Program-made: the position numbers and the translations under genes | Notes under the pieces: generated by a model | Database searches by the model: none | Told to the model about the DNA's origin: nothing | Seen by the model: only the letters and a program-made list of their open reading frames with translations | NCBI GenBank assembly: GCA_035652435.1 | Contig: DASRDU010000014.1 | Coordinates: forward strand, 1,359 to 65,358 | DNA from: Blastocatellia bacterium | GTDB taxonomy: Bacteria > Acidobacteriota > Blastocatellia > RBC074 | Direction: 5' to 3' | DNA: 64,000 nt | Part shown: piece by piece, positions 1-64,000 of the stretch | Position numbering within the stretch: the first letter of the stretch is position 1 | How the letters are laid out: the number at the start of each line of letters is the position of its first letter

Positions 1-1901
1 GCACGACGATGCACTCGATGCCGGGGTTGCCCGTGCTGCATTCCAAAGACCTGGTGAATTGGAAGCTCCTTGGCTATGCGTTCGACCGTTTGGACCTCGG
101 GCCGGAATTCCGGCTGGAAGACGGGAAGGAAGCTTATGGCCAGGGCATCTGGGCGCCGTGCTTTCGTTATCACAACGGGACTTTTTACATCTTCTCCAAC
201 GTCAACCGGCACCGCACGCAACTGTTCCGCGCCAGTAACCCTGCCGGCCCCTGGACTCGCACGGAACTCAGGCGCTCCTTCCACGATCTCTCCGTCCTCT
301 TCGATACGGACGGCAGGGTTTACGTCGTCTGGGGCTATCAGAACATCAATTTCGCCCGGCTCAATGACGAACTCACCGACATTATTCCCGGCACCGAGCG
401 CGTGATCATGCCGAAAGAGGCGGGTATGGGCGAGGGGCTTCACTTCTACAGGATTGATGGGAAGTATTACATTACCAGCGCATGGTTCGCCGGACGCATG
501 CGGATGCCCTGCGCCCGCGCCGACAAACCTGAAGGCCCATATGAAGTGAACCAGGCAATCAGCACGGATGAAGATTTCGGCCTCGCGGAGGGCTACCGCT
601 TGCAGCGCGGCACGCCGCCGCCGTTCAACGCGATCCCGCCGAACTCCGCGGATCGAGGCCGAATGTCGCTGCATCAGGGCGGCATCGTGAACACGCCGAG
701 CGGCGAGTGGTGGGGCTTTTCGATGATGGATTACAACTCCGTCGGGCGGCTCACGTGCCTCTCGCCCGTCACGTGGCAGGACGGCTGGCCCTGGTTCGGT
801 CTGCCGGGCAATCTTAAGCGCACGCCACGCACCTGGGTCAAACCCGATACCGGCCACACGTCGCCCCCGGCAGCGCCGTATGAACGCAGCGACGATTTCT
901 CCGGGCCGAAGCTGAAAAATGTCTGGCAGTGGAATTACCTGCCCGACGACACGAAATGGTCTCTGTCGGAGCGCCCCGGTTTCCTGCGCCTGCATTCGCT
1001 GCCGGCCTCGGATCTCTGGCGGGCGCGAAACACGTTGACGCAGCGCGCCGTCGGCCCCGTCTCCTTTCCCACCGCAGAACTGGACACGCGCGGAATGAAG
1101 GTGGGCGACGTTGCCGGACTGGCGCTCTTCAACTTCCCGTATGCGTGGATCGGCATCAGCCGGCAGTCCGACGGGGCGATGGTTGAACAGTTCGACCAGA
1201 CGACCGGCAGGACGTCGCGCGTCCCCCTCAAAGGAGCGCGGGTGTGGCTGCGCGCGCATTGCGATTTCCTGACGGAGAAGGCGCGGTTCAGCTACAGCAC
1301 GGACGGGAAGAAATTCGAGCCGCTGGGCGACGAGTTCACCATGGTTTTCCAGCTCAAAACCTTCCAGGGCGTCCGCTACTCACTCTTCCACTACCACACC
1401 GGCGCCGGAGCAGGCGGCTATGCGGATTTCGACAGGCTGACGGTAGACGAACCGCATCCGCATGGCCTGATGAGGCCGATCCCCTTCGGCAAAAAGATCA
1501 CGCTCTCGGTCTCCGGCGACGGCCCGGTACTCGTGGTGAAAGACGGCGGACTATCCGCCGTGCCTGCCGGAGACCCGCTGGCCGGCGGGGCGGCGGCGCA
1601 ATTCAAAGTGGTGGATCGGGGGCTCGGCCGTGTCGCGCTGCAATGGGGCGAGGCATTCGTTTCGGTGGCAGCGTCGGGAGGCAACGGGCGGGTGACGTTA
1701 AGATCAGGGCGACCGACCGACGCTGAAACCTTTCAATGGACCGAAACACCGTATGGTGACCTGATCCTGCTTTCGCTCGTCACTCACCGCCACCTGCGGA
1801 TTGATCCCGGCAGCGGCGCTCTCACCGCCGATCATCCTGGCCCACAGCCGGACCGAAAAGATGGCTCGTGCCTGAGATGGAAGGAGAGCAGCAATTACTG
1901 A
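1..1901 (+). CDS. Glycoside hydrolase family 43 protein (beta-xylosidase / alpha-L-arabinofuranosidase / exo-galactanase type). The 5' end is truncated by the window edge.
   Basis: Window opens inside the GH43 5-bladed propeller: 'HSKDLVNWKLLGYAF', 'GIWAPCFRYHNGTFYIF', followed by a C-terminal beta-sandwich. The frame is open to position 1 and lacks the signal peptide and first catalytic Asp region. Stop at 1899-1901. Confidence 0.85.
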   Translation, partial: TTMHSMPGLPVLHSKDLVNWKLLGYAFDRLDLGPEFRLEDGKEAYGQGIWAPCFRYHNGTFYIFSNVNRHRTQLFRASNPAGPWTRTELRRSFHDLSVLFDTDGRVYVVWGYQNINFARLNDELTDIIPGTERVIMPKEAGMGEGLHFYRIDGKYYITSAWFAGRMRMPCARADKPEGPYEVNQAISTDEDFGLAEGYRLQRGTPPPFNAIPPNSADRGRMSLHQGGIVNTPSGEWWGFSMMDYNSVGRLTCLSPVTWQDGWPWFGLPGNLKRTPRTWVKPDTGHTSPPAAPYERSDDFSGPKLKNVWQWNYLPDDTKWSLSERPGFLRLHSLPASDLWRARNTLTQRAVGPVSFPTAELDTRGMKVGDVAGLALFNFPYAWIGISRQSDGAMVEQFDQTTGRTSRVPLKGARVWLRAHCDFLTEKARFSYSTDGKKFEPLGDEFTMVFQLKTFQGVRYSLFHYHTGAGAGGYADFDRLTVDEPHPHGLMRPIPFGKKITLSVSGDGPVLVVKDGGLSAVPAGDPLAGGAAAQFKVVDRGLGRVALQWGEAFVSVAASGGNGRVTLRSGRPTDAETFQWTETPYGDLILLSLVTHRHLRIDPGSGALTADHPGPQPDRKDGSCLRWKESSNY

Positions 1902-1944
1902 TTCTGCCCGCGGGGCAGCGGCTCAGTCCTGACCCAATACATTT

Positions 1945-2229
1945 ATGAAGCAATGGCTGCGATTTACTTTCTGCTTTGCAGCGCTGGTCTCAATCCTGCC
2001 CGGCGCTGACTCGACGGCCTTACGGCTCCAGCATGCTCCGCCCGACGCTGTGGTGCAAGCGGCGGCGCGCGCTGCTCAGCAACGGCGACCGAATATTGTT
2101 CTGATCTTCCCCGACAACCCTGGCTGGGGCGAAGTGGGCGTCTTCGGCAGCGTGCGCGGCGTGCGGACGCCGCGCCTTGACCGGCTCGCCGCCCAGGGGA
2201 TTCGGCTCAATAACTACGGCCAGGCGTAA
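1945..2229 (+). pseudogene. Sulfatase N-terminal relic. It has a signal peptide and the 'PNIVLIFPDN...RTPRLDRLAAQG' region, and is truncated just before the C-x-P-x-R formylglycine motif.
   Basis: The 94-aa ORF matches only the first ~90 residues of type I sulfatases; compare the intact paralog at 7086-8756. The DD metal-site is degenerated to DN. It stops with TAA where the CxPxR motif should follow, and no downstream continuation exists in any frame. Confidence 0.6.
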
Positions 2230-2375
2230 GAAGTAATGGCGGCAGGAGCGCTCAACGCCGCCATCTAACAAGGCGTTGCAGCGGAGGCCACGAAGCAGGT
2301 TTCTTATGGTTCTCTGAGTGCCGTTCGTGGCCCCGCTGAACGCGGGCGTCAGGCGGCCTGCTGGCGGCGCACGAC

Positions 2376-2858
2376 ATGGAGGAGATTATGGACACACAAA
2401 AGTTGATAGCTTCTTTAGAGGCTGCACCCGGTATTATCATTGGGCTCGTCCGCGAGGTGCCGCCCCAGAACCTTAAGCGCCGCCCTGCGCCGAACAAGTG
2501 GTCCGCTCACGAGCATGCCTGCCACATATCTGGCGGCGACGCGGCGTTCCTCTCACGCCTGGAGTTGATGCTCTCTGACCCGCACCCCCAAATAAAGTCT
2601 ATGAAACCATCACCGGACGAGGAGGCCGGCTCACTACTGAGCGTTGATCTGGACGAAGCGCTGAGCCGGTACGTGCGCGAGCGGGCACTGGTCGTTAAGC
2701 GGTTGAAGGAGCTATCCGCAGAGGATTGGCAGCGGACCGCCGAACACGAGGCGTTCAGCCACTACTCGGTGTATATAATGTTCAGGCACCTGCTGATGCA
2801 TGAGATGCTTCACGCCTACAGGATAGATGAGCTGATGCTGAAAAAGGATTGGGAGTAA
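2376..2858 (+). CDS. DinB/YfiT-like (DinB_2) metal-dependent hydrolase family protein.
   Basis: A 160-aa four-helix-bundle DinB signature with conserved His ('HEHACH', 'LLMHEMLHAY'). A GGAGGA RBS precedes the internal ATG at 2388, which is the likely true start. GC content and codon usage are visibly lower than the neighbours (uses ata, tta, aaa, tat codons). Confidence 0.7.
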   Translation: MEEIMDTQKLIASLEAAPGIIIGLVREVPPQNLKRRPAPNKWSAHEHACHISGGDAAFLSRLELMLSDPHPQIKSMKPSPDEEAGSLLSVDLDEALSRYVRERALVVKRLKELSAEDWQRTAEHEAFSHYSVYIMFRHLLMHEMLHAYRIDELMLKKDWE

Positions 2859-3116
2859 ATAACTGGCTGGACAGTCGCCGCCTGGCAACTCGTTCGAGCG
2901 GACCAATCCTCGCTCCCTCGCTGCACTCGGTCTCTGCGGTTGGCCGCTCAACGCGGGCGTCAGATATCTGCAGCTCTCAACAAATAAAATTCCGCAATCG
3001 TTGAAACCAATAAACCAACAATCTTTGTCAGGATTGATCTGAACTTATGCCGCGTAGCATGTTCCGATCAAATATGAAGTCCTTTATTTGAACTGCCAGG
3101 AAGGAATCTACACCCC

Positions 3117-4622
3117 ATGAACCGCCGCCACTTCATCAAAACCGCCGCCCTGAGCGCCGCCTCCTTCACCACTTCACCCTTCCCGCGCACCGATGACGCC
3201 GAGTTGCAACCCATCTGGGCGCAGATCGAAAAGCGCCGCGACGAAAGCCTGCGGCGGTTGCAGGAATGGATTCGCCAGCCCGCGATTGCCGCCGAAAATC
3301 GCGGCATGCACGAAGGCTGCGAGTTGATGATGCAACTGCTCCGCGAAACCGGGTTCACCCAGGTCACCAAAATCCCGACCGACGGGCATCCCGGCGTATT
3401 CGCGCTGCACGACGCGGGCGCGCCGCGTACGCTGGGCATTTATTTCATGTACGACGTGAAGCAGGTTGATCCCGCCGAGTGGTCGTCGCCGCCGTTTGAC
3501 GCGGCGTTGATGGACAAGCCGGGCCTGGGCAAGGTACTCGTAGGGCGCGGCGCAACCAATCAGAAAGGCCCGCAGGCGACCTTGCTGGCCGCGCTGCACG
3601 CCATACGCGGCGCGGGCAAACGGCTGCCGGTCAATCTGGTCTTCGTGGCCGAAGGCGAAGAGGAGATCGGTTCGCCGCATTTCCCCCAGGTCATCGCGCG
3701 CGCCGAAGTCAACGCCGCCCTGCGCCGTTGCAGCGGCGTCTTCATGCCCTTCCCCTCGCAAGACCCCGGCGGCGAAGTCACGATCAATCTGGGCGCGAAG
3801 GGCGTGATCGAACTCGAACTCGTGGCGAGCGGCGAACGCTGGGGGCGCGGGCCACGGCGCGACACGCATTCGAGCAACAAGGCGCGGCTGGATAGTCCGG
3901 CCTGGCATCTGGTGCAGGCGCTCAATACGCTGGTCGCCGCCGACGGCAATACGCCCGCGATTGCACATTACACCGACAAGGTGCGCCCGCTTACCGACGC
4001 CGAGAAAAAGATGATCGCCACGGCGGCGAGCCGCCTGAATGAAGCCGCGACGAAAAAATCGCTTGGCGTAGAGCGTTGGATGCGCGACGCGAGTTTCCGC
4101 GAATCGCTGGAGATGCTGGTGTCACAGCCTACGATCAACATCGAAGGACTGGTGGGCGGCTACACCGGGCCGGGCGGCAAGACCATCCTGCCGCACCGGG
4201 CCGTCGCCAAACTCGACCTGCGGCTGGTGCCGGATATGACCGCCGCTGAGGCGTTGGCCGCGCTCAAGGCGCATTTGGCGCAACGCGGGTTTGGCGATCT
4301 TGAAGTGAATATGACGGGCGGCTATGACCCTACGAGTACGGCAGCGGATTCTGCTTTGGTGCGCGCGCAGGTGGCGGTGTACAAGCGTGCGGGGATTGAG
4401 CCGATCATCATGCCGCGGCTGGCGGGTTCGTGGCCGGGCTATGTGTTCACGGGCGCGCCGCTGCGCTTGCCGGCGGGACATTTCGGACTTGGACACGGTG
4501 GCGGAGCGCATGCGCCGGATGAGTACTACGTGATCGAATCGGCCAATCCGAAGGTGGCGGGGATGGTGGGGGCAACGCGGTCGTATGTGGAGTATCTTTA
4601 CGAACTGGGCCGACAGGCTTAA
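3117..4622 (+). CDS. M20-family metallopeptidase (dipeptidase / carboxypeptidase G2-like) with a Tat signal.
   Basis: N-terminal 'MNRRHFIKTAALSAASF' Tat motif. M20 catalytic and dimerisation-domain motifs ('GATNQKGP', 'EGEEEIGS', 'HFGLGHGGGAHAPDE'). AGGAAGGA RBS upstream. Confidence 0.85.
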   Translation: MNRRHFIKTAALSAASFTTSPFPRTDDAELQPIWAQIEKRRDESLRRLQEWIRQPAIAAENRGMHEGCELMMQLLRETGFTQVTKIPTDGHPGVFALHDAGAPRTLGIYFMYDVKQVDPAEWSSPPFDAALMDKPGLGKVLVGRGATNQKGPQATLLAALHAIRGAGKRLPVNLVFVAEGEEEIGSPHFPQVIARAEVNAALRRCSGVFMPFPSQDPGGEVTINLGAKGVIELELVASGERWGRGPRRDTHSSNKARLDSPAWHLVQALNTLVAADGNTPAIAHYTDKVRPLTDAEKKMIATAASRLNEAATKKSLGVERWMRDASFRESLEMLVSQPTINIEGLVGGYTGPGGKTILPHRAVAKLDLRLVPDMTAAEALAALKAHLAQRGFGDLEVNMTGGYDPTSTAADSALVRAQVAVYKRAGIEPIIMPRLAGSWPGYVFTGAPLRLPAGHFGLGHGGGAHAPDEYYVIESANPKVAGMVGATRSYVEYLYELGRQA

Positions 4623-4727
4623 TGGCGTAGCGTTGCCATTTGCGAGCCGGCCCACGTACGTGAAGTGGCTCCCGGATGCACAGGCAAAGCATCGATTACG
4701 GATCTAACGGGTCGACATAGATGCGTG

Positions 4728-5123
4728 TTACGACGACTTGCCCAGCATGACCGTCGGCTTGATATCAGTGAAGGTGGCGACATCGGCCCGGACTTCAGCC
4801 ATGCGTGGATTATCGAGAGCAGCCTTCAGGGCCTCCGGTGACGCGAACTGGAAATGAGCAATCATCGCATAGGGTGCGGCGGAGGCGCCCATCGGTACCC
4901 CCTCGATGAGAATGACGCCGTCGGCCTTCATGACCTTCATCGCCAGAGGGATGTGGGTGTCACGATAGTAGCGCATATCGAATCGCGCGCCATCGTGGTT
5001 CGGATAGATCACGTTCAGACTCATCGTCTGTTTCGCTGCCGCCTTCACTATCCTGGATGACATGACCGTCATCGCACCGACACCTGTCGCCGCCCCGAGA
5101 ACGAAACTGCGTCTATTCGGCAT
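4728..5123 (-). CDS. Small Tat-secreted EthD/Dabb-like (stress-responsive alpha/beta barrel) protein.
   Basis: The start was reassigned to 'MPNRRSFVLGAATGVGA' (Tat motif), preceded by a strong GGGAGGAAA RBS. Mature domain is about 100 aa. The longer track ORF begins upstream of that RBS. Confidence 0.55.
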   Translation of the reverse strand: MPNRRSFVLGAATGVGAMTVMSSRIVKAAAKQTMSLNVIYPNHDGARFDMRYYRDTHIPLAMKVMKADGVILIEGVPMGASAAPYAMIAHFQFASPEALKAALDNPRMAEVRADVATFTDIKPTVMLGKSS

Positions 5124-5419
5124 TGATTTCCTCCCTTGTCTGATGAGCTGCAATCAATCACGCTGTCCTTCCTGACGCACAGCAAGACACAAGCGACCGG
5201 TAGCCGACCGTCCTGAGGCGAACGACAGCGATGTGTTTACGGAGGGGGCCAATATACGCCCATCAGAGGCTTAGTCAAGGACAGCCGTACAAGTCAGCGG
5301 CAGATGCGATCGTGACCAGTTGGGCCTGGTCAAAGCAGCGAAGTGGAAAGAAGTGCGGCTTTACTCCCCAGGACCTTGACCCTTTGACCCTTTGTATTGG
5401 AAAGGCTTCCTTGCAGCAC

Positions 5420-7039
5420 TCAAGCGAGTTGAATCTCGATGGCCGCGACGGCTTGCCTGGGAATGTCTACGGCGAGGGTCTCACCGCTGATTTTGACCGG
5501 CAAGGAAGCGGGCCTGACTTCGTTGGTATTTTGGAAGGTATTGCGGGCGCGCATGTCGCTGTGGGTGAGTACGGTGCCGCGCCCCTCGCTGGCCCGCGCA
5601 CCGCCCGCCAGGCGGATGCGAGCAATAATGGGCGAATCCACGGACGCATTGGTGAGCGTGACCGTCAGGCGTTTCTCGCGGAGCGAGGCGGAACCCGTCA
5701 GTCCCGCTATTTTCGCTGTGCTGTCTTGCACCGGGACGGTCAATTGATCTGCTCGAATCTGCATTGGCACTGAGCGCGCGCCCAGATGTGGGCGATACAT
5801 CTCGAACACGTAATAAGGCGGGGTGCGCGTGTACTTGTCTTCAAGCGCCAGGAAGAGCGAATGAATGCAGTTGACCGTCTGCGCGACGTTGGCCATCTCG
5901 ATCTTGTCGGCGTGCCGGTTGAAGATGTCGAAAGTGATGGCCGTGTGCAACGCGTCACGCAGCGTGACGGGCTGGCTCAGGATGTAACCGGGCGTAATCT
6001 CTTCGCCCGGCTGATACCAGACGCCCCATTCGTCAATCACGAGCCTGGTGCGGTGCTGCGGGTCGTACTTGCCCATCACTTTCCAGTGTTCCTCGATGAT
6101 TGCCTCGGTGCGCAATCCTTCGAGCAGCACGGCGTACCAATCGGGCGCTTTGAAATCCGCCACCCTCATTTTGTTGTTACGGAAGTCGGTGTAGAAGTGC
6201 AGCGAGAAGCCATTTACCTGGCTGCGGTGCCCGCCCTGCATCGCCGCGAAGAATCCGTCCGTCCAGCCCAGGTCCATATCGCGTGAATGCCCGCGCGGGC
6301 CGGTCGCGACCAGGAACGGCGTCACATAAACGGGGAACTGCGTGACGAACTTGCGATACTCGACGGCGTATTCGCCCGGCTTCATATCGCCCCCGCAGCC
6401 CCACGATTCATTGCCGACGCCCCAATATTTCACGCGGAACGGCTCCTTGTCGCCGTTGGCCGCGCGCTCGTCGGCCAGGCTTTCCGTACCCGCCGGGGCA
6501 TTGCAATAAGAGACCCAGTCGTGAAACTCCCTGGGCGTGCCCGAACCGACGTTGGCCGCCAGGTAAGGTTCGGCACCGATGAGGCGGCAGAGTCGCATGA
6601 ACTCGTGAATGCCGAACTGATTGGTCTCGGTCGCGTGCAGCCCCTGGGGCATGCGACTCTCCCAAAAGTTATAAGTCCGCGGGCGCCTGGCGGCGGGGCC
6701 GATGCCGTCGCGCCAGTGATAGCCGTCGGCGAAGCAGCCGCCGGGCCAGCGTAAATTCGGCGCGCCGATGCGCTTCATGTCGTCAATGAATTGCCTGCGC
6801 ATTCCGTCCACGTTCGGGATCCTGGAATTGCGCCCCACCCAGATGCCGTCATAGATCACCCCGCCGAGATGCTCGATGAAATGCCCGTAGATGTGAGGGT
6901 TGATGACCGCGCCCGCCCTGTCCGGCGCTAATTCGATTTCGGCGTCTGCGGCCGGCGTGCGCCGTGAGGCCGCCCACGCGCCGAGTCCGGTGCCGAGTCC
7001 CGTGTAAGCTGCTGACTTGAGGAAAGTGCGTCTTTGCAT
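5420..7039 (-). CDS. GH51 alpha-L-arabinofuranosidase (Tat signal).
   Basis: 'MQRRTFLKSAAYTGLGTGLGAWAA' Tat leader. GH51 TIM-barrel signatures 'NLRWPGGCFADGYHWRDGIGP', 'YWGVGNESWGCGG', 'IDEWGVWY', and the C-terminal beta-sandwich. A paralog lies at 31439-33001. Confidence 0.9.
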   Translation of the reverse strand: MQRRTFLKSAAYTGLGTGLGAWAASRRTPAADAEIELAPDRAGAVINPHIYGHFIEHLGGVIYDGIWVGRNSRIPNVDGMRRQFIDDMKRIGAPNLRWPGGCFADGYHWRDGIGPAARRPRTYNFWESRMPQGLHATETNQFGIHEFMRLCRLIGAEPYLAANVGSGTPREFHDWVSYCNAPAGTESLADERAANGDKEPFRVKYWGVGNESWGCGGDMKPGEYAVEYRKFVTQFPVYVTPFLVATGPRGHSRDMDLGWTDGFFAAMQGGHRSQVNGFSLHFYTDFRNNKMRVADFKAPDWYAVLLEGLRTEAIIEEHWKVMGKYDPQHRTRLVIDEWGVWYQPGEEITPGYILSQPVTLRDALHTAITFDIFNRHADKIEMANVAQTVNCIHSLFLALEDKYTRTPPYYVFEMYRPHLGARSVPMQIRADQLTVPVQDSTAKIAGLTGSASLREKRLTVTLTNASVDSPIIARIRLAGGARASEGRGTVLTHSDMRARNTFQNTNEVRPASLPVKISGETLAVDIPRQAVAAIEIQLA

Positions 7040-7085
7040 AATCGGTGATTTGATGATGATTGAGTCTGATGGAGCGAATGATCGT

Positions 7086-8756
7086 TCACTTATTCGCAGG
7101 GCTTATTTCCTCGCCCCAATTCGTTCGGCGTGGCCCCGTCCATTGATCCACATTCGCGCGTTTGGCCCACGCCTCCCACGCGCCCGCAAGTTTTTTGACG
7201 AGGTCTGGATGTTTTGCTGCCAGGTCGTTGCGCTCAACTCGGTCGGCTGTGATGTCATATAGCTCCCAGCCATCCAGATACTTTGAGACGAGCTTCCACT
7301 TGCCTGAGCGAATCGCGCGATTGCCTTCGTGTTCCCAGCAGATGGGTTGTGTTCGTTTGAGCGGGCGCCCGGCAAAGGCGGGACGCAGACTGACGCCTTC
7401 CAGCGGCTGAATGCTCTTGCCCTTGAACTCGCGCGGATACCTGGCTCCGGTCACGTCAACGACCGTCGCCATCAGGTCTGCCACGTGTCCGGGTTGAGGT
7501 TCGAGTTGGTTGTGACGAGCGCGCGGGATGCCTTGCGGCCAGTGCGCGATCAGTGGAGTAGAAATGCCGCCTTCGTGCGTGAAGTGCTTGAACCGCCGGA
7601 AGGGCGTGTTGTTGAGCGCCGCCCAATTCATGCCCAGATAGAGGTTTGAATTCGGCCCGCCGGGAGGATCACCGTTGAAGCGCCCCGCCGGGCCTGATTC
7701 GGCGTTGCCGCCATTGTCCGAAAGAAAGAGAATCAACGTATTGTCCAATGCGCCACGCGCCTGCAATCCTTTCACCAGGGTGCCAACGCTGGTGTCAATC
7801 GCTTCGATCATCGCCGCATACACGGCCATCAGATGATCGAAGCGTTCCTGCTCTTCGTGCGAGAGCGAATCCCAGGCTGGTGATTCCGCTGCGCGCGGGC
7901 TGAGCGGCCACCTGGCGTCAATCAATCCCATTTTGATCTGCCGGCGGTAACGCTCTTCGCGCAGCTTGTCCCAGCCGGCTTTGTATTTGCCGCGATATTT
8001 GGCGATCAGTTCCCGCGGCGCCATCAAGGGGAAATGCGGCGCGTTGTGTGGCAGGTAAAGAAAGAACGGCTTCCCGGCTTTCCGCGCCTCGTCCACAAAC
8101 TTCAACCCAAAATCCGCCCACAGAAAAGTCGCATACCAGTTCTGCCCCAGCAGCGCTGAGTCGTGCGGGAGGGGCTGGCCGTCAAGGTAAAGCGGCTCCT
8201 GCGCGCGCCGGGTCAATTCATCATTACCACCCTGAAAATTCTGATGGGGAAAGAAGATGCCCCCGGCGCGCAAATTCAGCACCCGTTCAAAGCCACGCTG
8301 CCAGGGCGGCGTGCCGTTCTGCTGACCGAGATGCCACTTGCCGGCCATCGCAGTGAAATAGCCGGACGCGCCGAGTACTTCGGCCATCGTGACGCAATGT
8401 TCGTTGAGCTTACCCGTAGTGCCTGACGAACCTTCACGGACAACGTTGTCGAGATGCCCCATCCCGGCCTGATGCGGATAGAGTCCGGTCAGCAAACTGG
8501 CGCGCGTGGGCGAGCAACGGGGCGTGTTGTAAAACTGTGTGAAGCGCACTCCCCTTGCTGCCAGTGCATCGAGATTGGGCGTCGGAATCTCGCCGCCATA
8601 ACACCCGATGTCCGACCAGCCCATGTCATCTACGAGAATGACGACGACATTGGGGCGGGCGTTCCTCTGCGCGACAAGAGTTGACGCGCAGAGGGCGCTC
8701 AGCGCCAGGGCGATGAACGCCTGTTTGAGTAGATTGATTATGCTTTCGTGGTTCAT
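7086..8756 (-). CDS. Arylsulfatase (type I, formylglycine-dependent).
   Basis: Signal peptide, 'PNVVVILVDDMGWSDIGCYGG', 'PRCSPTRASLLTG' (CxPxR), 'GKWHLG', and a 'DNTLILFLSDNG' C-terminal lysine region. Confidence 0.9.
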   Translation of the reverse strand: MNHESIINLLKQAFIALALSALCASTLVAQRNARPNVVVILVDDMGWSDIGCYGGEIPTPNLDALAARGVRFTQFYNTPRCSPTRASLLTGLYPHQAGMGHLDNVVREGSSGTTGKLNEHCVTMAEVLGASGYFTAMAGKWHLGQQNGTPPWQRGFERVLNLRAGGIFFPHQNFQGGNDELTRRAQEPLYLDGQPLPHDSALLGQNWYATFLWADFGLKFVDEARKAGKPFFLYLPHNAPHFPLMAPRELIAKYRGKYKAGWDKLREERYRRQIKMGLIDARWPLSPRAAESPAWDSLSHEEQERFDHLMAVYAAMIEAIDTSVGTLVKGLQARGALDNTLILFLSDNGGNAESGPAGRFNGDPPGGPNSNLYLGMNWAALNNTPFRRFKHFTHEGGISTPLIAHWPQGIPRARHNQLEPQPGHVADLMATVVDVTGARYPREFKGKSIQPLEGVSLRPAFAGRPLKRTQPICWEHEGNRAIRSGKWKLVSKYLDGWELYDITADRVERNDLAAKHPDLVKKLAGAWEAWAKRANVDQWTGPRRTNWGEEISPANK

Positions 8757-9298
8757 TTCATGGTTCCACTCCAGCTCTTTTGGTAGACGATCCGCGTCGT
8801 CGAGGGCGGCCCGCCCGACACACCGCTCCGCGTTGTTTCAACCGCCAGCGTCGTGGGCGAAGTGAGTGCGAGGGTTTGTTTCACTTCGACCTTCAGCGGC
8901 TGACCAGTCGCCGGGTTGTCAAAGCTGTGCGTTGTGGTGATGACCAGCTTGTCGCTTTCCCACGCGGTCTTCGACGTTTGCGCCTGAATGCCGCGCCCCA
9001 TCATGACGGAGTTTTTCGTTTCCGACCCGTCGAGCGCGTAGACGAATTTCAGCGGCGGCTGCCTGTCGCCGCGCGCGAAGAATTCATACGTGACCGTCAG
9101 CCGCTCCGCCGTCTGGGCGATGGTGATGTTCGACCCCCAGCCGCTGCCCATATTGCCGGCGCGTGCGCTGCCGGCGGCTCGCGGCGTGTCCGGCTCAACC
9201 GCCCAGCGGCCGGAGAAGTCCGGCCCCGTCCGGGCCATCGCATTGACGGCTGACAGGACGAGGAGCGCACCATTCAAAAAATTTGTCAGGCGTTTCAT
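8753..9298 (-). CDS. Hypothetical secreted protein (~160-aa mature, predicted beta-rich). It is translationally coupled to the sulfatase.
   Basis: The start was reassigned to 'MKRLTNFLNGALLVLSAVNAMA' (Sec signal), 9 nt after an AAGGAG RBS. Its stop overlaps the sulfatase start (ATGA, 8753-8756). I recognise no family. Confidence 0.55.
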   Translation of the reverse strand: MKRLTNFLNGALLVLSAVNAMARTGPDFSGRWAVEPDTPRAAGSARAGNMGSGWGSNITIAQTAERLTVTYEFFARGDRQPPLKFVYALDGSETKNSVMMGRGIQAQTSKTAWESDKLVITTTHSFDNPATGQPLKVEVKQTLALTSPTTLAVETTRSGVSGGPPSTTRIVYQKSWSGTMK

Positions 9299-9538
9299 CA
9301 ATGTTGACTCCTTCAACAATACTCAGCTCTCGAATGGAGAATGGTCGCCATCCTGGCACGGCGGCCGGAAAGTAACAATGCCTCAGTCGCCGTGTCGCTA
9401 ATCCGGTTCAAGCAGCCTTACGTTCATCCAAGACACCGCTGTTCCGGCGCGTATTCTTTACAGAACCCGGCCCGGATAACGTCGCATCGCCCGTAAGGGC
9501 GCCGGAGTCATTGATCGCACCGGCAGGGGAGGACAACT

Positions 9539-11678
9539 ATGAAAAGAACCGCGAAAAGGTCGCTTCTGTCAGGGTTGGTCTGGACAGTTTTAGCGATTGC
9601 AGTTCCGGCCCAGGTCGCCACGACCGGACAACTGGTCGGCACCGTGCAGGATCAATCGGGCGCAACCGTCCCCGGCGTCGGGTTGCGGCTGCAGAATGAA
9701 GACACGAAAGCCGTGCTGACCGCCACGGCCGGCGCCGAAGGGGGCTTCGTCTTTCCGACTTTGTCGCCGGGCAGCTACACCCTGACCGTCAGCAAACAGG
9801 GGTTCGAGACGACGGTTTACCGCAGGCTCATCATCTACGCGGCGCGCACGACCGATCAGACTGTGGTTTTGAATATCGGCACCGTCACGCAGACCGTCGA
9901 AGTGCAGGGCGAAGGGCAGGTCCTCCAGACGACAACCAACACCATCGCCAGCACGGTGGATCAGAAATACCTGCAGGACCTGCCGCTGCCGGGGCGCAAC
10001 GCATTGCCCTTCGTGTTGCTCTCGGCGGGAGCGCAGCAGGGCGTCACCTCGCGCGACAGCACGATTAACGGGTTGCCGGGCGCTTCGCTCAACATCACGC
10101 TCAACGGCGTCGCCAACAACGCGCAGCGCTTCAAGAGCGGCGGCACCAGCTTCTTCGCGTTTGTTGCGCCCCGTCTGGAGAGCGTGCAGGAAGTTACCAT
10201 TGCCACATCAAACCTCGGCGCGAATAGTACCGGACAGGGCGCGGTTCAGATTCAATTCGTCACCAGATCGGGCACGAACGCCTGGCACGGCGAGGTCTTC
10301 TGGCAGCACCAGAACTCGGCGCTCAACGCCAACAACTGGTTCAATAACGCGCGCGGCATCAAGCGACCCGTGTTCATACAGAACGACCAGGGCGGGGCGC
10401 TCGGCGGGCCAGTCATCAAAAACAAACTCTTCTTCTTTGTCAGTTATGCGCACGTGAAGACGCCGCAATCGTCAGACTACGAAGCCCGCGTCCTCGCGCC
10501 GGCCGCGCAAACGGGCGTCTTCACCTACGTCGGCAGCGACGGCACGACGCGGAGCGTGAACCTGCTTCAGATCGCCGGGGCGAGCGGCTTACCGAGTACC
10601 GTCAACCCGATCATCGCCGCGCAGCTGCAGAAGATTCAATCGTCCACTTCGGCAGGTGCCGTCTCCACCTTCGATCTGTTCCGCAACCGATTACGCTGGG
10701 TCGCGCCGTCGCCCACCACCAACCAGTTTATGACGGCGCGATTTGACTATCAGCCCTCGGAAAAGCTGCGCCTGAGCGTCTCCGACACCTATAACCGGAA
10801 TGTGAACGACCGGGGATTTCGCGGGACGGTCCTGCCCGGCGTCTTCACCGAGGAGCAGTCGGTCGGGCAAATCTCCAACCCCTACATTGCCGGCGCCAGC
10901 GCCAACTGGACGCTCAGCCCGAACAAGGTCAACGAGTTCAATTTCGGCATTCAGAGCAATCAGGAGACTTTCAGCATCGGCTACGACCGCAGCCTCTTCA
11001 AGCCACGGCTGCTGAACTTTCCGCTGTCGCTGGCGAGCGGGCTGGAGGCGCAGAACAGCATCGGCAGCGGCATTACCTTCCAGCCGCGCAACAACCCCGT
11101 CTACAATCTGGCGGACAATTTCTTTTACCAGCGTGGCAACCATCCTCGACGGCGTGATCGGCGGCTGGACGGTCGGCGCGATCTTCCGCATGCAGTCGGG
11201 TCTGCCCTTCAAGCTGAGCAGCGGTCGCCTGACAGTCAACCAGTCGGATGCGGGCGTGGTTTTGAATGGGGTGACGACTTCTGACCTGCAAAAGCTGGTC
11301 GGCGTCTTCAAAGGCTCCGGCCCGGATGTCTTCTTCCTCGACCCGAAGCTCACAGGCAGTGACGGGCGCGCGAGCAGCAGTTTCCTCACCTCGCCCGCAA
11401 CGCCGGGCCAGTTCGGGGCCTTCGTCTATTTGCACGGGCCGCGGTTTGTGACGACGGACCTGTCGCTCGCGAAGGTGGTGCCGCTCATCAGGGAACGCGT
11501 GCGGATGGAGATCAGGGCCGAGATGGTCAACGCCTTCAACCACCCGATCTTTGAAGTGCCGACGGGCGGAACATTTGGTGTCACGCCCGTCAGTATTACG
11601 GCAACGAACTTTGGCCGCACGACGACCACCACGTCAGTCCCACGCCAGGTGCAGTTCAGGATTCGATTCACGTTTTAA
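9539..11678 (+). pseudogene. Carboxypeptidase-regulatory-domain TonB-dependent receptor-like outer-membrane protein, decayed by an internal deletion of ~1.6 kb plus a frame change.
   Basis: ORF 9539-11284 (581 aa) matches the N-terminal ~560 aa of the intact paralogs (22880-26779, 45483-49358), up to '...NNPVYNLADNFFYQRGNH'. The reading then continues in the +2 frame (11133-11678) and matches only the last ~180 aa of the paralogs ('ILDGVIGGWTVGAIF...VQFRIRFTF'). The central ~550-aa barrel region is missing. Confidence 0.75.
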
Positions 11679-12078
11679 GAGGGGGAGCGAAGCGTAAACA
11701 TTTCGCGAAACGGCAGAGGACGCCGCTGGTGCGGATTTGAATGGCTGGTCCCGGCGCGCGCTCGCCTCCACCGAAGAGTTGGATTACAGTGAAGCGCTCA
11801 GGTTGGTACGGGCCGCGCTTTGCAAACTGCAGATGGAACACGGCCCAAAAATAAATGGGAGCCTGAAATCTGCGAGGACGCGACGGAAGCGCAAAAGATG
11901 CGCTTACAAAGGTTGATTGGGCATACAGGGGAAGTGGGGCCGCGACCACTCTCGCAGTCCTCTTCGCCTGCCGCCCGGCGACGACCTGGCCGGGGCTGGT
12001 GATCGTGCTGGCGGGCGTGCCGGTCTATTACCCGCTCTTGTTACGCGGGGCCGGGAAGGCCCCGAAAGGAGTCACGAC

Positions 12079-14457
12079 GTGAGACGCATTGCGACCGCGG
12101 CCTTCATTCTGCTGATCGCCGCGCAAGTGATCGCGCCCGCCGGTCCGGGCGCGCGGGGAGAAGGGAAGGAGAAAGTTCAGTTCAAGGCGCGCGAATTCGA
12201 GCCGGGCGCCGTCAGGCTGCTCGACGGCCCGTTCCGCGAGGCGATGCTGCGCGATCAGAAATACCTGCTCAGCCTGGACAACGACCGGCTGCTGCACAAT
12301 TTCCGCGTCAACGCCGGGCTGCCCTCGTCGGCCAGGCCGCTCGGCGGGTGGGAGGCGCCCGATGTCGAGTTGCGCGGCCACAGCGTCGGCCACTTTCTGA
12401 CTGCACTGGCGCTGATGTACGCGGGCACGGGCGACGAGCGGTTCAAGGCGAAAGGTGACGCGCTGGTCGCCGAACTGGCCAGAGTGCAGCAGGCGCTGCC
12501 CTCGCGCGGGGCGAATCCCGGATACCTCTCCGCCTTCCCGGAAGAGTTTTTTGACCGCGTGGACAAGCGGCAGCGCGTCTGGGCCCCTTACTACACGCTG
12601 CATAAGATCATGGCCGGTCTGCTCGACATGCGTCAGCTCGCGGGCAACCGGCAGGCGCTCGACGTACTCCTGAAGCTGGCCGACTGGGTCAGGTTCCGCG
12701 TGGACCGGCTGAGCGACGACGAGCAGCAGGCCGTGCTGCAGACCGAATTCGGCGGGATGAATGACGTACTCGCGAGCCTCTACGCTGTCACCGGCAACCC
12801 GGAGTACCTGCGCATCGCGCGCAAGTTCGATCACCGCCGCGTCTTCGACCCGCTCGCGCGCGGCGAAGACCCACTGAGCGGGCTGCACGCCAACACGCAA
12901 ATCCCGAAGGCCATCGGCGCGGCGCGCGAATACGAAGTGACCGGCGAGCAGCGCTACCACGACATCGCCAGCTTCTTCTGGGAGCGCGTGGCCGGGCATC
13001 GTTCCTACGTCATCGGCGGCAACAGCGACAACGAGAGCTTCTTCCCGCCCGAACAGTTCTCGAAGCATCTGGGGGCGTCCAGCACGGAGACGTGCAACAC
13101 CTACAACATGCTCAAACTGTCGCGCCACCTCTTCGCCTGGGAGCCGTCGGCGCGGACGATGGACTTCTACGAACGCGGCCTCTACAACCACATCCTCGCC
13201 TCGCAGGACCCGCCGACCGGGATGATGACCTATTACGTGCCGCTGCGGCCGGGCGCGTTCCGGACTTACTCCACGCCCGACGCTTCGTTCTGGTGCTGCG
13301 TCGGCACGGGGATGGAGAACCATGCGAAGTACGGCGACACGATCTACTTCCGCGCCGATCAGGCCCTCTACGTCAACCTCTTCATCGCCTCGGAGCTGAA
13401 CTGGAAGGAGAAGGGCCTCACCGTCCGCCAGGAGACCCGGTTCCCCGAAGAGGACACGACGAGACTGACGGTCAAAACGGCCAAGCCACTTAAACTGGCC
13501 TTCAGGATTCGCTACCCGTCGTGGGCGCAATCGGGGATGACGCTCGCGGTCAACGGCAGGAAAGAGACCGTGACGGCCGGCCCCGGCTCTTACGTCACGG
13601 TCGAGCGCGAATGGAAGAACGGTGACACCATCGAAGTGAAACTGCCGATGAGTCTGCGGCTCGAAGCGATGCCGGACGACCCGCGGATGGTGGCGTTGTT
13701 GTATGGCCCGATAGTGCTTGGCGGCGATCTGGGCAAAGAGGATCTGACCGACGAGCGGCGCTACGGCCCCAGCGCGCCGCAGATGGGCCGCGTCAAGCCG
13801 ATCCAGGTTCCAGTCTTCATCGGCGAGGTCAGGGACGTGCTGGCGAAGGTGAAGCCGGTGGCGGGCTCGCCGCTCCACTTCCGCACCGAGGGGCTGGCCC
13901 GGCCGCAGGAAGTCTCGCTCGCGCCTTTCTATTCGCTCCACGTCCGCCGGTACAACGTCTACTGGAAAGTCTGGCAGCCGGCCGAGTGGGAGAAGCTCAA
14001 AGGAGAGCTGGCCGCCGCCGAGGCGCGCCGGAAGGTGATCGAGCGCCACACCGTTGACGCCGTCAACCTGAATGACAGGCAGAGCGAGCAGGCCCACAAC
14101 CTGAAGGGTGAAGGGCTCGTGGACGGCGAATTCGACGGCAAACGCTGGCGCGCCGCGCGCGGCTGGTTCAGCTATGAATTGAAAGTCGTGCCGGACAAGC
14201 CGGTGACGCTCGTGTGTACTTACCGCGGCAGCGAAGGCCGCCTGCGTTCATTCGACGTGATCGTGGAAGGCGAGAAGGTCGCCACGCAGACGCTCGAAAT
14301 CCACCCGGGCGAATTGTTCGATTTCGAATACCCGCTGCCCGAAGCGTTGACGCGCGGCAGGCAGCGCATCACGGTCAAATTCCAGGCGCGCCCCGATTCG
14401 ATAGCGGGCAGCCTGTTCGACGTGCGCGTGGCGCAGCTCGATGGAGGAGAAAAGTAG
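12079..14457 (+). CDS. GH127 (DUF1680) beta-L-arabinofuranosidase-like protein with a C-terminal extension.
   Basis: GTG start after an AAGGAG RBS and a signal peptide 'VRRIATAAFILLIAAQVIAPAG'. GH127 (alpha/alpha)6 motifs 'YYTLHKIMAGLLD', 'NTQIPKAIGAAREYEVTG', and the Cys-rich zinc site 'FWCCVGTGMENHAKYGD'. About 200 aa extra at the C terminus. The track ORF start at 11917 is upstream read-through. Confidence 0.85.
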   Translation: MRRIATAAFILLIAAQVIAPAGPGARGEGKEKVQFKAREFEPGAVRLLDGPFREAMLRDQKYLLSLDNDRLLHNFRVNAGLPSSARPLGGWEAPDVELRGHSVGHFLTALALMYAGTGDERFKAKGDALVAELARVQQALPSRGANPGYLSAFPEEFFDRVDKRQRVWAPYYTLHKIMAGLLDMRQLAGNRQALDVLLKLADWVRFRVDRLSDDEQQAVLQTEFGGMNDVLASLYAVTGNPEYLRIARKFDHRRVFDPLARGEDPLSGLHANTQIPKAIGAAREYEVTGEQRYHDIASFFWERVAGHRSYVIGGNSDNESFFPPEQFSKHLGASSTETCNTYNMLKLSRHLFAWEPSARTMDFYERGLYNHILASQDPPTGMMTYYVPLRPGAFRTYSTPDASFWCCVGTGMENHAKYGDTIYFRADQALYVNLFIASELNWKEKGLTVRQETRFPEEDTTRLTVKTAKPLKLAFRIRYPSWAQSGMTLAVNGRKETVTAGPGSYVTVEREWKNGDTIEVKLPMSLRLEAMPDDPRMVALLYGPIVLGGDLGKEDLTDERRYGPSAPQMGRVKPIQVPVFIGEVRDVLAKVKPVAGSPLHFRTEGLARPQEVSLAPFYSLHVRRYNVYWKVWQPAEWEKLKGELAAAEARRKVIERHTVDAVNLNDRQSEQAHNLKGEGLVDGEFDGKRWRAARGWFSYELKVVPDKPVTLVCTYRGSEGRLRSFDVIVEGEKVATQTLEIHPGELFDFEYPLPEALTRGRQRITVKFQARPDSIAGSLFDVRVAQLDGGEK

Positions 14458-14515
14458 CGGCGCGGTTGAGAGCGTAATCAGCCCTCGAATGTAATGCTGC
14501 GTGATGAAGGATTTA

Positions 14516-14610
14516 CCGCAGAGGCGCAGAGAGAGCAGAGACGGCGCAGAGGTGGAAGAGTCTGCCAATGCCTTCTCTGCGCTACCTCCGCGTTCTCTGC
14601 GCCTCTGCGG
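14516..14610. repeat. Nested inverted repeat (17-bp perfect outer stem, ~60-nt interior with duplicated half-sites). It lies between the GH127 stop and the BNR gene start.
   Basis: CCGCAGAGGCGCAGAGA (14516-14532) pairs with TCTCTGCGCCTCTGCGG (14594-14610). The interior carries a second GGCGCAGAG (14543-14551) and a second TTCTCTGCGC (14573-14582). Confidence 0.7.
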
Positions 14611-14669
14611 TGAATCAGGCTCACGCAGCTCGAAGCATCACTTTTTATCCACTCCCTCCTGAGGGAACC

Positions 14670-17384
14670 ATGAAACGACTGATCCCCTGGCTGGCAATTG
14701 TCCTCGCGGGATTCCCGCTCCAGGCGAATCCGCAGCAGCGCCTTGATGACGTGCTGCGCGACGGCTTTCATTACCGCAACCTCGGCCCGTTCCGCGCGGG
14801 CGGGTGGGTCTCGGAGATCGTCGTGCCCGACGCACCGGCGAAGGCGCACCTATACACCTTCTACGTCGCCGCCCGGCACGGCGGCGTGTGGAAGACGACC
14901 AACAACGGCACGACCTTCGAGCCGGTCCTCGACAGTCAGGGCGTCTTTTCGGTCGGCTCGATTGCCGTCGCGCCCTCGAACGCAGATCACGTCTGGGTGG
15001 GCGCGGGCGACGCTTCGTGCGCGCGCAGCGCCTGGCGCGGCGACGGCGTCTACAAGTCCACCGACGCCGGAAAGACCTGGCAGCACGTCGGCCTGGAAGA
15101 GAGCCACCACATCGCGCGGATCGTCATTCACCCGGCCGACCCCGACGTCGTTTACGTCGCCGCGATGGGCCACCTCTTCTCGGGCAATGAGGAGCGCGGG
15201 GTTTTCAAGACGACCGACGGCGGCAGGAGCTGGAAGAAGATTCTCTACGTCAATGACAGAACGGGCGCGGTTGATCTGGTCATCAACCGCAGCGAGCCGA
15301 ACACGCTTTACGCGGCGATGTACGAATGCCTGCGCGACCCGTGGCGCATTCAGGACGGCGGGCCGGGCAGCGGCGTGTACAAGACGACCGACGGCGGCGC
15401 GAACTGGAAGAGGCTGGACAGTGGCTTGCCCGCGGGCACAATCGGCCGCATCGGGCTCGATATCTATCAGAAGAAGCCGGACACGCTCTACGCCGTGGTT
15501 GACAACCGCAACAGCCGCGCGGGCGCCGCAGAGGGCCGGGCCGCCCTGATCGGCGGCGAAGTCTACCGCACGGATGACGGCGGCGGCGCGTGGCGCAAAA
15601 TGAGCGCGGAGAAGGACGACGTGAGCCGCAAATCCGGCTACGCCTTCAATCAGATTCGGATTGATCCCGGCAACCCCGACCACGCTTTCATCACGGGCTC
15701 AAACCTGATCGAGACGAGTGACGGCGGCCGGACCTGGGCCGGTCTCGCGGCGGGGCCGCCGCCCCAGCAGCCTCAACAGCCCCAGCCGTTTCAACCGCAG
15801 GGCAATCGCGCGTTCCGCCGCGCGTTCGGCGATTTCCGCACGCTCTGGATTGACCCGCAGAATCCCGAACGCATGATGGCCGGCTCTGACGGCGGCGTGT
15901 TCGTCTCTTACGACGGCGGCCGGACGTGCGACCACCTGAACAACCTGCCGCTCGGCGAGGTCTACGCGCTCGCGGTGGATATGGAAGAGCCATACAACAT
16001 CTACGCGGGGTTGCAGGACCACGAGTCGTGGAAGGGCCCGAGCAACGGCTGGTCGGGCAGCAGCGGCCTGGAAGACTGGACGACCGTGGGCATGGGCGAC
16101 GGGATGTACAACCAGGTTGACCCGACCGACAGCCGCTGGGTCTTCAACACGCAGGAATTCGGGCGTCACGCGCGGCTGGATCAGCGGACGCGCGAGCGCA
16201 AAATCATCGCGCCCTCCAGAGCGCAGGGGCAGCCGATGCTGCGGTTCAACTGGGTCGCGCCGCTGCGCCTCTCGCCGCACGACCCGAAGACGCTCTACGC
16301 CGGAGCGCAGGTACTCTTCCGCTCGCGTGACCGCGGCGACCACTGGGAAGAGATCAGCCCCGACCTGACGACCAACGATCCGAACAAGGTCAGCCCGCCC
16401 GGCGCGGCCATTCAATTCTGCACGATCACGACCATCGCCGAATCCCCCGCGCAGGCCGGCGTCATCTGGGTCGGCACGGACGACGGCAAAGTGCAGGTGA
16501 CGAAAGACGCAGGTAAGAATTGGAATGATGTGACCAGAGCCGTGGCGCATGCTGGCGGCCCCGAAGACGCCTGGGTGACGCGCGTTTTCGCGTCGCATCA
16601 CAGTCCGGGCACGGCTTACGTGGCCAAATCGCGCCACCGACAGGACGACTTCCGCCCGTTCCTCTACAAGACCACCGATTTCGGCGCGACGTGGACGCAG
16701 ATCACCGACGGCCTGCCCGCCCGGCCCGTCAACGTGGTCTTTGAAGATCAGAAGAACCCGGACCTGCTCTTCGTCGGCAACGACGCGGGCGTGTACGTCT
16801 CGCTCGACGGCGGCCCGCGGTGGGCGGCGCTGAAAGGCAACATGCCGGCCGTGCCCGTGCATGACCTGATCATTCACCCGCGCGAAGGCGATCTGGTGGC
16901 GGGGACATTCGGGCGCGGCATCTGGACCACCAATATCACTCCGCTGCGCGAACTCGGCGCGGCGCTCGCGCAGGACGCGTACCTCTTCGCCGTCGAACCG
17001 AAAGCCCGCCGCCGCGAAGGCGCACTGGGCAATTACCGGTTGCATGGCGACCGCCTCGTCGTGACGCCGAACGAGCCGAACGGCGTGACAATCACTTACT
17101 ACCTGAAGGAAGCGCCGAAAGAGAAAGTCATGCTGACCGTGACGGACGCGGCCGGCAAAACGGTGCGGACGATGGAGCTGGCGGCGAAGGCTGGGATCAA
17201 CCGCGCCACTTGGGAGATGATTGAAGGCGGCGCAGGGCCCGTGCCCGGCGGCGGGTTCCGGCCCGGACTGGGCGCGGCCTTGCGGACAGTGCCCGCCGGG
17301 GAGTATACGGTGACACTTCAGATCGGCGAAAAGAAGCTGACGCAAAAGGCGCGCGTGCCGGCGGCCAGAAATGGCGAGCCCTGA
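14670..17384 (+). CDS. BNR/Asp-box repeat protein (sortilin/Vps10- or GH74-like double beta-propeller), secreted.
   Basis: The start was reassigned to 'MKRLIPWLAIVLAGFPLQA' after a GAGGGAA RBS. About 10 S-x-D-x-G-x-T-W repeats ('YKSTDAGKTWQHV', 'FKTTDGGRSWKKI', 'YKTTDGGANWKRL', ...). A Pro/Gln-rich linker 'PPPQQPQQPQPFQPQ'. Confidence 0.75.
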   Translation: MKRLIPWLAIVLAGFPLQANPQQRLDDVLRDGFHYRNLGPFRAGGWVSEIVVPDAPAKAHLYTFYVAARHGGVWKTTNNGTTFEPVLDSQGVFSVGSIAVAPSNADHVWVGAGDASCARSAWRGDGVYKSTDAGKTWQHVGLEESHHIARIVIHPADPDVVYVAAMGHLFSGNEERGVFKTTDGGRSWKKILYVNDRTGAVDLVINRSEPNTLYAAMYECLRDPWRIQDGGPGSGVYKTTDGGANWKRLDSGLPAGTIGRIGLDIYQKKPDTLYAVVDNRNSRAGAAEGRAALIGGEVYRTDDGGGAWRKMSAEKDDVSRKSGYAFNQIRIDPGNPDHAFITGSNLIETSDGGRTWAGLAAGPPPQQPQQPQPFQPQGNRAFRRAFGDFRTLWIDPQNPERMMAGSDGGVFVSYDGGRTCDHLNNLPLGEVYALAVDMEEPYNIYAGLQDHESWKGPSNGWSGSSGLEDWTTVGMGDGMYNQVDPTDSRWVFNTQEFGRHARLDQRTRERKIIAPSRAQGQPMLRFNWVAPLRLSPHDPKTLYAGAQVLFRSRDRGDHWEEISPDLTTNDPNKVSPPGAAIQFCTITTIAESPAQAGVIWVGTDDGKVQVTKDAGKNWNDVTRAVAHAGGPEDAWVTRVFASHHSPGTAYVAKSRHRQDDFRPFLYKTTDFGATWTQITDGLPARPVNVVFEDQKNPDLLFVGNDAGVYVSLDGGPRWAALKGNMPAVPVHDLIIHPREGDLVAGTFGRGIWTTNITPLRELGAALAQDAYLFAVEPKARRREGALGNYRLHGDRLVVTPNEPNGVTITYYLKEAPKEKVMLTVTDAAGKTVRTMELAAKAGINRATWEMIEGGAGPVPGGGFRPGLGAALRTVPAGEYTVTLQIGEKKLTQKARVPAARNGEP

Positions 17385-17428
17385 CGCGTGAAATGAACTT
17401 CTGTCTTCTGACGAAGGAGATTACATTG

Positions 17429-18406
17429 ATGCGACTGATCATCAGACTTGCGGCGGGTTGTGCGCTGCTGCTCGTGCCGCTGGCGACGGGCGGCCTGCCT
17501 GTGCATGCCGGCAGAACCGTTGATAACGCCAAAAACTATCGCGTACTCGGCGCGGACAAGAAGCGCGTCGCCATCGTGAACGCGAAGGGCGAAATCGAGT
17601 GGGAGATTCCCAACCCCGCGCCCGAAACGCACGACATCCAGATGTTGCCCAACGGCAACGTCCTCTTCCAGACCAGCTACACGACCGTGGTCGAAGTCAA
17701 CCGTGACAGGCAGGTCGTCTGGCAGTACGAGGCTAAGCCGAAGGAAGGCTACACCGGGCGCGTCGAAATCCACTCGTATCAGAGGCTGAAGGACGGGCTG
17801 ACGATGGTCTCTGAGAGCGGCAACGCCCGCGTCGTTGAGGTGGATCAGAAGGGCGCGATTGCGAGAACGCTCGAACTGACCGTTGACAAGCCGAACCCGC
17901 ACCGCGACACACGCATGGTGCGCAAGCTCGACAACGGCCATTACCTCGTCTGCCACGAGGGCGACGGCAAGCTGCGCGAGTATGACCGGGCGGGCAAGGT
18001 CGTGTGGACTTACGAGGTGGATTTGAACGGCCGGCCCGCCTCGCCGGGCCACGGCCCCGAAGGCCACGGCACCGCGGTCTTCGGCGCGATCCGGCTGCCG
18101 AACGGCAACACGCTGATCGCGGGCGGCAACAACAACCGCGTCATAGAGGTCACGCCCGCGGGTAAGGTCGTCTGGAGCATTGACCAGAAGGAACTGCCCG
18201 GCATCACGCTGGCCTGGGTGACGACGCTCGAACTCCTGCCCAACGGCAACCTGATCTTCGGCAACACGCACGCGGGGCCGGAAAATCCGCAACTCATCGA
18301 GGTCACGCGCGATAAGCGGGTGGTCTGGACTTTCAGGGACTTCCAGAATTTCGGCAACAACCTGGTGGCGGCGCAGGTGCTGACCGAGGGGAAAGTGATT
18401 CGATAG
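17429..18406 (+). CDS. Secreted beta-propeller repeat protein (repeated 'LPNGN' blades; NHL/ASST-like 6-bladed fold).
   Basis: Start at 'MRLIIRLAAGCALLLVPLATGG' after GAAGGAGA. Repeats: 'MLPNGNVLFQTSY', 'KLDNGHYLVCHEG', 'RLPNGNTLIAGG', 'LLPNGNLIFGNTH'. Confidence 0.6.
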   Translation: MRLIIRLAAGCALLLVPLATGGLPVHAGRTVDNAKNYRVLGADKKRVAIVNAKGEIEWEIPNPAPETHDIQMLPNGNVLFQTSYTTVVEVNRDRQVVWQYEAKPKEGYTGRVEIHSYQRLKDGLTMVSESGNARVVEVDQKGAIARTLELTVDKPNPHRDTRMVRKLDNGHYLVCHEGDGKLREYDRAGKVVWTYEVDLNGRPASPGHGPEGHGTAVFGAIRLPNGNTLIAGGNNNRVIEVTPAGKVVWSIDQKELPGITLAWVTTLELLPNGNLIFGNTHAGPENPQLIEVTRDKRVVWTFRDFQNFGNNLVAAQVLTEGKVIR

Positions 18407-18424
18407 GAAGCAGGAGGGACCGCG

Positions 18425-20992
18425 ATGGTCATCCGCAAATGTATCAAGCTTGTCTTTCTTGCGGGCGTGTGCTGTCTGGTCGTGTTTTTCACCCGGCTGC
18501 CGCGCGTCGGCGCCGAGCTGCGGCAGGATGAGGCGCAGGACATCTCGAGGCAGGCGTACGCCATTCTGAAGAAGAACTGCCTCGCCTGCCACGGCGCGGC
18601 CAGAACTTCCGGCCTCGACCTGCGGACGGGCGAAGGCGTGACGATGGGCGGCGACAACGGACCCGTCATCGTGCCTTCCGACGCCGAGGCCAGCAAACTC
18701 TTCCAACTCGTCACGCACGAGCGGAAGCCGACGATGCCGCCGGGCAAAAAGCTTGCGGACGCCGAGATTGAAACGCTGCGGCGCTGGATCGAAGCGGGCG
18801 CCCCGACCGACGGGTTTGAGAAGACTGCCGCCGCCCCTTCGGGGGATGCCGGCAAAGCCGAACTCGCCAGACTGGAAGATCGTCCCATCACACCCGAAGA
18901 GCGCCGCTACTGGGCGTTCCAGCCGCCGCGGCGCGCGACACCGCCGCGCGTCGCCCCGGCCGACTGGAACAAAAACCCAATAGACACCTTTCTGCTTTCG
19001 GCGATGAAGGCGAAAGGCCTGAAGCCGTCGCCGCGCGCGGACCGCCGCACGCTCGTCCGCCGCGCTTACCTCGATCTGCTCGGCCTGCCGCCGAGCCCCG
19101 AAGAGGTGGCGGCCTTTGAAAAAGACACGGCGCCCGATGCCTGGGAGCGGCTCTTGGAGAGGCTGCTCGCCAGCCCGCATTACGGGGAGCGGTGGGCGCG
19201 CCACTGGCTCGACCTCGTGCGCTACGCCGATTCCGGCGGCTTCGAGTTTGACGTGGACCGGCCCGACGCCTGGCGCTACCGCGATTACGTCGTCAAATCC
19301 TTCAACGACGACAAGCCATATGACCAGTTCGTTAAGGAACAGCTCGCCGGGGATGAGTACGCGCCCGATTCACAGGAGGCGATGATCGCGACCGGGTTCC
19401 TGCGCCTCGGGCCGGAAGGCGGCGGGGGCGGCGAGCGCGGGCGGCAGGATTCGCTTGACGACATCATCACGACCACCACGCTGACGTTCCTGGGGCTGAC
19501 GGTCGGCTGCGCGCGCTGCCATAATCATAAGTTTGACCCGATCCCGCAGAAGGACTATTACCGCATTCAGGCAGTCTTCTACTCGACGCGGCCCGCCAGT
19601 TATCCGCTCGTCGGCGCAGACGTGGTGGCGGCGCACAGGGCCGAAACGCAGCGTATCGAGAGTATGCAGCGGCCATTGAAGAAGGCCAAATCGGATCTGG
19701 AGGCGCCTTACCTGAAGGCGCTCGTGGAAGAGGCCGTCAGCCGGCTGCCCGAATACATGCAAATCGCCTGGCGCACGCCCCCTGAGAAGCGCACGCCCGG
19801 CCAGCGCCTCAACGTGCAGCAGATCAGGAAGACGCTCGAAGACGATGCGCTCTCGCAGAAGCTGACCGAAAAAGACATCGTCGCACGCATGACGCCCGAG
19901 GACAGGCGCAGGCACGAGGAGCTGGTCGAACAGATCAAGACGCTCGAACGGCAGAAGCCGAAGCCGTACCCGACGGCGCGGGCCATCGGAGAGGACGGAC
20001 CCCGGGCGCGGCCTTCGTATTTCCTGCATCGCGGCAGCGTGGACGCGAAAGGATCGCTCGTCAGCCCGGGCGTACTCTCGGTCGCCTGCGAGAGCGAATA
20101 CCAGTTCCCGGCGCCGCCCGCGAACGCGAAATCGAGTTTCAGGCGGCGTGGGTTTGCCGAGTGGCTGGTCGCACCAGACAACCCGCTCACCGCGCGCGTC
20201 ATGGTCAACCGCATCTGGCAGCACCATTTCGGCGAGGGCATCGTCCGCACGCCCGGCAATTTCGGCCGGATGGGTGAGCCGCCCACACACCCCGAACTGC
20301 TCGACTGGCTGGCCACGGAGTTCGTCGCGCGCGGCTGGAGCATTAAGCAGATGCACCGCCAGATGATGACCTCGCAGGCCTATCAGATGGCGAGCAATGA
20401 CACGCCCGCGAACGCGGCCATTGACCCCGAGAATCGCTTCTTCTGGCGCATGCCGCGCGTGCGGCTGGAAGCCGAGATCATCCGCGATCAGATTCTGGCC
20501 GTCGCGGGCAACCTGGATCGCACGCTGGGCGGCCCGTGCGTCTATCCGTACATTGATCCGAAGCTTTTCCAGTCGAGTACCAAACGCACGTGGCCGGGTA
20601 AGCCCGACGATGACCCTTCAACATGGCGGCGTAGCCTGTACGTCTACTCCAAGCGGAGCATCCGCTACCCGCTTTTTGAAGCCTTCGACCAGCCGAACCT
20701 GATCAACTCCTGCGAACGCCGTAACCGCTCGACCATCGCGCCGCAGGCGCTGCTGCTGATGAACAACAACTTCGTCATCATGGAGTCGAAGTTCTTCGCC
20801 GAGCGTTTGCGGAAGGAGGCGGGCGACGACGCGCGGGCGCAGGCCGAACGGGCCTTTCGGCTGACGCTGGCGCGCGCGCCGACTGCGTTTGAGCTGACGA
20901 AAGCCGTGGAGTTCATTCGGAGCGGCCCGGACGGGCTCGCCGGATTCTGTCAGGCGTTATTCAATCTGAATGAATTCGTCTACTGGCAATAA
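18425..20992 (+). CDS. PSCyt1-DUF1549-PSCyt2-DUF1553 (PSD1) domain protein (the 'planctomycete cytochrome c' family).
   Basis: 'CLACHGAARTSGLDLRT' (heme-like CxxCH), DUF1549 'GERWARHWLDLVRYADSGGFEFD', 'CARCHNHKFDPIPQKDYYRIQAVF', and C-terminal DUF1553 'SCERRNRSTIAPQALLLMNNNF'. Confidence 0.85.
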   Translation: MVIRKCIKLVFLAGVCCLVVFFTRLPRVGAELRQDEAQDISRQAYAILKKNCLACHGAARTSGLDLRTGEGVTMGGDNGPVIVPSDAEASKLFQLVTHERKPTMPPGKKLADAEIETLRRWIEAGAPTDGFEKTAAAPSGDAGKAELARLEDRPITPEERRYWAFQPPRRATPPRVAPADWNKNPIDTFLLSAMKAKGLKPSPRADRRTLVRRAYLDLLGLPPSPEEVAAFEKDTAPDAWERLLERLLASPHYGERWARHWLDLVRYADSGGFEFDVDRPDAWRYRDYVVKSFNDDKPYDQFVKEQLAGDEYAPDSQEAMIATGFLRLGPEGGGGGERGRQDSLDDIITTTTLTFLGLTVGCARCHNHKFDPIPQKDYYRIQAVFYSTRPASYPLVGADVVAAHRAETQRIESMQRPLKKAKSDLEAPYLKALVEEAVSRLPEYMQIAWRTPPEKRTPGQRLNVQQIRKTLEDDALSQKLTEKDIVARMTPEDRRRHEELVEQIKTLERQKPKPYPTARAIGEDGPRARPSYFLHRGSVDAKGSLVSPGVLSVACESEYQFPAPPANAKSSFRRRGFAEWLVAPDNPLTARVMVNRIWQHHFGEGIVRTPGNFGRMGEPPTHPELLDWLATEFVARGWSIKQMHRQMMTSQAYQMASNDTPANAAIDPENRFFWRMPRVRLEAEIIRDQILAVAGNLDRTLGGPCVYPYIDPKLFQSSTKRTWPGKPDDDPSTWRRSLYVYSKRSIRYPLFEAFDQPNLINSCERRNRSTIAPQALLLMNNNFVIMESKFFAERLRKEAGDDARAQAERAFRLTLARAPTAFELTKAVEFIRSGPDGLAGFCQALFNLNEFVYWQ

Positions 20993-20996
20993 ACAT

Positions 20997-21100
20997 CCCC
21001 GGGAGCGCACGCGGCCCGCGTGCTGGTTTGGGTCTGAAGCCCCTTGAGCGACAGATGAGTCTCTCGTCACTGGCACGCGAGCCGCGTGCGCTCCCGGGAT
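20997..21100. terminator. Long GC-rich hairpin between the PSD1 and DUF1501 genes: an 18-bp perfect inverted repeat that extends to ~28 bp with bulges, and a 65-nt loop.
   Basis: CCCGGGAGCGCACGCGGC (20998-21015) pairs with GCCGCGTGCGCTCCCGGG (21081-21098). The flanking CGCGTGC/GCACGCG extend the stem. No U-tract. Confidence 0.6.
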
Positions 21101-21111
21101 AGATACTGGCA

Positions 21112-22524
21112 ATGAAGCAATACTTCTGTTCGAGACGAGAGCTTTTGCAGCAGCTGGGCGGCGGCATCGCCGGCGTCGCCTTCGCCGACCTGCTCTGCCG
21201 CAACGGGCTGCTGGCGCAGACCAGATCGCCGCTCGCGCCCAAAGCGCCGCACTTCCCGGCCAAAGCCAAAGCGGTGATCTCGATCTTCTGTTACGGCGGC
21301 GTCAGCCAGGTGGACACCTTCGACCCCAAGCCCGAACTGCTCAGACGCCAGGGCGAGGCGATGACGGGCGTGGGCGAAGTGCGCCCGACGATGGGCACGC
21401 CCGGCGGGCTGATGCCCTCGCCGTGGGAGTTCAAAAAGCGCGGGCAGTGCGGGATGGAGATTTCAGAGCTGTTCCCTCGCGTGGCCGAACACGCCGACGA
21501 CCTGGCGCTGATCCGCTCGATGACGGCGCTCAGCCCGGCGCACGGCCCCGCGCTATTCCAGATGAACACGGGCAGCATCCTCGCCGGGCACCCGAGCGTC
21601 GGCAGCTGGGTGACGTACGGGCTGGGCAGCGAGAACGAAAATCTCCCGGGCTTCATCGTCTTCACGGATTATCGCGGCGGCCCGATCAACGGCGCGCCCA
21701 ACTGGGGCAACGGCTACATGCCGGCGGCGTATCAGGGCACGCCGTTCCGCGACACCGGCGACCCGATCGTTGACCTGCGCCCGCCCGAAGGGCGCACGCC
21801 GGAAGGGCAGCAGAAATGGCTGCGGCTCCTGCGCGAACTCAATGAAAAGCACCTCGACCACAACCCCGAAGACGGCGAGCTGGCGGCGCGCATCCACTCC
21901 TATGAACTGGCTTTCCGCATGCAGACGCACGCCACCGACGCGATTGACATCAGCAGGGAATCCGCCGCGACGCTGAAAGCTTACGGCGTGGGCGAGCAGC
22001 CGACCGATTACTTTGGCCGCCAGGCCCTGATGGCACGGCGGCTGGTCGAACGCGGCGTGCGCTTCGTGCAGATCTTTTCGGGCGGCGGCAACTTCGAGCC
22101 GAGCTGGGACGCGCACTGGGATTTGAAGGGCAACCACGGCCTGCATTGCGCCGAGACCGACAAGCCCATCGCCGGCCTGATCAGTGACCTCAAGGGCCGC
22201 GGCCTCTTCGATTCGACGCTCATCCTCTGGCACGGCGAGTTCGGGCGCCTGCCGATTTCCGAGCGGATGGACGGGCGCGATCACAACGCCGCAGGCTTCA
22301 GCGTCTGGCTGGCCGGGGGCGGCGTCAAAGGCGGCACGGTCGTCGGCGCGACTGACGAGTACGGCTACCGCGCCGTCGAGAACAAAAAGACGATCTACGA
22401 ACTGCACGCAACGTTGCTGCACCTGCTCGGGCTCGATTACGAGAAGCTGACCTACCGTTTCGGCGGGCGCGACATGCGGCTGACCGATGTCCACGGGCGC
22501 GTGATCAGGGAGGTTCTGGCCTGA
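21112..22524 (+). CDS. DUF1501 domain protein (sulfatase-like fold, Tat-secreted). It is the canonical partner of PSD1/DUF1553 proteins.
   Basis: 'SRRELLQQLGGGIAGVAFADL' Tat leader. DUF1501 core 'ISIFCYGGVSQVDTFDPKP', and C-terminal 'ILWHGEFGRLP...DHN'. Confidence 0.85.
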   Translation: MKQYFCSRRELLQQLGGGIAGVAFADLLCRNGLLAQTRSPLAPKAPHFPAKAKAVISIFCYGGVSQVDTFDPKPELLRRQGEAMTGVGEVRPTMGTPGGLMPSPWEFKKRGQCGMEISELFPRVAEHADDLALIRSMTALSPAHGPALFQMNTGSILAGHPSVGSWVTYGLGSENENLPGFIVFTDYRGGPINGAPNWGNGYMPAAYQGTPFRDTGDPIVDLRPPEGRTPEGQQKWLRLLRELNEKHLDHNPEDGELAARIHSYELAFRMQTHATDAIDISRESAATLKAYGVGEQPTDYFGRQALMARRLVERGVRFVQIFSGGGNFEPSWDAHWDLKGNHGLHCAETDKPIAGLISDLKGRGLFDSTLILWHGEFGRLPISERMDGRDHNAAGFSVWLAGGGVKGGTVVGATDEYGYRAVENKKTIYELHATLLHLLGLDYEKLTYRFGGRDMRLTDVHGRVIREVLA

Positions 22525-22879
22525 GAGTCAAAGGGGCGATTCAGCCGGCCCCTCACTAAGCTCATTCAAGCCTGCTTAAGCCGGTACAAGACCTGCTGAC
22601 GAAGGCAGTGTTTTATTGACACTGTTCTCACTTCTTAAGGAATCGCGTGACGGGTTTGATCGAAATTGATAGAAATGAGCATTCCCGAAAATCGCGGATC
22701 AACTGACTGACACTACCTTTAGCTGGCTTTGCGGGGTTCAGTGGGCCGGACGCCGCGTCCTTTGGCAGACGACAACAGGCCGGATGTGGCGTCCGGTTCC
22801 GAATAAATTTGTGTTCCCCGCTCGAAGGCGGGGGAGGGGATTGGACTCTCACCTATCAATTACCTGAGGGGGGTTGGTT

Positions 22880-25800
22880 ATGGAACGACCACATGCGAGA
22901 AAGCTGAATCAGAGCCGGGCAGTGATCGGAATGTTGTTGCTGCTGGCCGTACTCTTAATTCCTGCCACCACGGCCCGGGCGCAGTTGCGGATTGTCGGGT
23001 CGGTCTCCGGGACGGTCCAGGATTCGACCGGGGGCGTGATCCCGAACGCCAGGGTTGTTTTGAAAGACTCGAAAACCGGCATCACGAAGGAAGTCACCTC
23101 GACCGAGAGAGGTACATTCCTGTTTCCGGATCTGCCCAGCGGCTTGTACGAGGTGACGGTGACGGCGCCGGGATTTCGGACGGCGCTCCTCAATAACATC
23201 TCCGTTTCGACCAACCAGACGACGGACGTGCGGATCAGCATGGAGGTCGGCGCCACGTCGGAAACCATCACGGTGAGTGGCGGAGATGCGCAGACGCTCG
23301 AAACCTCCTCTCAACTGGTGGCGAGTACCCTGACGACACAGACGCTCGCTCAACTGCCGGTCGCCAATCGCAGCAATGTTCTGGCGCTGGCCCGGCTCGC
23401 TCCCGGCGCCTCACCTCCCACGGGCGGCAGCACGCGCTACAACAACCTGGCGGGCGGCGCGGTCAACGTCACCGTGGACGGCATCAACAATGCCTCGAAT
23501 GGGTTCAAGAGCGGCGGGACCGTCTTCTTCGCAACCGTGCCTTCCCGCCTGGGGGCGGTGGAAGAGGTGACGGTGGAGACCGGCGGTCTGGGCGCGGACT
23601 CCGGCGCGCAGAGCGGCGCGAATATCAAATTCACCACCCGGCGCGGCGGCAACCAGTATCACGGCAGCGGCTTTTACGAATTGCGCAGCGAGCAGCTCAG
23701 CGCGAACAGCTGGTCGAGAAACGCCCAGGGGTTGCCGCGAGTTTACAACCGCAATCACGAGTTCGGCGGGAATTTCGGCGGGCCGCTGGTTCCATTCTTC
23801 GGGTTGAGAGAGAAGCTCTTCTTCTTCGTCAACTATGAATACCGGTACAACCCGCAATTCAACAGCACGACACTGGCCATCCCGACGCCCGACGCGCTGA
23901 AAGGCATCTACACGTATGTCGTCAGCGGCACGACCAATCAGCTGCGGACGGCCAACGTGCTGGACCTGGCCGCCGCGCGGGGCCTGCGGACGACGCTCGA
24001 TCCGGTCGCGCAGGCAATCCTCAACATCAATAACCAGATTCCGAAATACAGCCGGCAGATTGCGGATAACGATTTCAACCGCGATTTCTACACCTGGGAT
24101 GCGGAGAACAATCTGAAACAATACTTCCCCACCACGCGGGTGGATTATTTCGTGACGCCGAAACAGCAGCTGACGTTCACCTGGAACTACTACCACAGCT
24201 GGCAGCCGGGCGCGCGGCGCCTGCCGGTGCCGGACATCGAAAGAACCAACCCGTTCCGCATCGGCTATTTCGTCTATTCCGGCGCGCTGCAATCCACGTT
24301 CGGGACGCGCACCTTCAACGAATTCCGCTACGGCGTGCAGCACAGCGGGGACACCAACACGCGCGATGAGTACGGCCCCTACTATCAGTTCAACAACAAG
24401 CCGTTGCGCATCGGCGCGACGTTGCCGTTCAGCCTCGCGAGCCCGCAGGGCCCTCTGGTTCCGTTCATTGACCAGCAGAACGTGACGGGCCGGCACTTCA
24501 TCACGACGATGTACGACACGATGACGCTCAACCGCGGGCAGCATACGATCACGCTCGGTGGCAGCTACCGCAAAACCTCCTGGAACGATGTCGCCGTGGT
24601 TTATCAGGTCCCGACGTACGCCACCGGCACGCCGTCGGGCGATCCGCTGCAAGTGTCACAGGCGTACACCACCACCACCCTGCCCGGGATCAACAGCACC
24701 CTGCTGGGCGATCCCCTGGCGCTCTACAACCTGTTGACCGGCAGAGTCGCCTCGTCAGGCTTCACCCGTGTCGTCAACCCTGAGACGCTCAAATACGACG
24801 GCATCCAGGAGCAGAACTACACCTGGACCAACTCGAAAATGGGCGGCCTCTACGCGCAGGATCGCTGGCGCATCCGGCGAAGCCTGACCTTGAATTACGG
24901 CTTACGCTGGGAGGTGCAGGGCCCGATGAAGGACGGCAAGGGGCTGACGGCAGTCCCGGATCTGGCGAGCCTGTTCGGGCCTTCGAAGAGATTGTTTGCG
25001 CCGGGCGACCTGAGCGGTAACAACAACCCGACGGTCGAAGTCGGCCGGGTGCCCTACGACACGGACTGGCTCAATTTCGCGCCCAACATCGGTTTTGCCT
25101 GGAATCCCAATAAAACCGACGGCCTGCTGGGCAAAGTGCTGGGCGGTCAGAAGACCGTCTTCCGTGGTTCCTATTCGACCATTGTCTACGACGAAGGGAC
25201 GCAGTTTTTTGCGGCCAACTTGGGGCCGAATGCAGGCAAAACAATCGGGGCCACCACGCTCATACCGGGGACGGCGGGCGCGACCAGTCTGCCGGCCTTC
25301 TACACGCTCTCGGACATCGTGGGCAATCCGCTGACCGTTTCAAATTTCGCGTTCACGACGACCGAGTACAAGAAGGTCATCAACCAGGCGGATCAGACTT
25401 TCGCGCGGACGATCAATGGTTTTGACCCCAACCTGCGCGCGCCGTACACCGAAAATTATACCTTCGGCATTCAGCGCGAGTTGTGGAAGAACACGGTGCT
25501 GGAAGTTCGCTACGTGGGCAACCAGTCGAAACTCGCCTGGCGCACCAGCAATTTGAACGAGGTCAATATCTTTGAAAATGGCTTCCTGAACGAGTTCAAG
25601 AACGCGAAGAAGAACCTGGACATTAACGTGGCGGCCGGCGTCAACAGCTTCCAGAATCTGGGGCGTTCGGGGCAGGTGGCGCTGCCGATCTTCGACGCCG
25701 CTTTCGGCGCTCGCGGCGCGCTCGCGGCAATCGCGGCCGGCTCCGGTTACCAGTCCACGGCCTTCATCACCAACCTGCAAAACGGCGAGGCCGGCGCCCT

Positions 25801-26779
25801 GGCCAACACGCTGGCCACTAACCAGAACTACGTGTGCCGCATGTTCGGCAGCAACTTCAGCCCCTGCGCCCGGGTGCTGCCGACCGCCAACGCACCGGGG
25901 CCTTACCCGATCAACTTCTTCCTGCTCAACCCCTACGTGGCCGGCCGCATGAGCATTGTGGATAACGGCGGCTGGCACGGCTACAATGGCCTGCAGATTC
26001 AGTTCCGGCAGCGGCTCTCGCAGGGAGTGAACTGGACGACCAATTACACCTTCAGCAAGAGCCTGACCAATCTGGCCGCAGACAACCAGAACCAGAGCCT
26101 CGATTATGTGACTTTGCGTGATCCCGGACTGAACCGCCGGTTGTCTCAGTTCGACATCCGCCACGTCATCCAGACCTACGGGACCTATGAGCTGCCAATC
26201 GGTCGAGGGAAGTGGCTGGACCTTAATAACCGCTGGCTCGATACCGCAATCGGCGGCTGGACGCTGGGCTCGATCTTTGTGTTTAATACGGGCCAGCCCA
26301 TCCAGTTGACGGGGGGATTTCAGACCGTCAACAATAGCAACAACCCGACGCAGAACGGCGTCAGGCTGGCACCGGGCGTCACGCTCGACCAGATTCAGAA
26401 GCTGTTTGACGCGGAGCGGACGCGCCTGACCGGCAGAGCAGGCATTACGGACCTGCAACGGCTGGCCGTTGATCCGAGCCTGATCGGCCCCGACGGCCGC
26501 GCCAACCCGCAGTTCCTGCTCCCGAACACGACTCCCGGTGAATTCGGGCAGTTGCTTTTCCTGCGCGACAAGAATACGTTCCAGTGGGACGTTTCGCTGA
26601 CGAAGGCATTCAGGATCACTGAGAAGACGCGTTTCGAGCTGTTTGCCACCTTCAACAACGTCCTGAATCACCCGCGGTGGGGCTTCCCCGATACGAACGT
26701 CTTCAGCACGACGTTCGGCGTGGTGGGCGCTCCCTCAGGGAATCGCACGATCAACCTGCGCGGGACGCTCAGCTTCTGA
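22880..26779 (+). CDS. Carboxypeptidase-regulatory-domain TonB-dependent receptor-like outer-membrane protein (SusC-analogous acidobacterial type), intact, ~1300 aa.
   Basis: Signal peptide, an N-terminal CarbopepD_reg-like fold ('RIVGSVSGTVQDSTGGVIPNARVVL...GLYEVTVTAPGF'), a plug-like region ('NGFKSGGTVFFATVPS'), a long beta-barrel, and a C-terminal 'TINLRGTLSF' (terminal aromatic). The ATG at 22880 lies 7 nt after a GAGGGGGG RBS. Confidence 0.85.
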   Translation: MERPHARKLNQSRAVIGMLLLLAVLLIPATTARAQLRIVGSVSGTVQDSTGGVIPNARVVLKDSKTGITKEVTSTERGTFLFPDLPSGLYEVTVTAPGFRTALLNNISVSTNQTTDVRISMEVGATSETITVSGGDAQTLETSSQLVASTLTTQTLAQLPVANRSNVLALARLAPGASPPTGGSTRYNNLAGGAVNVTVDGINNASNGFKSGGTVFFATVPSRLGAVEEVTVETGGLGADSGAQSGANIKFTTRRGGNQYHGSGFYELRSEQLSANSWSRNAQGLPRVYNRNHEFGGNFGGPLVPFFGLREKLFFFVNYEYRYNPQFNSTTLAIPTPDALKGIYTYVVSGTTNQLRTANVLDLAAARGLRTTLDPVAQAILNINNQIPKYSRQIADNDFNRDFYTWDAENNLKQYFPTTRVDYFVTPKQQLTFTWNYYHSWQPGARRLPVPDIERTNPFRIGYFVYSGALQSTFGTRTFNEFRYGVQHSGDTNTRDEYGPYYQFNNKPLRIGATLPFSLASPQGPLVPFIDQQNVTGRHFITTMYDTMTLNRGQHTITLGGSYRKTSWNDVAVVYQVPTYATGTPSGDPLQVSQAYTTTTLPGINSTLLGDPLALYNLLTGRVASSGFTRVVNPETLKYDGIQEQNYTWTNSKMGGLYAQDRWRIRRSLTLNYGLRWEVQGPMKDGKGLTAVPDLASLFGPSKRLFAPGDLSGNNNPTVEVGRVPYDTDWLNFAPNIGFAWNPNKTDGLLGKVLGGQKTVFRGSYSTIVYDEGTQFFAANLGPNAGKTIGATTLIPGTAGATSLPAFYTLSDIVGNPLTVSNFAFTTTEYKKVINQADQTFARTINGFDPNLRAPYTENYTFGIQRELWKNTVLEVRYVGNQSKLAWRTSNLNEVNIFENGFLNEFKNAKKNLDINVAAGVNSFQNLGRSGQVALPIFDAAFGARGALAAIAAGSGYQSTAFITNLQNGEAGALANTLATNQNYVCRMFGSNFSPCARVLPTANAPGPYPINFFLLNPYVAGRMSIVDNGGWHGYNGLQIQFRQRLSQGVNWTTNYTFSKSLTNLAADNQNQSLDYVTLRDPGLNRRLSQFDIRHVIQTYGTYELPIGRGKWLDLNNRWLDTAIGGWTLGSIFVFNTGQPIQLTGGFQTVNNSNNPTQNGVRLAPGVTLDQIQKLFDAERTRLTGRAGITDLQRLAVDPSLIGPDGRANPQFLLPNTTPGEFGQLLFLRDKNTFQWDVSLTKAFRITEKTRFELFATFNNVLNHPRWGFPDTNVFSTTFGVVGAPSGNRTINLRGTLSF

Positions 26780-26796
26780 ATCAGACTCGCAGGGAT

Positions 26797-26872
26797 GGGA
26801 CAGGCGCTCACCACGGAGGGCAGGAGAGGGTCACGGAGGCTTATCCCGCCCTCCGTGGTGAGCGCCTGTCCC
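26797..26872. terminator. Perfect 25-bp inverted repeat hairpin (26-nt loop) 18 nt downstream of the TBDR stop. Probable intrinsic terminator or REP-like element.
   Basis: GGGACAGGCGCTCACCACGGAGGGC (26797-26821) pairs with GCCCTCCGTGGTGAGCGCCTGTCCC (26848-26872). No trailing U-run. Confidence 0.65.
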
Positions 26873-26958
26873 GGAGTCTCAGGGGCTGATCTGGTACACA
26901 TCATTTGAGTAGATCTCCTGCAAAAGCCCTTTCGAGGGTGACGCGCGGCTTCGAGTGC

Positions 26959-27040
26959 GGTAGCGCAAACTGTCGAGTTTGCGTCGTTTCGATAACGAAC
27001 CGCTTGATGAAGCGACACAAACTCGACAGTTTGCGCTACC
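26959..27040. repeat. Second perfect 23-bp inverted repeat (36-nt loop) in the same intergenic region, upstream of the DUF885 gene.
   Basis: GGTAGCGCAAACTGTCGAGTTTG (26959-26981) pairs with CAAACTCGACAGTTTGCGCTACC (27018-27040). Confidence 0.65.
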
Positions 27041-27267
27041 CTTTGTGTGACTTCAGTCTCTTCCGGGGTGCCTGGCTCTAAAGTTTGGACTACTTTTGCA
27101 AGAAGTCTGCCGAACCCTTAATGGTCGCGGCTCGGAAGGTTACGCCACGCCCATGAAGGGCCGGCACAACTGGAAATTGAGTCTCAAAACCGGAGGGGCA
27201 GGATTGAGGGGCGAAGGGACAAGGACTTTGTCTCTTCGCCCGTTTGTGCTAACCGGGATGGCTGATT

Positions 27268-28932
27268 ATGCCGGATCACGATTTTGATCAGCTTCATCAA
27301 CTGGCGAGTGACTTCTGGCGGTGGCGCGCCTTTCACCAGCCGAATTCGAGTGACGACCTCCCGCGCGTTGAACGCCCGCGCAGCTGGGAGCCTGACTGGT
27401 CGGCCGCCGCCGTCGCGCGCCAGCGCCATGCGCTCGCCATGTTCGAAGCGCGCTGGCGGGAGATAGACGTCTCCACATGGCCGGTCCCGCAACGGGTGGA
27501 CTACAGGCTGATCGGGTCGGCGCTGGCGCGCGTGCGCTGGGAGCTGGACGTCCTGCGTTCCTGGGAGCGCAATCCGAGGTTCTACGTCTATCAGTCGCTC
27601 GGACAGCTCTTTGAAGAGTTGCTCAGGAACAAGCCTTTCGACCATGACCGCAGCGCGGAGGTCGTCAATTGCTTCAGGCGGGTCCCCGGACTGCTCGCCG
27701 ACGGGAAAGCCAACCTGGCAGAGACTGCCGTGAGGCCTTTCGCGGCGGCGACGCTGGAGGTTCTGGAAGACATCGGCCCGCGGCTGAGGAAGGTGGCGCA
27801 TGAACTCAAGCCACTGCTCGCGGGCGAAAGCGCCGGCCGGCTTGCCCCGGGTGCGGAGGAAGCCGTCACGGCCCTGGAGTCGTTCCGCGACTGGCTCCGG
27901 GAGCGGCTGCCCGCGATGACGGAAGAGATGGCGGTCGGGTGTGACGGCTACGCATGGTTTCTCCGCCACGTCGCGCTGATGCCGTTCACCTCAGGGCAAC
28001 TGCTGGCCATGGGCAGGCAGGAGTGGGAGCGGTCGGTCGCCTGCGAGGCCATCGCGCGGGAGCGGGCGAAGGGCTCGCCCGAACTCCCACTCTTCCCCGA
28101 TCAGGCGACACAGATGGCCCGCGAGGAGGAGGACGAGAAAGCGATCCGGCGGTTTCTGGAGGAGAACGATCTTCTGACAGTGCCTGCTCGGGTGCGGCAT
28201 TACCGCAACCTGCCGCTCCCGGCGTACGTCGAGCCGCTCGCCGGGCTCGGCGTGGTGGATGACCTGACCTCCCCCACGCGGCTTGATGAGTACGGCATCC
28301 GTTACATTCCGCAGCCCTCGCCCGCCCTGGGCTACTTCGAGCTTTCCTCGGCGCGCGACCCTCGCCCGCTCATCGTGCATGAAGGTGTCCCCGGACATTA
28401 CTTTCAGATGTCGCTTGCGTGGGCGCACGAAGACCCGATCCGCCGGCACTACTACGATTCGGGACCCAACGAAGGCATCGGCTTTTACGCCGAAGAGATG
28501 CTGCTCGAGGCTGGTCTGTTTGACTCGAGTCCCCGGACGCGGGAGATAATCTACAACTTCATGCGCCTGCGCGCCCTGCGGGTCGAGGTGGACGTCAGGC
28601 TCGCACTCGGGGCGTTCAGCATTGATGAGGCAACGGAGTGCCTGCGGGCCAGAGCGCCGATGGATTACGAGACGGCGCGGGCCGAGGCCATCTTCTTCGC
28701 CTCACTGCCCGGACAGGCCATCACCTACCAGATCGGCAAGCTGCAAATCATAAGGTTCCTGGCCGACGCGCGGCAGGCGATGGGCGAGCGCTTCAGCCTG
28801 CGCGCCTTCCACGACTACCTCTGGAAGAACGGGAACATCCCCATCGCGCTGCTGCGGTGGGAGTACCTCGGGCTGGAGGACGAAGTCACCAGTCTCGACG
28901 CCGATCAGCCGGATACTACACCCGGACGCTGA
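27268..28932 (+). CDS. DUF885 family protein (putative metallo-peptidase-like).
   Basis: DUF885 hallmark 'HEGVPGHYFQ' and overall ~550-aa length. No signal peptide is evident. Confidence 0.7.
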   Translation: MPDHDFDQLHQLASDFWRWRAFHQPNSSDDLPRVERPRSWEPDWSAAAVARQRHALAMFEARWREIDVSTWPVPQRVDYRLIGSALARVRWELDVLRSWERNPRFYVYQSLGQLFEELLRNKPFDHDRSAEVVNCFRRVPGLLADGKANLAETAVRPFAAATLEVLEDIGPRLRKVAHELKPLLAGESAGRLAPGAEEAVTALESFRDWLRERLPAMTEEMAVGCDGYAWFLRHVALMPFTSGQLLAMGRQEWERSVACEAIARERAKGSPELPLFPDQATQMAREEEDEKAIRRFLEENDLLTVPARVRHYRNLPLPAYVEPLAGLGVVDDLTSPTRLDEYGIRYIPQPSPALGYFELSSARDPRPLIVHEGVPGHYFQMSLAWAHEDPIRRHYYDSGPNEGIGFYAEEMLLEAGLFDSSPRTREIIYNFMRLRALRVEVDVRLALGAFSIDEATECLRARAPMDYETARAEAIFFASLPGQAITYQIGKLQIIRFLADARQAMGERFSLRAFHDYLWKNGNIPIALLRWEYLGLEDEVTSLDADQPDTTPGR

Positions 28933-29025
28933 AACTGGAACGCCATTCGGTCATCGAATATTTACTTGTCGACGCAATGTTCAATCGAACAAAGCCGGCG
29001 TGTTAACGCCTCGCAGGAAATCGCA

Positions 29026-31416
29026 ATGCCAATCACCCGAAGAAGAATAGTGCCTGTCAATCTCGCCATCGTCTCGCTCATTCTCGTGTGCGCTGCCCCG
29101 GCCCAGAAGATAACCAATGCCATCCCCGATGTTGCGCGCCCGCTGCCACTCGCGGCAGTCCGCCTGACGGGCGGGCCGCTCAAGCGCGCGCAGGATCTGG
29201 ACGCGGACTACCTGCTCAAACTCGAACCGGATCGCATGCTGGCTTTCTATCGCAAGCGGGCGGGGCTCGAACCGAAGGCGCAGCCTTACGGCGGCTGGGA
29301 CGGCGACGGCAGGAACCTGACCGGCCATATTGCCGGGCACTACCTCTCCGGCGTGAGCATGATGTACGCCGCGACAGGCGACGCGCGCTTCAAGGAGCGC
29401 GCCGATTACATCGTCCGCGAGTTCAAGGAAGTGCAGGACAAGTACGGCGACGGTTACCTCGGCGCGCTGGCCAACGGCAAAGAGCAGTTCATCGAAGTCT
29501 CCAAAGGCAACATCCGCTCGTCGGGCTTTGACCTGAACGGGCTCTGGTCGCCGTGGTACGTGTTGCACAAGACCTACGCGGGCCTGCGCGACGCGTACCG
29601 CTACACGGGTAACCGCGCGGCGCTCGAAGTCGAGACCAGATTCGCCGCCTGGGCCGAGGGGATTTTAGCGAAACTCGACGACGCGCAGTTGCAGAAGATG
29701 CTCAACACCGAATTCGGCGGCATGCCCGAAGTGCTGGCCGACCTCTACGCCGACACGGGCGACAAGCGCTGGCTCGCGCTGTCACATCGTTTCGATCACC
29801 GCGCCGTACTCGATCCGCTCGCGCGCCACGAGAACATCCTGCCCGGGCTGCACGGCAACACGCAGGTGCCGAAGATCCAGGGCTCGCTCGTGCGCTACGC
29901 TTACACGGGCGACAAGGCCGACGGCGACGCGGCGCATTTCTTCTGGGAGACTGTCGTCAGGCATCACAGCTTCGCCACGGGGGGCCACGGCAAGGACGAA
30001 TACTTCGGCCCGCCCGACCGGTTGAGCGACCGCGTTGACGGGCGCACCGCCGAGACCTGCAACGTCTACAACATGATCAAGATGACGCGAAAGCTCTTCG
30101 CGCTCCACCCCGACATCAAATACGCCGAGTTCCACGAGCGCGCGCTCTTCAACCACATCCTGGGCTCGATGGACCCGGAGGACGGGCGGACCTGTTACAT
30201 GGTGCCCGTCGGGCACGGCGTCCAGCACGAGTACCAGGATATGTTCCGCAGCTTCACCTGCTGCGTCGGCTCCGGCATGGAGAGCCACGCGCTGCACGGC
30301 GACGGGCTCTATTACGAATCGGGCGACAAGCTCTGGGTCAACATCTACGCGCCCTCGACGGCCAGATGGGAGGCGGCGGGCGCAGACCTCGTGATGGACA
30401 CCAATTTCCCCGAAGGCGAAGCGGCGACGCTCAAGCTGACGCTCAAGGCGCCCCGACAGTTCACGCTGGCGCTGCGCCGCCCTTCGTGGGCGGGCGACGG
30501 GTTCACCGTCAGGGTCAACGGTCAGCCCGTCAAACAGGTTGCTCCTCCCGGCTCGTATGTCGAACTCAGCCGGAAATGGAAGACGGGCGACACGGTCGCG
30601 TTGGCCCTGCCGAAGGCGCTGTGGCTGGAGCCGTTGCCCGACAACAAACGTGTGACCGCGATTATGTGGGGGCCGCTCGTCCTGGCGGGTGACCTGGGGC
30701 CGGAGCGCGCTCGCGGCCGCGGCGCCCAGGGGGCAGGTCAGGCGGGCGCGCAACCGCTCAGCATCCCTTCGCTCGTCGCGGCGGAGCGGCCCTTGTCGGA
30801 GTGGGTTAAGGCGGCTGACAATCCGGCCACCTTCCGCACCGCCGGAGTCGGGCGCGAGCAGGACGTGGATCTCGTGCCGTTTTACCGCCTGCACCGGCGC
30901 GCGTACTCAATCTACTTTGACCTGTTCACACCCGCGGAGTGGGAGAAGAAGGCCGCCGAGCTGCTCGCCGAGCGGGAGCGGCAGCGCAGGCTGGAAGCGG
31001 CGACGGTCGCCTTCGTGCAGCCGGGCGAGATGCAACCCGAACGCGATTTCAACCAGCAGGGCGAAGAGACCAGCCCGGTGCGCATCGCCGGCCGGCCCGG
31101 CCGCAGCGCCAGAAAATGGTTCTCCTTCGACCTGCCGGTTGACCCGGCCCACCCGGTGAAACTGATCGCGACTTACCACGACGAAGAGCGGGCGACCCGC
31201 ACGTTCGACGTCCTGGTGGACGGCACGCGCGTCGGCGAACAACGCGTCGAGCGGCACCGCCCCGGCAGTCCGAGCAAAGGCTTCTTCGATGTCGAATACA
31301 CCATTCCCGCCGACCTGGCCAGGGGAAAACAGAAAGTGACGGTGCGCTTCCAGGCGACGGGCGGGAATGAGACCGCCGGCGTCTTCGGCGTCCGCATGGT
31401 CCGCGCGGACAAGTGA
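29026..31416 (+). CDS. GH127 (DUF1680) beta-L-arabinofuranosidase-like protein, paralog 2.
   Basis: Start at 'MPITRRRIVPVNLAIVSLILVCAAPAQ' after AGGAAA. 'WYVLHKTYAGLRD', 'NTQVPKIQGSLVRYAYTG', 'FTCCVGSGMESHALHGD'. About 45% identity by eye to the copy at 12079-14457, including the C-terminal extension. Confidence 0.85.
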   Translation: MPITRRRIVPVNLAIVSLILVCAAPAQKITNAIPDVARPLPLAAVRLTGGPLKRAQDLDADYLLKLEPDRMLAFYRKRAGLEPKAQPYGGWDGDGRNLTGHIAGHYLSGVSMMYAATGDARFKERADYIVREFKEVQDKYGDGYLGALANGKEQFIEVSKGNIRSSGFDLNGLWSPWYVLHKTYAGLRDAYRYTGNRAALEVETRFAAWAEGILAKLDDAQLQKMLNTEFGGMPEVLADLYADTGDKRWLALSHRFDHRAVLDPLARHENILPGLHGNTQVPKIQGSLVRYAYTGDKADGDAAHFFWETVVRHHSFATGGHGKDEYFGPPDRLSDRVDGRTAETCNVYNMIKMTRKLFALHPDIKYAEFHERALFNHILGSMDPEDGRTCYMVPVGHGVQHEYQDMFRSFTCCVGSGMESHALHGDGLYYESGDKLWVNIYAPSTARWEAAGADLVMDTNFPEGEAATLKLTLKAPRQFTLALRRPSWAGDGFTVRVNGQPVKQVAPPGSYVELSRKWKTGDTVALALPKALWLEPLPDNKRVTAIMWGPLVLAGDLGPERARGRGAQGAGQAGAQPLSIPSLVAAERPLSEWVKAADNPATFRTAGVGREQDVDLVPFYRLHRRAYSIYFDLFTPAEWEKKAAELLAERERQRRLEAATVAFVQPGEMQPERDFNQQGEETSPVRIAGRPGRSARKWFSFDLPVDPAHPVKLIATYHDEERATRTFDVLVDGTRVGEQRVERHRPGSPSKGFFDVEYTIPADLARGKQKVTVRFQATGGNETAGVFGVRMVRADK

Positions 31417-31438
31417 AGTTGAGACAGGAGCGCCCGGC

Positions 31439-33001
31439 CTATTTCAACCGCAGCCGCAGAATAGTCAGCGAATGCGCCGGGAAGGTATAACTGAAGCCGT
31501 TATTTTCCACTGACGCAGAAAATGTGCGCGTGACGGGCCGGACTTTTTTGTCGTCGCCGAAAGTGTGCGTCGCTTTCAGGTCGGGGTGATTCATCTCCCA
31601 GACGCCGACCTCGCTTTCCAGCCGGCCCTCCTGATTATCAATCCGCGTCGCAATGTCTTTATCCTTGCTGCGATTCAGGACGTTCACGCAGATCGCGCGT
31701 TCCGTCGCGTTGTACGTCGTCGAAACGTCCAGATAACGCAGCGGCGGCCGGTTGCCGACTTTGTAGGTCGGCGCGGAGACGAAAACGTCGAGAGCCTTGT
31801 TCCCGCGCTGTTTTGAGAACTCCGCCAGCGGGAAGTAGATCGGTTGCAGGAACAGCCCCTGTTTATTGGTCATGATCGGCGCAATCACATTGACCATCTG
31901 TGCCAGGTTGGCCATCTTCACGACGTCGGCATGGCGGAAGAACGAGTTGAAGAACATCCCCATCGCCAGCGCGTCCTCGAAGTTATAAACCTCCTCCAGC
32001 TTCTCGCGGTTCCCGGTGCGGTACCAGACGTTCCATTCGTCGTAGGCGATGTAGAGCGGCCGCGGGCTCGGGTTGCCCGACTGCGCCTGGCGGATCAGCC
32101 CCGCGGTGATCTCGATGTAATGGTCAATCGTCTGCGACCACGCCAGGAATTTTTCCAGATCGTTGTCGCGGTTGTTGATGTAGGTGTGGATCGCGATGTA
32201 GTCGGCGGTGTTCCTGAGCGTCTGGAGTACGGTGCGATTCCAGTGAATCCAGTCGGCGCCGTAGTTGCTCGACCCGCTGGCGACCAGTTTGATGTCGCGG
32301 TCCACGAGTCGCATCGCCTTGGCCGCTTCGAGCGCGAATTTTGAATACTCCTCGGCGCTCTTGTTGCCGAGCTGCCACGGGCCGTCAATCTCATTGCCGA
32401 GCGCCCAGTATTTGACCTTCCAGGGCTGCTCGCGCCCGTTCCTGCGCCGCTGGTCGGCCCACCAGGTGTGGCGCGACTCGTTGCAGTACTCGACCCAGTG
32501 GCGCGCGTCGTCAATCGTGCCGAGGCCCGCGTTGATGCAGATGTAGGGCTCGGCCCCGATCATCTCGCAATACCTCAAAAACTCATCGGTGCCGAAGCGG
32601 TTGCTTTCCAGATCGTTCCAGGCCAGCTCGGGCCGCACCGGGCGCTGATCCTTCGGCCCGATGCCATCCTTCCAGTTGTAGCCCGACGCGAAGTTCCCGC
32701 CCGGCCAGCGCAGGATCGAAACGTTCAGCTGTTTGACCACATCCAGCACGTCCCTGCGGTAGCCGTCCCTGTCGGCAAGCGGGCTGCCTTCTTCATAGAT
32801 GCCGCCGTAGATCATCCGCCCCAGGTGTTCGGTGAAGTTGCCGAAGAGCAGCGGACTGACTTCGCCGATGGTGCGGTCAACGTCAATCTTGATGCGCGCC
32901 TGCGGCGCCACCGCGGACTGCCCCTCGGCGGCGGGCAGTCCGACGAACAGCGGGCAGGCGACGATGATGATCGTGAGCAAACGAGTCGCAAGAGTGCGCA
33001 T
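31439..33001 (-). CDS. GH51 alpha-L-arabinofuranosidase, paralog 2 (Sec signal).
   Basis: '[21 protein letters not shown]', '[13 protein letters not shown]', 'YDEWNVWY', and the C-terminal beta-sandwich. Its stop lies 22 nt from the convergent GH127 stop. Confidence 0.9.
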
Positions 33002-33082
33002 GTAATGTTCTCCTGATTAATGTGTCGTATGCGTTCGGCGTGGTTCGTGACGCGCGGCTTCACAAACCGCGCAGTAATCAGG

Positions 33083-33952
33083 CTACTCGATCTTCGCCAC
33101 GCCATTGCCCGGCTTCGGAAACTTCACAAAGACCGCCGGATCATGGCCGGGCACGATCAGCCGGGGAGTGGAAGCGAGTTGCTTCATCCGCTCCTGCGCC
33201 CGCAGGTTCGACGCGGCGTCGAGCGTTTGCGCGATGGGCGCGCCTTTGTCGAGGTTCTCGTACAGATACAGATTATCCGAAGCCACGACCGCCCTGCCGC
33301 TGCGTGTGTTGACGCTGACGTACTGCGAGGCGTAAGTGTGGCGACCGCCTGTGAAGCAGCGGATGCCGGGGATCGGCTCCTGATTATCGCCCCTGACGAA
33401 CCCGACGCGGCCTTCGGTGTTGAGTCTGACCAGCGCCAGCACGTCTTCCGATTCGATGCCGCCGTGCGTGTTGCGCGCCTGCCACGCTTCGCCCGCGTAG
33501 TAGCTGAACTCTTCCTGCTGAATCCAGATGCGTGCCCTGGGGAACAAGTCCACGCCGTCCGCGTGATCCCAGTGCATGTGCGTGATGATGAGGTCGGCGA
33601 CGTCTTCCGGCCTGAGTCCGACTTTGGCGATGGCTTCCGAAGGCTTGACGTAATCCCTGACCTTCCATTGCCGGAAAAACTTGTCGCGGTAAAAGCCCGC
33701 GTCTACGAGGATGTTGCGCCCGCCCGGCCCTTTGAGCAGCCAGACCATCATTTGAATATCCAGCTTGCGCAACTTGTCCGCGCCCGCGACCAGCGACGAA
33801 ACCGGGAAGTCAGGAATGACGCCGTAGCTGATCGCGTAGATTTCATAGACTGGCGGCTCTGGCGGCGGCGTTTGCTGTCGGGTCACAGCCAGGGGGAGCG
33901 TTGCCGTGCAGCAAAGCAATAGTGCGAAGAAGGAAAGCATCAATCGTTGCAT
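33083..33952 (-). CDS. Secreted MBL-fold metallo-hydrolase (lactonase-like).
   Basis: Signal peptide 'MQRLMLSFFALLLCCTATLPLA'. 'ITHMHWDHADG' HxHxDH motif. Confidence 0.8.
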   Translation of the reverse strand: MQRLMLSFFALLLCCTATLPLAVTRQQTPPPEPPVYEIYAISYGVIPDFPVSSLVAGADKLRKLDIQMMVWLLKGPGGRNILVDAGFYRDKFFRQWKVRDYVKPSEAIAKVGLRPEDVADLIITHMHWDHADGVDLFPRARIWIQQEEFSYYAGEAWQARNTHGGIESEDVLALVRLNTEGRVGFVRGDNQEPIPGIRCFTGGRHTYASQYVSVNTRSGRAVVASDNLYLYENLDKGAPIAQTLDAASNLRAQERMKQLASTPRLIVPGHDPAVFVKFPKPGNGVAKIE

Positions 33953-34225
33953 TTTTGCTGGTACCTTCGTCCGGTGCGGTTTGTGATGTGCGACTTCACA
34001 GACTGAACAGCGATCCTACAATATAACGCGCCCCTTCAGCTACCACGGCGCAGGCGAAATCAGCCAGGGCAACTTCGAGCAGAATTGGTTTGCCGCAGTC
34101 AGGTTCAACTCAAGTCCCGGCTGCTTCACCGAGCCGCGTCCGTATCCAGCACCGCCTTCAATTTCGCCAGCGTATGCAACCGGCTTGTAGTGAGAGGATG
34201 ATTGGCCTGCCCGGAGGCGCAGTAC

Positions 34226-36553
34226 TCACAATCTGACTTCAATCGGTCGCCCCGAAAACACAACTTTGCGGGTCGTCTTTTCAGCCGCAAGCCGAACTTC
34301 GATTTCGCGTCGCGATGGCGGCAGCATTTTTGAGCCTTGTGCCAGGCGCAACGACAGCGTGCGGCGCGCGTTGTTCCAGACGATCTGCATCTTCATCCAT
34401 TCCCCGCGGCGGTAATTGAAAGTCGCGCCGTCATCTTCATAAAGCGTGAACGCCCCGTCAGCGCCGGGGTAGACCACGAGCGTCAGCGGGCCGTCCACAG
34501 GCTCGCCCGTGTACTGTCTGAGCGGGCCGAACGGGATGATCGCCCCGGCGCGGACGTGAAGCGGCATCGTCGCCGGATCCACCGGGCGGTTGACCTCGCG
34601 CCCGCCCGCGACCTTCTCTTCGGTCCAGAAGTCATACCAGTCGCCGCGCGGCAAATACAACTGGCGCGAGCTTGCGCCTTTTTCCGTGACGGGCGCGACC
34701 AGCACGTCGCGGCCCCATAAATACTCATCGCCGCGCGCGACCGCCGCCGCGTCGTCGGGGTAATGCAGCCAGAGCGCGCGCATGATCGGCAACCCCGTCT
34801 CGTGACATTCGCGCACGGCGGAGTAGAGGTACGGCATCATCCGGTAACGCAGCTCCAGATACTTTTTGCAGATCGGTTCAACCTCGGCGTTGTGCAATTC
34901 ACCCGGATCGGGATTGGCCGCGCCGCCGGTGTAACTGGCGATCTCGTCATGTCCGAGTTCGCCCGTGTTCCACCCCCACGGCAGCCGCAGGTGCCACGTC
35001 CGCCCGTGCGCGCGAAAGAGCGGGCAGAAGGCGCCGAACTGGAACCAGCGCACATGCAGTTCGCCCGTATATTCTTTAGTGGGCACGAAACCGCCGATGT
35101 CGGTGCCCCACCAAGGAATGCCCGTCAGCGCCGTGTTGACGGCGATGGGCACGTGTACTTTCAGCGTCTCCCACGTCGAATAGACGTCGCCCGACCAGAG
35201 GAAGGCGGCGTAACGCTGCATCCCCGCGTGTCCGTTGCGGTGGAGCGCGAAGACGCGCTGGTTCGGGCGCAGTTGCTGCGAGCCCTCGTAATACATGCGG
35301 ATGCGGGCGAGCCGCGACGGCGCATCCAGCCCGTCGCCCTGATCGGGCCACCAGCCGTCAATGCCCGTATCATAGAGCGGTTTGTGTGCCGGCCAGTAGC
35401 AACTGACCTGCCGGTCGTCAGGCCACCTGCCGTCGGGCGTGCGCCCGCCCGGCAGCGGCGCGGCGGTGCAGGGATCGTTGACGGTGCCAGTCAGCCGCCG
35501 CCCTTCCAGCACGGTGTGGAGTACGACTTTGAAATGCTGCGCATGGAGTTCGTTAATCATCCCCTTCGGGTCGGGGAAATTCTTCGGGTGCCAGGTGAAC
35601 TCGCCGTTGTGTGTGTTCCAGCCCGATGGCGTGAAATCGGTGCCCAGGTAGATCAGCGCATCGCACGGCAGCTTCTTCTCACGGAAGTTGCGCGCCACCC
35701 GCCTGATTTCTTCAGGGCCGGCCAGCGTGCGGTGTGATTGCAGATAGCCGAATGACCAGAGCGGCGGCAGTTCCGGCCAGCCCGTCAGCCGCGCGTATTC
35801 GGCCATCACCTGCGCCGGCTCTTCCGCGCTGACGACGAAAACATCGAGCGGCAGCGCCCCGACGGGACTGCCCTCCAACGCGCCCGCCACGCTGCTTGCC
35901 GGCCTGTCGATGCCTCTGGGAGTCAGCCGGCCTTCCTTCCCCGTGAGGTCAAAGGAGCCCAGAGGGTGATGGATGAACATCGCCCAGCCGCCCGTCCCGA
36001 TCAGCCATTGAATCGGCACGCGCCCGCCGTGCGTCCGCAACTGGTAGCCGCCCTGCCCGTTGCGATTGCTGTAGGTCTGGCCGCGCCGGTCGAACTGCGG
36101 CCCGCCCTCGCCGAAGCCGAGGATCGGCTGATCGCCTGCAAGAAAATTCAGCACGCCCGTCCGCTGATCCAGCCGCAATTGTTGCACCAGCCGCCCGTCG
36201 CCTGCTTCCACGCGAATCGTCAGTGGCTCCGGCGACAACTTCACCCGCAGATTCCCACAACGCACGCTCTGTTCAGGCGCCAGCTTCGTCAGCCGTGCGA
36301 CCGGCGCCGGCCACGATTGCTGCGCCAGGGAGCCATCGAGCGGGATCGGTTGTGGTTTGCCGTCTTCGACGGGTACGACGCTCAGGCGCACCGTCCGGGC
36401 GCTCACCGAAGTGACGGCAATCTCGACGGGCCTCCCCACAACGCGAATCCCGGCATCCTGCGGCGGGTGGGCCAGCCGGGAATTCAACAGCGCGCAGGCG
36501 CCCGCCGAGCTAAAACTTTTCAACGCGTCCCTGCGAGAGATTGGTTTTGTCAT
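34226..36553 (-). CDS. GH31 glycoside hydrolase (alpha-glucosidase / alpha-xylosidase / alpha-galactosidase type), Tat-secreted.
   Basis: The start was reassigned to 'MTKPISRRDALKSFSSAGACALL' (Tat). GH31 catalytic region 'GIDGWWPDQGD' and 'FLWSGDVYSTWETLKVHVPIAVNTALTGIPWWGTDIGGF'. Confidence 0.85.
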   Translation of the reverse strand: MTKPISRRDALKSFSSAGACALLNSRLAHPPQDAGIRVVGRPVEIAVTSVSARTVRLSVVPVEDGKPQPIPLDGSLAQQSWPAPVARLTKLAPEQSVRCGNLRVKLSPEPLTIRVEAGDGRLVQQLRLDQRTGVLNFLAGDQPILGFGEGGPQFDRRGQTYSNRNGQGGYQLRTHGGRVPIQWLIGTGGWAMFIHHPLGSFDLTGKEGRLTPRGIDRPASSVAGALEGSPVGALPLDVFVVSAEEPAQVMAEYARLTGWPELPPLWSFGYLQSHRTLAGPEEIRRVARNFREKKLPCDALIYLGTDFTPSGWNTHNGEFTWHPKNFPDPKGMINELHAQHFKVVLHTVLEGRRLTGTVNDPCTAAPLPGGRTPDGRWPDDRQVSCYWPAHKPLYDTGIDGWWPDQGDGLDAPSRLARIRMYYEGSQQLRPNQRVFALHRNGHAGMQRYAAFLWSGDVYSTWETLKVHVPIAVNTALTGIPWWGTDIGGFVPTKEYTGELHVRWFQFGAFCPLFRAHGRTWHLRLPWGWNTGELGHDEIASYTGGAANPDPGELHNAEVEPICKKYLELRYRMMPYLYSAVRECHETGLPIMRALWLHYPDDAAAVARGDEYLWGRDVLVAPVTEKGASSRQLYLPRGDWYDFWTEEKVAGGREVNRPVDPATMPLHVRAGAIIPFGPLRQYTGEPVDGPLTLVVYPGADGAFTLYEDDGATFNYRRGEWMKMQIVWNNARRTLSLRLAQGSKMLPPSRREIEVRLAAEKTTRKVVFSGRPIEVRL

Positions 36554-36806
36554 CGGTTTGTTTCCGGCCGGCGGGGTGCAGCCGGCGCAAGGGACAGCCA
36601 GGTTAAAAACGAACGATCCGGTTCCGCGTAGAGAGTCTGCGCATGCCCCACAAAGGCGCGCATTCCGCATAATGAAAGCGCGGGGGAAAGTAATTCGTCT
36701 TGTATTCACTCAGGGGCGATTGGATGGCATTGCAGGGGCACTTTAGAGAAACATCGCCAGCCTCTTCCCCTGACGCCCGGACACACAATCGCAGACCGAT
36801 CCGGGA

Positions 36807-37517
36807 TTACTTCCGCTGTTGCTTGATGAACTCCTTCATATCACACCCCGCTTTCGTGATGTGACGTTCCAGCAGCCGGCTGGCCGCCCCGGCGTCGCGC
36901 CGGCGGCACAGCTCCAGAATCGTCCGGTGTTCATCCCTCGCGTGACGGTGGGCATCACGCGAGAAGAGGATGTGCAGGCGGATGTAACGATCCGCGTTGT
37001 TGTTGATCGTCTGGATGAGCGAGAGCGAGCGCGCCCGGCCCGCCGCCCGATAAAGTGTCGAATGAAACTGCCAGTGCAGTTCGCCCCAGACGTCGAAGTC
37101 CGATTCGTCGTTGAGCGCCCGCTCGTAGTCCTCCAGCACCTTTTCGGCGCGCGCGAGGTCTTCGTCAGTCAGGCGCGGAACGGCCCGGCGCAGGGTGAGG
37201 CTCTCGATCGCCGCGCGAATCTCGAACAGCTCCTCGATCTCCTCAGGGGAGAGCGCGGCCACGACTGCGCCACGATGATCAATGATCTTGATCAGGCCTT
37301 CGGCCTCGAGCTGGCGAAAGGCCTCACGCAGGGGGATCCGGCTGACCGCGAATTCCTCGGCGATGGCGTGCTGGCGCAACTGCTCCCCCTCGCGTAATTC
37401 GCCGCGCAGGATCTTCTCCCGCAGCCGGTCGGCCACGGCGGAGGTCAGCGTCTGGCGGCGAATCGGCTGGCGGGAGTCGAGACCCCCATTGGGTTGTGCG
37501 TTCATCTGCCTCAGCAT
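36807..37517 (-). CDS. GntR-family (FadR/FCD subfamily) transcriptional regulator.
   Basis: wHTH 'RLREKILRGELREGEQLRQHAIAEEFAVSRIPLREAFRQLEAEGLI' plus an FCD-type helical C-domain. GGAGG RBS 8 nt upstream. It sits inside the minus-strand glycan operon. Confidence 0.85.
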   Translation of the reverse strand: MLRQMNAQPNGGLDSRQPIRRQTLTSAVADRLREKILRGELREGEQLRQHAIAEEFAVSRIPLREAFRQLEAEGLIKIIDHRGAVVAALSPEEIEELFEIRAAIESLTLRRAVPRLTDEDLARAEKVLEDYERALNDESDFDVWGELHWQFHSTLYRAAGRARSLSLIQTINNNADRYIRLHILFSRDAHRHARDEHRTILELCRRRDAGAASRLLERHITKAGCDMKEFIKQQRK

Positions 37518-37695
37518 TGCTCAGCCTCCGGGATTCGGGAGTCGCTATTCAAGGTCGCACTGATGTGATAACACAACGCCCATGCCGCCTCAAGAGAGGA
37601 CTACTCGTTTCAGCCGGAAAGTCCTGGAGAAGTGAAAGCCGGCTTGAACCGGCTCAGGGAAAAAATCGGCGGCCGACGGTCCCGGCACATCCGCC

Positions 37696-49954: not shown

Positions 49955-49984
49955 TTGACGGCCGCACAGAGCATATTGTATACA
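49955..49984 (+). promoter_or_regulatory. Putative sigma70-type promoter (TTGACG-18-TATACA) for the AraC / hydroxyproline operon. It sits in a 750-bp divergent intergenic region.
   Basis: TTGACG at 49955-49960 and TATACA at 49979-49984, ~125 nt upstream of the AraC start. This is the only AT-rich patch in an otherwise ORF-free 49359-50109 region. Confidence 0.4.
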
Positions 49985-50109
49985 ATCCTCACCTGACAAG
50001 GCAGCGTACCTTTTTCAATGCCTGTTCTCGTTGGCATCGGTCGGAAGTCGTGACTGCAACCTGACCTCCCTCCGGAGGACATTCGGGGGAAACAAAAGGA
50101 GAAGCCACC

Positions 50110-50931
50110 ATGTCCACGCAACTGGCTCCCGGGAGTTACTATGGTGAGGCTTTGCGCAGCCGCAAGGTCGGGGGCTTCGAACTCTCAGAGCGCGTCTACC
50201 CGCCGGGGTTCCGGACCCCGAAACACACCCACAAACGGGCGCTCTTCTGCTTCGTGATGGCGGGCAATTACACGGAGACATACGGGGGCAGGATGCGGGA
50301 GTGCAAATCTTCGGCCCTTTTGTTTCACCCGCCCGGAGAACTGCACGCCGAACATTTCCATGACGCGGGCGGGCGCTCGTTCATCATCGAGATGGAGCCC
50401 GGCTGGCTGGCTCAGATCCGGAAACAACTGGCCGTCGCGGACAATTCCGCTGACTTTCGCGGCGGCGTCTTCGAACTGCTGGCGCGCAAATTGTACAGAG
50501 AGTTCGCCCAGCTCGACAGCGCCTCACCGCTCATTATCGAAGGCCTGATGATGGAGATGCTGGGCGAGACCGTGCGCCGGAGCCCCGCGCCGGAGCGGCA
50601 CAGCCCGCCGCGCTGGCTGCAGCAGGCCAGAGAACTGCTCCACGCGCGCTTCACCGAAAACCTCACGCTGGCCGAGGTCGCCCGGAATGTCGGCGTCCAC
50701 CCGGTCCACCTGGCCCAGACGTTCCACAAGACCTACGAGTGTACCATCGGGGATTACGTGCGCAGGCTGCGCATCGAATATGCCTGTCACGAGCTGGCCG
50801 CGTCCGCCAGACCGATTGTGGACATCGCCCTGGCGGCGGGCTTCTGCGATCAGAGCCATTTCACGAGGACGTTCAAGCGCGCCATCGGCGCTGCACCTTC
50901 TCAATATCGTGAATCTCTCCGCGACTCCTGA
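50110..50931 (+). CDS. AraC-family transcriptional regulator (cupin sensor + HTH_AraC).
   Basis: An N-terminal cupin, and a C-terminal double HTH 'LTLAEVARNVGVHPVHLAQTFHK...DIALAAGFCDQSHFTRTFKRAIGAAPSQYR'. Confidence 0.85.
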   Translation: MSTQLAPGSYYGEALRSRKVGGFELSERVYPPGFRTPKHTHKRALFCFVMAGNYTETYGGRMRECKSSALLFHPPGELHAEHFHDAGGRSFIIEMEPGWLAQIRKQLAVADNSADFRGGVFELLARKLYREFAQLDSASPLIIEGLMMEMLGETVRRSPAPERHSPPRWLQQARELLHARFTENLTLAEVARNVGVHPVHLAQTFHKTYECTIGDYVRRLRIEYACHELAASARPIVDIALAAGFCDQSHFTRTFKRAIGAAPSQYRESLRDS

Positions 50932-51165
50932 CGTTCGAGCGATTGAGGGGCGACCCGGCGCAGGGGATCGGAATTATAAGGCGGTCCTGACCACCGCCGT
51001 GGGTGGCTTCAATACTAATCGCGTTCAAGCAGGCTTACTGAGATTCAAGACTCCTTACCGGGGCGTCTGTTTTACTGCTGACTCACGGCATACGGCAGAT
51101 TGAGAAAATGTTCCGGCCCCGCTCACGGCGACCGGGAACAGCTGGCACTGGGAGAAAAGGATTGC

Positions 51166-52119
51166 ATGGAAGATCGGAAGATGAGGCGGGTGAAAGTGAT
51201 TGATTCGCACACGGGCGGCGAACCGACCCGCGTCGTGGTCGGTGGCGGGCCCGACCTTGGCGGCGGCCCCCTGGCGGAACGCCTGGAGCGGTTCAGGGCG
51301 GAATACGATCATTTTCGCTCGGCGGTAGTGAATGAGCCGCGTGGCAATGACGCCATCGTGGGCGCACTGCTGTGTGAGCAGACCGACCCCGCGTGTTCGG
51401 CGGGCGTGATCTTCTTCAACAACGTCGGCTACCTGGGCATGTGCGGCCACGGCACGATCGGGCTGATGGTCACGCTGGCTTATCTGGGCCGGATCGCCCC
51501 CGGCACGCACCGCATTGAAACTCCCGTCGGCACGGTCGAGGCGACGCTCGAGGAAGGCGATCACGTCAGCGTGGCCAACGTGCCAAGTTACCGACTGGCC
51601 GCGAACGTCGCCGTAGACGTGCCCGGCCACGGCCCGGTCACAGGCGACATCGCCTGGGGCGGCAACTGGTTCTTCCTCGTCAACGGCAACGGGCACCAGC
51701 TCACACTCGAAAACCTGGAGGCGCTCACCGATTTCACCTGGCGGATCCGTCAGGCGCTCAGGCGCCAGGGGATCACCGGCGCCGACGGGCGGGAGATTGA
51801 CCACATCGAACTGTTCGCGCCCTCGCATCTCGACGGCGTCAACAGCCGGAACTTCGTACTCTGCCCGGGCAAGGCCTACGACCGCTCGCCGTGCGGCACG
51901 GGCACGAGCGCCAAGCTGGCCTGCCTCTATGCCGACGGCAAACTGCCGGAAGGGCGGGTCTGGCGGCAGGAGAGCATCGTCGGCAGCCTCTTTGAAGGCA
52001 CCGTCCGGGCGGACGGCGACAGGATTTATCCGACGATTCGCGGCTCCGCTTACGTCAACGCCGAGGCCGACCTGATTCTCGATGAGCGAGACCCCTTCTG
52101 CTATGGAATCCGCCGATGA
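51166..52119 (+). CDS. 4-hydroxyproline 2-epimerase (proline racemase family, two-Cys type).
   Basis: '[22 protein letters not shown]' closely matches the family N-terminus. Catalytic Cys pair 'MCGHGTIG' and '[12 protein letters not shown]'. Both Cys present implies an epimerase/racemase, not a dehydratase. AAAGGA RBS upstream. Confidence 0.85.
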
Positions 52120-53246
52120 CCCGGAGCGTCCCTGATCTGGTCATTGTGGGCGGCGGCATTGTCGGCGCGGCCTGCGCCCTCGAAGCCGCGCGCGCAGGCC
52201 TGCGCGTCGTGGTCATTGAGTGTGGCGTGGTCGGCGGCGGCGCGACGGCAGCGGGGATGGGGCACATCGTCGTGATGGACGATTCCGAGGCGCAATTCGC
52301 GCTGACGCACTATTCGCAACGGCTCTGGCAGGAGGTCGCGCCGGAACTGCCCGGCGAAGTCGAGTACGAGGAGTGCGGGACGATCTGGGTTGCCGCCGAT
52401 GAAGAGGAGATGGACGAGGTGCGGCGCAAGGCGGCCTTTTACCAGGGGCGCGGCGTCGCGGCCGAGATTCTCGACGCCGAAGCGCTCGTGCGGGCCGAGC
52501 CGAACCTGCGACCGGGCCTGGCCGGCGGCCTGCTGGTCCCCGGCGACGGAGTGGTCTATCCGCCCTGCGCCGCGCGGTACTTCCTCGAACGGGCGCAGGC
52601 GCTCGGGGCGCAATTGCATCAGGGACACTCAGCCGTCGCCCTGAGCGACGAAGGTGTCAGGCTGGACGACGGCACGTTCATCGCCGCGGGCGTGACAGTC
52701 AACGCAACAGGGAGCTGGGCTCCGCTGCTCACGGCCGGCATTGAGGTGCAGAAGCGCAAAGGCCACCTGCTGATTACCGACCGCTACCCCGGCTTCGTGC
52801 GGCATCAACTGGTCGAACTGGGTTACCTCAAGAGCGCGCATTCGATCAACTCCGATTCGGTCGCCTTCAACGTCCAGCCCCGCCGGACGGGCCAGGTGCT
52901 GATCGGTTCATCGCGGCAGTACGGCGTGGATGATACGAAAGTCGAAGCCGCAATGCTCAGCCGGATGCTCGCGCGCGCCGAAGAATACATGCCCGGCATC
53001 ACGCGGCTCTCGGCCATCCGCACGTGGACGGGGTTCCGCGCCGCGACGCCCGACAAACTGCCGCTCGTCGGCCCCTGCCCGGGCTTTGACCGGCTCTACC
53101 TTGCGACAGGACATGAGGGCTTGGGTATTACCACCTCAACGGGCACGGCAAAGCTGCTCGTGGATCAACTGCTCGACCGCCCCCCGGAGATCCCCGTCGA
53201 GCCTTACCTGCCGAGCCGCACGCATCAGGAGGTAATCCATGCCTGA
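52116..53246 (+). CDS. FAD-dependent oxidoreductase, D-amino-acid-oxidase fold. Putative D-hydroxyproline dehydrogenase beta (catalytic) subunit.
   Basis: '[29 protein letters not shown]' Rossmann FAD motif. ATGA overlap with the epimerase stop. Sits in a Hyp operon context. Confidence 0.75.
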
Positions 53247-53487
53247 AACTGTCTCGCTGTCGGTCAACGGCCGTGCCGTCACCATGCCGGAAGGCAGTAC
53301 AGTCTCGGCCGCAGTGGCCGTCTCGGGCGCGCCGGCTTTCCGCCGGTCGGTGACGGGCGAACCGCGGGCGCCGGTGTGCGGGATGGGGATCTGTTTTGAA
53401 TGTCGCGTGACGATCAACGGGCACGCGCATGCGCGCAGTTGTCAGATCCTCTGCCGCGACGGGATGGACGTGCGAACTGATGAATAG
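53239..53487 (+). CDS. Small (2Fe-2S)-binding subunit (D-hydroxyproline dehydrogenase gamma-like; opine oxidase / HCN synthase small-subunit type).
   Basis: An 82-aa protein with 'CGMGICFECRVTINGHAHARSC' Cys cluster. Its start overlaps the beta-subunit stop by 8 nt. Confidence 0.7.
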   Translation: MPETVSLSVNGRAVTMPEGSTVSAAVAVSGAPAFRRSVTGEPRAPVCGMGICFECRVTINGHAHARSCQILCRDGMDVRTDE

Positions 53488-54763
53488 CCCTCGTCACAAT
53501 TACGACGTGCTGGTGGTCGGCGGCGGCCCGGCGGGACTGGCGGCGGCCGTCTGCGCCAGGCAGGGCGGCGCGCGCGCGGCCATCGTGGACGACAACCCCG
53601 GCCTCGGCGGTCAGATCTGGCGCGGCGAGCAGCACAAACCGAGTACGCCCGAGGCCGCCCTCTGGCTCGGGCGCGCCCACGCGGCGCGGGTCGAATTCGT
53701 GAGCGGCGCCCGCGTTTACGATCAGCCCGAAAAGGGGCTGTTGCTGGCCGAAACGACAGACGGGGTGATCGAACTCGGCTATCGCAAACTGGTTCTGGCG
53801 ACGGGCGCGCGCGAACGCTTTCTGCCGTTCCCCGGCTGGACGCTGCCGGGCGTCGCGGGCGCGGGCGGGTTGCAGGCGCTCGTCAAATCGGGGTTGCCGA
53901 TTGAGGGCCGGAAGGTCGTTGTCGCCGGCACCGGGCCGCTGCTCCTGGCCGTCGCGGCTTACCTGCGCAGGCGCGGCGCTGAGGTGTTGTTGATCGCCGA
54001 GCAGGCGCCGCCGGGCCGGCTGCTCTCGTTCGGCCTGGGTTTATGGCGCACGCCGGGCAAGATCGTTCAGGCGCTCAGGCTGCGGCGCGAACTGGCCGGC
54101 GTCCCTCACCTCCCGGGCTGCTGGCCCGTGGCGGCGAACGGCGACGGGCAACTGCGGAGCGTCAGTCTCCGCCGCGGCCGTAAGACCTGGGACGTGGCCT
54201 GCGATTATCTGGCCTGCGGCTTTCACCTGGTGCCCAACGTCGAACTGGCCGTCTTCCTGGGCTGCGGGCTGCTCGACGGCGTCGTGCGGGTGAACGAGTA
54301 TCAGCAGACGACCGTCGCGGACATTTACTGCGCCGGAGAACCTACGGGCATCGGCGGCCTGGAACTCTCGCTCGTCGAGGGCCGGATCGCCGGTCTCGCC
54401 GCGACCGGCAGGCAGGAAGAGGCGCGGGCGCTCTTTGCCGAACGCCGCCGGCTCGGGCGGTTCGCCGAACTGCTCAACCGCACCTTCGCCCTGCGCGAAG
54501 AGTTGAAGAGCCTGCCCGAGCCCGACACGATCATCTGCCGCTGCGAAGACGTGAGCCTTGCGCGGCTGGGTAAGCAGACCGCGTGGCGCGCCGCCAAACT
54601 GCACACGCGTTGCGGCATGGGACCGTGTCAGGGGCGTGTTTGCGGCGTGGCGATAGAGTTCCTGTTCGGCTGGCAGCCGGAATCGGTGCGCCCGCCGGTC
54701 TTCCCCGTCAGGGTCGGCAGCCTGATCCGGGGCGCCCATCTCACTGCCGGGCAACGGCAATAA
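53477..54763 (+). CDS. Pyridine nucleotide-disulfide / FAD-binding oxidoreductase (D-hydroxyproline dehydrogenase alpha-like subunit).
   Basis: Start at 'MNSPRHNYDVLVVGGGPAGLAAA' (ATG overlaps the gamma stop). A second Rossmann motif 'KVVVAGTGPLLLAV', and a C-terminal Cys pair 'CRCEDV...CGMGPCQGRVC' (BFD-like [2Fe-2S]). Confidence 0.75.
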   Translation: MMNSPRHNYDVLVVGGGPAGLAAAVCARQGGARAAIVDDNPGLGGQIWRGEQHKPSTPEAALWLGRAHAARVEFVSGARVYDQPEKGLLLAETTDGVIELGYRKLVLATGARERFLPFPGWTLPGVAGAGGLQALVKSGLPIEGRKVVVAGTGPLLLAVAAYLRRRGAEVLLIAEQAPPGRLLSFGLGLWRTPGKIVQALRLRRELAGVPHLPGCWPVAANGDGQLRSVSLRRGRKTWDVACDYLACGFHLVPNVELAVFLGCGLLDGVVRVNEYQQTTVADIYCAGEPTGIGGLELSLVEGRIAGLAATGRQEEARALFAERRRLGRFAELLNRTFALREELKSLPEPDTIICRCEDVSLARLGKQTAWRAAKLHTRCGMGPCQGRVCGVAIEFLFGWQPESVRPPVFPVRVGSLIRGAHLTAGQRQ

Positions 54764-54785
54764 TCAACACGACTATTCACCGAGG

Positions 54786-55694
54786 ATGAAAACCATGGCA
54801 ATGAAATGGCAGGGCGTGATGCCCGCAATCACTACCGGCTTCAGGGAGGACCTGAGCATTGACCACGAATTTGTGGCCAGACACGTCAGCTGGCTCGTGG
54901 ACAACGGCTGCACCGGCATCGTTACGCCGGGGAGCCTGGGCGAAGGCAACACGCTGACGTTTGAAGAACGGGGCGCGCTGTGGGCGACCGTGGTGGGGGC
55001 CGTCGGCGACCGCGTGCCGGTCGTGGCGGCGATCTCCGCGCTCAGCACCGCAGAGGCGGTCGAGCAGGCCAAAACGGCCGCCGGCAAAGGATGCCGGGGG
55101 TTGATGGTGCTGCCGCCGTACGTTTACAAAGGCGACTGGCGCGAGATGAAGGCCCACGTCGCGGCCGTCTTCAAGGCCACGAAACTCTCCTGCATGCTCT
55201 ATAACAATCCTGTCGCCTACGGCACTGACTTCCTGCCCGAACAGATTCGGGAGCTGGCGGAAGAGTTCGAGAATTTCCAGGCGGTCAAGGAGTCGAGCGC
55301 CGACGTGCGCCGCGTGGCGGCGATCAGAACTCTGGTGGGCGGCCGGCTGGATGTCTTCGTCGGCGTGGACGACGCGATTGTCGAGGCCATCCCGGTCGGC
55401 GCGGTCGGCTGGGTCGCCGGGCTGGTCAATGCGCTGCCGAAAGAGTCAGTTGACCTCTTCAATTACGCCGCGCGGGGTGAGCTGGAGAGGGCGCTCAAGC
55501 TCTATCACTGGTTCCTGCCGCTGCTGCGGCTGGACACCGTGCCGAAGTTCGTGCAGCTGATCAAACTGGTACAGCAGGCGGTCGGGATGGGGAGCGCCCG
55601 CGTGCGACCGCCGCGGCTGGAGCTGGTCGGCGCAGAGCTTGAGCAGACGAACTCCCTGATTCAGGAAGTACTCAATAATCGTCCATCGTTGTAG
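54786..55694 (+). CDS. Dihydrodipicolinate synthase/NAL-family lyase. In this context, putative delta1-pyrroline-4-hydroxy-2-carboxylate deaminase.
   Basis: DHDPS-family TIM barrel ('GVMPAITTGF', 'GCTGIVTPGSLGE', Schiff-base Lys region 'LYNNPVAYGTDF'). The alternative start ATG 54795 has better RBS spacing. Confidence 0.8.
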   Translation: MKTMAMKWQGVMPAITTGFREDLSIDHEFVARHVSWLVDNGCTGIVTPGSLGEGNTLTFEERGALWATVVGAVGDRVPVVAAISALSTAEAVEQAKTAAGKGCRGLMVLPPYVYKGDWREMKAHVAAVFKATKLSCMLYNNPVAYGTDFLPEQIRELAEEFENFQAVKESSADVRRVAAIRTLVGGRLDVFVGVDDAIVEAIPVGAVGWVAGLVNALPKESVDLFNYAARGELERALKLYHWFLPLLRLDTVPKFVQLIKLVQQAVGMGSARVRPPRLELVGAELEQTNSLIQEVLNNRPSL

Positions 55695-56177
55695 TTTATC
55701 GAGCGTGTGGGGCGGAGACTTTCACTGTCATCGCACTTCATCCGGCGCCCGGGCATCAGTCTCCGCGGCTATTATGCGTGGGGGGCTGCCGCGCGGTCTC
55801 AGCCGATGGTCTCACGCCCCGTCGGCAGCAGATGATTTGCCGGCACTCCCAGGGTGCGCAAGGTCGTTCCCTGTTCGGTATGATATGATCCGCGAACAGT
55901 GGGCGAAGTGAGTGGCAACGGTCAGTCTGTTCTGACGTGCGACGGCTGGCGAAGCGGTGAATGGCGAGTGATCTGCACTGAGAGGCAGGATGCCATTCAC
56001 CCCTCCCCGGGCGCTGCCGCCGCAGCGCGATCCTGATCAGGTCGTCGCCGGACCAGTGCCCCGGGCGTGAAGCACTCGCCCGGCCATCCGCCCACCTCTG
56101 ACAGACCATCAGGCGCAGAGGCATTTCTTCCTGCGGCATGATTCCGGTCATTTTCTTTCGACATTCAAGAGGGGCTG

Positions 56178-56969
56178 ATGGAGCAGGAACTTTCCGTTGA
56201 CGATAGAAGAGCTCAGGGGATTTTGAGAGAGTTACTTCGTTCGGGCGAGATTACGGTCGAACAGATGGCCAGGGAATTCGGGGTGTCGGCTTCGACCATC
56301 AGGCGCGATCTGCGCGACCTCGAACATCAGGGGCTGCTGCGCCGCATGCACGGCGGCGCGGTGTCAGTCGAGCCGGCGCTCTATGAACCTTTCCGCCACG
56401 TCTCATCCTTCGGCGAACAGGAGCAGCAGTGCGCCGCGGAAAAGCGCCGGATCGGGCTGGCGGCGGCGGAGATGATCGCCGACGGCGAGATCGTCGGCAT
56501 CGGCGCGGGCACGACGACGACCCAGGTCGCCCGCAGCATCCGCCATCGCAAGAACATCACCGTCGTCACCAACGCGGTGAATATCGCCATGGAGTTAAGC
56601 CACCGCAGCGACCTGAAGATTTTTATGTCGGGCGGGTTCCTCAGCCCCGACTGGTTCGCGCTGGTCGGCGCGGCGGCTATCCAGAGCGTGAGTGAGATGT
56701 TCGTGGATAAAATCTTCGTCGGCGTCGACGGCATTCACCCGGAACACGGCCTGACGACGAACTACCCCGACCAGGCGGCGATACACCGCCAGATGATGCG
56801 ACAGGCCCGCATGCGCGTCGCCGTCGCCGATCACCGGAAACTGGGGGTGACGGGCACCACCCTCATCTGGCCGACCAGGGATATTGATCTTCTCATCACT
56901 GACAAAGGCGCAACCAGAGCTGCGCTTGCCCCCTTCACAACCCGGGGCATCAAGGTCCAGAAGGTCTGA
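56178..56969 (+). CDS. DeoR/GlpR-family transcriptional regulator.
   Basis: HTH 'ITVEQMAREFGVSASTIRRDLRDLEHQGLLRRMHGGA', and a C-terminal DeoR sugar-phosphate-binding domain. Confidence 0.85.
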   Translation: MEQELSVDDRRAQGILRELLRSGEITVEQMAREFGVSASTIRRDLRDLEHQGLLRRMHGGAVSVEPALYEPFRHVSSFGEQEQQCAAEKRRIGLAAAEMIADGEIVGIGAGTTTTQVARSIRHRKNITVVTNAVNIAMELSHRSDLKIFMSGGFLSPDWFALVGAAAIQSVSEMFVDKIFVGVDGIHPEHGLTTNYPDQAAIHRQMMRQARMRVAVADHRKLGVTGTTLIWPTRDIDLLITDKGATRAALAPFTTRGIKVQKV

Positions 56970-57110
56970 GGGGCACTTCAATCACTCTCGTTGAATCCTC
57001 GGGGCCCGAATCCCTGAACATCTGGTCTTGACTCGATGCTCATTTTAGGAATAAATGAGCATCGCCTGTGATTGAATAATCCCCGCCCGTAATTAAGGAG
57101 CAGCGAGGCT

Positions 57111-58154
57111 ATGGTTTGGGAAGAGCGGTGGCACCCCCTGCGCGAAGAATGGGTCATTGTCGCGGCGCATCGCCAGAACCGCCCCTGGAACGGCGAGACG
57201 GTTCGGCACGAGGAAGCGGCCCTGCCCGCTTATCTGCCCGACTGTTACCTGTGCCCCGGTAATGCGCGCGTCAGCGGCGCGCGCAACGAGGCTTACACCA
57301 CGACCTTCGTTTTTGATAACGATCATCCGTGCGTCGGATTCGACGCGCCGCAGGAGTTAACGCCGCCGACGGGCATTTACCGTGACCGGCCCGCCGCCGG
57401 CATCGCGCGTGTCGTCTGTTACAGCCCGAATCACGGCGTCACGCTGGCCGAACTTGAAGTGGGCGAGATCGCCGGGCTGCTGCGCGTCTGGCGCGAGCAG
57501 TATGTCGAACTGGGCGGCCACCCGCTGGTCAACCACGTGCTGATTTTCGAGAACAAAGGTGAGGCCGTCGGCGTGTCCAATCCGCACCCGCATTGCCAGA
57601 TTTACGCCACCAACTTCGTCTTCAAAACCATCGAGACCGAGGCCTGCGTCTCCGAACGTCATCTGGCCGAAACGGGGCGCGTACTCTTTCAGGACATCCT
57701 GGCCGCCGAGCGCGCCGACGGCCGGCGGATCATCTTCGAGAATGAGTCGGCGGTGGCCTTCCTGCCGTACTTCGCCCGCTACGCCTATGAATGCTACGTC
57801 GCGCCGAAGCAGACGCATGCGAGCCTCGCCACGTTCACCGATGCGGAATTGCATGATTTCGCCGCCGCGCTCAAACAGCTGCTGGTGCGGTACGACAACC
57901 TCTGGCGGATGCCGTTCCCATATGTGATGACGCTGCATCAGGCCCCGACCGACGGCGGCGATTACCTCGGCTTTCACTTCCACATCGAATTCCACCCGCC
58001 GCTGCGCAAGCCGAACCTGCTGAAATACCTCGCCGGGCCTGAAATCGGCGGCGGCAATTTCCTCTCCGACACGGCGCCGGAAGAGAAGGCGGCCGAATTA
58101 CGCGCGCAACCGGACACCCACTACAAACAGGCGAAGCGGGAGGAGGCAGGGTGA
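57111..58154 (+). CDS. galT: Galactose-1-phosphate uridylyltransferase (class I GalT, HIT superfamily).
   Basis: '[16 protein letters not shown]', zinc site 'DCYLCPGN', active site '[13 protein letters not shown]' (HPH-x-Q). Collinear with E. coli GalT. Confidence 0.85.
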
Positions 58155-59215
58155 ACGGACCATCAGGCGGCAGTAGCGATTTCTCGCCGGCCCCCGACGT
58201 GATGCCGCTGCTTGAACCATTGCGCCGCCTGCATGAATGCGTGCGCGATGCCGTGGTCGCGGCCTGCGAGAGAGCTGCGCTTGAAGATCTGGCGCGCGTG
58301 GACGACGACGATTCGGCCGGCGACACGATTTACGCCGTCGACCGCGTCAGCGAAGAGTTGTTGATCTCACTGTTCGAGCGTGAAATCGCGCCGCTCGCGC
58401 CGCTCGTCCTCGTCGGCGAAGGGTTGCCCGGCGGGCGCATCGTCCTGCCGCGTGGCTCTTCAGAGGAAGACGCGGTGTGGCGCGTGATCGTTGACCCGAT
58501 TGATGGCACGCGCGGGCTGATGTATCAGAAACGCAGCGCGTGGGTGCTGACCGGGGTCGCCCCGGACCGGGGCGCCGAAACAGACCTGCGTGACATCGTG
58601 CTGGCCGTCCAGACAGAGATCCCGCTGGTCAAGCAGCACCTCTGCGACTCGCTCTGGGCGGTGCGCGGTGGGGGCGCCCGGGCGGAGCGGTTCAACCGCC
58701 TGAGCGGCGAACGCGCCTCACTGCCGCTGCGACCGTCCAGGGCGGCAAGTATCCGTCACGGCTTTGCCGGCCTGGCACGATTCTTCCCCGGCGCGCGTGA
58801 AGTCCTCGCGGCGATTGATGAAGAGGTCGTGCGCAGTGCGCTCGGCGACGTCGCACACGGCAAGGCGCATTGTTTTGAAGACCAGTACCTGTCGAGCGGC
58901 GGGCAGCTTTACGAACTGATCGCCGGGCACGACCGGTTCATCGCCGACCTGCGCCCGCTGATGGAGCCACTGCTCCGCGAGCGCGGACTCAGCCTGGGCA
59001 TCTGCTGCCACCCGTACGACGTGTGTACGGAGCTGATCGCGCGTGAACTCGGCGTGATCGTTACGGACGAGCGCGGAGGGCCCCTGCGTGCGCCGCTTGA
59101 TGCGGAGGCCGATGTCGCGTGGGCCGGGTACGCGAATGAGCGGATCCGCGCTGAAATCGAACCGCCGTTGCAGCGCGCACTGCGGGCACGCGGATTGTTG
59201 AGTGATGCCGCATAA
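58151..59215 (+). CDS. Divergent inositol-monophosphatase/FBPase-family (FIG) sugar-phosphatase-like protein.
   Basis: Metal-site motif '[15 protein letters not shown]' (DPIDGT), and a degenerate C-terminal '[22 protein letters not shown]' in place of WDxAAG. Overlaps the galT stop (ATGA) and the kinase start. Confidence 0.6.
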
Positions 59216-60698
59216 CATTCCTTCAGAGTATCGAATCGTCCGCGGCGACGCGCGCGGACTGCCTGACGTCGCGGCTTTCATTGCGACGCTCAACTCGCTC
59301 GACGCGCACCCTTCACCGGAGGCCCATGATTTATTCGATGGCCGGTCTGAACTGATCGTCACGCGCGCGCCGGGTCGCCTGGACGTGATGGGCGGGATCG
59401 CGGATTACTCCGGCTCGCTCGTCCTGCAGTGGCCGATTCGGGAAGCGACTTTTGCCGCGCTGCAAACCGACGGCGAACGAAAGATTACAATCGTCAGCCT
59501 CACGCACGATGCCGGGCGGGAAACCAGGTTTGAAATGCCGCTCGCCGATTTCGAGACCGGCAGCGGGGCGGTTGATTACGCCGCCGCCCGCAGTTATTTC
59601 CGGCGGGACGCGGCGCGGCTCTGGGCGGCGTATGCGGCGGGCGCCTTTCTGGTGCTGATGCGCGAGCGGGGCGTCGGGTTCGGGCGGGGCGCACGCATCC
59701 TGATCTCTTCGCAGGTGCCGGAAGGCAAAGGCGTCAGCTCTTCGGCGGCAATCGAAGTCGCGGTGATGTCGGCGGTGGCGGCCGCGTTCGGGATTGAAAT
59801 CGCCCCGCGCGAGATGGCGCTGCTCTGCCAGAAGGTCGAGAACCTGGTCGTCGGCGCCCCGTGCGGCGTGATGGATCAGATGACGTCGGTCGGCGGCGAA
59901 GAGAACCGGCTGCTGGCGCTCCTGTGCCAGCCCGCTGAATCGCGGGGGACGGTCGCACTGCCGGAAGACCTGGCCGTGTGGGGGATTGATTCGGGCGTGC
60001 GCCATTCGGTCGGCGGGGGGGATTACGGCTCGGTGCGGACAGGCGCCTTTATGGGCTATCGGATTATTGCCGAGCTGGCCAGCCTGACGGCGTCACGTCG
60101 CGCAGACGGCGAGGTGGTGAGCGTTGATGACCCGGTCTGGGACGGCTTTCTGGCGAACGTGACGCCCTCGGAATTCGAGCAGACGTTCGCCGCGCGACTG
60201 CCGAAGCAAATGGAGGGCGGCGAGTTTCTGGCACGCTACGCTGGGACAACGGACGCGGTGACGCGCGTTGATCCGGGGCGGAGTTATACGGTGCTTGTCC
60301 CGACGGCGCACCCTGTTTATGAGCATTTCCGCGTTCAGTCGTTCGCCGAACTGCTCGGCACCGGGGCGGGTGAACGTCGCAATCAGCTGCTGGGCGAGCT
60401 GATGTATCAATCACACGCGAGCTATTCGGCCTGCGGCCTCGGCTCCGAAGGCACCGACCGGCTCGTCCGGCTGGTGAGGGCCGAAGGCGCAGCCGGCGGA
60501 CTGTACGGCGCGAAGATCACAGGCGGCGGCAGCGGCGGGACTGTCGCCGTACTCGGGCGGCGCGGCGCGGATGCTGCCGTGCGGCGAGTGGCCGAAAAAT
60601 ATGCCGGGGTGACCGGTCACCGTCCATACGTCTTCTCCGGCTCGTCACCGGGGAGCGCGGCGTTCGGTCAGTTGCAGTTAAAGAGAACGCTCGTTTAA
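59202..60698 (+). CDS. GHMP-family sugar kinase with a galactokinase signature (498 aa, larger than canonical GalK).
   Basis: Galactokinase N-terminal signature '[21 protein letters not shown]' (compare GalK 'APGRVNLIGEHTDY'), and the GHMP ATP motif '[20 protein letters not shown]'. Confidence 0.75.
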
Positions 60699-60758
60699 AG
60701 GGGAGGGGGATGCGGCGATAGTCTCTCGCCCGACCCTGCTGACCGAATAAGGATAGAA

Positions 60759-64000: not shown

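Follow-up and report, generated by a model that had tools for sequence, protein, structure and literature searches.

A probable two-attC CALIN with a DinB gene cassette beside a sulfatase pseudogene in a soil Blastocatellia chromosome

Introduction

The substrate of the integron integrase is the bottom strand of an attC site, folded into a hairpin, which the enzyme recombines at the R' core between the G and the base that follows. CALIN is the IntegronFinder term for a group of two or more attC sites that has no intI gene close by (Cury et al. 2016, PMC4889954; Neron et al. 2022, PMC9024848). Among CALINs, those with two cassettes are the most frequent and may originate by genomic insertion, and work on attG insertions and SALINs has found that off-site excision can alter chromosomes, with deletion of adjacent chromosomal DNA as a documented outcome (Loot et al., bioRxiv 10.1101/2022.09.11.507474). 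Acidobacteria are among the organisms that carry chromosomal integron attC sites (Ghaly et al. 2021, PMC8352920). As representatives of their sedentary arrays we use the loci L001 (GCA_038040445.1), L002 and L095, whose membership of the family modelled by Ghaly et al. is assumed. The point of comparison from class 1 mobile integrons is the site attC_aadA7 (Nivina et al. 2016, PMC5027507; Frumerie et al. 2010, PMC2811028).

The locus described here lies in a window of 64,000 nt, meaning the whole stretch of DNA that was analysed, from the Blastocatellia bacterium (Acidobacteriota) assembly GCA_035652435.1 (contig DASRDU010000014.1, positions 1,359-65,358, forward strand). The host DNA is the chromosome of a soil acidobacterium. 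We propose, with a probability of roughly 0.85, that positions ~2234-2965 of the window are an integrase-less cluster of two attC sites that holds a classical promoterless DinB cassette. As a small two-attC CALIN, the element is of a known kind and represents no new kind of system. What had been an unexplained repeat around an odd gene can be annotated precisely as two attC sites, a 611-bp DinB cassette and a sulfatase pseudogene.

Two attC sites and their architecture

The features that make up the cluster are as follows, in window coordinates.

2260-2358, + strand: attC site 1 (R'' ATCTAAC 2263-2269; spacer AAGG; stem 2274-2342 with bulged G2278 and A2285; spacer CGGGC; R' GTCAGGC 2348-2354; crossover between G2348 and T2349)
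2349-2959, + strand: DinB gene cassette, 611 bp, set by the two crossover points
2388-2858, + strand: DinB_2-family gene, 156 aa, with the RBS GGAGGAG at 2379-2385
2877-2969, + strand: attC site 2, the DinB cassette's own (R'' region GCCGCCTGGC 2877-2886; spacer AACT; stem 2891-2953 with bulged C2895 and A2902; spacer CGGGC; R' GTCAGAT 2959-2965; crossover between G2959 and T2960)

An earlier note on this DNA had reported an 18-bp direct repeat around the DinB_2 gene. The two copies exist and are 17/18 identical, at 2335-2352 and 2946-2963, which shifts the coordinates first claimed (2334-2351 and 2948-2965) by 1-2 nt. Each 18-mer is the L'-R' (3') arm of a structured site of ~90 nt, so the repeated unit is larger than 18 bp, and the relatedness of the two sites extends to their 5' arms (70% identity over 27 nt). 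Judged by sequence and predicted fold, both repeats are integron attC sites. They share a layout in which R'' is followed by a 4-nt spacer, 4 bp, a bulge, 6 bp, a second bulge and at least 4 bp, and then by a variable loop, a 5-nt spacer and R'. The imperfect inverted repeat R''-L''...L'-R' forms stems of 19 bp in site 1 and 14 bp in site 2 that are perfect bar the two bulges. These bulges are single extrahelical bases, 6 bp apart, on the 5' (top-strand) arm of both sites, and the same two-bulge arrangement recurs in nearly all of 31 foreign sites. Additionally, the central spacer is unpaired and the terminal structure is variable, with loops that differ and site lengths of 92 and 86 nt. Folded as DNA, site 1 has a z-score of -3.2.

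Recognition by a covariance model provided further evidence. The family-specific model used here, R1, was built from nine sites of L001 and L002 only, with the window sequences left out. On the 64-kb window R1 returned exactly two sites, both at full length (site 1, 65.7 bits, E 1.2e-14; site 2, 33.1 bits, E 2.9e-6), and nothing else on the + strand under E = 1.8. On the foreign loci it found six sites in L095, and in L001 and L002 about 13-16 on the + strand, placed between small ORFs that share one orientation. A strict structural scan gave only two perfect matches in 64 kb, sites 1 and 2, and yielded same-strand series of matches in the foreign arrays. No Rfam family matched anywhere in the window. 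The search for other copies of the 18-mer, proposed along with the repeat, returned none in the window at ≤2 mismatches. At ≤3 mismatches the window has four matches to the 18-mer, against 0.45 expected. A candidate third attC remnant at 2244-2270, where the 17-mer CGCTCAACGCCGCCATC is repeat-like, was rejected after R1 gave it no support even with filters off.

Stems of attC type with non-canonical cores

The stem layout of the two sites is that of attC, but their cores depart from the consensus (R'' RYYYAAC and R' GTTRRRY, with 5'-AAC-3' as the bottom-strand cleavage triplet), and they are therefore best described as an attC scaffold with variant or degenerate cores. R'' of site 1, ATCTAAC, fits the consensus. 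R' reads GTCAG.. at both window sites (bottom strand GAC), and R'' of site 2 reads ..CTGGC instead of ..TAAC. These cores are the best-conserved part of attC, and the GTT of R' is nearly invariant: among the foreign sites, 30 of 31 have GTT and none of 31 has GTC. In L001 the attC 3' of the DinB gene, a homologue of site 2, keeps the canonical cores CCTAAC and GTTCGGC. Each of the four deviations in the window is an AT-to-GC change, and the hairpin stems stay perfect; the GGC in R'' of site 2 turns an A:T pair into G:C in the cassette's own reconstituted R box.

In the IntI1 system, GTC is tolerated in one partner, and GTC in both lowers recombination ~150-fold. Excision of the DinB cassette would need site 1 to recombine with site 2, that is, GTC with GTC plus the GGC core, so it would probably be inefficient, leaving the cassette effectively fixed and the element presumably inactive at present. 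Whether the matching odd cores amount to a functional state instead of random decay is a separate matter, and we consider it doubtful. Such a state could be a lock, with excision between sites 1 and 2 blocked and the cassettes domesticated as fixed chromosomal genes, or it could mark an altered-specificity integron lineage, the sites being those of an integrase that prefers GTC cores.

The DinB cassette and its relatives

The segment between the two crossovers has the organization of a gene cassette, with one ORF that starts 39 nt past the crossover, a co-oriented attC after it, and crossovers as its boundaries. No consensus promoter was found for the cassette, and DinB could be expressed only by transcriptional read-through from GH43 and the stub, which are co-oriented with it, or from a promoter not recognised here. 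Assignment of the gene between the repeats to DinB_2 was confirmed (PF12867, 58.6 bits against a cutoff of 24.8, profile positions 2-125 of 128; PF05163, 31.3 bits). Its start, previously placed at 2376, is probably the ATG at 2388, because relatives are 156 aa and because this codon lies 3 nt after GGAGGAG. The protein has the His-rich motifs HEHACH and HLLMHEMLH, and a PDB sequence search with it gave no match.

DinB relatives number 4,613, and the 120 of these that were listed, from Acidobacteriota MAGs and metagenomes, are 85-95% identical and mostly 156 aa long. The same cassette occurs in different contexts: DinB genes 87-95% identical to that of the window have differing neighbors in L001, L002, L003-L006, L095, L096 and L098, which makes at least six distinct neighborhoods. 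A plasmid collection contained no close homologue, with a best identity of 23%. By blastn, window positions 2354-2960 match L001 8141-8747 at 91.4% identity, the homology stops exactly between GGGCG and T, and the ends of the homology block fall within 5 nt of the crossover-defined cassette. In other arrays the 5' end of the cassette reads T(T/C)nGGCGGC directly after a different attC. Gene-cassette capture by site-specific recombination, one of the possibilities raised by the earlier note, is thus supported by the attC sites and by the presence of the segment in the arrays of other genomes.

In the mechanism that we propose, the DinB_2 gene and its downstream attC would have moved as a circle by the action of an integron integrase and entered an attC that was already present, site 1, through recombination between two attC sites. 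Insertion into site 1 would explain why both flanks end in the same L'-R' arm, why TCAGGCGGC, the bases after its crossover, can pair with the flank of R'' at site 2, and why homology to other arrays begins and ends at crossovers. Pairing between the tail after site n-1 and R'' of site n averages 7.1/9 positions across the foreign arrays, against 6.0/9 for unrelated sites (p = 1.4e-4). For the DinB cassette in the window, complementarity is 8/9 with the cognate partner versus 4/9 in situ. Because a GCCGCC/GGCGGC flank is common to the family, 14% of pairs of unrelated sites also reach 8/9. For site 1 the cognate score (6/9) equals the in-situ score. The excised circle is predicted to carry the junction ...CCGCTCAACGCGGGCG followed at the crossover by TCAGGCGGCCTGCTGG..., and the empty site ...GCTGAACGCGGGCG followed by TCAGATATCTGCAG.... 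A metagenome scan gave 0 matches to the empty-site junction and 0 to the AT-rich right flank, and no excised circle was found.

Comparison with described systems

The rule for a CALIN calls for at least two attC sites less than 4 kb apart with no integrase nearby, and the window fits it with two co-oriented sites 611 bp apart, within an upstream view of ~2.3 kb plus the MBL and GH43 genes. Neither an integrase nor a transposase was found in the window among ~38 large ORFs or by a six-frame search. No tyrosine recombinase occurs in the ~61 kb downstream and ~2.3 kb upstream of the sites, plus the MBL and GH43 genes (L093); the tblastn search used a hand-entered IntI1 query. Further likenesses to the CALINs of IntegronFinder are the single ORF-bearing cassette, cargo other than antibiotic resistance, and the two-site size. 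The differences are the cores, GTC in place of GTT at both R' and GGC in place of AAC at one R'', and a first "cassette" that is little more than an attC joined to a truncated host gene.

With the arrays of Acidobacteria the window shares the attC consensus gcCGCC-TAAC, the 4-nt spacer, a G/C bulge and an A bulge 6 bp apart, the frequent loop motif CGAAGC..GTTTCT, the element cGTTaGGCgg, and the same DinB cassette (91% DNA identity) with its RBS GGAGGAG conserved. In contrast to the at least 13 sites in each of the fetched L001 and L002 stretches, the window has two, its cores are non-canonical, and it lies among polysaccharide-degradation genes and not among other cassettes. No integron integrase was found beside the reference arrays in up to 8-10 kb of flank, so their description as integron arrays is based on the architecture of the sites, on organization and on the literature. 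Across 1.5 Mb of fetched loci, the integrase search found only a 70-aa IntI-like remnant in the unrelated locus L082, which is without attC sites.

The attG insertions and SALINs of Loot et al. resemble the locus in that a cassette sits outside an integron beside a disrupted host gene. They differ in that the window has two attC sites, not one, and a left junction off the GWT consensus, and in that the event is here deduced from sequence. The attC_aadA7 site likewise has two extrahelical bases 6 bp apart and an unpaired central spacer. On the bottom strand those of window site 2 are G and T, as are G16 and T23 of attC_aadA7, and they lie on the arm opposite the cleaved triplet (PMC5027507); R'' of site 1 also ends in ..TCTAAC. 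Unlike attC_aadA7, which is ~60 nt long, the window sites are 86-92 nt and GC-rich, with R' GTC.

The truncated sulfatase gene

The flanks of the cluster are occupied by the following features.

1945-2229, + strand: N-terminal relic of a sulfatase gene, a 94-aa ORF with a signal peptide and the first ~45 residues of the catalytic domain; a pseudogene remnant
2216-2259, + strand: junction zone, in which sulfatase homology stops at ~2216-2220 (alignment and direct reading)
2964-3116, no strand: AT-rich non-coding tract of 39.9% GC, host or unknown sequence, which separates the last attC from the M20 peptidase gene
3117-4622: M20 peptidase gene, downstream of the AT-rich tract

The description of a sulfatase stub that ends shortly before its active-site motif, with the rest of the gene missing, was accurate. 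When the stub is aligned to the ...FS-C-[TV]-V-S-R segment of relatives, which read on past its end as FNVE[FY]SC[TV]VSRAALLTGRY, its stop falls 2-3 codons 5' of the active-site Cys, and no 3' remainder is present downstream of the cassettes, including at 2964-3116. The Pfam Sulfatase profile aligns at positions 1-42 of 301 only, with 23.2 bits, just below the 25-bit cutoff. The ORF is thus short of a functional sulfatase, which has the full PF00884 domain including the Cys/Ser that becomes formylglycine. By blastn the stub DNA is 81.7% identical to the 5' end of the sulfatase at the orthologous loci L087-L092, over 1939-2215 only. The breakpoint (~2216-2233) directly adjoins the putative left end of the first cassette. 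There, GTAATGGCGGC (2233-2243), which looks like the R' box of an attC and has its complement in GCCGCCAT (2258-2265), is possibly the left end of a very short first cassette without an ORF.

Database matches to the stub are all 81-162 aa long. Membership of a conserved family of short sulfatase N-terminal proteins was considered and rejected, since the matches on long contigs are the first pieces of split or frameshifted full-length sulfatases (134 + 292 aa in L097; 132 + 142 aa in L087). The identical 94-aa ORF is on record in one NCBI Blastocatellia MAG, with locus tag VFD58_01575, and two SRA assemblies and was the only protein recorded in an exact-protein look-up, which had no record of the M20 protein or of the DinB protein with either start. 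A synteny search by way of the M20 peptidase found the window's neighbors in 0 of 80 genome loci (67-84% identity). No intact-sulfatase or empty-site allele was recovered from the orthologous-locus look-up or the metagenome scans. At the orthologous locus of a related (sister) lineage, the same sulfatase is independently broken and attC sites are absent, and the window gene may therefore already have been decaying. That cassette insertion removed most of the sulfatase, as the earlier note suggested, is plausible but unproven. Most likely the 3' part was lost either when an integrase acted off-site, inserting into a secondary site of the genome or deleting as far as one, or through a rearrangement that split the cassettes from a larger array.

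Origins of the cluster and alternative explanations

These two routes correspond to two histories of the CALIN. In one, the sites would be the stranded tail of a larger chromosomal integron array, and a deletion or rearrangement would have fused the fragment to the sulfatase, with loss of the integrase, of the remaining cassettes and of the 3' part of the sulfatase. The nearly identical L'-R' arms are typical of sites from a single array, as the near-identical arms of L095 illustrate, and a body of ~25 nt for cassette 1 is what would be expected after a deletion. CALINs have been proposed to arise when the integrase is lost or becomes separated (PMC4889954), and L098 is another DinB array that ends abruptly against ordinary genes. 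Against this, the window shows neither an IS nor an intI pseudogene, and no additional attC remnant, but 95% of CALINs are without nearby intI pseudogenes (PMC4889954), so that such an absence is uninformative. We hold this history tentatively, at somewhat less than even odds.

In the other history, an integrase encoded elsewhere would have inserted the cassette or cassettes into an attG-type site in or near the sulfatase, and a later off-site excision or deletion would have taken the sulfatase 3' part. Insertion outside att sites and chromosome-modifying excision have been demonstrated experimentally, and this route has been put forward for small CALINs and SALINs (bioRxiv 10.1101/2022.09.11.507474). 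The locus offers an R'-like box, G followed by TAATGGCGGC, 4 nt past the stub stop codon and at the expected left junction, and its surroundings are ordinary metabolic genes. However, the left junction reads GTA and not the reported attG consensus GWT, and a simple insertion would leave the 3' half of the sulfatase downstream, where it is absent. The break in the sister lineage occurred without attC, so cassette activity is not needed for decay of this sulfatase. Taken together, these points leave the second history a candidate with a little under an even chance.

Outside the integron framework, the hairpins could be REP- or MITE-like repeats (for example, mobilised by Y1/RAYT), with DinB as a conserved gene between two copies by chance. 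Consistent with this idea, an integrase was seen beside none of the arrays, and in L003-L006 the DinB gene has a PF01797 Y1_Tnp gene at a distance of ~6-7 kb. Several observations argue against it. The hairpins have the asymmetry of attC: one arm has both bulges, the spacer is unpaired, and the cores are AAC/GTT in 30/31 foreign sites. There is one site per small co-oriented ORF, 3' of the ORF and always on the coding strand. Homology blocks stop at the crossover between G and TT, the tail of site n-1 is cognate with R'' of site n, and just two copies occur in the 64 kb of the window genome. We therefore regard such repeats as a very improbable explanation. A transposon-type target-site duplication, as the earlier note had entertained, or a chance repeat around a native gene is more improbable still: although the 17/18 direct repeat does surround the lowest-GC gene of the window, its copies lie inside ~90-nt structured sites with related left arms that the foreign-trained model R1 recognizes, they sit 5' of the crossover on both sides and not at homology-block edges where a duplicated target would abut the insert, terminal inverted repeats and a transposase are absent, and 18 bp far exceeds typical target duplications.

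The integron interpretation gives the locus a wider relevance. It documents a very abundant and highly conserved DinB cassette in soil Acidobacteriota arrays that is occasionally stranded among ordinary chromosomal genes. Small integrase-less clusters of this kind feed the debate on whether CALINs originate by array decay or by off-site insertion. Additionally, a cluster that abuts a truncated host gene and has paired core changes is a test case for integrase-mediated genome damage and cassette fixation.

Base composition

The DinB gene had also been described as atypical in GC and codon usage. Its overall GC of 57.5% is indeed the lowest in the window (z = -2.3 versus 41 window ORFs), whereas its GC3 (71.8%, z = -0.74) and its CAI-like index (z = -1.4, with 5 of 41 ORFs lower) are within the spread of the window. 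Composition as a sign of foreignness was set aside as too weak to bear argument, the element being mildly atypical only. The AT-rich tract at 2964-3116 showed no blastn homology to any fetched locus, and no consensus promoter or terminator was found in it. Its AT-richness, already remarked on in the earlier note, is evident from a GC content far below the 63.2% of the window.

Hairpins around the DinB gene

The earlier note had described an 18-bp direct repeat around a small gene, and both 18-mers are indeed present, although its coordinates were off by 1-2 nt: the copies are GCTGAACGCGGGCGTCAG at 2335-2352 and GCTCAACGCGGGCGTCAG at 2946-2963, with no further copies at two or fewer mismatches in the window. 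Each 18-mer forms the 3′ arm of an imperfect hairpin, and the gene between them encodes a DinB_2 protein (PF12867, 58.6 bits). The features of the locus are as follows.

1945-2229, 94-aa sulfatase N-terminal ORF (the stub)
2260-2358, + strand, hairpin, site 1
2388, likely ATG of the DinB gene, 3 nt after GGAGGAG
2877-2969, + strand, hairpin, site 2
2964-3116, tract of 39.9% GC
3117-4622, M20 peptidase gene

The layouts of the two hairpins are:

Site 1: ATCTAAC-AAGG-CGTT[G]CAGCGG[A]GGCCACGAA...loop...TTCGTGGCC-CCGCTG-AACG-CGGGC-GTCAGGC
Site 2: CCTGGC-AACT-CGTT[C]GAGCGG[A]CCAA...loop...TTGG-CCGCTC-AACG-CGGGC-GTCAGAT

Both run in the order R″ box, 4-nt unpaired spacer, stem, variable loop, 5-nt spacer, and R′ box, and both stems carry two single-base bulges, 6 bp apart and confined to the 5′ arm. 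Integron attC sites are built in this way, with their R and L boxes, extrahelical bases, unpaired central spacer, and variable terminal structure (PMC5027507); attC_aadA7 (extrahelical G16 and T23) has the same spacing of its two extrahelical bases. A strict structural scan (4 bp, bulge, 6 bp, bulge, 4 bp, with at most one mismatch) returned two perfect matches in the 64-kb window, which are sites 1 and 2. A covariance model, R1, was trained on nine sites from two foreign loci (L001 and L002), leaving out the window sequences and the L001 DinB attC. It recovered both hairpins at full length, site 1 with 65.7 bits (E 1.2e-14) and site 2 with 33.1 bits (E 2.9e-6). The next-best window match was the reverse strand of site 1, all others had E values of at least 1.8, and no third attC appeared over 1700-3400 with filters off. 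The loop of site 1 carries a CGAAGC..GTTTCT..GGTTCT motif also found in several foreign sites. We put the probability that sites 1 and 2 are attC sites bounding a cassette at roughly 85%. Just 5′ of site 1 lie an 8-bp inverted repeat, ATGGCGGC and GCCGCCAT (2236-2243 and 2258-2265), and a 17-mer, CGCTCAACGCCGCCATC (2249-2265), with 76-82% similarity to the repeated 18-mer; both may be left over from an earlier cassette end, though the attC model gives this no support.

The cassette in foreign arrays

The DinB protein has 4,613 relatives, and the best 120 of these are 85-95% identical and mostly 156 aa long, which is why the start is placed at ATG 2388. Named source organisms among these 120 listed relatives are Acidobacteriota. 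On long contigs the DinB genes sit within runs of small co-oriented genes (DinB_2, DUF1801, Glyoxalase, MOSC, SnoaL, ParE, acetyltransferase, and others), and their neighbors differ in every fetched locus (L001, from GCA_038040445.1; L002; L003-6; L095; L096; L098). Both the structural scan and the covariance model show that most genes in such a run are followed by a hairpin with this layout, in every case on the coding strand, with about 13 to 16 attC-like sites each in L001 and L002 and 6 in L095. Homology between the window and L001 (window 2354-2960, 91.4% over 608 nt) spans the DinB gene and its downstream hairpin and ends at GGGCG|T. At the upstream end, each DinB unit compared (L002, L003, window) starts with T(T/C)nGGCGGC and has an unrelated hairpin immediately before it. 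From these homology limits and 5′ starts, the mobile unit is 2349-2959 (611 bp), delimited by the integrase cut position G|TT. The earlier note had offered capture by site-specific recombination or target duplication. The former is borne out by an attC pair bounding a DinB cassette that is found in foreign arrays; the latter is wrong, as the 18-mers are arms of structured attC sites. The 5′ end of the cassette (2353-2369) reads GGCGGC-CTGCT-GGCGGC against a single GGCGGC in the L002 cassette, a local duplication of 11 nt compared with that homologue.

Within an array, the sequence that follows the cut at one site on its 3′ side once belonged to the attC of the next cassette. Across the foreign arrays, a site's 9-nt tail matches the R″ flank of the next site at a mean of 7.1/9, against 6.0/9 for unrelated sites (Mann-Whitney p = 1.4e-4) and 6.3/9 for its own site (p = 0.017); therefore, these arrays behave as integron arrays. 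In the window, site 1 has the tail TCAGGCGG, which agrees with the R″ flank of site 2 at 8/9, whereas site 2 in situ scores 4/9; the reverse pairing, site 2 tail with site 1 R″, gives 6/9, equal to the in-situ value. This pattern agrees with the DinB cassette having entered a site 1 that was already present, and it is supportive only, because GCCGCC/GGCGGC flanks are common to the family and 14% of unrelated site pairs also reach 8/9.

The earlier note's claim of atypical composition is weak: the GC content of the DinB gene (57.5%) is the lowest of 41 window ORFs (mean 63.6%, z = -2.3), but its GC3 (71.8%, z = -0.74) and CAI-like index (z = -1.4) lie inside the window spread. The gene has the GC of its homologues in foreign arrays (loci of about 57% GC). 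Composition thus hints at foreign origin, too weakly to carry the argument.

Core sites and element class

The R′ box is GTC in both window sites, in contrast to the foreign + strand sites, where it is GTT in 30 of 31 and GTC in none. Only site 2 has R″ ..TGGC in place of ..TAAC; its L001 homologue has CCTAAC and GTTCGGC. All four core departures are AT-to-GC, and the stems are still perfect. In the reconstituted R box of the cassette (site 2 R″ plus the site 1 tail), one A:T pair is now G:C, with both sides changed. For IntI1, GTC in a single partner gives wild-type recombination and GTC in both partners lowers it about 150-fold (PMC2811028). Excision of the DinB cassette is probably inefficient by this analogy, because it needs site 1 to recombine with site 2 and both are GTC. 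These core changes may have come about by neutral decay (the genome is 63% GC), through selection for fixation, or as a lineage-specific core; paired GTC cores are one mildly unusual feature of the element.

Pfam scans of about 38 large window ORFs returned GH43, GH51-type arabinofuranosidases, GH127, GH31, sulfatases, TonB-type barrels, regulators, and sugar-metabolism genes, with no tyrosine recombinase or transposase, and tblastn of the window with IntI1 (an approximate query sequence) gave no match. A caveat for the integron reading is that the reference arrays, too, showed no integrase beside them within the fetched 8-10 kb. A CALIN is defined by at least two attC sites with no intI nearby (PMC4889954), so the two sites and the integrase-free window make this a CALIN by the published definition. 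Two-site CALINs are the commonest class (1,362/2,961; bioRxiv 10.1101/2022.09.11.507474), and chromosomal integron attCs are documented in Acidobacteria (PMC8352920). The window element adds an example to a known kind, as a two-attC CALIN that carries a DinB_2 cassette in Acidobacteriota.

L098 (9880-10000 and 10471-10521) has another boundary that lacks an integrase: here ordinary chromosomal genes give way to small genes, the DinB cassette coming first. Ahead of this cassette lie an AT-rich tract and a weak attC whose GGTTAGGCGGC is canonical, and the cassette's own downstream attC is lost. L082, from a Thermoanaerobaculia MAG, carries at 6273-6482 (- strand) a possible integron-integrase remnant: 70 aa that share 64% identity with the IntI1 catalytic C-terminus (same approximate query), with neither an intact ORF nor a nearby attC.

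The sulfatase relic

The stub has a signal-peptide-like N-terminus, ends in ...RRPNIVLIFPDNPGWGEVGVFGSVRGVRTPRLDRLAAQGIRLNNYGQA*, and matches only positions 1-42/301 of Pfam Sulfatase (23.2 bits). Identical copies of it occur in a Blastocatellia MAG at NCBI (as hypothetical protein VFD58_01575, on a 206-kb contig) and in two contigs derived from SRA; in one of the two, L094, the stub-attC1-DinB junction is also the same, at 100% identity. The other (L093) stops inside the site 1 loop, at window 2293, which may be a hairpin assembly break or a hint of population heterogeneity to its right. DNA similarity to the window in the upstream MBL-fold gene (83%) and the sulfatase 5′ end (81.7% over window 1939-2215) identifies loci L087-L092 as orthologs. 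There the sulfatase continues ...FNVEFSCTVSRAALLTGRY... and is broken too, into 132-aa and 142-aa pieces, and R1 finds no attC. By this comparison the window sulfatase lost everything from about codon 92 on. An apparent family of short sulfatase stubs was an artifact: short matches on long contigs are first pieces of split full-length genes.

An R′-like box, G|TAATGGCGGC (2233-2243), and site 1 come directly 3′ of the breakpoint (about 2216-2233), and nothing similar to the sulfatase 3′ part follows site 2. These observations are compatible with integrase-mediated off-site insertion or deletion and with a rearrangement that stranded an array fragment; both readings are tentative, and equally so. 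Independent decay in the sister lineage shows that the cell could dispense with this gene, so the cassettes need not have caused the truncation; the relic noted earlier is confirmed, but the cassettes as the cause of the loss are unproven. In the window lineage (L093) the MBL-fold gene and the sulfatase are separated by a GH43 gene, whereas in the sister lineage (L087) they are adjacent, 16 nt apart; the neighborhood has therefore been rearranged more than once. An element of about 190 bp lies 3′ of the broken sulfatase (L087, about 2530-2715, with equivalents in L088 and L089), with terminal inverted repeats of about 50 nt (CTAGTACTACAACGAGAAATC...CCGTAGGTTGTCCAACCTGCGGAG // CTCCGCAGGTTGGACAACCTACGG...GTTGTAGTACTAG). 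Up to the end of this element, three contigs taken from different samples are identical; beyond it they diverge completely. The element is probably MITE-like, a repeat at which assemblies break or become chimeric.

Elsewhere in the window, a candidate truncated outer-membrane receptor gene lies at 9539-11284: its 581-aa CarboxypepD_reg + OMP_b-brl_4 product covers barrel profile positions 1-299/838 only, and the two paralogues (22874-26779 and 45483-49358) are full length at about 1300 aa. The segment 18425-22524 encodes a PSCyt1/PSCyt2/PSD1 (DUF1549/DUF1553) protein and, after it, a DUF1501 protein, a pairing typical of genomes of the Planctomycetes type. In the window the pair lies within an Acidobacteriota polysaccharide-degradation cluster of three GH127, two arabinofuranosidases, GH31, and GH43.

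Follow-up and report, generated by a model that had tools for sequence, protein, structure and literature searches.

How is a bacterial gene to be read when its two ends are still present, side by side but in different reading frames, and its middle is not? The question is raised by positions 9539-11678 of a 64,000-nucleotide stretch of DNA (hereafter the window) from a Blastocatellia bacterium (assembly GCA_035652435.1, contig DASRDU010000014.1), where two open reading frames, 9539-11284 and 11133-11678, correspond to the beginning and the end of a single TonB-dependent-receptor-like gene. A first-pass annotation had described this copy as a receptor-like porin gene inactivated by an internal deletion of about 1.6 kb plus a frameshift, and had taken it for a decaying duplicate of a porin leading a PUL. 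The analysis leads us, with a probability of roughly 0.85, to a partly different reading, namely that 9539-11678 is what a recent inactivation has left of a gene for a TonB-dependent-receptor-like outer-membrane protein of ~1271 aa, a pseudogene created by a single 1661-bp deletion in a module that is itself being lost.

The two fragments and the deletion between them

Both open reading frames exist as they had been described, overlapping and in different frames. The first (9539-11284) encodes 581 aa, ending its homologous part at ...FFYQRGNH and continuing for 46 residues out of frame (11143-11284, plus strand; PRRRDRRLDG...WGDDF, then a stop), as translation and frame assignment show; read in the +1 frame, 11143-11284 is genuine C-terminal coding sequence of the receptor. 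The second (11133-11678, with a mechanical start at GTG 11133) encodes 181 aa, MATILDGVIGGWTVG...RFTF, and has no signal peptide of its own. Against the intact paralog at 45483-49358 on the minus strand, the N-fragment matches residues 5-560 and the C-fragment, in the other frame, residues 1108-1286. The native length of the gene is given by an intact single-ORF ortholog of 1271 aa, P0231, on the 219-kb contig L175, and full-length DNA spans of the receptor gene are also present in L002, L170 and L172. By tblastn against P0231, residues 1-541 are kept (9539-11143) and so are residues 1095-1271 (11142-11675), while residues 542-1094 are absent. Retention of the N-terminal part had thus been recognised correctly but its length overestimated, since about 560 aa were claimed and the homologous part comprises about 535 aa (541 in the numbering of the reference).

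The retained 5′ part (9539-11142, plus strand; 74.5% tblastn identity to P0231 residues 1-541) contains a signal peptide, a CarboxypepD_reg domain at aa 32-111 (PF13620, E=3.9e-16; a beta-sandwich is predicted at 30-111), a plug-like region and approximately the first 10-11 barrel strands. A candidate TonB box, TQTVEVQG, lies at the expected place, about residues 116-123, where the alignment consensus is ETVxVxG; the Pfam Plug family (PF07715) has no match in the window's copies of the receptor. No family name came out of sequence searches against NCBIfam and PDB, in which the carboxypeptidase D domain was the sole match. An AF2 model of the N-fragment (pLDDT 77, pTM 0.72) finds its best PDB matches in PirA, PfeA, Cir, FepA, BtuB and SusC, each with probability 1.0; with only part of the barrel present, TM-scores stay low, at 0.2-0.4. 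Ahead of the barrel hairpins, the model shows mixed alpha/beta structure at ~137-242. The retained 3′ part (11143-11678, plus strand; 86% identity to P0231) consists of the last ~177 codons and ends in ...RFTF followed by TAA. Its terminus, ...QFRIRFTF against ...QFRVRFTF in P0231, preserves the C-terminal aromatic residue of the beta-signal; in the pseudogene, signal peptide and beta-signal lie in different frames. Of the 838 positions of the barrel family PF25183, the first ORF covers 1-299 and the second 691-838; 300-690 are absent, and so the focal gene has no complete 22-stranded barrel. The whole profile is covered in the intact ortholog and in both paralogs of the window, from which it follows that the ancestral gene had a full barrel.

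Mapping the breakpoints by alignment to those paralogs, as had been suggested, is useless at the DNA level given protein identities of 33-38%, and orthologous loci were used instead. The deletion is visible against L002, L003 and P0231 on L175, and the intact ortholog is a single frame. By blastn, window 9386-11142 corresponds to L002 9850-11605 and window 11140-11677 to L002 13264-13804, which places the junction at 11140-11142 (plus strand; blastn against L002 and L003 together with a display of the junction), inside the interval 11135-11145 proposed earlier. The absent segment is 1661 nt in L002 coordinates (553 codons plus 2 nt; 1661 mod 3 = 2); the ~1.6 kb of the first estimate is accurate. 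The 5′ flank reads ...GGCAACCA, after which the full-length continuation would encode AFSFGG; close orthologs (76-84% identical) read past YYQRGNH into AFSFGGNY.... Both flanks share CCA at 11140-11142, a microhomology of 2-3 nt, and no IS element, repeat or compositional break was found at the junction. The retained 711 codons contain no stop and no extra frameshift. One deletion of 1661 nt therefore explains both the gap and the change of frame: each of the two lesions reported at the outset can be seen, but they are not two events.

In the ancestral protein, a CarboxypepD_reg domain at the N-terminus would have been followed by a plug and then by the PF25183 beta-barrel. Replication slippage or illegitimate recombination at the CCA microhomology is the probable origin of the deletion, which took codons 542-1094, about a third to a half of the barrel, out of its middle and, 1661 being 3 × 553 + 2, shifted the final 177 codons into another frame in the same event. 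The most that the locus could still produce is a secreted fragment of 581 aa, in which some 10-11 of the 22 strands are followed by 46 nonsense residues, together with a C-terminal piece lacking a signal peptide. Neither piece would be able to close a barrel, so that, to judge from the architecture, transport function has been lost. An intact homolog and a disabling lesion, the out-of-frame internal deletion, are both found here, and the two together are what mark a pseudogene.

The fragments carry little sign of age. Their dN/dS is 0.07-0.16 against four relatives, intact L175 included, and Tajima relative-rate tests detect no acceleration (for example, 22 versus 26 unique changes against P0001, p=0.56); neither raised dN/dS nor secondary lesions, the marks of relaxed selection, were seen in the receptor remnants. 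Taken together, these observations indicate that the deletion is recent, and we interpret the lesion as very recent, probably younger than roughly 0.01-0.02 substitutions per site. The same absence of decay would also follow from continued selection on the fragments, which is unlikely.

The neighbouring genes

Orthology of the locus across relatives is marked by a conserved hypothetical gene of 187-188 aa immediately upstream (8753-9319, minus strand; 78-82% by blastn to L002, L164 and L167; no Pfam match), which serves as a syntenic anchor. Downstream, L002 and L003 carry an M61 peptidase gene 3′ of the receptor ortholog. In the window, what sits between the receptor stop codon and the next gene is a decayed C-terminus of that peptidase (11680-11924, plus strand), corresponding to residues ~447-526 of 530 when searched by tblastn with the L002 and L003 M61 proteins. 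Identity is 57-62% over 11680-11799 and 37-40% over 11811-11924 (E about 3e-12), and three-frame translation shows an in-frame stop near the start (in the frame of 11680) and one frame change, at a DNA identity of ~68%; the same remnant is present in L001 and L169. The receptor gene probably belongs to a small module of receptor and M61 peptidase undergoing loss in this lineage, in which the M61 gene was probably truncated by a separate, earlier deletion of ~1.5 kb that left the ~245-nt remnant. The two lesions can be ordered in time, an old loss of M61 having been followed by a recent deletion in the receptor.

The next gene, 12079-14457 (plus strand), encodes a GH127 beta-L-arabinofuranosidase-like protein. 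The report that it is intact is borne out by full coverage of its Pfam families (PF07944, PF20736, PF16375 and PF20620). Its start is probably GTG 12079 rather than 11917, to judge from GAAAGGAG just ahead and from a signal-peptide-like N-terminus. This gene is only 41% identical to the GH127 of L002 and the two are not orthologs; the ortholog of the L002 gene is another GH127 of the window, at 29104-31413 (85%). Because M61 follows the receptor in relatives and persists as a remnant here, GH127 is not shown to be the ancestral neighbour of the receptor. That finding, together with the absence of a SusD-like partner from the scanned neighbours of all three receptors of the window, does not sustain the picture of a PUL-leading porin accompanied by its GH127.

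Nor does the idea of a duplicate fare better. The two intact receptor genes of the window, 22874-26779 (plus strand, 1301 aa, followed by DUF885 and GH127 genes) and 45483-49358 (minus strand, 1291 aa, followed by a 613-aa protein with no Pfam match), are 33% and 38% identical to the N-fragment, respectively; they are old members of a large family and not recent duplicates, and TonB-dependent receptors do form a large and old paralog family in Acidobacteria (PMC3174227). Lying near GH127 or peptidase genes, these distant paralogs plausibly provide functional redundancy. In a scan for regulatory signals, the numbers of promoter-like sites (one, where shuffled controls averaged 0.5) and of terminator-like sites (five, where they averaged 3.4) were close to those of the controls.

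Concordant assemblies and disrupted orthologs

The reality of the deletion in the DNA of the organism is supported by three concordant assemblies, made by different assemblers and pipelines but possibly from the same or overlapping read sets, so that the samples are not necessarily independent. Besides the window itself, the Logan assembly of SRR5581483 (L001) is 100% identical across window 5876-12015 with the same junction, and GCA_037025565.1 (L169) is 99.6% identical with the same junction sequence; the 581-aa product is recorded on three contigs. An identical junction in three assemblies argues against an assembler artefact, and a microhomology of only 2-3 nt makes a de Bruijn-graph shortcut impossible.

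What these assemblies leave room for is a polymorphism, in which a deletion allele lives alongside an intact one and the assemblers reported the deletion path, the loss not being fixed. In L169, a scaffold gap of 10 Ns lies exactly 55 nt upstream of the junction, and two mismatches (window 11066 and 11073) shortly precede the junction; a k=55 graph that branches there would be expected to leave such a pattern, and fragments without any decay would fit a very young, possibly unfixed allele. Even so, we consider an unfixed loss unlikely: the deletion path was chosen in all three assemblies, and the search with the N-fragment yielded no intact allele of near-identical sequence (its best match is 83-84% identical), a point weakened by the fact that the search returned only proteins below 1000 aa. 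Polymorphism is, moreover, compatible with the reading of the locus as a pseudogene and changes only the frequency of the allele.

A bolder proposal is that the deletions here and in related lineages were selected, the receptor being an entry point for phage or bacteriocins, and are not products of neutral decay. TonB-dependent receptors are established phage and colicin receptors, and an internal deletion is the kind of inactivating lesion seen in receptor-loss resistance mutants. Orthologs in relatives carry at least three other independent internal deletions: residues 583-935 are deleted in L164, ~288-1035 in the four assemblies L165-L168, and 430-601, together with a 1-nt frameshift, in L003; in L171, an IS element abuts a C-terminal remnant of the ortholog. 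The deletion in L165 spans the whole of the one in L164 and may conceivably have arisen from an L164-like allele. The ortholog remnants are under strong purifying selection (dN/dS 0.09-0.14 even for L164 versus L165 at dS 0.19), and this signature in all remnants means that each lesion is young. Cir-colicin and BtuB-colicin complexes are among the structural matches, and crAss-like phage tail spikes have been proposed to bind Bacteroides TBDRs, on the strength of docking predictions only (PMC10028833). Against this stands a severe ascertainment bias. All 230 proteins returned by the homolog search (230/230) were shorter than 1000 aa, and a control search with an intact paralog likewise gave no full-length match, so that a 1271-aa gene could come to light in the search only where it was truncated or split, and the frequency of such lesions cannot be judged from it; the intact ortholog that does exist, P0231, came from a representative library. 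A core common to all four deletions (L002 11709-11790) is expected by chance (P=0.26-0.46). The known receptors FhuA, BtuB, Cir and FepA share the fold but have a sequence identity of only ~10%, evidence of phage or bacteriocins is absent for this lineage, and loss of the partner M61 gene as well fits disuse better than receptor escape. Adaptive loss therefore seems to us a doubtful account. We likewise give little credence to the wider reading in which separate, recent knock-outs of this receptor, by a different internal deletion in each of at least four related lineages of soil Blastocatellia and by an IS-associated truncation in a fifth, reflect recurrent selection for its loss.

Other patterns among the relatives were set aside. 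A tally in which every spanning contig was disrupted and no intact ortholog existed was dropped, the control paralog search having given no match of 1000 aa or more and P0231 having then been found. The coincidence of L002, L003 and the end of P0001 near residue ~930 had the look of a shared or programmed frameshift and is not one, L003 having lost one C in a C-run and L002 having gained an A some 20 nt from there; in the assemblies behind L002 and L170 the genes nearby are fragmented too, pointing to long-read errors. The matches listed in scans of genome and metagenome contigs with the N-fragment, largely family-wide motifs, were essentially all distant paralogs (at most 41% identity), apart from one short 76% fragment, L093; close orthologs were not among them.

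A further possibility is that assembly introduced the deletion or the shift of frame into a gene that the organism itself carries whole. The DNA does come from a metagenome-assembled genome (the name given to P0133 is 'MAG TPA ... Blastocatellia bacterium'), and spurious frame breaks are numerous in the long-read assemblies of relatives (L002, L170, L174). In the window, however, the neighbouring genes are all intact and the lesion is a clean 1661-nt loss with no homopolymer indel; with three pipelines agreeing on the junction and a microhomology far under any k-mer size, an artefact is very improbable. Practically no weight can be given to a native short or split form, in which the 581-aa and 181-aa products or a frameshifted fusion of ~715 aa act as a functional minimal receptor, for although both fragments are still open and the fused length resembles classical TBDRs such as FhuA, the barrel positions 300-690 are missing, the C-fragment would be without a signal peptide, the two parts lie in different frames and no slippery or shared frameshift site was found that could join them, the breakpoints differ in each related lineage, and no single-frame homolog of ~700 aa was found (matches of 719 and 750 aa end at contig ends and continue normally past the breakpoint).

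Relation to known systems and biological meaning

As a recent pseudogene, the locus can be compared with the acidobacterial carboxypeptidase regulatory-like TonB-dependent receptors (PF13620 plus PF25183 OMP_b-brl_4, ~1100-1300 aa), with which it shares domain order and Pfam families and whose typical length is matched by the intact ortholog and by both window paralogs; homologs are named 'TonB-dependent receptor' or 'carboxypeptidase regulatory-like domain-containing protein' in their sources. Split in two frames and without the central barrel profile, the focal copy differs from them in being a pseudogene and not a working member. The SusC/RagA-type PUL transporters of Bacteroidota offer another parallel: they too have an N-terminal carboxypeptidase-regulatory-like domain before plug and barrel, the focal gene lies among glycoside hydrolase and peptidase genes, and the SusC fold is matched (8a9y, 8aa4, 5fq6, 6zlt). 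The differences are that no SusD-like gene stands beside the three receptors among the genes scanned, that the barrel family is PF25183 and the phylum Acidobacteriota, and that in relatives the receptor is partnered by a conserved M61 peptidase and not by a glycan-binding lipoprotein. As to the lesion itself, the likeness is to ordinary unitary pseudogenes formed by microhomology-mediated deletion, with an out-of-frame internal deletion, 2-3 nt of microhomology, no mobile element and, next to it, the M61 remnant, whose decay is further advanced. It departs from them in that orthologs in several related lineages have different deletions of their own, a difference whose significance cannot be judged given the search bias.

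Overall, this is a genuine but ordinary pseudogene in the genome of a soil member of the Blastocatellia (Acidobacteriota). Wider significance would follow only if the recurrent deletions in relatives were enriched compared with other receptors, an enrichment that the present data cannot show; were disruption much commoner than in paralogous receptors, it would suggest that positive selection has repeatedly favoured loss of this receptor in uncultured soil Acidobacteriota, for instance as an escape from phage or bacteriocins that use it. For annotation, 9539-11678 should be recorded as one pseudogene and not as two hypothetical proteins, and 11680-11924 as a second pseudogene remnant and not as intergenic DNA. 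For the biology of the organism, the locus is a small, clean case of the stepwise loss of a receptor-peptidase module, with redundant paralogous receptors kept in a region of arabinofuranoside and peptide utilisation.

The receptor deletion and its junction

The receptor pseudogene at 9539-11678 is listed as two open reading frames on the forward strand, an N-terminal one of 581 aa (9539-11284) and a C-terminal one of 181 aa (11133-11678) that overlaps it in a different frame. In BLASTP searches these match residues 5-560 and 1108-1286, respectively, of the intact 1291-aa gene at 45483-49358(-), with equivalent matches on the 1301-aa gene at 22874-26779. In Pfam, CarboxypepD_reg (PF13620) and the opening part of the 838-position barrel profile PF25183 (1-299) fall in the 581-aa frame and positions 691-838 in the 181-aa frame; positions 300-690 are missing from both. 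BLASTP and Pfam thus agree with the first-pass annotation, which had described an N-terminal part followed by a frame jump to a C-terminal part.

Mapping the breakpoints against the paralogs in the window, as first proposed, does not define them at the DNA level, because these paralogs are just 33–38% identical to the pseudogene; the comparison of orthologous loci proposed alongside it succeeds, with the syntenic locus L002 giving clean breakpoints. A homolog search returned orthologs of the receptor at 76–84% identity, all of which read through the breakpoint, with ‘...YYQRGNH’ followed by ‘AFSFGGNY...’. Ortholog lengths of 719–930 aa, considered as a native short form, are due to contig ends. 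L002 aligns with window 9386-11142 and picks up again at 11140-11677, and the intervening L002 segment, 11606-13266, is absent from the window. Since this gap of 1661 nt equals 553 codons plus 2 nt, one deletion accounts for the lost sequence as well as for the shift of reading frame, so that of the suspected “~1.6 kb deletion plus frameshift” the deletion stands and the separate frameshift dissolves into the same single event. The alignment puts the junction at 11140-11142, inside the range estimated by eye (11135-11145), where the CCA common to both flanks constitutes a 2–3 nt microhomology; repeats, insertion-sequence scars and compositional breaks were looked for near the junction and none was found. 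Relative to the intact 1271-aa ortholog P0231, which lies on the 219-kb contig L175, the window keeps residues 1-541 and 1095-1271. The pseudogene is the product of a single microhomology-mediated 1661-bp deletion, genuine and very recent.

Authenticity, age and lost function

The 581-aa product is on record, identical, on three contigs. L001, assembled by Logan from run SRR5581483, matches window 5876-12015 at 100% identity, and L169 (NCBI, GCA_037025565.1) matches window 7431-13348 at 99.6% and has the same junction, although the three assemblies carrying the product or junction may share reads. An assembly shortcut is dismissed by the junction itself, as a shortcut in a k-mer graph cannot arise from a microhomology of 2–3 nt; the genes adjoining the pseudogene in the window are intact. 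It may be that a full-length allele co-exists with the deletion allele: the junction in L169 is preceded, at a distance of exactly 55 nt, by a 10-N scaffold gap (3657-3666, corresponding to window 11087), as would fit a graph branch (k=55) from such an allele, and two mismatches stand shortly before the gap in this otherwise near-identical assembly.

For the age of the deletion allele, dN/dS between the window fragments and four relatives is 0.07–0.16, no different from the values among the relatives or against the intact gene on the L175 contig. Tajima relative-rate tests reveal no excess of window-specific amino-acid changes (e.g., 22 vs 26 against the protein ortholog P0001), and the 711 retained codons contain no further frameshift or stop codon. 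Over the ~1600 nonsynonymous sites retained, neutral drift of just 0.01–0.02 substitutions per site would add ~16–32 amino-acid changes, which argues for a very recent deletion when set against the divergence from the relatives (dS about 0.7–1.1).

An NCBIfam search of the receptor fragment gave no match, and a PDB sequence search matched just the carboxypeptidase D-like domain. An AlphaFold2 model of the N-fragment (45-sequence alignment; mean pLDDT 77, pTM 0.72) has a signal helix, a beta-sandwich (residues 30-111), a plug-like mixed alpha/beta region (about residues 137-242) and about 10–11 long beta-strands. Its best PDB matches, PirA, PfeA, Cir, FepA, BtuB and SusC (probability 1.0), are all TonB-dependent transporters, and the original “TBDR-like” label is therefore supported. 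The remnant cannot form a closed barrel of 22 strands. The usual aromatic terminus, ...RFTF, is present on the C-terminal piece, which has no signal peptide, and from this architecture we infer that receptor function is lost.

The M61 remnant and the GH127 genes

In L002 and L003, an M61 peptidase gene follows the receptor. In the window, the ‘intergenic’ DNA at 11680-11924, beginning 2 nt past the receptor stop codon, matches the C-terminus of these M61 genes (residues ~447-526) in decayed form, as one piece of residues ~447-486 (57–62% identity) and, after a frame change, another of residues ~490-526 (37–40% identity); L001 and L169 have it in the same form. M61 is thus a former partner gene of the receptor. 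The remnant is ~68% identical to L002/L003 at the DNA level versus 83% for the receptor fragments, and the same tail is 76% identical in protein between the two intact M61 genes. By this rough measure, covering only ~120 nt, M61 probably lost its first ~85%, in a ~1.5-kb deletion starting at the receptor stop codon, long before the receptor deletion arose.

The mechanical start of the downstream GH127 frame, TTG at 11917, falls inside this remnant. The true start is probably GTG 12079, which has the Shine-Dalgarno-like GAAAGGAG 7 nt upstream and opens a signal-peptide-like N-terminus. The gene is intact by Pfam, as first noted. Its supposed leadership by the receptor, as in a polysaccharide utilization locus (PUL), is not supported as an ancestral arrangement, because GH127 at 12079-14457 is just 41% identical to the GH127 after M61 in L002, whose ortholog (85% identity) is another of the window's three, at 29104-31413 (28966-31416 by the wider coordinates), after a receptor paralog and a DUF885 gene; the third lies at 37696-40458(-). 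Sequence comparison thus indicates rearrangement of GH127 modules between lineages.

Orthologs in relatives and genomic setting

Mapped onto L002 and P0231, several relatives' loci have lesions of their own. L164 (2014-4753) lacks residues 583-935 out of frame, a simple deletion with no evident microhomology; four assemblies, L165-L168 (L165 415-1957), lack ~288-1035 out of frame, with 2 nt of microhomology; L003 (6573-9856) lacks 430-601 in frame, with 6 nt (ACGCGC), and has also lost 1 nt from a run of C near residue ~930; and in L171 (24-1540) an IS transposase adjoins the C-terminal remnant, so that microhomology does not apply. Neighboring genes are intact in L164, L165 and L003. L002 and L170 cover the whole gene with at least 4 frame switches each, attributed to long-read errors because their neighboring genes are fragmented too. 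All receptor remnants in relatives have dN/dS about 0.1, and the ratio is still 0.09–0.14 between L164 and L165, which are close to each other (dS 0.19), so these lesions are young as well. Every locus examined has a different downstream flank, and some differ upstream as well, which places the receptor gene at a rearrangement-prone boundary. The sole intact ortholog retrieved (L175 8001-11816, 1271 aa) stands among other neighbors: an alpha/beta-hydrolase gene precedes it, and neither M61 nor GH127 follows. In the control locus L173 (4130-6083), homology of the ortholog of intact paralog 45483-49358 breaks off past residue 594, ~190 nt short of where the contig ends, so that either the contig is chimeric at its end or this is a further truncated receptor.

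Functions in the degradation of arabinofuranosides and peptides abound in the window (GH43, two GH51, three GH127, GH31, a sulfatase, S9 and M20 peptidases, an AraC regulator, DAO-type oxidoreductases). Among the genes scanned in it, no SusD-like partner was seen near the receptor genes, and so the likeness to a Bacteroidota PUL is loose. Amid the glycan-degradation genes of this Blastocatellia MAG, a PSCyt1/PSCyt2/PSD1 (DUF1549/DUF1553) gene (18425-20992) is followed by a DUF1501 gene (21112-22524), a pair whose Pfam names refer to Planctomycetes. In Acidobacteria, TonB-dependent receptors form an old family with many paralogs (PMC3174227), and the two intact distant paralogs in the window make functional redundancy plausible.

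The several independent internal deletions in relatives would also fit recurrent selected loss of the receptor, such as escape from phage or bacteriocin; a role of TBDRs as receptors for phage has been proposed solely on the basis of docking predictions (PMC10028833). This count is biased by sampling, as the protein homolog searches returned 230 proteins, all below 1000 aa in a family of typically 1100–1300 aa, and when the N-terminus of an intact paralog was searched as a control, again no match reached 1000 aa. Just truncated, split or deleted orthologs could surface among such proteins, so that the lack of full-length matches there is uninformative; a representative library search, free of this length limit, returned the intact 1271-aa ortholog and many paralogs of 1200–1330 aa, among many proteins of 1200–1400 aa. 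The common core of all four deletions is expected by chance (P=0.26–0.46). With nothing beyond the biased count in its favor, selected loss is improbable. The pseudogene with its M61 remnant is an ordinary kind of feature, well resolved, and recurrent selected loss would, if true, be the sole reading of wider interest.

Follow-up and report, generated by a model that had tools for sequence, protein, structure and literature searches.

A PSCyt1-PSCyt2(DUF1549)-PSD1(DUF1553) gene and a DUF1501 gene lie next to each other in the genome of a member of the Blastocatellia (Acidobacteriota), in the midst of genes for glycoprotein digestion. What do the two encoded proteins contribute there? The pair adds a member to a module that is known but uncharacterised, and the literature that we found on PSCyt/PSD1 or DUF1501 family members consists of genomic surveys only, with no experiments. 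The two-gene module has been described for Planctomycetes, Verrucomicrobia and Lentisphaerae (Kamneva et al. 2012, PMC3542564); PMC2754498 and PMC3542564 credit Studholme et al. 2004 with the first naming of the PSCyt and PSD1 domains, and R. baltica has 41 family copies (PMC2754498). In our analysis the family comprised 26,636 clusters at 50% identity. All features of the 2012 module were found here: a PF07394 protein with a Tat motif, a tightly adjacent PSCyt1/PSCyt2/PSD1 partner with CxxCH, predicted signals on the proteins and the same domain architecture. In contrast to the module described in 2012, the host is an acidobacterium, an additional CBM, Big_2 or WD40 domain is missing from the partner, a palindromic insertion separates the two genes, and the pair lies in an island of GH127, peptidase and barrel genes instead of the described PVC contexts. 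The connection to intracellular membranes that was suggested in 2012 (PMC3542564) is irrelevant to this locus.

Gene content and order at the locus

The window, that is the whole analysed stretch of 64,000 nucleotides, reads as an island for the utilisation of arabinose- and hydroxyproline-rich glycoproteins. A Pfam scan of its ORFs revealed a set of glycoside hydrolases (three GH127, two GH51, a GH43 and a GH31) next to a sulfatase, S9 and M20 peptidases and DUF885; a hydroxyproline catabolism set (proline-racemase/DAO/DHDPS) and Leloir genes are also present. The sequence-only reading, which had placed the pair within a glycan-utilisation operon, was right about its company. Three ORFs (8753-9319, 42605-43507 and 43557-45401) are without any Pfam match. 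GH127 enzymes target the beta-L-arabinofuranosides of extensin and AGP (PMC10850190, PMC7263609). The hypBA locus of Bifidobacterium longum (PMC7263609, PMC10850190) likewise combines GH127 with GH43 (alpha-L-arabinofuranosidase) and transport genes and presumably serves hydroxyproline-linked arabinosides. Unlike hypBA, the window has no match to GH121, the beta-L-arabinobiosidase family, among the ORFs scanned with Pfam, uses an outer-membrane barrel and not an ABC importer alone for uptake, and adds peptidases, hydroxyproline catabolism and the cytochrome-DUF1501 pair. It also differs from a Bacteroidota-type SusC/SusD locus, since none of the 39 window ORFs scanned matched the SusD family of lipoproteins.

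A more fitting description of the pair is that it closes, on the 3' side, a co-directional string of GH127, BNR and propeller genes, after which a transporter-led string begins. All genes of both strings discussed here are on the plus strand, and the Pfam assignments of the pair and its neighbours are strong family matches, not chance similarities. The first string opens with a beta-L-arabinofuranosidase-like protein, GH127a (11917..14457; catalytic domain E 3e-133), which also contains a middle domain, DUF4986 and DUF6805 and has orthologues at the same position in loci L023, L025, L014 and L093. It is followed by a palindromic element (14510..14616) with 42-nt arms that are 83% complementary. 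Because this element overlaps the start of the longest ORF at 14568, the next gene probably starts at ATG 14670. It extends to 17384 and codes for a protein with a signal peptide and a double propeller of the BNR/Asp-box, sortilin-Vps10-like type (N-terminus MKRLIPWLAIVLAG; Pfam Sortilin-Vps10 E 7e-31, BNR), which resembles PDB 3b7f, a 'glycosyl hydrolase, BNR repeat' (E 1e-12), and matches the NCBIfam F510_1955 glycosylhydrolase family below the cut-off. Only 8 nt further begins the gene of a 337-aa beta-propeller (17393..18406) that is Mal s 1-like or arylsulfotransferase (ASST)-like (Pfam Mala_s_1-like E 1e-15, Arylsulfotran_2, Arylsulfotrans) and is related to the uncharacterised protein PDB 3no2 (E 3e-15).

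Pfam and the ORF strands bore out, to the nucleotide, the earlier placement of a PSD1(DUF1549/DUF1553)-DUF1501 pair at 18425-22524, its domain calls and its co-directional position between the BNR/propeller genes and a barrel gene; the short 5' overlap that had been claimed does not exist. The propeller stop at 18406 is separated from the start of the cytochrome gene at 18425 by an 18-nt spacer with AGGAGG, and 119 nt separate the cytochrome gene from the DUF1501 gene. Most of this gap is occupied by a MITE/REP-like palindrome (20994..21103; arms 20998-21023 and 21073-21098), for which RNA folding gave a dG of -76 kcal/mol (z -8.1). It is flanked by the direct repeat TACTGGCAAT(A/G)AA at 20981-20993 and 21104-21116, a target-site duplication, and its arm sequence occurs twice in L016, too. 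At the insertion point, stop and start overlap without interruption in L021 and L024 (...CAATGA...). Judged from these sequences, the gap is a secondary insertion that split an ancestral ATGA overlap. The pair has a GC content of 0.65, the same as the upstream genes.

A weak candidate terminator, a hairpin with a T-run (22593..22608, +), lies 69 nt past the DUF1501 stop; terminator-like sites in total were not in excess (21 versus 16.5 +/- 4.3 expected from shuffling). About 355 nt beyond the DUF1501 stop starts the gene of a TonB-dependent-receptor-like outer-membrane barrel of the acidobacterial CarboxypepD_reg + OMP_b-brl_4 type (22880..26779, longest ORF from TTG 22874; E 6e-122), which is also the first same-strand downstream neighbour of DUF1501 in nine other loci, plus L093/L094 and L095. 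Between it and the DUF885 gene (27268-28932) lie long palindromes at 26797-26872 and at 26959-27040 and, at 27209-27241, the strongest of the terminator-like sites. The DUF885 gene is followed by a second GH127 gene, GH127b (28966-31416). Orthologues of GH127b come after the barrel gene in L016, L019, L021, L023, L024, L025 and L093.

The cytochrome-like and DUF1501 proteins

The first gene of the pair (18425..20992) codes for an 855-aa protein with an N-terminal signal or anchor helix and three domains that all score above cut-off (PSCyt1 E 2e-12, PSCyt2/DUF1549 2e-86, PSD1/DUF1553 1e-96). An identical protein (P0162) is labelled 'PSD1 and planctomycete cytochrome C domain-containing protein [Blastocatellia bacterium]', and the AF2 model is all-alpha (pLDDT 73). 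PSCyt1 carries the first haem c motif, C52-L-A-C55-H56 (18578..18592). Together with M104 as the candidate distal ligand and a cytochrome c fold, this corresponds to a class I c-type cytochrome, and the domain is similar to the FoxE cytochrome. M104 does not vary among the 60 aligned orthologues, and a single one of the more distant paralogues examined lacks it. The second motif, C362-A-R-C365-H366 in PSCyt2 (19508..19522), lies within the stretch CARCHxHKFDP, which orthologues share without change; paralogues with 26-40% identity have CA(R/Q/E)CH or CISCH here, so that both CxxCH motifs are retained even at this distance. The 855-aa protein is a putative haem binder.

The 470-aa product of the second gene (21112..22524) matches the full DUF1501 profile (PF07394, positions 1-390; E 2.4e-150, 501.5 bits versus a cut-off of 27) and has an alkaline-phosphatase-superfamily fold. 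Its residues 7-12 (S-R-R-E-L-L; 21130..21147) form a twin-arginine motif that is family-wide (of 79 representatives, at least 97% keep R8 and 90-97% keep R9), and export by Tat is predicted. The fold is shared with the S1 formylglycine-dependent sulfatases (PF00884) and, at 12-15% identity, with nucleotide pyrophosphatases/phosphodiesterases (NPP) and PafA-type alkaline phosphatases. The sequence-only reading had considered a sulfatase-like hydrolase with a cytochrome-like binding partner. In such an interpretation DUF1501 would cleave a sulfate or phosphate (di)ester off a glycan or glycoprotein in the manner of sulfatases or phosphodiesterases, and the PSCyt-PSD1 protein would mainly be a binding or anchoring partner. 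Against this, the C/S-x-P-x-R motif is absent throughout the 470 residues, and DUF1501 is the sole Pfam match, with none to Sulfatase (PF00884) or Phosphodiest at E <= 1e-3. The Ca2+-ligating Asp-Asp after strand 1 of the S1 sulfatases is replaced by Y61-G62 and the Asp-Asn/His after a late core strand by E376-F377, which keeps one acidic ligand only. Further differences from the S1 sulfatases are the predicted Tat export and the obligatory haem partner. Compared to the NPP and PafA-type enzymes, DUF1501 has no conserved Thr/Ser nucleophile at the canonical place, no Pfam match to them, and a D-x-H instead of a D-x3-H ligand spacing. The hydrolase interpretation also leaves the obligatory partner with two CxxCH motifs (77 of 80 loci) and recurrent thiol-redox neighbours unexplained, and we consider it possible but doubtful.

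The catalytic site appears to be retained in altered form, as judged from sequence/profile alignment and predicted secondary structure. At least 90-97% of the 79 representatives (40-55% identity) retain S65, D71, K73, H144, D333, H335, E376, R379, R389 and H391. Of the positions compared with the Thr/Ser nucleophile and the bimetallo Asp/His ligand set of the NPP and alkaline phosphatase enzymes, S65, D333-x-H335 and D390-H391 are conserved; the canonical helix N-terminus has no conserved Ser/Thr and is occupied by H144. Spacing and secondary structure place the invariant H144 at the formylglycine position (P122...H144...T153-G154 versus P60...C81...T90-G91); hhalign aligns this position with the non-conserved T93 at low confidence, and its N-terminal register conflicts with the H144 placement. 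The near-invariance of the residues at core-strand ends, the active-site region of this fold, argues against a non-enzymatic role. In that case the pair would assist the TonB-dependent-type barrel in the periplasm by binding ligands or by signalling or transport, perhaps in passing on or sensing imported fragments, and DUF1501 would be a pseudo-enzyme receptor. The Tat signal and the haem motifs would have no explanation in such an accessory, and Planctomycetes are not known to have many TonB-dependent receptors. They nevertheless carry about 41 copies of the family (PMC2754498), and an accessory role is decidedly improbable.

Recurrence of the neighbourhood in acidobacteria

The locus was compared with 80 acidobacterial loci whose orthologues are 67-91% identical. 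The cytochrome gene is directly 5' of DUF1501 in 77 of them, mostly at distances between a 4-nt overlap and about 45 nt; in some loci an AhpC/TSA-redoxin or DinB_2 gene sits between the two. Full synteny occurs in three Blastocatellia loci (L023, L025 and L093) and partial synteny in seven more. Genes for TBDR-like barrels, the ASST-like propeller, M20, S9, BNR and GH127 are back beside the pair in Bryobacterales, Vicinamibacterales and Terriglobia, in shuffled arrangements and orientations. They come close to it: ASST-like genes lie within 5 kb in 11 of 11 cases, M20 in 9/9, BNR in 8/9 and GH127 in 10/13. The ASST-like propeller is the commonest first upstream neighbour (six loci, always on the same strand), M20 follows immediately 3' in seven loci, the barrel is adjacent in 14, and in L038 unk300b, S9 and the pair form one string. 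Same-strand spacers measure 5-150 nt and indicate shared transcription units. This 'enrichment' is recurrence under rearrangement and not a statistic.

The suggested role in polysaccharide or glycoprotein processing is partly supported. In 33 of the 80 loci the available flanks contain no gene of the island's families. A second recurrent context contains pyruvate kinase, Na+/H+ antiporter, GFO/IDH/MocA and FGGY kinase genes, and a divergent DsbA-like gene is found upstream of the pair in nine loci. The pair could be a periplasmic module of general use in redox or cell-envelope processes, which was inherited at this position in Blastocatellia and just happens to lie amid abundant catabolic genes. 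The 33 loci and the housekeeping contexts speak for this, as do the high background of barrels and CAZymes in acidobacterial genomes, the restriction of full synteny to close relatives (88-91% identity) and the inverse correlation of PSCyt and glycoside hydrolase density at the genome level (He et al. 2017, PMC5615132). Against it speak the return of the same families in varied orders and orientations, their concentration within 5 kb and the short same-strand spacers, and we regard a setting without functional meaning as improbable.

The redox hints that were counted are the CxxCH motifs, the candidate Met, the FoxE likeness, the Tat motif and the thiol-redox genes near the pair.

A proposed function of the pair

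We propose, at a probability of roughly 40%, that the two proteins are a periplasmic haem-coupled metalloenzyme pair which acts on an imported glycopeptide or oligosaccharide; its chemistry is a proposal only. The two genes would encode two subunits of one enzyme that would form a complex. The PSCyt-PSD1 subunit would be a c-type (di)haem protein, exported by Sec and probably anchored in the membrane, which transfers electrons and perhaps also assists in holding the substrate, and the DUF1501 subunit a Tat-exported metalloprotein with a non-canonical active site in an alkaline-phosphatase-superfamily fold. Periplasmic dehydrogenase complexes such as the membrane-bound gluconate and fructose dehydrogenases follow the same subunit logic, by analogy and not by homology: a Tat-exported, cofactor-bearing catalytic subunit is combined with an adjacently encoded, Sec-exported haem c subunit that passes electrons to the respiratory chain. 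Their catalytic subunits are flavo- or quinoproteins, and we know of no redox-active enzyme with an alkaline phosphatase fold.

In this orthologous group the pair would operate during the periplasmic breakdown of a glycoprotein from plants or algae that is rich in arabinose and hydroxyproline and may be sulfated. The neighbouring TonB-dependent-type barrel would admit the fragments, which would be processed jointly with GH127, the BNR and ASST-like propellers and the M20/S9 peptidases. The pair's own share would be a step that is coupled to redox chemistry, is not a glycosidase reaction and acts on a group that is anionic or recalcitrant in another way. A similar role, periplasmic carbohydrate breakdown parallel to glycoside hydrolases by a different mechanism, was proposed for freshwater Verrucomicrobia, in which PSCyt genes lie beside sulfatases, CBMs and GHs (He et al. 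2017, PMC5615132). Sulfatase genes are nearby in both cases; that study was a genome-level survey, whereas ours follows one orthologous group in 80 genomes and names specific partner families (GH127, BNR, ASST-like propeller, M20/S9 and barrel). The recurrence of these neighbours in related soil bacteria suggests substrates to test and does not reveal the chemistry.

A further-reaching version, which we consider unlikely, is that the pair represents a new enzyme class, a haem c-dependent, Tat-exported oxidoreductase with an alkaline phosphatase fold, in which His144 or Ser65 and a His/Asp/Glu metal site replace formylglycine. It would cleave or modify linkages beyond the reach of glycoside hydrolases and peptidases, for example where arabinosylated hydroxyproline-rich glycoproteins carry groups that are sulfated, cross-linked or bridged by phosphodiesters. 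If this were true, the tens of thousands of family members would be an oxidative counterpart of CAZymes in Planctomycetes, Verrucomicrobia and Acidobacteria, and the present locus would name the first candidate substrates.

Gene order around the pair in the window and in related loci

The PSCyt1-PSCyt2(DUF1549)-PSD1(DUF1553) gene at 18425-20992 (+) and the DUF1501 gene at 21112-22524 (+) lie exactly where the sequence-only reading had placed them, as judged from the window ORFs and Pfam. The former encodes a protein of 855 aa with PSCyt1 at residues 52-106, PSCyt2/DUF1549 at 185-389 and PSD1/DUF1553 at 573-830, and the latter a protein of 470 aa that is matched by DUF1501 across the whole profile (Pfam, E 2e-150). 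The database entry for an identical cytochrome protein, from a 206-kb MAG contig, is titled 'PSD1 and planctomycete cytochrome C domain-containing protein [Blastocatellia bacterium]', which places the host in the acidobacterial class Blastocatellia. An exact-sequence database look-up with the cytochrome protein of the window gave no entry, and one with DUF1501 led only to two 4-kb contigs. NCBIfam gave no name for the pair, the barrel, the DUF885 protein or the propeller.

Coordinates and Pfam also bear out that the pair is co-directional between BNR/propeller genes upstream and a TonB-dependent-receptor-like (TBDR-like) barrel downstream. The plus-strand string begins with a GH127 gene (11917-14457) and a 212-nt spacer containing a 107-nt palindrome. 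The BNR/sortilin-like propeller gene (probable start ATG 14670, end 17384) and, after 8 nt, the ASST/Mal s 1-like propeller gene (17393-18406) follow. A 5' overlap of the pair had been described as well; there is none, since the propeller stop at 18406 lies 18 nt before the cytochrome start at 18425, in a spacer with AGGAGG. The cytochrome gene is separated by 119 nt from the DUF1501 gene, which is followed by a spacer of ~355 nt, the barrel gene (22880-26779), a 488-nt spacer that contains two palindromes and the strongest terminator-like site, a DUF885 gene (27268-28932), 33 nt and a second GH127 gene (28966-31416), the end of the string. In a consensus scan none of the spacers between genes of the string had a promoter-like site, and the window had no more terminator-like sites than shuffled sequence, so that independent transcription is neither supported nor refuted. 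The pair and the three genes upstream have the same GC content (0.65), and that of the barrel region is lower (0.61-0.62). The idea that the pair entered the locus horizontally was rejected because of the GC shared with the upstream genes and the age of the synteny.

For the neighbourhood sample one genome per species was scanned, which gave 80 loci (numbered L) with DUF1501 orthologues of 67-91% identity from Blastocatellia, Bryobacterales, Vicinamibacterales, Terriglobia and a few MAGs labelled otherwise. ORFs were called in each locus and compared with the window proteins, the rest was clustered, and recurrent clusters were named by Pfam. The cytochrome gene lies immediately 5' of DUF1501 in 77/80 loci. 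The complete order GH127-BNR-propeller-pair-barrel-GH127 is present in L023 and L025 and, sulfatase and prolyl isomerase included, in L093, an independently annotated 290-kb metagenome contig; synteny is partial in L014, L016, L019, L020, L021, L024 and L067. The ASST-like propeller occurs in 10 loci, every time within 5 kb of the pair, and in 6 of them it directly precedes the pair on the same strand. In 7 loci the gene that directly follows the pair on the same strand encodes an M20 peptidase; S9/DPP-IV is found in 6 (contiguous as unk300b-S9-pair in L038), BNR in 8 and GH127 in 11, and a sulfatase is directly beside the pair in L077 and L090. In 14 loci the gene next to the pair is the barrel, 13 times in the same orientation.

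One or more of GH127, propeller, BNR, S9, GH51, M20 and unk614 (a window ORF without Pfam match) are present in 33/80 loci, and in 47/80 if barrels are counted. The remaining loci, mainly those of more distant orthologues, offer other contexts: pyruvate kinase, Na+/H+ antiporter, DsbA-like thioredoxin, HbpS-like protein, GFO/IDH/MocA and FGGY kinase. The link with island families rests on recurrence under rearrangement, not on a statistic against a random-gene background. That the genes are co-located without functional meaning, for which these other contexts would speak, appears quite unlikely to us in view of this recurrence.

Several loci differ in layout. L003-L012, the contexts of the very close DUF1501 relative P0004 (85% identical), share a different conserved string of PSCyt-PSD1, DUF1501, Na+/H+ exchanger, M20 peptidase, a 531-aa unknown, GH2, GDSL lipase and TBDR-like barrel, by its predicted genes again a peptidase/glycosidase/transporter context. 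Some Bryobacterales loci carry a triplet of DUF1501 (48% identity), PSCyt-PSD1 and DUF1501 (74%), that is, two different DUF1501 genes either side of one cytochrome gene (L053 5936-11413, L058 5973-11413, L059 5932-11413). Several 68-90% identical orthologues with acidobacterial-type synteny (L046, L061, L083, L020-L025, L048) stem from MAGs labelled Acidimicrobiia, Heliomicrobium or Limnocylindrales, which suggests mis-binning or mislabelling, not transfer. In L095 (3667-18998) pair and barrel are immediately preceded by genes for a Reg_prop/Y_Y_Y histidine kinase and a GerE-type response regulator, a layout resembling a putative glycan-sensing two-component system. Its gene order is PSCyt-PSD1, a 179-aa ORF, a frame-shifted DUF1501 and the TBDR-like barrel, with a Y1 transposase close by.

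A palindrome between the two genes of the pair

The 119-nt gap contains a 110-nt palindrome with 26-nt arms (RNA dG -76 kcal/mol, z -8.1), bordered by the direct repeat TACTGGCAAT(A/G)AA (window 20981-21116; duplication of 10-13 nt). At the same point L021 and L024 read ...CAATGA..., the cytochrome stop overlapping the DUF1501 ATG. The palindrome is therefore a MITE/REP-like insertion with target-site duplication, sitting exactly in the ancestral ATGA stop/start overlap. It divided a translationally coupled pair and left both reading frames intact. The spacing is mostly -4 to ~+45 nt among 77 measurable orthologous pairs. Larger spacers are found almost only in those loci that are most similar to the window (Blastocatellia MAGs for the most part), and carry unrelated inserts, namely DinB_2, AhpC/TSA-redoxin, TnpB/IS605, a PIN toxin gene, a possible alpha/beta hydrolase and a short AT-rich repeat (L013 2790-3359, L018 9368-9961, L067 8733-10004, L015 2740-4047, L022 8702-9664, L063 8163-8594, L023 9870-10000). 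The 119-nt spacer as a sign of an independent promoter was rejected in favour of a mobile palindrome inserted in the ATGA overlap; since the gap is thus secondary and the other large spacers hold unrelated inserts, it is no evidence for separate regulation.

In most of these nearest loci the spacer between PSD1 and DUF1501 is a hot spot for insertions. The arm sequence is also present twice in L016, on either side of a GH127 gene. Further long intergenic palindromes of mutually unrelated sequence, with 21-42-nt arms, lie at 14510-14616, 26797-26872, 26959-27040 and 40182-40228; Rfam had no match anywhere in the window, intergenic palindromes included. The one at 14510-14616 overlaps the start of the longest BNR ORF, whose true start is probably ATG 14670, with the predicted signal peptide MKRLIPWLAIVLAG.

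The DUF1501 site, its predicted haem partner and a possible function

Profile comparison (hhalign) relates DUF1501 to S1 sulfatases with 95% probability; a sequence search of the PDB with DUF1501 found no match. A sulfatase-like hydrolase had been considered a possibility, with a metal site lacking formylglycine to be looked for in DUF1501. The C/S-x-P-x-R motif is absent, and the canonical metal ligands are altered: the sulfatase Asp-Asp after strand 1 aligns with Y61-G62, and the Asp-Asn/His after the late core strand with E376-F377. hhalign puts the non-conserved T93 at the formylglycine position with low confidence, and its N-terminal register, likewise of low confidence, conflicts with a placement of the nucleophile position based on secondary structure. 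The predicted strand 131-138 and helix 144-153 would put the invariant H144 there, because the spacing P122...H144...T153-G154 matches the sulfatase P60...C81...T90-G91.

Among about 78 DUF1501 representatives (40-55% identity), G62, G63, S65, D71, K73, D129, H144, W332-D333-x-H335, D350, D359, E376-F377-G378-R379, R389, H391 and D415 are kept in at least 90-97%. The pattern suggests an active site still in use but with changed chemistry, rich in His/Asp/Glu (putative metal site) and Arg/Lys (putative anionic substrate), and does not resemble that of classical sulfatases or phosphatases. A profile of paralogues (25-91% identity), meant to widen the alignment, again gave 67-87% identical orthologues as the 120 matches listed; the AF2 alignment for DUF1501 is therefore shallow. 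In each locus the cytochrome partner has evolved faster than DUF1501 (e.g. 72-79% versus 88-91% identity), and the FoxE cytochrome domain was its sole match in a sequence search of the PDB. Thiol-redox genes recur at the pair across orthologous loci, which fits cytochrome c maturation or redox chemistry.

We propose, at a probability of about 0.4, that the pair is a two-subunit periplasmic enzyme in which DUF1501 chemistry is coupled to a haem c partner and acts on imported fragments. DUF1501, as a Tat-exported metalloprotein of AP fold, would carry out the chemistry, and the Sec-exported, probably anchored, haem c protein would link it to electron transfer. The substrate would be fragments brought in via the adjacent barrel, and the pair would work alongside GH127, BNR, propeller and peptidases. 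A partner-assisted esterase, the idea of the sequence-only reading, sits poorly with the altered ligands; we consider it unlikely. The pair might instead serve the neighbouring transporter as an accessory that binds or senses without catalysis, for which a conserved active site would hardly be expected; this seems very unlikely.

The catabolic island and candidate substrates

The 64-kb window holds glycosidase genes of GH43, GH51 (two), GH127 (three) and GH31, one S1 sulfatase, M20 and S9/DPP-IV peptidases, DUF885, three TBDR-like barrels and GntR, AraC and DeoR regulators, as well as a proline-racemase-family/DAO/Pyr_redox_2/DHDPS-family set and GalT, GHMP kinase, epimerase and sugar-binding protein. 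At 50110-55694 an AraC-family regulator precedes proline-racemase-family (51100-52119), DAO, Pyr_redox_2 and DHDPS-family genes, which looks like a hydroxyproline catabolism set; a minus-strand ORF at 51055-51828 is probably spurious. At 56178-62737 a DeoR regulator, galactose-1-phosphate uridylyltransferase, an inositol-monophosphatase-like protein, a GHMP (galactokinase-like) kinase, an NAD-dependent epimerase and a periplasmic sugar-binding protein form a predicted Leloir-type sugar module at the island's edge. Two ORFs of 300 and 614 aa at 42605-45401 (-), between a TBDR-like barrel and the S9/DPP-IV peptidase, had no match in Pfam or NCBIfam; their homologues adjoin the pair elsewhere (unk300b in L038; unk614 in L046, L061 and L070). 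GH127 takes beta-L-arabinofuranose off extensin/AGP arabinosides, also arabinan and RG-II (PMC10850190, PMC7263609, PMC6085000). Read from its gene content, the island would target a glycoprotein of plants or algae that is rich in arabinose, galactose and hydroxyproline.

A description of the two-gene module, covering its Tat and haem signatures as well as its expansion, dates from 2012 (PMC3542564). Sulfatase/CBM/GH neighbours led in 2017, and again in 2022, to the proposal that it acts on carbohydrates (PMC5615132; 10.1101/2022.05.18.492586). Our literature searches found no functional characterisation of either family. New here are the acidobacterial neighbourhood series at orthologue level, pointing to candidate substrates and partner enzymes, a residue-level case against DUF1501 as a formylglycine sulfatase, and the explanation of the split pair by a mobile element. 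The active-site comparison cautions against naming DUF1501 proteins sulfatases. Of the protein families without known function, DUF1501 and DUF1549/DUF1553 belong to the largest: the library searched has 26,636 DUF1501 clusters at 50% identity, and the PSCyt2 and PSD1 domains reach ~41 copies in single planctomycete genomes (PMC2754498). Since the pair lies in an interpretable catabolic island in this orthologous group, extensin or arabinogalactan-protein glycopeptides and their sulfated/phosphorylated derivatives become concrete candidate substrates.

Follow-up and report, generated by a model that had tools for sequence, protein, structure and literature searches.

A hydroxyproline-degradation operon and its genomic context in an uncultured soil Acidobacterium

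Genes and products of the lhp operon

The 64-kb stretch of DNA that was analysed (in the following, the window) contains an lhp operon of the ordinary, well-conserved hydroxyproline-degrading bacterial type; its host is an uncultured soil Acidobacterium. The first-pass annotation had described six open reading frames between 50110 and 55694, and ORF reading together with Pfam found all of them at these positions. The genes lhpA-lhpB-lhpF-lhpE-lhpC form a single unit on the + strand (51166-55694), and their products are predicted from homology and motifs.

50110..50931, + strand: AraC-family regulator, cupin-type AraC_binding and HTH_18 (Pfam)
51016..51051, + strand: conserved 36-nt element TAATCGCGTTCAAGCAGGCTTACTGAGATTCAAGAC 114 nt upstream of lhpA, a candidate promoter or site for an activator
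51166..52119, + strand: lhpA, predicted trans-4-hydroxy-L-proline 2-epimerase, 317 aa (NCBIfam, PDB matches, motifs)
52116..53246, + strand: lhpB, predicted beta (catalytic, FAD) subunit of D-hydroxyproline dehydrogenase, 376 aa (Pfam DAO, 243 bits)
53239..53487, + strand: lhpF, predicted gamma [2Fe-2S] subunit, 82 aa (Pfam Fer2_4, E 1e-22)
53480..54763, + strand: lhpE, predicted alpha subunit, 427 aa, FAD/NAD-type Rossmann fold and C-terminal Cys cluster (Pfam Pyr_redox_2)
54795..55694, + strand: lhpC, DHDPS-family enzyme, 299 aa (Pfam DHDPS)

Independent gene calls for two public contigs with identical sequence agree on the genes and place starts at 51166, 53480 and 54795, for products of 317, 427 and 299 aa respectively. 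As read from the sequence, lhpA and lhpB overlap by 4 nt (ATGA, 52116-52119), lhpB and lhpF by 8 nt (53239-53246) and lhpF and lhpE by 8 nt (53480-53487). The overlap of 4-11 nt claimed earlier for consecutive genes thus holds at three of the five junctions; at the other two there are gaps, one between lhpE and lhpC (31 nt if measured to the start as called, 22 nt if the first ATG is taken) and one of 234 nt between the AraC gene and lhpA. The AraC gene, with the Shine-Dalgarno sequence AGGAG ahead of its ATG, is a separate transcription unit and not part of the operon as had been proposed, and the dehydrogenase genes are arranged B-F-E (beta-gamma-alpha), not B-E-F. The operon has conserved counterparts in 80 related genome loci; gamma, alpha and DHDPS genes occur together in 54 of the 61 informative loci, and LhpA is adjacent in 46 of 73.

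The comparison with characterised Lhp proteins that had been recommended bore out the first-pass interpretation: full-length identities to P. aeruginosa are 64, 52, 42, 52 and 40 % for LhpA, LhpB, LhpF, LhpE and LhpC, and cofactor and catalytic motifs are retained. LhpA (Pfam Pro_racemase; 63.7 % identity) scores above the cut-off of the NCBIfam equivalog model for 4-hydroxyproline epimerase (NF010577, 452.5 bits against 442), matches two characterised 4HypE structures from Pseudomonas, 4J9W (E 3.6e-128) and 2AZP (PA1268, E 4.3e-127), and contains both catalytic Cys in the motifs MCGHG and DRSPCGTG (motif basis PMC4113996). LhpB is 51.8 % identical over its full length to the gene product annotated as LhpB and carries the GGGIVG and R-T-W motifs (as defined in PMC4575208). 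LhpF (41.6 % identity to the gamma subunit) has a C-x4-C-x2-C-x12-C motif, and LhpE (51.8 %) has GGGPAG and a C-R-C-x22-C-x4-C cluster with spacing identical to that of P. aeruginosa LhpE. The earlier reading of the three subunits as a heterotrimeric D-Hyp dehydrogenase of the Pseudomonas type agrees with the 52 % identity to LhpB and LhpE. LhpC scores 222 bits, at 40.1 % identity, with the P. aeruginosa DHDPS-family protein whose gene precedes an NADP aldehyde dehydrogenase gene and reaches at most 130 bits with any solved DapA; its Schiff-base Lys and the Tyr of YNNP are retained, and DapA Thr45, Tyr107 and Arg138 are substituted, as in LhpC.

On this evidence, 51166-55694 is very probably one translationally coupled operon leading from trans-4-hydroxy-L-proline to alpha-ketoglutarate semialdehyde. 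LhpA would epimerise L-Hyp to cis-4-hydroxy-D-proline via a Cys/Cys pair, and the beta-gamma-alpha flavoprotein LhpB-LhpF-LhpE would oxidise this product to delta1-pyrroline-4-hydroxy-2-carboxylate, using a catalytic FAD in beta, a [2Fe-2S] cluster in gamma and FAD plus a Cys cluster in alpha. LhpC would then dehydrate and deaminate delta1-pyrroline-4-hydroxy-2-carboxylate via its Schiff-base lysine.

The operon had been termed complete, which is inaccurate because the window encodes neither the semialdehyde dehydrogenase nor a Hyp transporter: the encoded pathway ends at alpha-ketoglutarate semialdehyde. Their absence had itself been stated correctly. Pfam scans of those large ORFs of the 64-kb window that were taken as genes revealed no Aldedh, amino-acid permease or SSF family, tblastn with representatives from related loci found no match to the dehydrogenase or transporter in the 64 kb, and Pfam scans and tblastn detected no inner-membrane Hyp or peptide transporter there. 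The gene for the final step to alpha-ketoglutarate must sit outside the 64-kb window; a dehydrogenase gene lies directly 3' of lhpC in 36 of 54 informative related Acidobacteriota loci.

A 36-nt element and the neighbouring units

The element upstream of lhpA contains a TNCAAG direct repeat with 21-nt spacing and ends in a -35-like GAC. Further copies lie ahead of units with outer-membrane-protein and glycosidase genes.

49558..49593, - strand: second element copy, 52 bits, lying about 200 nt ahead of the divergent outer-membrane-protein operon
37696..49358, - strand: divergent unit (Pfam; synteny with metagenome contig L147)
45483-49358, - strand: outer-membrane barrel
43557-45401, - strand: 614-aa protein of unknown function
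42605-43507, - strand: 300-aa HEFSH zincin, fold nearest to Pro-Pro endopeptidases
40229-42562, - strand: DPP-IV-type S9 peptidase
37696-40458, - strand: GH127 beta-L-arabinofuranosidase, start uncertain owing to overlap of the ORF with the S9 gene
36807..37517, - strand: GntR/FCD regulator, second candidate Hyp regulator (Pfam)
22557..31416, + strand: third unit
22557-22592, + strand: element copy upstream of the barrel gene
22874-26779, + strand: outer-membrane barrel
27268-28932, + strand: DUF885
28966-31416, + strand: GH146-like beta-L-arabinofuranosidase (PDB 5OPJ, BT0349, GH146, E 2.7e-147)
9399..14457, + strand: fourth unit
9399-9434, + strand: element copy upstream of the pseudogene
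9539-11675, + strand: outer-membrane-protein pseudogene with internal deletion
11917-14457, + strand: DUF1680 beta-L-arabinofuranosidase-family gene

In the GH146-like protein, the E-x-C and C-C motifs are conserved in the alignment with 5OPJ. All three TonB-type outer-membrane genes of the window are preceded by the element, and each is followed by a beta-L-arabinofuranosidase gene. The four strong copies, each oriented with its downstream gene, compare with 0 expected, and a PWM scan gave 0 hits across 20 shuffles. The element is kept upstream of lhpA in the related loci L005, L007, L008 and L009; copies outside the set used for model building were found on the far side of the AraC gene in L005 and L007. 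A metagenome scan by motif alone returned 69 contigs, in which the first downstream ORFs included 25 outer-membrane proteins, 7 DUF1680 enzymes, 5 S9 peptidases, 3 LhpA, 2 other lhp genes and 1 HEFSH zincin.

Homologues of the AraC protein (64-82 % identity) lie beside lhp genes or the element in 4 genome loci and 12 metagenome contigs, and the adjacent AraC-family protein is probably the one that binds the element. It is not the orthologue of P. aeruginosa LhpR, since the similarity is limited to the HTH region (34 % over 91 aa). The element could instead be an alternative-sigma-factor promoter or the site of another regulator, for example the GntR/FCD protein at 36807-37517. This protein is 38 % identical over its full length to the product of the GntR gene adjoining P. 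aeruginosa lhpA and about 50 % identical to GntR proteins that 22 related loci encode close to their lhp operon; the PWM scan placed a weak element copy near its gene, at 37621-37656.

A possible link to plant glycoproteins

In the metagenome the element stands before the same gene families, often beside an AraC homologue, and therefore a glycoprotein regulon is suggested. The lhp operon appears to be co-expressed with genes for deglycosylating and cleaving hydroxyproline-rich plant cell-wall glycoproteins, as judged from the shared element. A plant hydroxyproline-rich glycoprotein is the likely substrate because the element precedes units encoding arabinofuranosidases, a prolyl peptidase and a zincin. 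Extensin-type Hyp-O-beta-arabinosides would be one example: GH127/GH146-type beta-L-arabinofuranosidases would deglycosylate the glycoprotein, peptidases would cut the product into small peptides for import, and the lhp operon would catabolise the released Hyp. DUF1680 enzymes act also on arabinan, arabinogalactan protein and rhamnogalacturonan-II, and the glycan target is therefore not fixed. Acidobacterial genomes are rich in glycosidases, so that the co-location could in part be due to chance. The GH146 enzymes XeHypBA1 and Bll4HypBA1 cleave Araf-beta1-Hyp (PMC10850190).

We thus lean slightly towards placing the lhp operon in a regulon of a Blastocatellia-like lineage that is marked by the 36-nt element and directed at plant glycoprotein. 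What is new here is the context of the operon, which is itself of a known kind; the regulon we infer. Taken as a whole, the operon core with this regulon extension is likely to be the best explanation.

A less probable but still plausible reading is that the lhp operon is a stand-alone unit for any free Hyp or Hyp-peptides from collagen or from microbial or animal necromass, with the glycosidase and peptidase neighbours incidental and the element a common promoter type of the lineage. The lhp/hyp clusters of Pseudomonas, Sinorhizobium and Streptomyces have been discussed with collagen-derived Hyp (PMC3958920, PMC6608401), and the metagenome scan also found the element before arylsulfotransferase-like, PSCyt/DUF1501 and BNR genes, which have no obvious glycoprotein link. 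Against a common promoter type, the window has only four strong and two weak sites among 15-20 transcription units (an estimate from the ORF layout, not a count), the PWM scan did not find the element before gal genes, and the AraC gene adjoins it in 12 independent metagenome contigs. Most of the related loci (57 of 80) show no DUF1680 or ara genes within 10 kb. In the other 23, DUF1680 genes or two or more genes of L-arabinose catabolism occur within that distance, an independent link of Hyp genes to the use of beta-L-arabinofuranosides; Hyp genes are tied to beta-L-arabinofuranosidase or L-arabinose genes in three distinct arrangements, and araB and araD representatives from Hyp loci with arabinose genes exceed the NCBIfam cut-offs.

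It is very unlikely that the operon serves chiefly another imino acid, for instance D-proline or an isomer of 3-hydroxyproline, and that its activity on 4-Hyp is secondary. The proline racemase superfamily does include promiscuous members (PMC4113996), and a second paralogue (36 % identity) lies just upstream in the related contig L098; however, the LhpA match to 4J9W surpasses the E-value limit of 1e-110 at which each cluster of the superfamily should have a single function (PMC4113996), and the Pfam scans of the window detected neither an OCD- nor an MLD2-type pyrroline-2-carboxylate reductase, the enzyme by which the 3-Hyp route is recognised. It is hardly credible that beta-gamma-alpha is instead an L-proline dehydrogenase, a sarcosine-oxidase-like enzyme or a flavin-containing opine dehydrogenase (OdhBCA, Oox/Nox type). 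Such enzymes share subunit architecture and cofactor motifs with beta-gamma-alpha (PMC4575208), and LhpB passes no NCBIfam beta-subunit model (ThiO being best, below cut-off). Yet LhpB and LhpE are 52 % identical over their full length to their P. aeruginosa counterparts, whereas the match to the beta chain of Pyrococcus L-ProDH (1Y56_B) reaches 91 bits. In related loci the dehydrogenase genes are flanked by those for a genuine 4-Hyp epimerase (46 of 73 loci) and for a deaminase resembling LhpC (54 of 61). The best hits are not to sarcosine or opine oxidase clusters, which the first-pass annotation had named as a refuting outcome, and of the 47 plasmid records that match beta at E<=1e-20, the 40 listed include no Agrobacterium Ti plasmid and no Ti-plasmid Oox/Nox match.

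Comparison with known systems

The flavin-containing opine dehydrogenase OdhB-C-A shares with lhpB-F-E the alpha4beta4gamma4-type architecture as well as motifs and overlapping genes (PMC4575208), and differs in substrate and context, with similarity below the LhpB/LhpE level. In P. aeruginosa (locus L083), lhpA, lhpB, gamma and alpha are in tandem (14928-18467), and lhpC with the aldehyde dehydrogenase gene lhpG lies about 12 kb away (30022-32612). The five enzymes, the beta-gamma-alpha order and the short stop/start overlaps among lhpA, B, F and E are the same here, whereas lhpC is joined to the operon, and no lhpG, ABC transporter, lhpH/I/D or LhpR orthologue is found near it.

The Sinorhizobium meliloti hyp cluster presumably contains an ABC transporter. 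This cluster (HypRE, HypO, HypD, HypH) has the same logic of epimerase, D-Hyp oxidation and DHDPS-family deaminase, but HypO consists of a single subunit and has no relation to the three-subunit type, and the cluster includes the dehydrogenase HypH (PMC6608401), which has no counterpart in the window. Streptomyces coelicolor SCO6289-SCO6293, with the GntR repressor HypR, combines beta, gamma, alpha, deaminase and epimerase in one operon as here, likewise with no semialdehyde dehydrogenase nearby; its epimerase gene is last and its regulator GntR-type, whereas here the epimerase gene is first and the regulator AraC-type, and identities to the Pseudomonas proteins are reported as 33-41 % (PMC6608401), compared with 40-64 % here.

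The Hyp-linked beta-L-arabinooligosaccharide systems of Bifidobacterium longum (hypBA1/hypBA2/hypAA) and Xanthomonas (XeHypBA) (PMC7263609, PMC6085000, PMC10850190) resemble the window in their GH127/GH146-family cysteine glycosidases with Zn-binding E-x-C and C-C motifs and in GH43/GH51 arabinofuranosidases in the same region. They import and use sugars only, whereas the window glycosidases are linked to peptidases and Hyp catabolism, and no GH121 was identified in the window.

At 375-400 kb, plasmid pACIX901 of the cultured Granulicella tundricola MP5ACTX9 carries an annotated, uncharacterised lhpA-beta-gamma-alpha-DHDPS block. It differs in an aldehyde dehydrogenase gene directly upstream of lhpA and in having no AraC gene, and the PWM scan did not find the 36-nt element in it. 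Its proteins are 59, 59, 46, 52 and 61 % identical to those described here (lhpA, beta, gamma, alpha, DHDPS), and the block lies among two DUF1680 beta-L-arabinofuranosidase genes and genes for DUF885, peptidases (including M1 peptidases and aminopeptidase P), a GntR regulator and a TonB-type outer-membrane protein.

Gene layout and transcription signals

The region 50110-55694 contains six genes, all on the plus strand (ORF listing and translation):

50110-50931, +, AraC-type regulator (Pfam AraC_binding and HTH_18)
start 51166, +, lhpA, epimerase (Pfam Pro_racemase, 336 bits)
within 52116-54763, +, lhpB, beta subunit (Pfam DAO, 243 bits)
within 52116-54763, +, lhpF, gamma subunit, 82 aa (Pfam Fer2_4)
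start 53480, +, lhpE, alpha subunit (Pfam Pyr_redox_2)
54795-55694, +, lhpC, deaminase (Pfam DHDPS)

An identical DAO protein is encoded on two public contigs (GCA_037025565.1 and the Logan assembly of SRR5581483), and the independent gene calls there gave the starts 51166, 53480 and 54795 with products of 317, 427 and 299 amino acids. Overlaps of 4-11 nt between consecutive genes, as described in the first-pass annotation, are present at three junctions, lhpA/lhpB (4 nt, ATGA), lhpB/lhpF (8 nt, with AGGAGG just 5') and lhpF/lhpE (8 nt), but lhpE and lhpC are separated by 31 nt and the AraC gene and lhpA by 234 nt (lengths taken directly from the nucleotide sequence). [quoted passage not shown]

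Comparison of the whole window with Rfam at gathering thresholds returned no RNA family, thus the 234 nt upstream of lhpA contain no known riboswitch or leader. A promoter scan of 49300-56250 yielded two promoter-like sites against an expectation of 0.6. They lie within lhpC and in the intergenic region between the outer-membrane-protein and AraC genes, each on the minus strand. Terminator-like sites in the same interval were at chance level, with none after lhpC. Between lhpC and a DeoR gene, 483 nt (55695-56177) are free of genes. An inverted repeat of 13 nt (55953-55965 / 55992-56004, 92%) occurs in this stretch, in which neither a terminator-like site nor an Rfam match was seen.

Enzymes of the hydroxyproline pathway

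By homology, LhpA would convert L-hydroxyproline (L-Hyp) to D-Hyp, LhpBFE would oxidise D-Hyp to delta1-pyrroline-4-hydroxy-2-carboxylate (Pyr4H2C) and LhpC would turn the latter into alpha-ketoglutarate semialdehyde. The assignment of LhpA as a 4-Hyp 2-epimerase was supported: it scores above the NCBIfam equivalog cut-off for this enzyme (NF010577, 452.5 versus 442), aligns over its full length with P. fluorescens 4HypE, a characterised enzyme (4J9W, E 3.6e-128), and with the PA1268 structure 2AZP, and is 63.7% identical to P. aeruginosa PA1268 (full-length BLASTP). According to PMC4113996, members of one proline racemase superfamily cluster at E<=1e-110 can be expected to share their function, and the catalytic pair is Cys88/Cys236. 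Both cysteines are kept in the alignment (MCGHG and SPCGTG). In one metagenome relative (L098) a second proline-racemase-family paralogue (3829-4791, 36% identity to LhpA) lies just 5' of lhpA and the upstream element described below.

The Pseudomonas reference proteins come from the neighbourhood of a gene annotated 'lhpB: D-hydroxyproline dehydrogenase subunit beta LhpB' on a plasmid-collection entry for P. aeruginosa. Identities to them are 51.8% for beta, 41.6% for gamma and 51.8% for alpha (full-length BLASTP). The defining family motifs were drawn from PMC4575208 and PMC3958920; they comprise GxGxxG in beta and alpha, an Arg-x-Trp FMN motif in beta, a gamma subunit of about 80-110 aa with C-x4-C-x2-C-x11-12-C, and C-x-C-x(15-20)-C-x4-C in alpha (PMC4575208). 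The beta subunit has the DAO fold, an N-terminal GGGIVG and RTW in its translation; gamma, 82 aa with a Fer2_4 domain, carries C-GMGI-C-FE-C-x12-C; and alpha contains GGGPAG and C-R-C-x22-C-x4-C, where the spacing of 22 is beyond the range in PMC4575208, yet the same as in P. aeruginosa LhpE. A search of the PDB with gamma gave no match. The three genes lie in tandem within 52116-54763 with 8-nt overlaps, and the beta-gamma-alpha order is shared with P. aeruginosa and at least 66 related loci. The heterotrimeric D-Hyp dehydrogenase proposed earlier is thus in agreement with both motifs and identities.

Opine, sarcosine and L-proline dehydrogenase readings were excluded on similarity and context. 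Best matches to opine or sarcosine clusters had been named as counter-evidence at the outset and did not appear: no Agrobacterium opine-oxidase plasmid is among the 40 listed of the 47 plasmid records matching beta (E<=1e-20), and the LhpB plasmid match has an E value of 8e-91. A flavin-containing opine dehydrogenase (Oox-Nox) was rejected on this result and on the neighbouring Hyp epimerase and deaminase. The Pyrococcus L-proline dehydrogenase beta chain reaches only 91 bits with beta. The HCN synthase HcnABC was discarded on gene order, which is beta-gamma-alpha here, whereas hcnA, hcnB and hcnC encode the small Fe-S, the alpha-like and the beta-like subunit, respectively.

The call of the DHDPS protein as a Pyr4H2C deaminase of the DHDPS/NAL family was supported: it is 40.1% identical to P. 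aeruginosa LhpC (full-length BLASTP, 222 bits), whereas no solved DapA gives more than 130 bits. The Schiff-base Lys and the YNNP Tyr are kept in the alignment, and DapA Thr45, Tyr107 and Arg138 are substituted in the same way as in LhpC; the E. coli DapA sequence in this alignment is a presumed version. The idea that PDB 3NA8, a P. aeruginosa 'putative DHDPS', is LhpC was dropped because the true lhpC product scores higher (222 versus 124 bits).

Pfam scans and tblastn found neither a gene for alpha-ketoglutarate-semialdehyde dehydrogenase (Aldedh, LhpG) nor an APC amino-acid permease in the 64-kb window, as the first-pass annotation had stated for the dehydrogenase and a Hyp transporter; its term 'complete' for the operon was therefore overstated. 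Without an Aldedh gene the pathway encoded here stops at alpha-ketoglutarate semialdehyde. The final oxidation would be encoded elsewhere in the genome, where an LhpG gene could be located. The closest relatives (L003-L012) have neither gene at the locus. Of 54 related loci that were informative, 36 encode a protein of about 530 aa of the Aldedh family, 46% identical to P. aeruginosa LhpG, directly 3' of lhpC. An APC permease gene lies upstream in 15 loci. In L098 an aldehyde dehydrogenase gene is found about 0.7 kb 3' of lhpC. Streptomyces coelicolor has the same gene composition, likewise with no dehydrogenase nearby (PMC6608401).

The nearest proteins are from metagenome-assembled genomes of Blastocatellia and other Acidobacteriota. 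A conservation scan with one genome per species, with tblastn maps of the loci returned, gave 80 loci, nearly all from Acidobacteriota, with beta identities of 63-85%. Gamma, alpha and DHDPS genes follow in 54 of 61 informative loci and LhpA directly precedes in 46 of 73 informative loci; the operon is common and stable in this phylum. Genomes and metagenomes of Acidobacteriota hold many homologues with identities of 63-86%.

A shared upstream element and its candidate regulators

A repeat search revealed a 44-nt similarity between the region upstream of lhpA and that upstream of the divergent outer-membrane-protein gene, which was refined to the 36-nt element TAATCnnnTTCAAnnnnnCTTACnnnnATnCAAGAC. 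The window contains four copies (0.00 expected), each in the orientation of the downstream gene, and two weaker ones:

51016-51051, +, before lhpA
49558-49593, -, before the outer-membrane-protein gene starting at 49358
22557-22592, +, before the outer-membrane-protein gene starting at 22874
9399-9434, +, before the outer-membrane-protein gene starting at 9539
37621-37656, -, weaker copy
36697-36732, -, weaker copy

Thus, the element precedes lhpA and all three TonB-type outer-membrane-protein genes of the window; shuffled sequence contained no copy. It is kept 5' of lhpA in four related genomes. In L005 and L007 a weight matrix located additional copies, outside the training set, on the other side of the AraC gene, and the extra copy in L005 (35 bits) lies ahead of an S9 peptidase gene. 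With the DNA pattern of the element as the sole query, a scan of JGI metagenomes returned 69 contigs of the same lineage, in which it stands before the same gene families. The first ORF 3' of it encodes an outer-membrane protein (25), a DUF1680 glycosidase (7), an S9 peptidase (5), LhpA (3), a DHDPS protein (1), an alpha subunit (1), a BNR protein (2) or a 300-aa zincin (1), or has no assignment (15). One of these contigs (L147) is syntenic with window positions 40229-55694.

The element contains TNCAAG twice with 21-nt spacing and ends 3' in GAC, and in two copies a TA-rich hexamer follows 17 nt downstream; this layout would be the usual one for activators overlapping the -35 box. We suggest that the AraC-type protein would activate, via the shared element, the lhp promoter and those of three uptake and degradation units. 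An AraC homologue adjoins the element in 12 of the 69 metagenome contigs. The AraC protein is not an orthologue of LhpR, which we take to be the product of the AraC gene at 23096-23893 in the P. aeruginosa lhp region (L083), because the similarity is confined to the HTH region (34% over 91 aa) and the ligand-binding domain does not align. The element could instead be the site of another regulator, such as the GntR protein encoded at 36807-37517, which is 38% identical to the GntR adjoining P. aeruginosa lhpA. It could also be a sigma-factor promoter.

Glycosidase, peptidase and outer-membrane genes around the operon

The remainder of the window was surveyed by Pfam scans. These found three DUF1680 genes (PF07944, GH127/GH146, the beta-L-arabinofuranosidase family), further glycosidase genes (two GH51, one GH43, one GH31), a sulfatase gene, peptidase genes (DPP-IV-type S9 and M20 dipeptidase), three TonB-type barrels, and galT, a galactokinase-like kinase, galE and a sugar-binding protein. 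Every DUF1680 gene is on the same strand as, and 3' of, an outer-membrane-protein gene headed by the element. The protein encoded at 28966-31416 matches the GH146 enzyme BT0349 (5OPJ) at 2.7e-147. The alignment includes the Zn/nucleophile motifs ETCN and TCCVGSG, and the sequence points to a GH127/GH146 cysteine glycosidase with the Zn ligands E-x-C and C-C. Cleavage of Araf-beta1-Hyp is on record for two GH146 enzymes, XeHypBA1 and Bll4HypBA1 (PMC10850190). Two proteins of the divergent operon (43557-45401 and 42605-43507) gave nothing significant in Pfam or PDB sequence searches; the 300-aa protein at 42605-43507 is a zincin according to modelling.

We tentatively propose that the lhp operon forms the last module of a dedicated 'extensin utilisation regulon' in soil Acidobacteriota. 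Through the 36-nt direct-repeat operator, one AraC-type regulator would jointly switch on four functions, namely TonB-dependent uptake, the action of GH127/GH146 enzymes that take off Hyp-O-beta-L-arabinofuranosides, cutting of Pro/Hyp-rich backbones by the DPP-IV-type S9 peptidase and the previously unclassified Pro-Pro-endopeptidase-like zincin, and catabolism of the released hydroxyproline. The Hyp would come from plant hydroxyproline-rich glycoproteins that are deglycosylated, cut and imported. A stand-alone Hyp operon with incidental neighbours is a less likely but plausible alternative. DUF1680 genes, or at least two L-arabinose genes, are co-located with the Hyp genes at 23 of 80 loci, as a raw count.

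Hyp genes are also linked to beta-L-arabinofuranoside use in differently arranged loci. In 16 Terriglobia loci (L029, L032, L037, L045, L048, L049, L057-L060, L062-L064, L072, L079, L081), which have no adjacent epimerase gene, araB (ribulokinase) and araD (L-ribulose-5-P 4-epimerase) are divergent from beta-gamma-alpha-lhpC-Aldedh, and the araB/araD units include a sodium:solute symporter gene and often DUF1680. Representatives of the ribulokinase and the epimerase pass the NCBIfam cut-offs. The adjoining fucose-isomerase-like gene, for which no NCBIfam model scored above its cut-off, may encode an L-arabinose isomerase. The cultured relative Granulicella tundricola has a similar block with two DUF1680 genes, an aldehyde dehydrogenase, lhpA-B-F-E-C, M1 peptidases, a PPIase and aminopeptidase P. 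Soil Acidobacteria are abundant and hard to culture.

Pseudomonas and Azospirillum have characterised lhpA/BFE/C pathways and Streptomyces has a predicted one, and the operon itself adds little; the significance lies more in its gene context, and the regulon link is a useful testable lead. Hydroxyproline-rich glycoproteins are a sizeable nitrogen-containing fraction of plant cell walls. The known Bifidobacterium and Xanthomonas systems use only the arabinose side chains of glycoproteins, whereas in the window one cis-element is common to units for glycosidases, prolyl peptidases, outer-membrane transporters and Hyp catabolism. In the literature searched, the coverage of which is incomplete, we found neither an integrated system for plant hydroxyproline-rich glycoproteins nor a report linking Hyp catabolism and beta-L-arabinofuranosidases in Acidobacteria, and a paper on Xanthomonas (PMC6085000) contained no mention of Hyp-catabolic genes beside XeHypBA. 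The shared element and the recurring linkage lead to a testable picture in which plant glycoproteins may serve soil Acidobacteria as a source of carbon and nitrogen.

Several further features of the surroundings were observed. The product of the gene at 43557-45401 (-), between the outer-membrane-protein and zincin genes, is 614 aa long and has a hydrophobic segment at the N terminus as well as a Pro/Gln/Gly-rich linker. It matches no Pfam family, and none of the 80 related genome loci contains a homologue. The outer-membrane-protein gene at 9539-11675 (+) is either a pseudogene or the result of misassembly: it lacks the part that corresponds to residues 547-1101 of a 1286-aa homologue (L144), and the frame shifts near 11124-11143. 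In L003, which is the closest relative among the genomes (beta 85% identical), only fragments of S9 peptidase, GH127 and GH31 genes are present 5' of lhpA (5869-7038), which suggests a deletion of the region matching window 34-42 kb.

At 18425-22524 (+), after BNR/sortilin-like and arylsulfotransferase-like genes, a PSCyt1/PSCyt2/PSD1 (DUF1549/DUF1553) gene is paired with a DUF1501 gene. Such pairs are typical of Planctomycetes, but this one lies in acidobacterial DNA. The element also precedes a PSCyt/DUF1501 unit in L090, L142, L151 and L152. Directly 3' of lhpC, 56178-61745 (+) encodes DeoR, galT, an inositol-monophosphatase-like protein, a kinase and galE; the kinase is atypical (498 aa, galactokinase-like, under the NCBIfam cut-offs). 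DeoR and kinase genes lie directly 5' of beta-gamma-alpha-lhpC in three other genomes, and galT in two (loci listed for this linkage: L041, L042, L053, L153). This recurring lhp-gal linkage may have to do with galactose released from extensin or arabinogalactan protein.
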